27,569 nt of DNA from Candidatus Undinarchaeales archaeon (GTDB taxonomy: Archaea > SpSt-1190 > JASMDC01): the NCBI GenBank assembly GCA_030753015.1, contig JASMDC010000045.1, positions 1 through 27,569 of the forward strand, in the 5' to 3' direction. Positions within the stretch are counted from its first letter, which is position 1, and the number at the start of each line of letters is the position of its first letter. Below are positions 1 to 27,569 of the stretch, one piece after another. Both the position numbers and the translations under genes were made by a program. The notes under the pieces are model-generated. The model searched no databases. It saw only the letters and a list, made by a program, of their open reading frames with translations, and was not told where the DNA came from.

Positions 1-222
1 CTGTTGCTGGTACTCGTCCTTGTTCCCCGGGAGAGCATCCTGCTGCTCTCTGTAGGTGACGCTTCGTTGCTCGTCCTTCCAGGCATCCCTGCGTTCCACA
101 AGAGCGTTGTTATAGAGTCGACGACAGGTCTCGAGTGTGGAGATCAGGACCGTTTCTTGAGTCTTGTTCGAATACAGACGATATTTGTAGCTACGCATTG
201 CTCTTTCCCTGTCCCCCACCAT
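1..222 (-). CDS. tnpB: TnpB-like RNA-guided endonuclease of the IS200/IS605 family, N-terminal part only (runs off the left edge)
   Basis: Not in the ORF track. Manual translation gives MVGDRERAMRSYKYRLYSNKTQETVLISTLETCRRLYNNALVERRDAWKDEQRSVTYREQQDALP..., matching the typical OrfB_IS605 N-terminus (YKYRLYPxxxQ...CRxLYNxAL). Alternative ATG at 198. TATA-like TATTAAA on the minus strand at ~253-259. Confidence 0.9.
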   Translation of the reverse strand, partial: MVGDRERAMRSYKYRLYSNKTQETVLISTLETCRRLYNNALVERRDAWKDEQRSVTYREQQDALPGNKDEYQQQ

Positions 223-264
223 GTCTTTATTGGATGAAGTGGTATTGCAGTGTTTAATACAATA

Positions 265-345
265 GGGGGCTGGTGTGCCGGTACTCGTCCGGAAAGTACC
301 TTCCGGGCCCGTCCCTACCAACTCGGAAGGGGATGTCCCGCCGAA
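265..345. mobile_element. Candidate left-end palindromic region of the tnpB element
   Basis: Overlapping inverted repeats upstream of tnpB: GGTACT(280-285)/AGTACC(295-300), CCGGAA(289-294)/TTCCGG(301-306) and CCTTCCG(299-305)/CGGAAGG(324-330). IS200/IS605 ends carry subterminal hairpins. The exact element end is not determined. Confidence 0.4.
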
Positions 346-384
346 ACAAAAAAAGAGTTAAACCTGCAGCGCCTTGTTTCGTTC

Positions 385-1773
385 ATGGTGCGGTGGGCGC
401 TAGTGCACCCTCCCTATGGGGAGGTGTTCGGCCCTGTGTCGCGGACAGACCACAGTGAGATGCCCCTCGGGCTCGCGTACATCGCCGCCGTGCTACAGAC
501 TCAAGGGCACGAGGTCTACATCGTCGACGCCATGGGCCTCAATCTTTCCATGGACAATGTGCTCGCTCTCCTCGAGGCCCTAGGGCCTGACGTGGTCGGG
601 GCCACCTGTCCCACACCACTGGTCCCCTGGGTGCAAGCACTCTTCGACGAGGTGCGCCAACGGCTCCCTGACGCTCTCCGTGTGTGCGGCGGGCCCCATC
701 CCACAGCACGGCCCGAAGACCTCCTCCCCCACGTCCACGCCTGTGTGATCGGTGAGGCCGAGGACACGGTGATCGATGTTTCCCGCTGGGCAGAGGGCGA
801 ACTCCGACCCGCAAGCATCCCCGGGCTCTCCGTGCTCCGCGGTGGCCGTGCGGTGTCGACCGGCCCCCGTGCCCTGGTAGATCCATTGGACAGGCTCCCG
901 TTCCCTGCCCGCCACCTATTCCCTTGCGATGCCTACTCTTTCGACTATCCAGGCGAGGACGAGACCTATGCCTCGGTGATGACATCCCGAGGCTGTCCCC
1001 ACGGATGCACGTTCTGTGCCACGTCCCTTACATTCGGCCGCAGGGTCAGGTACCGCTCCACCGACTCGGTGATGGACGAGCTCCGCCACCTTTCTCGTGA
1101 GGGAGTGGGTTTCGTGTTCTTCTTCGATGACACGTTCACCCTCGACACCGCCCGGACACGAGCCCTGTGCCGTCGCATCCGCGACTCCGGTCTCGGTCTG
1201 CGCTGGGCATGCCTTGCCCGGGCCGACCGACTCGACAGCGATACCCTCTCTGTCATGCACGATGCAGGGTGCGTCGAGGTCCAGGTGGGCGTGGAATCGG
1301 GAGACCAGCGTGTGCTCGACACGATCGGAAAAGGAGTGAAAGTTGACCAGCTCCGTCATGCGTTCCGCAACCTCCGGGAGTCGGGCATCCGTTCCAAGGG
1401 CTTTTTCATCTACGGCCTTCCCGGAGAGACCCCCGAGTCCGCCAGGCGAACGACCGAGCTTGCGCTCGAGCTGGATCCGGACTACGCCTACTTCGGTGTG
1501 TTCGTCCCGTTCCCCGGAACGGCCAGCTTCTCCCAGTGCGCCGACAACCTTCTCTCCAGCGACTGGTCGGACTTCTGCTTCTTCAAGGAGCCCGTCGTCG
1601 TCATGGACGACATCTCTCCAGAGGAGGTGGAAGCGGCCCGTCGCGATGCAGTCCGCCGTTTCTACTTCCGTCCCGGCAAGTTGCTCGCACATATCCCCAC
1701 CTTTCTCGCAAGTCCCCGCCGCGCGCTCACTGCGGCCGAGGCGGCCGTGGCTTTGGGATGGCCGGGCAGGTAA
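385..1773 (+). CDS. Cobalamin-binding-domain radical SAM protein (class B methyltransferase-like)
   Basis: PLGLAYIAA, GGPHPT and IGEAE B12-binding-domain motifs; SRGCPHGCTFC (CxxxCxxC); DDTF; GVESG; GLPGET. Start moved from 250 to ATG 385 because a TATA-like GTTAAA lies at ~357-362 and the family N-terminus begins here. Confidence 0.92.
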   Translation: MVRWALVHPPYGEVFGPVSRTDHSEMPLGLAYIAAVLQTQGHEVYIVDAMGLNLSMDNVLALLEALGPDVVGATCPTPLVPWVQALFDEVRQRLPDALRVCGGPHPTARPEDLLPHVHACVIGEAEDTVIDVSRWAEGELRPASIPGLSVLRGGRAVSTGPRALVDPLDRLPFPARHLFPCDAYSFDYPGEDETYASVMTSRGCPHGCTFCATSLTFGRRVRYRSTDSVMDELRHLSREGVGFVFFFDDTFTLDTARTRALCRRIRDSGLGLRWACLARADRLDSDTLSVMHDAGCVEVQVGVESGDQRVLDTIGKGVKVDQLRHAFRNLRESGIRSKGFFIYGLPGETPESARRTTELALELDPDYAYFGVFVPFPGTASFSQCADNLLSSDWSDFCFFKEPVVVMDDISPEEVEAARRDAVRRFYFRPGKLLAHIPTFLASPRRALTAAEAAVALGWPGR

Positions 1774-1776
1774 GTG

Positions 1777-1828
1777 TTACTACTACCCCGTGGTAAACTA
1801 TATAAAGGATGATAACAATAGTTATCAT
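1777..1828 (+). promoter_or_regulatory. Promoter with TATATAAA flanked by two palindromes
   Basis: TTACTAC...GTGGTAA (1777-1796), TATATAAA (1799-1806), and the perfect inverted repeat ATGATAAC-AATA-GTTATCAT (1809-1828). Confidence 0.65.
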
Positions 1829-1840
1829 TAGGTGCGAAAC

Positions 1841-2539
1841 GTGGTATTTGAGAGGATCCCTGTGGCGTACGGTGCTGTCAAGGATAAGATCGTCGATCAT
1901 TACCAGAAGCACGACGATCTCTACAATTCCATCGGTACGGTCGGAGTCGGCATCAGTGCCTTCTTGGGTGCACGGTACGGCCTCCAGGCTTCCGGGTGCG
2001 AGGAGTATCTCGCAACGCACATGCCCGTGTTCCAGAACTACGCTAACGCCATCGCCCACGGCACTACCTCGTTCATCGCGGCCGCCGGTGCCAAGGTCCC
2101 CGCCAAGATGGGGATGCGATACCTGACAAAGACGTTCAAGAAGGGCCAAGGCAAGCACGAAATAGCAGAGGAGTTCGGCCTCGAGGGGAGCCGTGAGCTG
2201 GCCCACGAGACCGTGGACGCTCTCTTCAGCGAGGCGGCGCAGACCGGGCTCGCCCACTACGCCATCGGAACCCCCGTGAGCATCACTGACGCCAAGGAGC
2301 TCTACAACGGGGTCAAGTCCGAGGTCAAAGGGTACCGGGAGCGCAAGGCAAACAGGCAGAAGGACGATTACTCAGCACCCACACCACCCGCCGAGTCCCT
2401 GGACAACATGCTCGACGAGATGGCGGTGGAAGCGGGCTCCGGGACCTCTGGCGGTCCCACCGGCTACCGCATCGAGAAGGCCGGCGACTACGTCGACCGG
2501 CTCCGCGAAGGCATGGAAGAGCGCGGCTTCCCCTTCTGA
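1841..2539 (+). CDS. Hypothetical protein with glycine/alanine-rich hydrophobic segments and an acidic C-terminus
   Basis: Long ORF with GC3-rich codon usage. SD-like AGGTG at 1830-1834 favours GTG 1841 (alternative 1832). No family recognised. Confidence 0.8.
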   Translation: MVFERIPVAYGAVKDKIVDHYQKHDDLYNSIGTVGVGISAFLGARYGLQASGCEEYLATHMPVFQNYANAIAHGTTSFIAAAGAKVPAKMGMRYLTKTFKKGQGKHEIAEEFGLEGSRELAHETVDALFSEAAQTGLAHYAIGTPVSITDAKELYNGVKSEVKGYRERKANRQKDDYSAPTPPAESLDNMLDEMAVEAGSGTSGGPTGYRIEKAGDYVDRLREGMEERGFPF

Positions 2540-2570
2540 GTTACACTCCTAGATTCTTTAACGCCTCTTG

Positions 2571-2812
2571 TGGCACGCTATAGTGCGACATATAGGATCA
2601 TTTCTCGGATACGATGGGGCGACCGTGATGTTTTCCAGCATCCCTGTTGCCCCCTGCGTCGCTTAGATGGAACGCTATGGTGCGACACATAGGATTATTT
2701 CCCGGACACGATGGGACGACCGTGAGGTTGTCCGGCGTCCCTGCTGCTCCCAGCGCCGCTTATGGCACGCCATAGTGCGACACATAGAATACTTCCCTGG
2801 ACACGGCGGGGG
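2571..2812. repeat. Degenerate intergenic tandem array, ~95-97 bp unit, 2.5 copies
   Basis: Copies start at 2571, 2668 and 2763 with consensus TGGCACGCTATAGTGCGACACATAGGATTATTTCCCGGACACGATGGG... By manual alignment, copies 1 and 2 differ at 15 of 95 positions. Confidence 0.92.
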
Positions 2813-2846
2813 CAATCGAAACAGTGATTAAGGTGTATTATAATAA

Positions 2847-2865
2847 TTACTACTCCCGGTAGTAA
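2847..2865. promoter_or_regulatory. Perfect 7-5-7 palindrome TTACTAC-TCCCG-GTAGTAA in an AT-rich leader
   Basis: Seen directly. It lies just upstream of TATA-like sequences (2872-2888) of the wHTH gene, and a related motif occurs at 1777-1796. Confidence 0.6.
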
Positions 2866-2901
2866 AGAGAGCATATAACCGATAAAATACTACTATATAC
2901 A

Positions 2902-3576
2902 ATGTGGCAGGAGCGGGTTCCTCGCGAGGGCGTGGTCCGTTTTCTCAGAAACCACGGCCCGACCAGTACTGCGGACCTCGCCGCTCATTTCAACTGCTCC
3001 AAGCGCACCATATTCCGCAAGCTCGAGAGTAGCGGTCACCTTTCCTGCTATAATACCAACAGCACCATGCTCGGATTGCCCGAGACCATGGACTTCGACG
3101 AGGATGGGCTCTGGAATTGCCAGGGTGTCCGTTTCTCCCGGTGGGGGACCGTCGCGGCGACCATCCCCGAGCTCGTCGCGGCCAGCTCTGGTGGTCTCAC
3201 CCTCACCGAGCTCAGACGAACGCTCCATATCATAGTCCACGCCCATATCACCACCTGCGTGAAGGAGGCAGCTATCGTAACGGCCGGACGTCGTGGTAGG
3301 TCCGTGTACTGCAGCACCGATCCCGTCCGGCGTCGACAGCAACTGGCGAACCGTGGCCGGTTGTCCTGGGACCGTCGAATACCGGCCCGCGCTCCGTCCC
3401 CGAGGACCCTCGTCCGTGTGCTCCTGTCCGTCCTCGAGCATCACGATCTCTCTCGTGGAGTGCTGTTGGCCGCCTTGGCCTCGATACGTACAGCCGAGAA
3501 CGAGGCGACGGTGCGCTGGATCCTGGATGTGTGCAGAAGAAGTGGTAAAGGACACGGTAGGGCGATAGCTTTATGA
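2902..3576 (+). CDS. Winged helix-turn-helix DNA-binding protein, probably with two HTH units
   Basis: N-terminal FLRNHGPTSTADLAAHFNCSKRTIFRKL (DeoR/HTH_11-like), then FDEDGLW...FSRWG and a second HTH-like unit GLTLTELRRTL...GRSVYCS. Confidence 0.75.
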   Translation: MWQERVPREGVVRFLRNHGPTSTADLAAHFNCSKRTIFRKLESSGHLSCYNTNSTMLGLPETMDFDEDGLWNCQGVRFSRWGTVAATIPELVAASSGGLTLTELRRTLHIIVHAHITTCVKEAAIVTAGRRGRSVYCSTDPVRRRQQLANRGRLSWDRRIPARAPSPRTLVRVLLSVLEHHDLSRGVLLAALASIRTAENEATVRWILDVCRRSGKGHGRAIAL

Positions 3577-3630
3577 ACGGGCTCCCGCTGGCCAAAAGCT
3601 ATTTAAAAAACCATGCAGCGCTCAGAACCG

Positions 3631-5322
3631 ATGGCGGTGCTCGGGCTATGTGACGGCCACGATTCCGGTGCCGCTGTGTTCATCGACGGCAAGGTCGCTG
3701 CAGCGTGTAACGAGGAGCGCCTCACACGCGAGAAGTTCCAGACGGGGTTCCCGCGCAACTCCATCCTCGAGTGCCTCCGAACGGCAGATCTCGCTCCCGG
3801 GGACGTCCGTCATGCGATCCTTGCATCGCACATGACCCCGTCGCTCCCCCTCCGTCTATCTCAACGTACCTATAAGGCACAGCGGAAGGACCTGTCCGCC
3901 TTTGGACTAACCATGGACCTCTACCGCAGCTACCAAGTGCTCTCAACGAAGCTGCCGGGCATACGCTCCATCGAGAGTACCGGTGCCGCGGCCGTGGTGC
4001 GCCGCAGGCTCGCGGGGCTCGACATCCAAGCCCCCTTGGACATGGTCGACCACCACGCGGCCCATGCCGCGGCCGCCTACCACACCGCCGGTCTGGACGA
4101 GGTCCTGGTCATCACCATGGACCACATGGGCGACGGTCTCTCGGCCAGCGTGTCCGTCGGGTCCGGGGGTCATCTCGAGCGCATCCACACCGCCGATGCC
4201 GGCCACGGTGTCGGAGGCTACTACTCCGAGTTCACCGAGCTCTTGAAGTTCCGGCCCGGACGGCACGAGGGCAAGGTCGTCGGACTGGCGGCAAAGGGCA
4301 ATCCCGCCACGGTCCTGAGCGAGATGCGCGAGGTGCTCACCTACAGCGACGGCCAGTTCAACGTGATCAACAACCTCAAGCGTTCCCGCCCCGGCCTGTT
4401 CGAGCTGTTCCAGAGGACGGACCGGGCAGACGTGGCGGCCGCCGTGCAGACGGTGCTCGAGGAGTGCGTGTGCGCCTTCGTCTCCGACTGGGCACGACGA
4501 CGTAACCTGCCGCACCTCGCCCTTGCGGGCGGGCTCTTCGCCAACGTCAAGCTCAACCAGCGGCTCCACGAGCTCGACTGTGTCGAATCAGTGTACGTCC
4601 ACCCGCACATGGGCGACGGAGGGCTGGGTTTCGGTGCCGCGGCATCGTTCGCCTGCAAGGACACGGCCCCCACGACCATGACGTCGGCGTACCTCGGGCC
4701 CAGGTACGGGGAGGAGGAGATGGAGCAAGCGCTCAAGGAGGCCAAGCTCGAATACAAGCGGGAGCGGGACATCGATCGGATGGTGGGGCTCCTGCTGGCC
4801 GACGAACGGGTCGTCGCCCGGTACACGGGACGGATGGAGTACGGGCCCCGCGCTCTTGGGAACCGCAGCATCCTCTACTCGGCGAGCGACATCTCAGTGA
4901 ACGACTGGCTAAATGAAAAGCTCAAGCGCAGCGAGTTCATGCCGTTCGCCCCCTCGACCCTGGTGGAGGAGGCGCACAAGTGCTATGAAGGCATGAAGGG
5001 TGCCGAGGACGCCGCCCGGTTCATGACCATCACATTCAACTGCACCGAGTGGATGAGAGAGACCTGCCCTGGCGTGGTCCACGTGGACGGGACGGCCCGT
5101 CCCCAGCTCGTCCATTCTGACGTATCGCCATCCTACCACCGCGTGATCAGCACCTATTTCAAGGCCACGGGCGTCCCAACGATCCTCAACACATCGTTCA
5201 ACATGCACGAGGAGCCCATCGTGGCGACACCGGAGGACGCCGTGCGCGGGTTCGTGCGCGCGGGGCTCGACAATCTCGCCCTGGGACCGTTCCTCGCACG
5301 GGGGGTCGAGCGAGATGGCTGA
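3631..5322 (+). CDS. Carbamoyltransferase, NodU/CmcH/TobZ family
   Basis: GHDSGAA, NEERLTREK, HHAAHAAAAY, EGKVVGLA, LAGGLFANVKLN, HMGDGG, EYGPRALGNRS, FMPFAP, HVDGTARPQ and LNTSFNMHEEP. TATA-like TTTAAAAA at ~3602 favours ATG 3631 over 3613. Confidence 0.96.
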   Translation: MAVLGLCDGHDSGAAVFIDGKVAAACNEERLTREKFQTGFPRNSILECLRTADLAPGDVRHAILASHMTPSLPLRLSQRTYKAQRKDLSAFGLTMDLYRSYQVLSTKLPGIRSIESTGAAAVVRRRLAGLDIQAPLDMVDHHAAHAAAAYHTAGLDEVLVITMDHMGDGLSASVSVGSGGHLERIHTADAGHGVGGYYSEFTELLKFRPGRHEGKVVGLAAKGNPATVLSEMREVLTYSDGQFNVINNLKRSRPGLFELFQRTDRADVAAAVQTVLEECVCAFVSDWARRRNLPHLALAGGLFANVKLNQRLHELDCVESVYVHPHMGDGGLGFGAAASFACKDTAPTTMTSAYLGPRYGEEEMEQALKEAKLEYKRERDIDRMVGLLLADERVVARYTGRMEYGPRALGNRSILYSASDISVNDWLNEKLKRSEFMPFAPSTLVEEAHKCYEGMKGAEDAARFMTITFNCTEWMRETCPGVVHVDGTARPQLVHSDVSPSYHRVISTYFKATGVPTILNTSFNMHEEPIVATPEDAVRGFVRAGLDNLALGPFLARGVERDG

Positions 5323-6766
5323 CGTCATCCTAGTCCAGCCAAAGGCCGGCGGGTATTCAGAGACCGTCCAGCGTCCCATGCTACCGCTCGCCCTCCTGGC
5401 CGCTGCACGCCGGATCGTGGGAACCCGGTCGGTACGCATCATCGATATGCGGGTGGACGACAACTGGCGTGGGCGTCTGGAGACCATCCTTTCCACCGAG
5501 CCCGTGTGCGTGGGCATCACGTCCATCACCGGGAGCCAGCTCAGGTCGGCCGTGAAGGCGGCCAGCTTGGTGCGTGAGCAGGGTGACGTGCCCATCGTGT
5601 GGGGTGGCGTGCACGCAAGCCTACTGCCCGACCAGACGCTCGCCAGCGGGCTTGCCGATGTTGTCGTTATCGGGGACGGGGATGAGACGTTCCCCCGGCT
5701 CGTCGACGCCCTTGCAGAAGGGCGTGACCTGAGCAGGATCGACGGTATCGCGTTCAGGAAGGGCAAGCGCACCGTGCACACCAAACCTGCACCCTTCGTG
5801 GACCTGGACGAACAGCCCGACCTCCCGTACAACCTGGTCGATATCGAGGAGTACGTTCAGATGTACGACGGCAGGCGCACACTGGTGGTCCAGACGTCAC
5901 GCGGATGCCCCCACTCGTGCAGGTTCTGCGTGAATCCCTGCTACAACAGCTCCAAGTGGCGGGGCCAGAGCGCTGACCGGGTTCAGGATGTGTTCGCTTC
6001 GATGCGCGAACGTTTTGGTGTCGAGAACCTGTGGCTAGCGGACGATAACTTTTTCGTCGACATGTCACGAGCTCGCGCAATCGCACGGGGGCTGGTGGAG
6101 TCGGGCTCGGAGCTCACCTGGGAGGTCCCGGGCACGCATGCCACCTCTGTGCTGGCCATGCGCGAGGGCACCCTTGGCCTGATGCAGAACGCCGGATGCC
6201 GTCGCATGTACATCGGGGTGGAGTCCGGCTCGGACCGCGTGCTAAAAGCCATCGGCAAGACCATCACCGTCGACAAGGTGCTGAAGGCCAACAAGCTTTT
6301 AGCCGACACGGAGATCATCCCCACCTACAACTTCATCCTCGGGTTCCCCGGAGAGACCGGCGAGGAGGTCCAGGCCACCATCGATCTTGTGTTCCGCCTC
6401 CTTGACGAGAATCCCCAGGCCGAGGTGGCACCGCTGTACTGCTTCACCCCCTACCCCGGCACCGTCCTCTACGACGAGGCTGTGGAGGCCGGGTTCGAGC
6501 CACCCGGCGACCTCGATGGATGGGCCGACTTCGAGTGGAGCAGGCTCAACGTCCCGTGGCTCGACGAGGAGCAGCGCAGACGGCTTGAATCACTGTACTT
6601 CTACTCGCTCTTCCTTGACCGGAAGTACCGCCATGACCTGGACTCGCCCCAGCTGCAGGCGCTAGCGCGAATCTACTCGCCCGTCGCCCGGGCACGTGTG
6701 CGGAACATGTTCCTGGACGCGCCGCTCGAGCTGAAGCTGAAGCGGTGGCTGCTCGGCGGGCCGTGA
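5315..6766 (+). CDS. Cobalamin-binding-domain radical SAM protein, translationally coupled to the carbamoyltransferase
   Basis: WGGVHAS, GDGDET, TSRGCPHSCRFC, DDNFF, GVESGS, GFPGET and FTPYPGT. Overlaps the upstream stop by 8 nt. Confidence 0.93.
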   Translation: MADVILVQPKAGGYSETVQRPMLPLALLAAARRIVGTRSVRIIDMRVDDNWRGRLETILSTEPVCVGITSITGSQLRSAVKAASLVREQGDVPIVWGGVHASLLPDQTLASGLADVVVIGDGDETFPRLVDALAEGRDLSRIDGIAFRKGKRTVHTKPAPFVDLDEQPDLPYNLVDIEEYVQMYDGRRTLVVQTSRGCPHSCRFCVNPCYNSSKWRGQSADRVQDVFASMRERFGVENLWLADDNFFVDMSRARAIARGLVESGSELTWEVPGTHATSVLAMREGTLGLMQNAGCRRMYIGVESGSDRVLKAIGKTITVDKVLKANKLLADTEIIPTYNFILGFPGETGEEVQATIDLVFRLLDENPQAEVAPLYCFTPYPGTVLYDEAVEAGFEPPGDLDGWADFEWSRLNVPWLDEEQRRRLESLYFYSLFLDRKYRHDLDSPQLQALARIYSPVARARVRNMFLDAPLELKLKRWLLGGP

Positions 6767-6814
6767 GGTCAGAGATTTAATACATCGCCGCCGGTGCGGT
6801 AAGGAGGCTCTGCC

Positions 6815-7372
6815 ATGTCACGTGCTCCTCTCACCGCACTCATCATCGTCATCCTGCTGGCGGCTCCCGCCCTCGGTGCCATGGCGGCCCTGCCCGATGA
6901 GGTCATCACGTCTCAGACCGAGCTCATCGTGGTGGGCGATGTCGTCTCGGTCACGAAGCTCGGGGAGGATACGGGGCGCGAGCACTACATCGCCGTGCTG
7001 GGCGTCGACGAGGTGGAGAAGGGGGAGGTGCCTGATGACCTGCGAGTGCGGTTCTTCATACCGATAGGCGACGAACTCCCGCCGGGCACGCTCTCCGACG
7101 CGATATACGGTGTGGGGGACCGGATCAGGGCCCATCTACAGAAGGACAATCGGGCGGATGCCTTCCACGATCCCTCGACCTACGTGACCGTGGAGCACTT
7201 CCAGGGATTGCATGTGCTCCAGCGGGCCACTCCGCGTCCTGTTCCTTCGTTGGTGACGGGCACGGCCTCACCGGGACCTGGCGGAAAAGGGGCGGACCCG
7301 TCTGTGGGCTTGCTCATCGGGGTGCTCCTACTCGGAGTGGTCCTGGGCGTGCTCAGGGCGAGGATGCGCTAG
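6815..7372 (+). CDS. Secreted protein with a C-terminal membrane anchor
   Basis: SD AAGGAGG at 6801-6807; N-terminal signal peptide; beta-rich domain (ELIVVGDVVSV...EVEKG); Pro/Thr/Gly linker; hydrophobic helix followed by RARMR. Confidence 0.85.
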   Translation: MSRAPLTALIIVILLAAPALGAMAALPDEVITSQTELIVVGDVVSVTKLGEDTGREHYIAVLGVDEVEKGEVPDDLRVRFFIPIGDELPPGTLSDAIYGVGDRIRAHLQKDNRADAFHDPSTYVTVEHFQGLHVLQRATPRPVPSLVTGTASPGPGGKGADPSVGLLIGVLLLGVVLGVLRARMR

Positions 7373-7414
7373 GACTGGGGACCGACAGCGGCCTCCTGCA
7401 CCATGACGAGCGGT

Positions 7415-7945
7415 CTACTCGTCGATCATCCGCAGGTAGAGCTCCAGAAGCTGCTCCATCGGCTGCTTGATCTCGTCCATCCCGCCGAGCCTGTCCACGA
7501 AGTTGCCCATGGTCTCCTTGGCCCTGGCGATGACCTCGTCCTTGGGAGTGTCGTCGGGCAGGTCGCCCAGCTTCTCCTGGATGTAGTCGCCAAATAGGTC
7601 CGAGGCGGCAGCGAGCTTGTAGGTGAGCTCGATGGTGGTGGAGAACTGGTCGCGGATCGCCTCCCGCTTGTCTCCGAGCAAGGCCAGTTCGTCGCGACCG
7701 TCGTAGGCGCTCTGGAAGGCTGTGAGCCCGTAGGCCACCGTGTCGATGAGGACGTCGATGCGTGTGTCGATGTCCGGCTCATGGATGTTGCCGTACTTGT
7801 CCTCGAACTCGGGGCCCTCCACGTAACCCTGGATGGCCTCCTGGGTCTCCATCATGACATTTGCAAGTGCAAGGCCCACGGTCATCTGCTGACTCTGGTC
7901 GAGACCGGCGACGGCCTCCTGTATATCCTCCTCTAGTCCGTACAT
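7415..7945 (-). CDS. Acidic alpha-helical hypothetical protein
   Basis: SD AGGAG upstream of ATG 7945 (MYGLEEDIQEA...) and TATA-like CTTATAAG at ~7986-7993. The ORF-track extension to 8140 overlaps the neighbouring gene and is rejected. Confidence 0.8.
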   Translation of the reverse strand: MYGLEEDIQEAVAGLDQSQQMTVGLALANVMMETQEAIQGYVEGPEFEDKYGNIHEPDIDTRIDVLIDTVAYGLTAFQSAYDGRDELALLGDKREAIRDQFSTTIELTYKLAAASDLFGDYIQEKLGDLPDDTPKDEVIARAKETMGNFVDRLGGMDEIKQPMEQLLELYLRMIDE

Positions 7946-7994
7946 GATAATAATCTCCTGATGACCCGCCCGGCCCTGGAGGTCTCTTATAAGT

Positions 7995-9380
7995 CTAGAC
8001 TTGGGGTGTGCCCACTTCCGTGCTATTATCGGCCCGCAGGTCACGCTCGCGGTGGAAGTTGCTGGCCCACAGTGTGGGGAAGGTACCGTCGTCCACGGTG
8101 ATCTCCCCGCCGATGCAGAACTTGGAGGCTTGGGCGTCATAGGTGTACGGATCGCACACCGAGCCGAAGGCCAGGATCAGGGAGCGTGTGGACATCGTTG
8201 CGCCAGTGAACCGTTCGCCGTACACGATGCGGTGGAGCGTGGTCGAGATCGCGTCACGGAGCAACGGCCATGCCCGTGGCCGGAGCAGGTGGGGGAGCAT
8301 GGACAGCACCAGGAACGGTGTGGCCAGCGAGCTGCCCTTGACACGGCGGTCCTTGTACACCTCGAGCGCAGGCTGGATGGCCGCAAGGTCGATGAGCTCG
8401 CCCACCATGCGGAACCCGTCCTTGGCGTTGGTGTCACGCAGCACCAGATAGTAGTGGTTGAACAGGCACCGGTGCATGCGCAGGATGTCGTAGAAGGCGA
8501 TGAGCGCGCGCTGGAAGTTCAGTACGTCCTGTCGGGAGAACCGTCCGTCGAAGCGCTCGATGAGCACGTCCATGAGGTCCTCGGGCGTGACCTTGAGGTC
8601 CACGTCGACACCTGCCTTGCCCAGGTATGAATAGGATTTGAAGAGTACTGCGCGCACGTTCGGCCGCTTGACCGCTTCCTCGAAGATATCACCCACCTGG
8701 TCGAGGTTCAGGTCGCGGACGTGGGTGGTCTCGAGCACGGTTGCCACGCCTGCCTCCTGGAGGACGTCCATGGCCTTCCGCCTGTTGTCGGCCATCGGTG
8801 CACCCCTGAGCACTAGAGCGCCCTTGTCATCGTACCCGTCGAACTGCATGTGGACTACCTCGAGCCCGGCTTTCAGGAGCCCGTCGAGGTAGTGAGGGTC
8901 CTTGAGCTTGATACCGTTCGTGTAGAGGGCCGGGATGTTGCCGGTGCGGCGGATTAGCCTGATGATGTTCATCAGGTCGTCGCGCATGGTCGCTTCGCCT
9001 CCCCACAGCCCGATCTTGAAGTTCTTGAAGTCCTTGATGGTCCTCTCGATCTCTTCCAGGGTGGGCTCCCGCTTGGGTGCGTTGGCGTCCGTGAGGCAGA
9101 TGGGGCAGTTGAGGTTGCAGCGCAGGGTCATGTAGTAGTTGTAGTAGTTGAGGATGCGCTCGGGGCCCTCGCGTCCGGGGGGGAAGAGGATGGGAAAATA
9201 GTAGTCGGAGAGCTCCTTGTAGTAGGTGGAATCGCGGGAGAGCAACCCCTTGGCCTCGCCATGGTCGGGGCACTCTTTTACCTGGTAGACCTTGTCATCC
9301 TCCTCGATTATCTGGACGGGAAGGTCCTTCATGCACGTGGGACAGAAGCCTCGCGTCTCGCGTAGCACGGTCCCGGGCAT
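7995..9380 (-). CDS. Radical SAM protein of the tetraether-synthase (Tes/MJ0619)-like group, divergent
   Basis: N-terminal TRGFCPTC...IIEEDDKVYQVKECPDHG metal-binding module; TLRCNLNCPIC; GGEATMRDDL; TNGIKL; MQFDG; C-terminal DPYTYD...C. TATA-like TTTATAA ~25 nt upstream. Confidence 0.85.
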   Translation of the reverse strand: MPGTVLRETRGFCPTCMKDLPVQIIEEDDKVYQVKECPDHGEAKGLLSRDSTYYKELSDYYFPILFPPGREGPERILNYYNYYMTLRCNLNCPICLTDANAPKREPTLEEIERTIKDFKNFKIGLWGGEATMRDDLMNIIRLIRRTGNIPALYTNGIKLKDPHYLDGLLKAGLEVVHMQFDGYDDKGALVLRGAPMADNRRKAMDVLQEAGVATVLETTHVRDLNLDQVGDIFEEAVKRPNVRAVLFKSYSYLGKAGVDVDLKVTPEDLMDVLIERFDGRFSRQDVLNFQRALIAFYDILRMHRCLFNHYYLVLRDTNAKDGFRMVGELIDLAAIQPALEVYKDRRVKGSSLATPFLVLSMLPHLLRPRAWPLLRDAISTTLHRIVYGERFTGATMSTRSLILAFGSVCDPYTYDAQASKFCIGGEITVDDGTFPTLWASNFHRERDLRADNSTEVGTPQV

Positions 9381-9448
9381 GCGACGGCGAAGGTCGTGGT
9401 TCGTTATAAACGTTTCCCCGAGCCAGAACGATCGCTACGACCCTGCGC

Positions 9449-9973
9449 TCAGTCCTCGCGCCACACACGCATGCGACGCTTGTGGGCGATCTCGCTCAGC
9501 TCCTCGGACCGCTGCATGAACGGCTTGTACCGCGTGTAGGCCCGCACCAGTGGAGTCCCCCGCTCCACACCCCAGAACTCGTGGGCCTTGAGGGTGTTGC
9601 CGTTCATCACCTCGATGTGGTGCTTGTCGTTGATGGAATAGGAGTAGCTTGAGGTCTTCACGCTGGACCGACCGGGGGATATCTCGGTGCGTTCGAGCTC
9701 CACCGTCTTTGTAATACGCACCCGGTCGTGGGAGAATGTGTGGTCCTCGGTCTCCTGGTCGAGCTCTACCCGGTAGATGTTGCCCGTGGACACGGCCAGC
9801 TCGTCGTAGAGGTCGACGTCGCGCATGTCGATGACGCTGTAGTGGGTGTCGTCCTCCCGTTTCAGCACGAAGGCGTAGTTGTGGGCATGGAGGTCCTCCA
9901 CCGAATCGATGCGGTCGAGGTCGTTGCAGTCCATGAAATCGCGAAGGTCATGCGTGAGGTAGATATCGTCCAT
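9449..9973 (-). CDS. Hypothetical protein
   Basis: SD GGGTGA before ATG 9973; TATA-like TTTAAA at ~10008-10013; coding-like codon bias. No family recognised. Confidence 0.78.
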   Translation of the reverse strand: MDDIYLTHDLRDFMDCNDLDRIDSVEDLHAHNYAFVLKREDDTHYSVIDMRDVDLYDELAVSTGNIYRVELDQETEDHTFSHDRVRITKTVELERTEISPGRSSVKTSSYSYSINDKHHIEVMNGNTLKAHEFWGVERGTPLVRAYTRYKPFMQRSEELSEIAHKRRMRVWRED

Positions 9974-10053
9974 TGTCTCACCCAAGGGCCTCGCGCCCGG
10001 AAGGTGGTTTAAATATCTGGGTTTTGGGGTGCCCGACGGACGGGCCGCGGCCC

Positions 10054-11541
10054 CTAGGCCTCGATGTCTTCTACGAGGTCAAGGTACAGGGCCCCGGTCC
10101 AGGTCATGTACCGGGCCCCCAGGGGATCGCCGGCCTCGTGCTTCCCCTCGCTCTGGGGCGCATAGTACTCGGCAAAGGAGGGTCCAGTGTCCGAGGTACC
10201 GTCGTAGACCGGGACCTTCTCGTCCACCTTTGACCACCCGATCGCGGCGAAGACCGAGTCCCACAGCCAGCCATGGCAGTACTGATCATGCGCTGGCGTA
10301 GTGAACTCCTCTCCGAAGCTGTTGTACTCCATGACACCAGCGGCCTGCTTCTTTACAGCGTCCCGGTCCGCGTACCCCTCCGCGATCATCCCCACGGTCC
10401 GCTCACGGACCTCGTCTGCCAGGACGGGACTGTAGTGGTCCAGGCCCTTGGCGAGCATCCAGTTGGTGACCGGCCAGCTAGGACCCTTCCAGTAGCGCGC
10501 GTTATCGAACCGCGGTGCGTTCATGGGTGTGGAGGGGATGGGTGTGCCGTCCACCGGCCAGAACTCGTCCGGGTCAGTCAGGTGCGCAAGGAGGCGTCCT
10601 GCCTGCTCAGGGCTTGCTACGCCGCCATAGAGCGGCATGAGCGAGCGGATGGTCGGGTGGTCCAGGTGCTTTCCCGCCTTCATGTCGTAGCTGAAGAACA
10701 GGCCCGCGTCCTCGTCCCACAACTTCGTCCGGATGGCCTCCCCGATGCGGTCCGCCTCTGAGTCGCTAGCACCCGCCTGCTCCCGATAGTAAGCGGCTTG
10801 TGCCTCGTGCTCCTTGCGGTGGATGGGATCCATGTCCGCCAGGTTGTCGTACTTCAGGGCGAGCTCGCCGGCGATGAGCCCCATGGAGCGGACGGACTCG
10901 GCGAACACCGTGTTCACCAGCACGTCCTGGACCGCGAAGGGTGACTCCTTGTAGATGCGCTCCTGGTCGAAGCCCAGCTGGTCCATCTTGCCCACGAGAT
11001 AGAAATAGCAGTCGTAGGCTTCCTTGGACGGTCGCTCGTCAGGGTCCACGTTGTCCTGGTCACGGCGTGTGAACTTGTCGATGTCAACATCCCCGCTCTC
11101 CAAGGCCTTCAGGATGCGCGGGAAGGTGTCGTCGAAATCGGGCGCGTTGTCGGTACCCGACGCCCATGGATGGGCTATGAAGATAAGATGCTCGCCGTCG
11201 GGATCGCGCTCGCGCAGGAGGAAATCGTGGTACTTCTGGACCTTGGGGAACCACTCCTCGATCTTGTCCAGAATCGCGTCCTTGTGCTCGGCGTTCTGGT
11301 AGACCTCCCAGATGCCAGCGGCGACAATGGGTGGTTGCGTGATGCCCGAGGTGTCCACGTCGGGATTGCCCGAGATCTGCCGGGTAACACCCCATTCCTC
11401 TGCGTCCGGCCCATAACCGGTCTCACCAGGTGTGAAGCGGATATGGGGCAGCATACCGTTGGCCCACTGGGAGCGGAGGATGGACTCCATCTCGTTTACG
11501 GCACGGCGCTCCCCGTAATTGAAGTCCGCAGAAGTACCCAT
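10054..11541 (-). CDS. GH63-like glucosylglycerate/mannosylglycerate hydrolase (alpha/alpha)6 enzyme with rearranged segment order
   Basis: QWANGMLPHIRF, TSGITQPP, HPWASGTDNAP, YWKGPSWPVTNW and FAEYY...TWTGAL. The normally N-terminal YxHxWxWDSxFxAIG motif lies near the C-terminus. Confidence 0.88.
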   Translation of the reverse strand: MGTSADFNYGERRAVNEMESILRSQWANGMLPHIRFTPGETGYGPDAEEWGVTRQISGNPDVDTSGITQPPIVAAGIWEVYQNAEHKDAILDKIEEWFPKVQKYHDFLLRERDPDGEHLIFIAHPWASGTDNAPDFDDTFPRILKALESGDVDIDKFTRRDQDNVDPDERPSKEAYDCYFYLVGKMDQLGFDQERIYKESPFAVQDVLVNTVFAESVRSMGLIAGELALKYDNLADMDPIHRKEHEAQAAYYREQAGASDSEADRIGEAIRTKLWDEDAGLFFSYDMKAGKHLDHPTIRSLMPLYGGVASPEQAGRLLAHLTDPDEFWPVDGTPIPSTPMNAPRFDNARYWKGPSWPVTNWMLAKGLDHYSPVLADEVRERTVGMIAEGYADRDAVKKQAAGVMEYNSFGEEFTTPAHDQYCHGWLWDSVFAAIGWSKVDEKVPVYDGTSDTGPSFAEYYAPQSEGKHEAGDPLGARYMTWTGALYLDLVEDIEA

Positions 11542-11721
11542 CCAGTCAATACATGCGGGACAAGTGACTTTTAAGTGTTACTGTCGCCAGGTGACGAAAA
11601 TCGTAGAGCCCTGGACGTCGTTCGGGAGTGAACGCTGACAGGAGGGCGTGGATTAGGTGTGCAAAAGGGAATGTTTAAAAGGCGGACCTCGGGCGCGGAG
11701 AGTCTAGAAAAGGTGAAAATG

Positions 11722-12012
11722 ATGTACGACATGGACCTTGACACCTCGATGGCTGGCTCCTCGCTATCGGCCGACGGCTACCAGCAGGCTGAGGACCTGA
11801 GCATCCTGAGCTCCTGCATCAAGGTGGGCATCGGCGGCATGCTGGGTGGCATCGGCGGCGGTTTCCTCTGCAGCATGACCAACGCCGACGACTACCTGGG
11901 CAAGGCCCTCGACACCGCCCCGGAGAACGTCGAGTACGCCTTCGAGGGCATCGGCACTGCCGCGGGAGTCGGCGTGGCCGGTTTCCAGATCTACAAGGAA
12001 TACAAGAGCTAG
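11722..12012 (+). CDS. Small glycine-zipper membrane protein
   Basis: SD AGGTGA at 11711-11716; TATA-like TTTAAAA at ~11674; GIGGMLGGIGGG and GIGTAAGVGVAG hydrophobic segments. Alternative ATG at 11719. Confidence 0.75.
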   Translation: MYDMDLDTSMAGSSLSADGYQQAEDLSILSSCIKVGIGGMLGGIGGGFLCSMTNADDYLGKALDTAPENVEYAFEGIGTAAGVGVAGFQIYKEYKS

Positions 12013-12127
12013 CGCACCATCTCGCGGGATACGAACGGATCCCGCAGGACCGGCTCCCTCAGCCGTGGCACGATAGAGCGCGACCGGACCGAAACCATTA
12101 TAACCAACTTTACCTGCTGCATTTCTC

Positions 12128-13036
12128 GTGGGAACACTGCAGGTTCTCGACGAGGAGCACCGGTTACATCTGACCGTATGCTCGGACCTGCACGGGAGCA
12201 CATCGCAGCTAGCCCTGCTCGCCGATCACGCACGGTCCGAGGGGCGCTCTGTCATCTCTGCCGGCGATTACCTTCGTGCGTACGTCGCTGACGACCTCTC
12301 TGACCACGAAGAGCGTGTGGAAGAGGCCGTTGGACAGCTCGACATCCTCGCCGGCCTTGGTGCATATGCCATCCCGGGCAACCACGACCATCCCTCCGTG
12401 TACCAAGAAGCGCTGACGCGGACGGCCGACGGACTGCGTGAGATCCACCAGGTTACGGATGTCATCGGGGACGGGTTCACTGTCGTCGGTTGGGGCGGGA
12501 TGGAGCACTCGGACCCCATCTTCGAGAACTTCAAGATGGGGCATTATTATGCTCCCGATCACATCGTCAAAGGGATGGAGGGGCTTCTCGCTGGCGTGGA
12601 CGACCACACAGACTGCGTGCTCGTCACCCATCAACCCGTCCGCGGCTATCTCAGCAAGGGCCACGAAGGCCAGGAGCTCGGCTCCGAGGCGATGCGCGAG
12701 GTGTACGACGCCAATCCGGACATAGGTCTGGTCATCTCGGGTCACTCCCACCAGGCGGGCTACAGTTCAGACAAGGCCATCGACTTCGTGGCCCGGGCCC
12801 GCTACAAGGAACTGACTCCCGATCCCGATGCCCTCCGCGTGTACCAGATGGACGGCTACGATTCGGCCCATCCGAAGAAGGTGGTCATCGAGTACGATAA
12901 GGATCAGTACGACCTCACCTGCTTCCTCAATCCCGGTTCCCTCGGCCACCCGCACTCCTTCTCGGACTGCCTCGACGTCGATGTGTACGAGAGCGGGGGC
13001 GTCCGGCGGATCGAGGTCACATTCGTCGAGCTCTAG
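12128..13036 (+). CDS. Calcineurin-like metallophosphoesterase
   Basis: SDLHG, AGDY, PGNHD, VTHQP, GSEAMR, SGHSH and NPGSL motifs. Confidence 0.9.
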   Translation: MGTLQVLDEEHRLHLTVCSDLHGSTSQLALLADHARSEGRSVISAGDYLRAYVADDLSDHEERVEEAVGQLDILAGLGAYAIPGNHDHPSVYQEALTRTADGLREIHQVTDVIGDGFTVVGWGGMEHSDPIFENFKMGHYYAPDHIVKGMEGLLAGVDDHTDCVLVTHQPVRGYLSKGHEGQELGSEAMREVYDANPDIGLVISGHSHQAGYSSDKAIDFVARARYKELTPDPDALRVYQMDGYDSAHPKKVVIEYDKDQYDLTCFLNPGSLGHPHSFSDCLDVDVYESGGVRRIEVTFVEL

Positions 13037-13090
13037 GACATCGCTCGCGCAAGGGAAATACCTTTAAAGCATCCGGCTCGTCCTCCGCCC

Positions 13091-14281
13091 GTGGATCCGC
13101 AGACGCAGATGGCCTTTGCGTTCTATGGCTCCCTGCTGTTCCTCATGCTCGTCGTGTGGCGGGACAAGATCGAGCGCAACGGCCTCCTGTTCCTCAAGCG
13201 GACCGAGGAGGGCGTCGCCGGTATCAACGCGTTCGGGACGGCGCATGCCGACCTCCTCAAGATTGTGGGCAACATATCCGTTGGCATCTCCCTCCTGATC
13301 ATGGTCTTGGCATCGGGTGCTCTCATCCACGGGGTATGGACCATATTCAACGCCCCGACCGTCACTCCCAACGCCACGGTGGGCATCGTTGTACCTGGCA
13401 TACGCATTCCAGGCGCGCCCTTCTACATCCCCCTGTTCGAGGGTCTCATCGCTATCGTCTCAGTGATGGTCATCCACGAGTTCTCACATGGCATCTTCGC
13501 GGCTGCCCATGGTGTCAAGCCCAAGAGCCTCTGGCTCTTCCTCCTCATAATCATCCCTGGTGCAGGTGTGGAGCTGGACGAGACGATGATCATGCGCAAG
13601 AGCCTGCGAGCCCGGATGCATATCTATGCCGCCGGCTCCTTCGCCAACGTGGTCACCGCCGTGACCGCCGCACTGTTCATCAACTTCGTCCTCGTCCCCG
13701 CGTTCCAGGCAATGACCCTGTCCGTGGGCATCGAGGTCATCGACACGACCGAGGGGCTGCCTGCCGCGCTCGCCGGGATACCGAATGGCACGGTCATCAC
13801 GTCGGTCAACGGAGTGGACGTCTCCAACTTCAACACGTTCACCACGGCGCTCGAAGAGGTGAAAGCGAACGAGACCGTCAATCTCGCCACCGACGTTGGC
13901 CCCTTCAGCGTCTTGACCACGGCCCACCCGGATAACCCCGAGCACGGCTATCTCGGCGTAATCGTCGATCCGAGAGGCAAGCGTGAGGTCCGGCCTGAAT
14001 GGTCCGGGAAACTCGGAGAGGTCGCACGCTATGTCATCGAGAAGAGCGTGGGGCTGTTCACGTACATCTTCATCCTCCACCTCTCGATCGGGCTCATCAA
14101 CCTCCTGCCCGTGTTCCCGCTCGATGGAGGGCGGATCCTGGTCGACATCGCCGAGGATTACGGCGGTGGGATCAAGACGACAGCAGCAAAGATGCTCTCC
14201 AGCTTTCTTCTCATCGTGTTCATTCTGAACCTCATAGGCCCACAGGCCGTGACCTGGACGGCACGGTTGTTGGCGTATTGA
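13091..14281 (+). CDS. Site-2 protease (peptidase M50) with a PDZ domain
   Basis: IHEFSHG (HExxH), AAGSFAN, PDZ-like PAALAGI...VITSVNG, NLLPVFPLDGG and several TM helices. Confidence 0.95.
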   Translation: MDPQTQMAFAFYGSLLFLMLVVWRDKIERNGLLFLKRTEEGVAGINAFGTAHADLLKIVGNISVGISLLIMVLASGALIHGVWTIFNAPTVTPNATVGIVVPGIRIPGAPFYIPLFEGLIAIVSVMVIHEFSHGIFAAAHGVKPKSLWLFLLIIIPGAGVELDETMIMRKSLRARMHIYAAGSFANVVTAVTAALFINFVLVPAFQAMTLSVGIEVIDTTEGLPAALAGIPNGTVITSVNGVDVSNFNTFTTALEEVKANETVNLATDVGPFSVLTTAHPDNPEHGYLGVIVDPRGKREVRPEWSGKLGEVARYVIEKSVGLFTYIFILHLSIGLINLLPVFPLDGGRILVDIAEDYGGGIKTTAAKMLSSFLLIVFILNLIGPQAVTWTARLLAY

Positions 14282-14294
14282 GGGTGTCGCGGCC

Positions 14295-14543
14295 CTATTC
14301 CCTGGGCGGTGGCGGCAGGAGCAGCATCTTCACCGTCGGCCTGATTCCCATGGCGAGGGCGATGCCGAAGAGCTTGAAACGACGACGCTTCACCACCCCG
14401 CTGAGATGTGCACCCCACAGAGCTCCCGTGATGAACGCGCTCCACTTCACAAGACCGTAGTCGAGAGCATCGAGGTTCTTGACACGGTCATCGAGCGTCG
14501 TGAGGAAACGGAAGGCTTTGCCGAGGTTCTTCGCCCGGTCCAT
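14295..14543 (-). CDS. Small membrane protein
   Basis: 82 aa with two hydrophobic segments; TATA-like GTTAAAT ~25 nt upstream; fills the intergenic gap. Confidence 0.7.
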   Translation of the reverse strand: MDRAKNLGKAFRFLTTLDDRVKNLDALDYGLVKWSAFITGALWGAHLSGVVKRRRFKLFGIALAMGIRPTVKMLLLPPPPRE

Positions 14544-14638
14544 GGATTAGATGAGGACGGCCAACGATTTAACCCTTTCTCAGTCGCGCCGGGCACCAAG
14601 GGGTGCCCTTATAAAGGGAACCGTATTGGACGATATAT

Positions 14639-15466
14639 ATGGCAGATCAAAAGGTCTCAAACATCGCTCTCCTCGTCGATTATGACAACATGGCCATCGG
14701 GGTCGAAACCACGTTCAAGAAAGAGCGGTTCGATGTCACCAAGGTCATCGACACGATCCGCGACCGGGGTCGTCTCATCATCAAGCGCGCCTACGCCGAC
14801 TGGAAGCGGTGGGGACGCTGGTACCAGGATACCCTGACGTCCAGCGCCGTGGAAATGGTCCATCTCCCCACCCATCCCGGATCCAACAAGAACAATGCCG
14901 ACATACGCATCGCAGTGGACGCGTTGGAGATCGTGTACCAGAACCCGCTCATCGACATCTTCGTCATCCTCTCGGGCGACTCGGACTTCGCTCCGATGGT
15001 CTCCCGCCTGCGCGAGAACGGCAAGTACGTCATAACCGTGGGTGTCAAGGATCGCACCTCCGCCCTCCTCATCTCGAACTCGGACGAGTTCATCTCATAC
15101 GATTCGATGCTGGGGACGGTCAAGCAGGACGCGGACGCCGGGTTCAAGATCCTAGTGGATGTCCTGAGCACGACCGATGGGGAGGATATCCGCCTCTTCG
15201 GTATCAAGAACCACCTTCTGCGCAAGGATCCCTCGTTCAACGAGCGGGAGTACGGGTTCAAGCAGTTCAAGGCCTTCGTGAAGGAGGCTGCGAACCGCGG
15301 ATACATCGAGCTCAAGGACGATGCCAGAGGCAATCCCATCCTCGTACCGAAGACCTCGGATAGGACTGCGGATAGGACTGCGGATAGGACTGCGGATAGG
15401 ACTGCGGATAGGACTGCGGAGAAGACCACAGATAAACCCACGCGAAACAGACGCCGGCGTCGCTAG
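14639..15466 (+). CDS. NYN-domain (LabA/DUF88, PIN-like) protein with a C-terminal OST-HTH/LOTUS domain
   Basis: LLVDYDN, RAYADW, KNNADIRIAVDA, SGDSDFAP, and LOTUS-type DPSFNEREYGFKQFKAFV. TATA-like CTTATAAA at 14608-14615. Confidence 0.93.
   Translation: MADQKVSNIALLVDYDNMAIGVETTFKKERFDVTKVIDTIRDRGRLIIKRAYADWKRWGRWYQDTLTSSAVEMVHLPTHPGSNKNNADIRIAVDALEIVYQNPLIDIFVILSGDSDFAPMVSRLRENGKYVITVGVKDRTSALLISNSDEFISYDSMLGTVKQDADAGFKILVDVLSTTDGEDIRLFGIKNHLLRKDPSFNEREYGFKQFKAFVKEAANRGYIELKDDARGNPILVPKTSDRTADRTADRTADRTADRTAEKTTDKPTRNRRRRR
15357..15420 (+). repeat. Perfect 12-bp in-frame VNTR (CGGATAGGACTG)x5 plus 4 nt, encoding (DRTA)5
   Basis: Counted directly; the units show no mismatches. Confidence 0.97.
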
Positions 15467-15657
15467 TCCGACCTCTTGGCGCTGCAGCGCATCATACTTC
15501 GGCGAGCTCCGTTGTAGAGAGCCTCCTCGGTAGGATGAGCGTTACAAGAGCGAGTGGCGCTCACAGGCCGCGCGCCGTGGTCCGTGACACCGAGTGTCAA
15601 TGCGGCTTTTATAAACGATTGACGCACCTTTCAATCCTACCCCCCCAGGTGAAAGAG

Positions 15658-16083
15658 ATGTTAGAATCCTTATACTCAGAGGTAGGTGGACCGCTGTCCT
15701 CCTACGGCATCATCGACGATCTCGAGGCCAGTCTTGGTCGCATCGAGGAAGTGTTCAATCAGGGCACCTACATCGAGACCTGGAACGGCTATGTGGTCTC
15801 CGCAGGCGGTTACCTCCCCGAGGCGCCCAAGATGTTCATCTACGAGGATGAGGGTGGGCTCCATATCGAGGGCAGAGGGGACGACCTATCCGAGGATCCA
15901 TGGCTCAATGTCCAAGTCGAGACGGGCAGCTATGCTCGCGACGAGAGTGGGTTCTACGTCGGGAGCGATGTGCTCGACGGCCGCACCCTGTCCATCGCCC
16001 GCGCAGAGGAAAGGTTGATCTTCATGCTCACTGACGGCATGGTCCGGCCACCGATCTTTCTCTACGCCGATATCCTGTCGTGA
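15658..16083 (+). CDS. Acidic hypothetical protein
   Basis: TATA-like TTTTATAAA at ~15607 and SD AGGTGA at 15647-15652 before ATG 15658. Confidence 0.75.
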   Translation: MLESLYSEVGGPLSSYGIIDDLEASLGRIEEVFNQGTYIETWNGYVVSAGGYLPEAPKMFIYEDEGGLHIEGRGDDLSEDPWLNVQVETGSYARDESGFYVGSDVLDGRTLSIARAEERLIFMLTDGMVRPPIFLYADILS

Positions 16084-16094
16084 GGGGATCGCCC

Positions 16095-17573
16095 TCAGGA
16101 GCACTTGGCATCGTATCCCAGACGGTAGGCCATCTCCTCGGCGCCCATGAGGTCCGTGTTCAAGTTGAAGAACCTCTTGCGTGCTATCGGCCGATAGAGC
16201 CGATAGAGGATGCGGATGACCGGGTCCCCGATGAAGTCCAGCTTGTCATCGGTGAACGAGGAGAGCATGTAAAGGCGTCTGAGCAGCGCTGCGCGCTCCG
16301 GCGTCACCCATGGGAATGAGTGGTCGAGACCATCCTGCAGCACCGCATAAGCGTCGTACCGCGCCCATCCCTCCAGCGAGTCGGGAGGGACCAGACCGTG
16401 TCGCTTAGCCTCGGCCAGATAGGTCGAGTTCGGGTAGGGGATCACAGGATTGAGGGCGGTGGTCGAGGCGCGCGGGTTCTCGTCCAAGAGGGTGTGCATG
16501 AGCCGGACGGTGTCAGCAAGCTCTTCCTCGGTCTCGCCCGGGAACGCGGTCATGAAGCAGTACCGTGGATGGAACGAGTAACGGGCGATCCGCCGGTTAA
16601 AGGGGACCACGGTATCGATCCTGAGGCCCTTCCTGATCGAGTCAGCGATCCGTTGGGAGCCGGTCTCCACGCCGATGACGACGTCGGCCATCCCGGCCCG
16701 CGCCACCAAGGCCAGCTCGTCATCGGTGAACCGGGACATACCGGTGACATGGGCCTCTGCCTCCCAGAGGATGTCCAGTCCGCGGTCCACGAAACCCTGA
16801 CAGATATCGAGCATGCGCCGTCGATCGACGAAGGCGTTCTGCTCGGCGAACCACACGAATCCCAGGTTGAACCGCTCCACCGCGGAGGTCACCAGGTCCA
16901 GGGCCCGCGGCGCTGACATGCCGCGCCATCTTCCGTTGCACTCCACGGGCGAGAAGCAGTAGGTGCACTGGTAGGGACAACCACGCGAGGTGCAGAGGCT
17001 TATACAGCGTCGGTTCCTGCGTCGGATGATGTACTTCTCGATGTCCACCAGGTGGAAGGGCGGATCGGGGATATCGTCGAGGTCCGTGTGGGGACGGCGC
17101 GGGTTCACGTGCACCGCGTCACCCTCCGCGTACACGATGCCCTTCACCGAGGACAGGGGCCTACCCGTCTCCAGAGCGTTCACGAGGTCCTCCAAGGTGT
17201 ACTCGCCATCGCCCACGACGGCCACGTCCACCAACGGATGGCTGACGGTGCCTTCAGGATCGAGAGTGGGATGGGGACCACCCCACACGACAGGGATCTC
17301 GGGGTCCTCTTCCTTCACCACCGCTGACGCGGCGAGCGCACCCGTGATCTGGACGCCTGTCATGGCCGTGATGCCCACGCAAGTGGGCCCCGAGCGCACA
17401 GCGGCACGCAGCTCGCCCTCCCAGTCACGGGTGGTGCGCTGGTCGAAGAGGACGACCTGGTGGTCCTGGGCCACCACCGAGGCGGCCGCGAGGAGGGAGA
17501 TGGGGAGCGTGGAGCGGTCGAGCAGCTCGTCGAGCATGGCGATATGCGGCTGGACAAGCACGATGTCGCTCAT
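16095..17573 (-). CDS. Cobalamin-binding-domain radical SAM protein, paralog of 5315-6766
   Basis: MSDIVLVQP, WGGPHPT, GDGEYT, TSRGCPYQCTYC, GVETGS, FPGET and PYP. SD GGAGG before ATG 17573. Confidence 0.93.
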   Translation of the reverse strand: MSDIVLVQPHIAMLDELLDRSTLPISLLAAASVVAQDHQVVLFDQRTTRDWEGELRAAVRSGPTCVGITAMTGVQITGALAASAVVKEEDPEIPVVWGGPHPTLDPEGTVSHPLVDVAVVGDGEYTLEDLVNALETGRPLSSVKGIVYAEGDAVHVNPRRPHTDLDDIPDPPFHLVDIEKYIIRRRNRRCISLCTSRGCPYQCTYCFSPVECNGRWRGMSAPRALDLVTSAVERFNLGFVWFAEQNAFVDRRRMLDICQGFVDRGLDILWEAEAHVTGMSRFTDDELALVARAGMADVVIGVETGSQRIADSIRKGLRIDTVVPFNRRIARYSFHPRYCFMTAFPGETEEELADTVRLMHTLLDENPRASTTALNPVIPYPNSTYLAEAKRHGLVPPDSLEGWARYDAYAVLQDGLDHSFPWVTPERAALLRRLYMLSSFTDDKLDFIGDPVIRILYRLYRPIARKRFFNLNTDLMGAEEMAYRLGYDAKCS

Positions 17574-17618
17574 AGGATCATCCTCCCGCTCCACCTGAGA
17601 TGATGGGTGTTAATATAC

Positions 17619-18131
17619 CTATCGTGGACCCGGGGTTCGGTCCGGGAGCGAAAGCTCCCCGTCGTGGTCCTCGACCCTGCCCTCGCGTACGAGCTCGTCC
17701 ACGAGGGGGGAGAGATGCTCAATATCGAGGTGAACGGCGTCTGCAAGAAGACGTCGGTCAGCCCGGCCTGACAGGGCAAGAGCATGGTGGACGACGTGCT
17801 TCATGGGCTCTGTCCGGCCTGCACGGAGGTCGTCCAGCGCATGTACGAGGGCATCAGCGGGGACGGGGGACACCTCGCCCAGGACGAACCGCTCCTTCCG
17901 ATCGAAGGCCTCGGCCATCTGCCGGTCCCGCTCGCGCAACCGCTTCTCATCGCGACCCATGAAGCCGTTCTCCTTGAGACGCTCGGTGGCACGGTGCACC
18001 GCCTGGAAGGCAAGGTCCTGCGAGGAAGGACTGGGGGAAACTCCCTTTGCTGCATCCTCGAGGTCGACACCTCCGCGCGAGAGCTCGAGCAGAGGAAGCT
18101 TGTGCCTACCCAATCGGATCTTGTCGTCCAT
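17619..18131 (-). CDS. Hypothetical protein with a probable winged-helix domain
   Basis: C-terminal LADAVHLDIEHLSPLVDELVREGRV resembles a wHTH. TATA-like TTTTAATA at ~18156-18163 favours ATG 18131. Confidence 0.65.
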   Translation of the reverse strand: MDDKIRLGRHKLPLLELSRGGVDLEDAAKGVSPSPSSQDLAFQAVHRATERLKENGFMGRDEKRLRERDRQMAEAFDRKERFVLGEVSPVPADALVHALDDLRAGRTEPMKHVVHHALALSGRADRRLLADAVHLDIEHLSPLVDELVREGRVEDHDGELSLPDRTPGPR

Positions 18132-18184
18132 GGTGCGATGGATGAACGCGAGAGTATTAAAAAAGGTTGCCCCGGTCGGAGCGG

Positions 18185-18445
18185 TCACTGGTCATCCATA
18201 GAGCGGCCGAGCCCCTCCACCCAAAGGGATACGGAGTCCTCCATCGTCTCTTGGGCATCCTCTGAGAGCTCCTCCTTCTCGGAGCACAGTGAACTGATGC
18301 GCCCCTTGAGGTTGTCGTCGAGGCAGATGGCCGCGTCCGTGGGTATGTTCAGCTTGAACCTCTGCTTCTTGTGCTGGTGTTTGTGACACTTCTCACCGAC
18401 GGCTTCACCAACGACCCGTTCTACGATACGTGAGTTCTCATCCAT
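18185..18445 (-). CDS. Small hypothetical protein
   Basis: SD-like AGGAG upstream; coding-like composition; contains CHKHQH and two further Cys. Confidence 0.65.
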   Translation of the reverse strand: MDENSRIVERVVGEAVGEKCHKHQHKKQRFKLNIPTDAAICLDDNLKGRISSLCSEKEELSEDAQETMEDSVSLWVEGLGRSMDDQ

Positions 18446-18539
18446 GGTCAATCTCTCTCCTATCGCTCGTACCAGCCATTTCTAGCAGCTGAGCCTGTAT
18501 TTATTGTTTCCCCCTCACGGCTACCGGTCCCGAGGGTCG

Positions 18540-18845
18540 CTACCCGTACCCGAGGCTGAAATAGCCCAGGACGGCCACGATCAAGAGGAAGAGAGCGATG
18601 TTCAGGATCTTACGGGCCGACACCATCAACCCCGAGCTGAAAAAGGATCGAACACGGGCAAATATGCCTCTCGATGCATTCTGCTTTGCATTCTCTCCGG
18701 CCGGTGCCGTTGGTGGTTCCCCGGGAGGCCCGGCCGCTTGCACCGAAGTTCCTGCGGTGAGCTGGTCTGGATCGTACGGACGGATCTCGCCGTAGATAGC
18801 GACCATGTGGCCGCAATGTGGACACTGGCCCAGTCCGCGGAACAC
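18540..18845 (-). CDS. Small protein with a CPHCG knuckle and a C-terminal TM helix
   Basis: GQCPHCGH near the N-terminus; hydrophobic IALFLLIVAVLGYF tail; TATA-like TTTTATA ~26 nt upstream of the GTG. Confidence 0.6.
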   Translation of the reverse strand: MFRGLGQCPHCGHMVAIYGEIRPYDPDQLTAGTSVQAAGPPGEPPTAPAGENAKQNASRGIFARVRSFFSSGLMVSARKILNIALFLLIVAVLGYFSLGYG

Positions 18846-18888
18846 GATGCATCACTTAAGGAACCGATCCTATAAAAACCCACTGGCC

Positions 18889-19356
18889 TCAGTCTCGCAG
18901 GGGCAGGCAAAAGAACAGCTGGTCCTCACCTTTGCCGTAGAAGTCGGGGAGGGTCGCGTCATGGGACAGCCCCATGGCCTTGTAGAAGGCACGTGCCGCT
19001 GTGAAGGGCGCAGTCGAGCTCGTGTCCACGTACAGGCGCCTATTGTTCCCGTCCCTTGCCGCTTCCACCGCTAATTCGAAGAGCTGCTTCCCCAGCCCCC
19101 GACGATGGTGGGCAGGGTCTACTGCGAAGTAGCCGAGCCAGACGATATCGTCGACCTCGTCGTCGCGCATGATCCCTACCAGTCCGATGACCGTGCCGTC
19201 CTCCTCCGCCACCCAGCATCTCCCTCCCTTCGTTCCCTCAAGGATCCCGGAGAGCTCCCGGCGACAGGCACGCCCGTCCTGTGCGTCCATGGTCGTGCGT
19301 ACGATCTTGACGCATCGGTCCAGGTCACCGGCCTCGAAGGAGCGGACCGTGACCAT
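18889..19356 (-). CDS. GNAT family N-acetyltransferase
   Basis: WVAEEDGTVIG, FAVDPAHHRRGLGKQL (motif A) and ARAFYKAMG. Confidence 0.93.
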   Translation of the reverse strand: MVTVRSFEAGDLDRCVKIVRTTMDAQDGRACRRELSGILEGTKGGRCWVAEEDGTVIGLVGIMRDDEVDDIVWLGYFAVDPAHHRRGLGKQLFELAVEAARDGNNRRLYVDTSSTAPFTAARAFYKAMGLSHDATLPDFYGKGEDQLFFCLPLRD

Positions 19357-19357
19357 C

Positions 19358-20596
19358 CTAGCTCACCACGACCGTGAGCTTGTAGGTCCCCCGATAGGCC
19401 GCAGGGTCCTTGTTGCAGTCCACGGCGACGGTCACGTTAACATCGTCCCACGCCCGCCATCGAAGGCTCTCGGTCCGGCCGACACCCTGGCGCGATGATG
19501 TGATCTCCGCGCCGATATCGCTGCGCACCGATACGTCCAGATCCAGGTCGAGTCCGGCGTCCAGCTCAGCGATGAGAACTTGACCACGAAGGAGAGAGAA
19601 GGCATAGTGGTCCTGGGCATCACCGTCGCCCACGAAACCGCTCACTGTCCCTTGCGATCCATCGAGCGCCGTGGCGAGCGTGGCCCCTGCATCCCGACCG
19701 CTCTTGGCGTCATCGGGTGGCGTGACCGCGGTAGTGAGCGTGTAGGTGCCCTGGACACCGGTAATGGCGGGGACCACCATGATGACATAGGGCCCCTTGT
19801 ACCCGACAGCGTACACGATCTCCTCGGGACGTCCCGGTCCCAGTCTGGATTTCCGGAGCTCGGTCCCGTTCTCATCAACGAGCAGGAGGTCAAGGTCGTA
19901 GTCCCCATCGCTCTCCATCCTGGCCGAGAGGGCGTCCCCCGGGCCGAGCGCGAAGGAGTAGGCATCGGCTGCATCATCATCCCCCACGAAACCGGTAAGG
20001 GTACCAGGTCCGGTCTCCTGAGGCGAATCTTCAGGGACATCGTCCCCGGTCCCTGCATCGTCCTGGCGGGTTATGGCGACACTGAGGGTGAAGGGAGCGT
20101 CATCGGCGAGCGGGCTCAATGCGGCCACAACATGTAGCGTCAGGTTCGCGGGTCCACCGACGGCGAACTTTATGGTGTCCATCTGGACCGCACCGTTCCG
20201 AGAGGCCCGTACAATGTCTCCCTGTCTGTCCAGGAGGATGAGGTCGAGGTTCGTCTCGGAGGACAGGGTCGCATCCAGGACATCGCCCGGCACGAGCAGG
20301 ACCGGGACGTCCAGGAACTCCCGCTCAGGTCCAAGGCGACCACGAACGGTGCGCTCGCCGATCCCGATGACGGGCTCGGGCGGTGGTTCGGGTGTCGGTA
20401 CCGTTGCAGCGGTGGCGGGTGACGGCGCCTCCATCCGACCCGGGTCCGCAGGCCTGTCCCGTGGGGGCGGGGTCACGGCCAGCGGGGTGGTCGTCGGGGT
20501 CTCGGCAGGCGTTCCGCTCCGGAAGCATCCGGTGAACAGGAGCAGGACGAGCACGAGAGCAAATACCCGTCCTGACCGGGCCCCGATAACCACCAT
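19358..20596 (-). CDS. Lipoprotein-like surface protein with three pre-peptidase C-terminal (PPC)-type repeats
   Basis: LLLFTGC lipobox-like signal; Pro/Thr linker; repeated DxDLxL, GxYxL and DxYxF motifs. TATA-like TTTATATA at ~20620-20628 favours ATG 20596. Confidence 0.8.
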   Translation of the reverse strand: MVVIGARSGRVFALVLVLLLFTGCFRSGTPAETPTTTPLAVTPPPRDRPADPGRMEAPSPATAATVPTPEPPPEPVIGIGERTVRGRLGPEREFLDVPVLLVPGDVLDATLSSETNLDLILLDRQGDIVRASRNGAVQMDTIKFAVGGPANLTLHVVAALSPLADDAPFTLSVAITRQDDAGTGDDVPEDSPQETGPGTLTGFVGDDDAADAYSFALGPGDALSARMESDGDYDLDLLLVDENGTELRKSRLGPGRPEEIVYAVGYKGPYVIMVVPAITGVQGTYTLTTAVTPPDDAKSGRDAGATLATALDGSQGTVSGFVGDGDAQDHYAFSLLRGQVLIAELDAGLDLDLDVSVRSDIGAEITSSRQGVGRTESLRWRAWDDVNVTVAVDCNKDPAAYRGTYKLTVVVS

Positions 20597-20694
20597 CGGG
20601 CTGGATGTGGCCCGTGTATCTATATAAATCGTTCCTCTGAGGATCCGGCGACGTCGGCGAATAGTATTTAACTCTTCATCACCGGTCTTATACA

Positions 20695-21345
20695 ATGACG
20701 CTTTATGTGGTGCGTTGCGATGTCCTCGCAGGCCTGGAGGAGCAGACGTGGAAGGATATCAAGGCAACCTGCGGTCCCGAACAGGATGGGATCGACTTCA
20801 TCACGATGTCCACCTGTCAGACATCATCGGACATCAACGTCACGCTCCGCAGCGACTCGCCCGAGGCGCTCGCCGTCTTCATCTTGGACTGTCTGTGCCC
20901 GATCGCCGGCGTCACCGATCTCAAGATATTCATGTTGCTCCAGCCCCGTGTGTTCACACCTTTCACCACTCTCGGTTCTGACATGAAGCTGTTCACCCTG
21001 GCCATCGATGCGGACCCGCGGCTGTACAAGGACGTGTATACGGCCATCTGCGAGCTCCCCGACGAGGGCCTGGTCACCAAGACGTTCCTTGCGTACACGT
21101 TCCAATCCTACGATGACGACATCCTCCTCAACTTCGTGGCACCTTCCGTTGACGAGGCCTACAAGTACGTCACTGAGGTGGTCCGCACAATCCCCGGCGT
21201 GAGCGACACGAAGCTCTTCTATCAGGCTCGGGGCGAGTTCCTCGTCCCCAAGGGTACCTGGACAGCGCTCTCGTCCGAGTTCGTTGACTCGGCAGCACCA
21301 GAGGAGGAGATGCCCATGCCCTCCTTCGTAGTCACAGGCCTGTAG
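20695..21345 (+). CDS. Tandem Lrp/AsnC ligand-binding (RAM)-domain protein lacking an HTH
   Basis: Two similar units ending LAVFILDCLCPIAGVTD and AYKYVTEVVRTIPGVSDT, typical of the AsnC C-terminal domain. Confidence 0.7.
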   Translation: MTLYVVRCDVLAGLEEQTWKDIKATCGPEQDGIDFITMSTCQTSSDINVTLRSDSPEALAVFILDCLCPIAGVTDLKIFMLLQPRVFTPFTTLGSDMKLFTLAIDADPRLYKDVYTAICELPDEGLVTKTFLAYTFQSYDDDILLNFVAPSVDEAYKYVTEVVRTIPGVSDTKLFYQARGEFLVPKGTWTALSSEFVDSAAPEEEMPMPSFVVTGL

Positions 21346-21397
21346 GTCCGGCGCCCGCCCATTGGCCTTTTTATTACTTACTCCACTCTGAGCACCC

Positions 21398-22063
21398 ATG
21401 GACGCCGTGGTCGTCAAGGACATCGTGAAGTCCTACGGTGACCGTCGCGCCCTGGACGGTGTCTCCATCAGCGTCAAGGAGGGGGAGACGTTGTGCATCG
21501 TCGGACCCAACGGTGCCGGTAAGAGCACTCTTCTGGAGTCGCTGGCCGGGCTCGTCGCGCCCACCGCGGGAAGCCTTTCTGTCATGGGACGGCCCGTGAA
21601 CGGAAGCGATGCTCAGCTGGCGGGCCAGGTCGGCTTCATGCCGCAGGCACCCAGCGTCCACACCATGCTCACGGTCGAGGAGAACCTCGAACTCTTCGCC
21701 CGACTGAACGGTACGAGCGAGGCCGTGGGATCGACCATCGAGCGTCTCGGGCTCAAGGGAGTGCGCTCTCAGCGGGCGGACACGCTCTCGTTCGGTTATC
21801 TCCAGCTGCTCTCCCTGGGCGTGTCCCTCGTACATGGCCCACGGGTACTGCTCCTGGACGAACCGACGGCAAGCCTCTACCCATCGGTCCGGAAGCGCGT
21901 CTGGGGGATCATCCGCGAGGAGTGCGAGGGCGGTGCTGCGGTACTGTACGCTACGCACACACCCGAGGAGGGGACCGCCGACCGCGGCATCGTGCTCGAG
22001 GATGGGAAGATCGCCTTCGAGGGGGTGATGAAGGATGTCCGCGCGCACGTACTGGGCGACTAG
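21398..22063 (+). CDS. ABC transporter ATP-binding protein (ABC-2/DrrA-like)
   Basis: Walker A GPNGAGKST, Walker B LLLDEPT and H-loop ATH. Confidence 0.95.
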   Translation: MDAVVVKDIVKSYGDRRALDGVSISVKEGETLCIVGPNGAGKSTLLESLAGLVAPTAGSLSVMGRPVNGSDAQLAGQVGFMPQAPSVHTMLTVEENLELFARLNGTSEAVGSTIERLGLKGVRSQRADTLSFGYLQLLSLGVSLVHGPRVLLLDEPTASLYPSVRKRVWGIIREECEGGAAVLYATHTPEEGTADRGIVLEDGKIAFEGVMKDVRAHVLGD

Positions 22064-23225
22064 GTACGGACTTCTGGCCCTGACCAGGGACCGGCCCCTG
22101 CTCTTCCTGGCACTGGTGCTGCCCATCGCCACCATGATGCTGGGCGGGATCGTGTTCTCCCACGGTCTTGCGAACGTGCCCCTGTGCATCACTAACGAGG
22201 ATGTTGGATCGTACGGAGCCAAGCTCGTGACCGAGTTCGACCGCTCGGCCCGTTTCGACATGACCGAGACCGACCGCGCAACGTGCGACGCGATGCTGCG
22301 TGATGGTACCGTGGCCGCCACGGTCGCTGTGGAGGCGAACCACACCGGTCGCCTGTCCGCAGAGGGTAGGGTCGATGCGACGGTAACTGTAGACAACTCC
22401 CTTCCCTTCCTGGGATGGCTCACCATGCTCGAGTGCCGGAAGGTGCTGTACGCCCACCTCCTGGACACGTTCGCCAACGATCCGCCACCGGCCCTCCTCC
22501 ACATGCGTGAGAACGATCCGTTCCTCAGCTGGGTGTACGGGCAGGTGTCCGCCTTCATCACGCCCGAGCGGGTGTACTTCATAATCGGTGCACTGCTGGG
22601 GACACAGGAGCGCCTGGTCCACCTCGATCCCGTGTTCCTGCACTACTACCTGCCCGGCCTCCTAACCATCGCGGTTGTGTTCACTGCAACGACCCTCGCG
22701 TCCATCCTCGTCGTGCGGGACCGCGAGGACGGTAGCCTCACACGGCTCCTGGCAAGCCCCCTCACACCGGGGGAGTACCTGGCGTCGCGCATGGCCGTGG
22801 CCCTTCTCATGTCGCTCGTCCAGATCACTATCATACTTGCAGTGCTCGGCTGGTACCTGGGTAGCAAGCTCTCCCTGCTATCGCTTTTCGCAGTGCTCGC
22901 AGTGCTCGCTCTGGCCTCCTGCGCTCTGGGCATACTCGTGTCCACCATGGCAGGCAACGCCCTCCACGCGCTGGAGGTCGCAGTGCTCATCATAGTAGTC
23001 CAGATCCTCCTTGGCTCCATGGTGTTCCCGAACGTCATCATGCCCGACGCTGTACGCTCGATCGAGCCTCTGCTCCCCGCCACCCACTCCGTCGCCGCCC
23101 TGCGAGAGGTCATCCTCTGGAAGGAGCCTGCGGGCGCACAGGGGCCTATGAGCACGCTCGTGGTCCTGGCAGCGTTGTGGTGGGGGGCCGCCTGGATGCT
23201 GCTGACGTACCGCGAACAGCGCTAG
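22035..23225 (+). CDS. ABC-2 type transporter permease
   Basis: N-terminal TM, extracytoplasmic domain, VRDREDGSLTRLLASPL motif, multiple TMs and LPATHSVAALR. Confidence 0.93.
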   Translation: MSARTYWATRYGLLALTRDRPLLFLALVLPIATMMLGGIVFSHGLANVPLCITNEDVGSYGAKLVTEFDRSARFDMTETDRATCDAMLRDGTVAATVAVEANHTGRLSAEGRVDATVTVDNSLPFLGWLTMLECRKVLYAHLLDTFANDPPPALLHMRENDPFLSWVYGQVSAFITPERVYFIIGALLGTQERLVHLDPVFLHYYLPGLLTIAVVFTATTLASILVVRDREDGSLTRLLASPLTPGEYLASRMAVALLMSLVQITIILAVLGWYLGSKLSLLSLFAVLAVLALASCALGILVSTMAGNALHALEVAVLIIVVQILLGSMVFPNVIMPDAVRSIEPLLPATHSVAALREVILWKEPAGAQGPMSTLVVLAALWWGAAWMLLTYREQR

Positions 23226-26200
23226 AAATCCCACTGGTTGTCGTCGCTCACGTCAGAGTAGTCCATCGCTTGCTGGTTCCATGCGGGCTCCTGCTCGCCC
23301 CATCCCTGGCTCTGCTCTTGTTCGCCCCAGGACTGGCCCTGTCCCTGGTCGCCCCAGCCTGCCTGGGAGGATGCACCCTCCCAGCCACCGCTCTGGGCAT
23401 AGCCTTCTCCAGTGTATCCCTCGCTCCCGCCCTGCTCGTAGTATCCCTCGTACGGATCGGGCTGCAACTCGGTGACCCACCGGCTCGCCAGCACGACGGC
23501 AAGGAGCACGACACCCATGACGACGGAACCGGCTGTAGCGTACAACCTGAGCATGTTCCCGGTCTCGACGTCAGGGAGCGTTCTGATGAGAGAGGCGGAC
23601 TGTTCGACGAGCTGCATCGCCCGTTCAACGTTACCCTCTGCCATCATTCGTTCAGCCTCCTCCAGCAGGCCCTTTGAACGCTCGAACACGACCGCGCTCT
23701 CACCTGAGAGCGAGAGCTTCTCGATGGCGGCGAGCTGGTTGATAGCTACCTCGTGGGCGAGCTCCAGCCGCTTCGTGTCGACCTTCACGGTAGACTCAAC
23801 GGAATAGGGTAGCTTCTCCTTGTCGATCCAAGTGAGTTTGTTCCCCGAGCGCTCATCAGGCTCCGGATCTGGTTCCACCGTATCGAAGGTGGCAATCGCC
23901 GAGTCCTCGAACTTTATCGTCGTTGTGCGCCCGAGGATCGGACCGCTGAGCAGGAATACCTTGTTCGACTCCTCCATGAGGTCCGCCAGCTCAACTGTTG
24001 CCGATAACCTTTGTGCATAGATGGAGAGCGTTCCGGACAGCGGACGTGGTATATGATAGGGAGCTTCCATGTTAACGGCAAGAGTGAGATTGCCGATGAG
24101 GGGATCTATGTTCGCACCCTTAGCGCCGAACTTGAACTCCTGGCCCGATGACCGCGGTCCCGTGGAGAAACTGAGATAGGTCATATCGATTCTGAGAGCG
24201 CTGGTCACGATATCCGAGATCAGTACGCAGCGTGCTGTGCATTCGGTACCGGTAGCGAGCTCAGCTAACATGGATGAGACTCCTGAATCCCGATAGCGTC
24301 GTCGCTGCACCTTGCTCTCTTCGCACGATTTCAGGCAGGACCGACGGAGGGATGCTCCCACGGACGACACGTCATAGTCCACATGCTCGAAGGAGCCGAT
24401 GCCACGGACCTCTACCGTATCGTTCACTATGATGAAGAAGGAGGTGCTCCCCTCACGGAGTATCGGGATGCCGGATGGTGCGTCCGCAAGCTTCATGATG
24501 GGTTCGATCACCTTGTCCAGGTTCTGCGCCTCTAATGTGAGAGAAGCACGAACGGTACCTACCTCCTGTACGGTGTAGAAGTCGAGCTTGAACTCCAGCG
24601 CCTGAAGGGCCGTTGCCAGCTCTTCGCGCACTTCGGCCTTGGCCTCGGACACGAAGATGTCCGGCCAGTTGATAAGGTCCACTTCAATGTACCCATCCTT
24701 GGCGATGTACCGCTCGACCTGGGTGGCCACCCCCTGTCGCAGGAACTGCTTGTTCATGTCCTCGAGCATCATCTCGGCAGGTGCGCCGGGGATCTCAGGG
24801 GAGGCGAGCTCCACGGTCAGGGTTCCCTCCTTTACTTCTAATGCAAGGGTGATATCTGGCATCTCACCCGGGTTCGCGAACGCGGTGGCGCCTGTGATGT
24901 CCACGCTCGACCGGGTGGTCGTAGCGTTCACGTCGAACCAGAACGAAGGGAAAGGGAAGAACATCCGTCGGGCGTATGGATCGTCAGGGATTAGATTGAG
25001 AGAGGCGTTGAACTCGTAGCTCATCCTCTTTCCGTCCGAGCTGTAGAACAGGTCGGCCCTCCCGATCCGCTCCTCCAGGGGTGCCCAGCCATCGGACTCG
25101 ATAGCGAAATCGCTCTGGAGGTCCGCTGTCACGTCGAAGCTGAAGCCCTTGGGTGAGTTGATCGGGCCCGTCATATTGAGCAGCCCCGTGTTGTCCGTGC
25201 GGACGAGCAGGTCACAGGTCTCGATGTATTCTTTCTCGTTACGGGGTGGCCGGCAGTCGTCAGGGCAGTTGTACAGGTCCTCGAACCGGTGGTCACACAG
25301 TCCATCACCGCACTCCTCCCTGCGCATGAGCTCCTTGTCAATGCTCGTTGTTTCTTTCCGCATCCGTCCAGTTGCCGTTGTAGGCCCTGCATCGACACAG
25401 TAGTAACGCTCGCGGTTACAGATCTTGTCCTCATGGCAGTCAGCGTTCGACCTGCAGCAGGTCTTTCCCTGGAGGCAGCACACGGTGCCGCAATTGCTGG
25501 AGAAGCACTCTTCATTTGAGTAGCAACGCTGGCCGTTGGGTCGCTGGACGACCTCCTCTAGCGGTGGGGGCGTAGGTGTGGCAAGACGCTGGAATCCTAT
25601 ACCATTGATTCTATCCAGTGCTTTGAGCATTTCGGAATCTGGACGCGGAGGACCTATCTCGTTCCTGAGGAGCTCAATGACACTTCTAGTTGACGTGATC
25701 CCGTGCGTGATAGCTGCTATCTGATCATCGATCGTGACCATGAACTTGGGTGTCTTGCTGATCCCGGCCTTTTCAGCATCGATGACGAGTCGTGCGACCT
25801 CGAACTCCTTCGATCCGCTCTCAAAACAACGGATGAAGGTGTCCGCATCTGGCACTACCAGAAGTGCTAAATCTGCAATTGCGGCGACATGGTCAATTTC
25901 GATTTTTCCAGCGAGCCCCTGCAGCAATTCGTCGCCCTGACCTTGATCCTTGGCACATAGGTACGCCTCGGTTGCCTTGAGCGAGAGCGGATCAGCGGCA
26001 TCCGGGAGCGGCTTGAACTCGTACGTGATGACGTTCCTGTACATGATGCGTGTGATTCTGATCTCCTTTAGTGTCTCCCCGATACGCAACGGGTCCATGT
26101 ACTCGACGATAGTGACCTTCTTCCCGGGCGGTTGAGGGGTCGGTTTTCCGATGTCGGAGACCTGCGGTGTGGAAGGGGGACGCGTGGGCTCAGGTAAAAG

Positions 26201-27568
26201 GTCCGGTATCTCCAGGTCATCTTCCGGGATATCGGGGATCTCAAGGTCATCATCGGAAATATCGGGCACCTCGAGAGCGTCGTCGATTATTTCTAGATCC
26301 TCGTCATCGATCACCGCATCCTCGACGCAATAGTGCCGGTCGCTGCAAACGTTACCTGGCGGGCAGTCGGTGGTCGAGAAGCAGCACTCCATCCCTTCAA
26401 CACAGCATGCCCCATTGTCACAGTTACCGCTATGGCACTGGTCGCTGGCGGTACAGGGGGAGCCATTGGAGCGTTTGGAAGGCGCCTCGGACGGCACGGG
26501 TGTTGGTTCGGGCGTGCTCTCCGGACGGGCAGTGGGTACTGCTGTCGGTTCAGGTGTGGGTACTGCTGTGGGCTCGGGTGTGGTCTCGATACTATCATCC
26601 TCAAAGATCAACCAGAGCTCTGCTGCATCCCCGTAGTGCTGTGTGTCATAATCCACTATAAGGGTAAGATCGCCAATTTCTCTTGTGATCAGTTCATCCG
26701 GATTCGAATAGATATACTCATAAATCGGGGAAAAATCATATTCCCACCCGGACGGTGTAACGATGAAGTAGTAGGCGACTCTCTTATCCGATCTAACTTT
26801 CGTGAGAGTGATGTTGTATCCACTATGCTCGATAGTTTCCCCCAGATTGATAAGGACCTTCTCACCAGGAACCGGTGGGCGATTGCCGCACTCACCATCG
26901 TAAACCAGCCATAGCTCGGCCGTGCTGAGAGAGTTCCACGTATCGGGTTTAATGAGAAGTGTCAGCTCGCTGATTACCTTCTTGACCTCATTCTCTTCGA
27001 TTGAATGGACGTCGTCGTAGTTCGGCGAGAACATATGCGTTTGCCCGGACGGATCCACGATCTCGAAGAAGGCCGTGTTCGAACCGCTCGCGACATCATT
27101 GAGCGTGATCTTGTACCCACAGAAATCCGTGTTCCTTCCTTTGTGGATCACCTTCTTCTGCCCGGGAACGGGTGTGGGTCTCGGTGTGGGTACGGGAGTC
27201 GGTACGGGTATGACATCCGGAGGTTCTATAGAAGCCTCCTCCCCGCACGCCTCCACATTGGTGAGCGTACCATAGATAGCACCGAACACCGGCCAGCCGT
27301 CAGAATACCCATAGAGGACCGTGACCTCGTTGATGCCCGAGACGTCCGCCATCAGCTCACAGTCCTTCGATGCTTGGTTCTCCGCAAGCTCACAAGATGT
27401 CAGCGATTCCTGGACCCATTTTCCAGCAAGAGATGCACTATTGCGGGAGCAGACCTCGCGGTCCCCATTGTCGCAAGCGATAGTGCCGTCGAACACCGCG
27501 AGAGTGGTCGGTTTCCGGTCGAAGGGTGCGGGATTGTTGGAGATGCGCCCCTTGAACGTGAACGTGTC
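23222..27568 (-). CDS. Very large mosaic surface protein (>1440 aa, 5' end outside the window)
   Basis: The frame stays open to the window edge (DTFTFKGRISNN...). It contains tandem ~95-aa beta domains, PT linkers, two Cys-rich modules, a DsbA-like domain, a CGDGLC...CPDDC motif, a C-terminal TM and a Q/G/W-rich tail. Confidence 0.88.
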   Translation of the reverse strand, partial: DTFTFKGRISNNPAPFDRKPTTLAVFDGTIACDNGDREVCSRNSASLAGKWVQESLTSCELAENQASKDCELMADVSGINEVTVLYGYSDGWPVFGAIYGTLTNVEACGEEASIEPPDVIPVPTPVPTPRPTPVPGQKKVIHKGRNTDFCGYKITLNDVASGSNTAFFEIVDPSGQTHMFSPNYDDVHSIEENEVKKVISELTLLIKPDTWNSLSTAELWLVYDGECGNRPPVPGEKVLINLGETIEHSGYNITLTKVRSDKRVAYYFIVTPSGWEYDFSPIYEYIYSNPDELITREIGDLTLIVDYDTQHYGDAAELWLIFEDDSIETTPEPTAVPTPEPTAVPTARPESTPEPTPVPSEAPSKRSNGSPCTASDQCHSGNCDNGACCVEGMECCFSTTDCPPGNVCSDRHYCVEDAVIDDEDLEIIDDALEVPDISDDDLEIPDIPEDDLEIPDLLPEPTRPPSTPQVSDIGKPTPQPPGKKVTIVEYMDPLRIGETLKEIRITRIMYRNVITYEFKPLPDAADPLSLKATEAYLCAKDQGQGDELLQGLAGKIEIDHVAAIADLALLVVPDADTFIRCFESGSKEFEVARLVIDAEKAGISKTPKFMVTIDDQIAAITHGITSTRSVIELLRNEIGPPRPDSEMLKALDRINGIGFQRLATPTPPPLEEVVQRPNGQRCYSNEECFSSNCGTVCCLQGKTCCRSNADCHEDKICNRERYYCVDAGPTTATGRMRKETTSIDKELMRREECGDGLCDHRFEDLYNCPDDCRPPRNEKEYIETCDLLVRTDNTGLLNMTGPINSPKGFSFDVTADLQSDFAIESDGWAPLEERIGRADLFYSSDGKRMSYEFNASLNLIPDDPYARRMFFPFPSFWFDVNATTTRSSVDITGATAFANPGEMPDITLALEVKEGTLTVELASPEIPGAPAEMMLEDMNKQFLRQGVATQVERYIAKDGYIEVDLINWPDIFVSEAKAEVREELATALQALEFKLDFYTVQEVGTVRASLTLEAQNLDKVIEPIMKLADAPSGIPILREGSTSFFIIVNDTVEVRGIGSFEHVDYDVSSVGASLRRSCLKSCEESKVQRRRYRDSGVSSMLAELATGTECTARCVLISDIVTSALRIDMTYLSFSTGPRSSGQEFKFGAKGANIDPLIGNLTLAVNMEAPYHIPRPLSGTLSIYAQRLSATVELADLMEESNKVFLLSGPILGRTTTIKFEDSAIATFDTVEPDPEPDERSGNKLTWIDKEKLPYSVESTVKVDTKRLELAHEVAINQLAAIEKLSLSGESAVVFERSKGLLEEAERMMAEGNVERAMQLVEQSASLIRTLPDVETGNMLRLYATAGSVVMGVVLLAVVLASRWVTELQPDPYEGYYEQGGSEGYTGEGYAQSGGWEGASSQAGWGDQGQGQSWGEQEQSQGWGEQEPAWNQQAMDYSDVSDDNQWDF

Positions 27569-27569
27569 G

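Follow-up and report, generated by a model that had tools for sequence, protein, structure and literature searches.

Among glycoside hydrolases, the GH70 glucansucrases are circularly permuted (beta/alpha)8 barrels relative to GH13. To our knowledge, duplication, fusion and truncation can yield nothing but rotations, which is why almost all permutations of enzyme folds seen in nature are cyclic. In this work we analysed a gene, P0001, on a 27,569-nucleotide contig (the window) of a Candidatus Undinarchaeales archaeon (GCA_030753015.1, JASMDC010000045.1). As in the GH70/GH13 pair, barrel elements have been naturally reordered with preservation of the fold and the catalytic machinery, but here the barrel is of the (alpha/alpha)6 type and the order is non-cyclic, alpha12 remaining last.

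The closest described enzymes belong to family GH63. Of the proteins with a solved structure, the one matched best in sequence (E 4.3e-56) was TtMgH of Thermus thermophilus HB8 (TTHA0978; 2Z07, 4WVA-4WVC), which shares with P0001 the catalytic Asp/Glu motifs and the motifs of the N-terminal module (FT.PAH..Y...WLWDS). The alpha1-alpha2 module is N-terminal in TtMgH (residues 5-47), whereas it follows alpha11 in P0001 (residues 397-440). The P0001 chain also exceeds that of TtMgH by about 75 residues: its central helices (207-273) are longer, and it has a return linker of 19 residues. The other reference is MhGgH of Mycolicibacterium hassiacum (GH63, 5OHC). According to its description, Asp182 is the general acid and Glu419 the general base, the D43A variant is inactive, and the glycerate moiety is held by Tyr36, Trp40, Tyr88, Arg216 and Tyr375 (PMC6608630). 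Acid, base and Asp43 (Asp428 in P0001) are matched in P0001, but the chain order differs and Gln434 is replaced by Met479. The same genome encodes P0265 (G000 contig C106), a relative in canonical order (PF22422, 1.4e-74) that shares the catalytic motifs (WESGWDN and EHY) but has only 24% core identity with P0001; on the tree, a large distance separates it from the rearranged clade.

P0001 occupies positions 10054..11541 of the window on the minus strand (495 codons plus stop). The initial annotation had the protein start directly at MGTSADFNYGERRAVNEMESILRSQWANGMLPHI, and the ORF translation indeed reads so at its N-terminus; upstream, the frame stays open for just 12 more codons (total open frame 507 aa), and therefore no hidden N-terminal module lies there. 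Pfam PF22422 (MGH1-like glycoside hydrolase domain) was matched with 222.9 bits (cut-off 27, E 1.2e-65), the colinear match linking residues 11-387 to positions 21-329 of 356 and thus not spanning the whole profile. The GH63 label given initially holds by relation to TtMgH and MhGgH and, in the sense of CAZy, by fold, the barrel being superposable on solved GH63 enzymes (4wva_B, 5ohz_B and YgjK chains). It does not hold by family profiles: PF03200, the GH63 C-terminal domain, stayed below its cut-off (16.3 vs 22.4 bits, E 0.0043), as did the NCBIfam glucosylglycerate-hydrolase equivalog NF047898 (249.6 bits in three stretches vs 550), by which P0001 is no MhGgH-type orthologue. P0001 is an MGH1-like/GH63-type (alpha/alpha)6 hydrolase with a complete barrel whose helices are reordered.

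The order of the segments was determined with a canonical profile of 118 normal-order relatives (436 positions) and with phmmer searches against PDB sequences. Residues 9-254 of P0001 matched profile positions 52-290 and residues 255-388 matched 269-400, after which residues 392-442 returned to the beginning of the profile (6-55, 6e-13) and residues 455-492 matched its end (402-433, 1e-4). Alignment of this segment to the family N-terminus had been set beforehand as a test by the initial annotation, which also predicted out-of-order matches to the GgH and MgH enzymes. Such matches were obtained with 2z07 (397-440 on chain residues 5-47, i-E 1.5e-6; 24-223 on 62-251; 267-385 on 269-385) and with 5ohc (399-437 on 17-54; 12-223 on 59-271; 274-363 on 299-390; 425-489 on 388-446). 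The moved segment proper, AVKK...AAIGW, comprises residues 395-436 (window 10234-10359), in agreement with the initial annotation. As judged from these alignments, the alpha1-alpha2 hairpin is located between alpha11 and the catalytic-Glu loop with alpha12, which agrees with its proposed place between YWKGPSWP/alpha10-alpha11 and FAEYY...alpha12. A circular permutation, already discounted at that stage, does not describe the order, the alpha12 segment (profile 402-433) being C-terminal after the moved module in 65/65 proteins; because this last helix remains terminal, the change is a non-cyclic segment transposition.

Along the chain, the core (residues 9-388, 10378..11517, minus strand as for all features that follow) runs from alpha3 to alpha11 with cap regions and Asp131, and is defined by canonical profile positions 52-400 and by superposition on TtMgH. 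Junction 1 is the linker EGYAD (388-392; 10366..10380) leading from alpha11 to the transposed alpha1. By DSSP of the model it separates a helix at 372-387 from the next at 393-406, and it is short in 18/18 aligned homologues. The transposed N-terminal module (alpha1, loop A and alpha2; residues 392-442, 10216..10368) contains Asn407, Tyr421, Trp425, Trp427 and Asp428. Junction 2 is a 19-residue return linker (437-455; 10177..10233) that connects the end of alpha2 with the FAEYY strand; it has no regular structure in the model and, from the alignment gap pattern, is markedly longer in L007 and L023. The C-terminal segment (residues 455-495, 10057..10179) carries FAEYY with Glu458, loop E (Met479, Trp481) and alpha12, and corresponds to profile positions 402-433 and to 5ohc 388-446.

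An AlphaFold2 model of P0001 built on 62 homologues reached a pLDDT of 96.1 (93-98 over residues 381-440) and a pTM of 0.95. Its core superposed on TtMgH 4wva_B with Z 41.4 and an rmsd of 1.7 A over 371 residues (model 7-491 on chain 44-420), on MhGgH 5ohz_B with Z 38.5 over 384 residues (chain 53-446), and on E. coli YgjK chains with Z 25.2-25.8. As the matches to the first two begin at chain residues 44 and 53, all but the canonical alpha1-alpha2 is aligned in sequence order; these full-model alignments give the first and last aligned residues only. Residues 388-495 were also modelled as a fragment (pLDDT 76; one of five models confident, the others at 42-54), which aligned to MhGgH 5ohc_A over 87 residues (3.1 A, 37% identity, model 1-104 on chain 4-446) and to TtMgH chains over 80-82 residues (3.1-3.6 A, 39-40% identity, chain 2/3-420). 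The Z scores of 3.9-4.6 for GH63 chains are below the trustworthy level for helical matches, and other (alpha/alpha)6 enzymes score equal or higher (2okx_B, Z 6.0). At these weak Z scores, the fragment model suggests that the moved hairpin and the C-terminal segment would pack like the canonical N- and C-termini. In the folded protein the hairpin would most likely take its usual slot between alpha12 and alpha3, and the active site would then be unchanged.

The reordered chain is not confined to P0001. Out-of-order profile matches were found in 65/65 rearranged relatives tested, and the search for homologues proposed initially gave the same order in 139 of the 336 fetched proteins, 120 of them full length (447-531 aa). 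With a profile of the C-terminal fragment, 114 of the 120 matches listed were rearranged (E <= 2.9e-21, coverage at least 81%); the six canonical ones came at E 1e-13 and weaker, five with 37-52% coverage and P0336 with 96% coverage and 29% identity. A word search restricted to residues 372-495 returned only 7 proteins and did not enlarge this picture. The rearranged order defines a clade, of which at least 139 sequences were fetched, most of them from Chloroflexota MAGs. The natural rewiring proposed for P0001 therefore stands, but as a clade-wide architecture and not as a peculiarity of a single gene. Where sources name the rearranged proteins, they call them 'trehalase family glycosidase' or 'hypothetical protein'. 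As family profiles match them only in part and they bear such names, these proteins may be mistaken for truncated enzymes.

The catalytic residues are those expected from MhGgH. Asp131 (codon 11149..11151, motif WASGTDN) is the equivalent of the general acid Asp182 in the 5ohc alignment, and Glu458 (codon 10168..10170, motif AEYY) that of the general base Glu419. Both had been noted as retained, and they are invariant in 120/120 full-length clade members. Tyr421, Trp425, Trp427 and Asp428 of the moved module are likewise invariant in 120/120, and Met479 and Trp481 are present in 120/120 together with Glu458. For the substrate contacts listed in the MhGgH paper (PMC6608630), 17/18 residues are identical in P0001 by the 5ohc alignment, and 13 of the 18 sites are invariant in 120/120 clade members, including the Arg170/Tyr176 pair. 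The sites of Tyr88 and Gln115 on that list are each retained in 119/120, the Trp376 site is Trp in 107/120, the His78 site is Gln in 73/120 and His in 47/120, and the Gln434 site is Met in 120/120. The initial annotation had further pointed to YCH (for YPH) and WAS (for WES) as changes that may shift specificity. They are present in P0001 but minor, and are not features of the clade, in which the residue after Tyr421 is Q in 42, A in 22, C in 13 and R in 11 of 120 members, and WAS occurs in 19/120, with a Glu of the WES/WET type in 100/120.

Several other readings of the moved segment were weighed. The hairpin could be homologous to alpha1-alpha2 and yet occupy a non-canonical slot or orientation, with the barrel closed anew and the active site partly rebuilt; alpha1 would then lie antiparallel beside alpha11, or the hairpin would form part of a lid. 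The 5-residue linker is short for two parallel outer helices of a regular barrel and would work only where the canonical fold brings the alpha11 end close to the alpha1 start, and the spacing of the helices 372-387 and 393-406 would by itself suggest an antiparallel hairpin. The hairpin is also left unaligned in the full-model alignments, and the alpha1-only homology is a weak signal, the real segments averaging 2.4 bits where reversed ones gave -0.1 and shuffled ones -0.6. The spacing within the alpha1 pattern A..[VL][LM]..N is preserved. We nevertheless consider this arrangement unlikely. The fragment model aligns 80-87 of its 108 residues to canonical N- and C-termini at 37-40% identity, beginning at model residues 1-8 and chain residues 2-4, which demands that alpha1 be oriented towards alpha2 and alpha12 as it is in the canonical fold. 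The core, its alpha1/alpha2 slot empty, superposes at 1.7 A, the Tyr, Trp, Trp and Asp of the hairpin do not vary, and Asn407, counterpart of the MhGgH Asn23 that contacts loop E (PMC6608630), is retained in 105/120. It is still less probable, and in our opinion very improbable, that the segment is an insertion derived from an internal barrel repeat resembling alpha1-alpha2, in a protein that merely lost its N-terminus. The hairpins of the barrel do resemble one another, and the alignment of 425-489 to MhGgH 388-446 sets WLWDSVFAAIGW opposite the alpha10 helix WLFSWCFARRGW. Against this stand the match of the segment to positions 6-55 of the canonical profile, the matches of an N-terminal-module profile (positions 1-58) to all 65/65 rearranged proteins at 1.3e-10 or better, and the correspondence of the loop-A and alpha2 motifs (canonical consensus yTvPAp.LYPHQWlWDS vs FTTPAHDQYCHGWLWDS). 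Moreover, the chain has its own alpha10 and alpha11 elsewhere, at 357-387, and the model has 12 barrel helices once the hairpin is counted.

The window stems from a genome assembled from a metagenome, with 117 contigs and a contamination estimated at 5%, and an artefact of assembly or gene calling could be suspected (a chimera of contigs, for example, or a pseudogene with a frameshift), but its probability is next to nil. The frame is intact over 495 codons, and a second genome of the genus carries a copy 93% identical, also with a 507-codon open frame; the order recurs in the 139 fetched proteins, which come from many assemblies. The check for misassembly suggested at the outset was made with contigs of three studies, none of them flagged as the source. 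These contigs extend over the start and over both junctions and show 0 differences from the window there. Junction 1 lies within X11 record 2 and X12 record 5, junction 2 within X11 record 1, X12 record 5, X13 record 8 and, from an RNA library, X20 record 12. Upstream regions of 16 rearranged genes gave no relic of a lost N-terminal module (best E 0.39), whereas the same profile finds the internal copy in 65/65. The rewiring is natural, and assembly error is ruled out.

For the substrate, we infer from the conserved residues that P0001 would catalyse an inverting hydrolysis in which Asp131 acts as the acid and Glu458 as the base, the substrate being a small alpha-glucoside or alpha-mannoside whose aglycone is acidic, for instance glycerate. 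There is a real, though less than even, chance that fold and order are as described but that neither glucosyl- nor mannosylglycerate is the substrate, or that the enzyme is a transglycosidase; an imported oligosaccharide, glucosylglycerol or some other small alpha-glucoside would be candidate substrates. This would fit with the score of P0001 below the NF047898 cut-off, and with the source genome, in which mannosyl-3-phosphoglycerate synthase was not found and nothing scored above the cut-off for glucosyl-3-phosphoglycerate synthase (66 vs 262 bits). In a genome without MpgS and GpgS, the substrate would be external or different. No sugar-metabolism context was found among the gene neighbours within the window. 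In 5/18 rearranged loci, these five from Anaerolineae, a sugar-type ABC importer is followed by the rearranged gene and then by a canonical MGH1-like gene, and this pairing with a distant MGH1-like enzyme behind a CUT1-type importer suggests two specificities. The changes at the Gln434 and His78 sites also favour another substrate. On the other side, the MhGgH residues that hold glycerate are retained in 119-120/120, and the Gln434 position is Phe in 106/118 canonical neighbours and presumably also in the Thermus enzyme, so that Met is no large departure there. The Anaerolineae operons, together with a marine archaeon without known synthases, point to the uptake and breakdown of small glycosides made by others.

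The origin of the order was examined with trees from the shared-order core only (345 columns), for which relatives nearest the query were sampled out of 3176 family hits. One branch separated 62 rearranged from 60 other rows (SH-aLRT 100), and again 33 rearranged from 70 rows in a second tree (SH-aLRT 98). With the rearranged proteins on one side of one branch, a single origin is indicated: the reordering would have happened once, giving a clade found mainly in Chloroflexota, and the archaeal genus of the window most likely obtained the gene by horizontal transfer. The likeliest route would begin with a duplication of the 5' segment; one copy would have been re-inserted into the alpha11/Glu loop, and the original at the N-terminus lost afterwards. 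This route is speculative, because no intermediate was found: none of the 336 fetched proteins had both an N-terminal and an internal module or a fused or double-length form, and a fragment-profile search at 248-2000 aa gave nothing above 520 aa among the matches listed. Extra WxWD motifs in P0141, P0170 and P0248 were considered as second modules and rejected, as they lie about 20 residues after YWRGP, in alpha10. A recent tandem duplication in Anaerolineae was rejected as well, the adjacent canonical genes forming a separate distant clade (SH-aLRT 99) that is not sister to the rearranged one in the core-only tree.

We thus regard P0001 as very likely a complete, putatively functional MGH1-like (alpha/alpha)6 hydrolase in the order alpha3...alpha11, alpha1, alpha2, alpha12, of single origin. 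The alpha1-loopA-alpha2 hairpin, with its four substrate-binding residues (Tyr, Trp, Trp, Asp), would have been relocated in one piece to the loop that joins alpha11 to the catalytic-Glu strand, entered through a short linker (5 residues in P0001) and left through a long, length-variable one (19 residues in P0001) back to FAEYY and alpha12. No description of this architecture was found in the openly accessible literature searched. The clade probably represents a non-cyclic permutation of an (alpha/alpha)6 glycosidase barrel that arose in nature and is so far undescribed. In it, an outer-inner helix hairpin with a third of the sugar-binding residues would have been moved from the N-terminus to the last loop between an outer and an inner helix, with the active site left intact, and this arrangement would have been kept in a marine genus of archaea as well as in Chloroflexota and further bacteria. 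If so, the toroid tolerates a topology beyond the reach of simple duplication and truncation, and the clade offers a natural template to protein engineers re-threading such barrels. It would be a conserved non-cyclic case in a well-studied fold, and since close normal-order relatives and two solved reference structures exist, the effect of chain order on toroid folding and catalysis is directly testable.

Some observations concern the expression and the host of the gene. One metatranscriptome run (X20) contains contigs that cover parts of the gene; as such libraries can contain DNA, these contigs do not prove transcription. A search of the source genome for archaeal SSU rRNA gave no match; the genome is archaeal, with four TBP genes. 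An A/T-rich box, CTTAAAAG, lies 27-34 nt upstream of the ATG (11568..11575, minus strand), which we take to be a possible archaeal TATA box of a leaderless transcript.

The open reading frame of P0001, the MGH1-like hydrolase with reordered helices, extends from 10054 to 11541 on the minus strand and encodes 495 residues beginning with MGTSADFNYGERRAVNEMESILRSQWANGMLPHI. Only 12 further codons are open upstream of its start, and the nearest gene begins 117 bases away on the opposite strand, so that P0001 carries no concealed N-terminal extension. In Pfam the protein was assigned to PF22422 (MGH1-like glycoside hydrolase domain, 1.2e-65), the match being confined to residues 11-387, or profile positions 21-329 of 356. 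The Pfam trehalase model matched weakly, the GH63 C-terminal model stayed under its cut-off (16.3 vs 22.4 bits), and the NCBIfam glucosylglycerate-hydrolase equivalog, whose cut-off is 550 bits, gave 249.6.

A phmmer search of all PDB sequences returned the Thermus mannosylglycerate hydrolase TTHA0978 (MgH; E = 4.3e-56) and the glucosylglycerate hydrolase MhGgH of Mycolicibacterium hassiacum (E = 2.2e-37). As the initial annotation had expected, both align to P0001 as several out-of-order stretches. Residues 24-223 and 267-385 of P0001 correspond to residues 62-251 and 269-385 of the Thermus enzyme, residues 397-440 to its residues 5-47, and residues 425-489 to the C-terminus of MhGgH (388-446). 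When a canonical profile of 118 normal-order relatives (436 positions) was used, P0001 residues 9-254 matched positions 52-290, residues 255-388 positions 269-400, residues 392-442 positions 6-55 (6e-13) and residues 455-492 positions 402-433 (1e-4). In the published MhGgH numbering (PMC6608630), the inner helices are alpha2/4/6/8/10/12 and the outer ones alpha1/3/5/7/9/11. The P0001 chain is then alpha3...alpha11, alpha1, alpha2, the Glu-bearing strand and alpha12. This order is not a cyclic permutation, because alpha12 remains last. The original reading of a transposed segment, its place near the C-terminus (residues 395-436, window 10234-10359) and its derivation from the N-terminus of the family were thereby all borne out.

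The rearranged order is neither an artefact nor unique to P0001. Misassembly, which the initial annotation had considered, would require the junctions to be absent from independent data; in contigs from three studies that carry no flag as its possible source, sequence identical to the window crosses both junctions and the start, with no reported difference, gap or joint. Junction 1 (alpha11 to alpha1, residues 388-392, window 10366-10380, minus strand) is bridged by record 2 of contig set X11 and record 5 of X12, junction 2 (alpha2 to FAEYY, residues 437-455, 10177-10233, minus strand) by X11 record 1, X12 record 5 and X13 record 8, and the start codon region by X11 record 4, X12 record 7 and X13 record 10. 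Metagenome runs of 11 studies, of marine, seawater and hydrothermal-vent type, contain identical DNA of the gene (window 9900-11700). The congener genome holds a copy 93% identical to P0001 with the same open frame.

The search for homologues with the same order was also positive: among 336 fetched proteins, 139 are rearranged, 186 canonical and 11 unclassed fragments. The full-length rearranged proteins number 120 (447-531 aa), and all 65 rearranged-looking proteins tested gave the three-part out-of-order match to the canonical profile. A C-terminal fragment profile, comprising alpha1, alpha2, the return linker, the Glu strand and alpha12, was run against longer proteins. It matched 114 of the 120 proteins listed at E ≤ 2.9e-21 with at least 81% coverage, and the remaining six, all canonical, fall away sharply to E = 1e-13 or weaker; five of them are covered over 37-52%, and P0336 over 96% with 29% identity. 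About 20 of the best 80 loci in the species-representative genome collection are of the rearranged type, mostly in Anaerolineae and Chloroflexia MAGs, with one Deferrimicrobiaceae and one Campylobacterales MAG.

The AlphaFold2 model of P0001, built with 62 clade members, has a mean pLDDT of 96.1 and a pTM of 0.95, with block means of 93-98 over residues 381-440. Its helices include alpha10 (357-367), alpha11 (372-387), the moved alpha1 (393-406) and alpha2 (426-436), and alpha12 (480-494). With VIA-align, model residues 7-491 superposed on residues 44-420 of Thermus MgH (4wva_B; Z 41.4, rmsd 1.7 Å over 371 residues), and the model matched residues 53-446 of MhGgH (5ohz_B; Z 38.5, 384 residues); Foldseek was concordant (5ohz_A, TM 0.70/0.78). 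Since these sequential matches start at chain residues 44 and 53, essentially all canonical residues past alpha2 are paired in order, and canonical alpha1-alpha2 have no sequential partner in the model. Residues 388-495 were also modelled alone with 17 homologous fragments (best pLDDT 76.1, the other four 42-54). The best fragment model (residues 1-104) aligned with 5ohc_A (chain 4-446) over 87 residues at 3.1 Å and 37% identity, and with Thermus chains (2/3-420) over 80-82 residues at 3.1-3.6 Å and 39-40% identity, at low Z values (3.9-4.6) that other (alpha/alpha)6 enzymes equalled or exceeded. These fragment alignments support, short of proof, a moved hairpin that packs on alpha12 and loop E like the canonical N-terminus, with helix directions unchanged. 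The alpha11-to-alpha1 linker has 5 residues in P0001 and is short in all 18 aligned homologues; with parallel outer helices, such a link needs both ends to lie near each other in the canonical fold. The alpha2-to-FAEYY linker has 19 residues and, from the alignment gap pattern, is markedly longer at loci L007 and L023.

According to PMC6608630, MhGgH is an inverting enzyme whose acid is Asp182 and whose base is Glu419, and its D43A, D182A and E419A variants are inactive. Using the phmmer alignments (chain index = native number + 2) and the substrate contacts listed in that paper, we found 17 of 18 contact residues identical in P0001. These are, as MhGgH/P0001, Tyr36/Tyr421, Trp40/Trp425, Trp42/Trp427, Asp43/Asp428, His78/His33, Tyr88/Tyr43, Gln115/Gln69, Trp177/Trp126, Gly180/Gly129, Asp182/Asp131, Arg216/Arg170, Tyr222/Tyr176, Tyr375/Tyr350, Trp376/Trp351, Trp381/Trp356, Glu419/Glu458 and Trp436/Trp481; the one non-identical position is Gln434/Met479. 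The four hairpin residues, Arg170, Tyr176 and both catalytic residues, correctly recognised at the outset as retained, are invariant in the 120 full-length clade members. Met479 is likewise invariant there; at this site 106 of 118 canonical neighbours have Phe. The YCH and WAS changes, to which a possible shift in specificity had been attributed, are real in P0001 but are not features of the rearranged clade.

P0001 is related to the GH63 mannosylglycerate/glucosylglycerate hydrolases and predicted to work likewise, but differs from them in chain topology and lies under the curated equivalog threshold. The rearranged clade conserves the residues with which MhGgH holds the glycerate carboxylate, so the substrate of P0001 may be glucosyl- or mannosylglycerate-like. 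Among other glycosidase barrels, cyclic permutation is known for GH70 relative to GH13; in full-text literature outside subscription journals we found no description of permutation in the MGH1-like/GH63 family or in (alpha/alpha)6 glycosidases.

Trees were built from 345 core columns only (profile positions 56-400), excluding those of the reordered trait. In the first, one branch separates all 62 rearranged sequences from 60 canonical ones (SH-aLRT 100); in the second, rooted on P0265, the canonical paralogue of the window's genome, the 33 rearranged sequences again share one branch (SH-aLRT 98), apart from 65 canonical sequences and 5 canonical ones from the operons. Both were quick searches under a single-matrix model with relatives picked by similarity to the query, and on them a single change of state suffices to explain the rearrangement. 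In the second tree P0001 lies on an unresolved early branch of the rearranged clade and has a long terminal branch; no member outside its genus exceeds 46% identity to it. The simplest route that we can propose is speculative: the 5' segment would have been duplicated into the alpha11/Glu loop, either copy could then have occupied the barrel slot, and the original would have been lost through a start-codon shift. No two-module proteins were seen among the 336 fetched proteins, and no double-length forms among these or the fragment-profile matches listed. The regions upstream of 16 rearranged genes likewise yielded no remnant of the N-terminal module.

At five of 18 rearranged loci, all from Anaerolineae, the gene follows genes of a sugar-type ABC importer and is itself directly followed by a canonical MGH1-like gene, in operon-like rows (L009:3481-10636, L010:16-3116, L013:5667-10630, L014:3592-10636, L016:3250-10633). 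The full set (solute-binding protein, permeases and MalK-like ATPase) is present in L009 only, and subsets in the other four. A recent duplication as the source of this pair is excluded, as the operon-adjacent canonical genes form a separate, distant clade that branches internally in congruence with the rearranged genes beside them; two different enzymes have therefore long been paired at these loci. Of the Chloroflexia loci L017-L021, four (L017, L018, L019 and L021) have two-component regulator genes upstream, represented in L017 and L019 by a response regulator alone, and three (L017, L018 and L019) have an MFS transporter downstream. At one locus an MscS channel gene lies upstream. Taken together, these contexts suggest that small glycosides or compatible solutes are taken up and hydrolysed. 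In the Deferrimicrobiaceae MAG (L008:3075-12310) the rearranged gene, whose ORF failed the motif filter, stands between an MscS mechanosensitive channel gene on one side and GT4, GT2 and glycogen-debranching-like genes on the other, a hint of a role with osmolytes or glucans.

Eight TBP-domain matches in four genes identify the window's genome (3.85 Mb, estimated 98.9% complete) as archaeal. P0265 (471 aa, L001:1438-2850, contig C106, minus strand) is 24% identical to P0001, and the organism therefore holds both architectures. Mannosyl-3-phosphoglycerate synthase was not found in this genome, nor glucosyl-3-phosphoglycerate synthase above the cut-off. A match to P0001 was absent from the other 59 relatives searched (2 of 61 genomes positive, the window's own included); this restriction to one genus among the genomes searched fits horizontal acquisition. 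Genome size is 3.6-3.85 Mb for the two members of the genus and 0.6-1.2 Mb for all 15 same-class genomes searched. In one metatranscriptome library, short contigs cover parts of the P0001 gene.

None of the neighbours of P0001 in the window has a link to sugar metabolism; they encode radical-SAM/B12 enzymes, a carbamoyltransferase, a metallophosphoesterase and an M50 peptidase. A 1424-residue ORF at 23222-27496 (minus strand) reaches the window edge and has no Pfam match at E ≤ 0.001. Within 17 kb lie four radical-SAM genes, three of them B12-binding and the fourth with an HMPTM-type zinc ribbon, and the carbamoyltransferase gene (250-1773, plus strand; 5315-6766, plus; 16095-17594, minus; 7995-9380, minus; 3613-5322, plus), a group that may be a tailoring or biosynthetic cluster.
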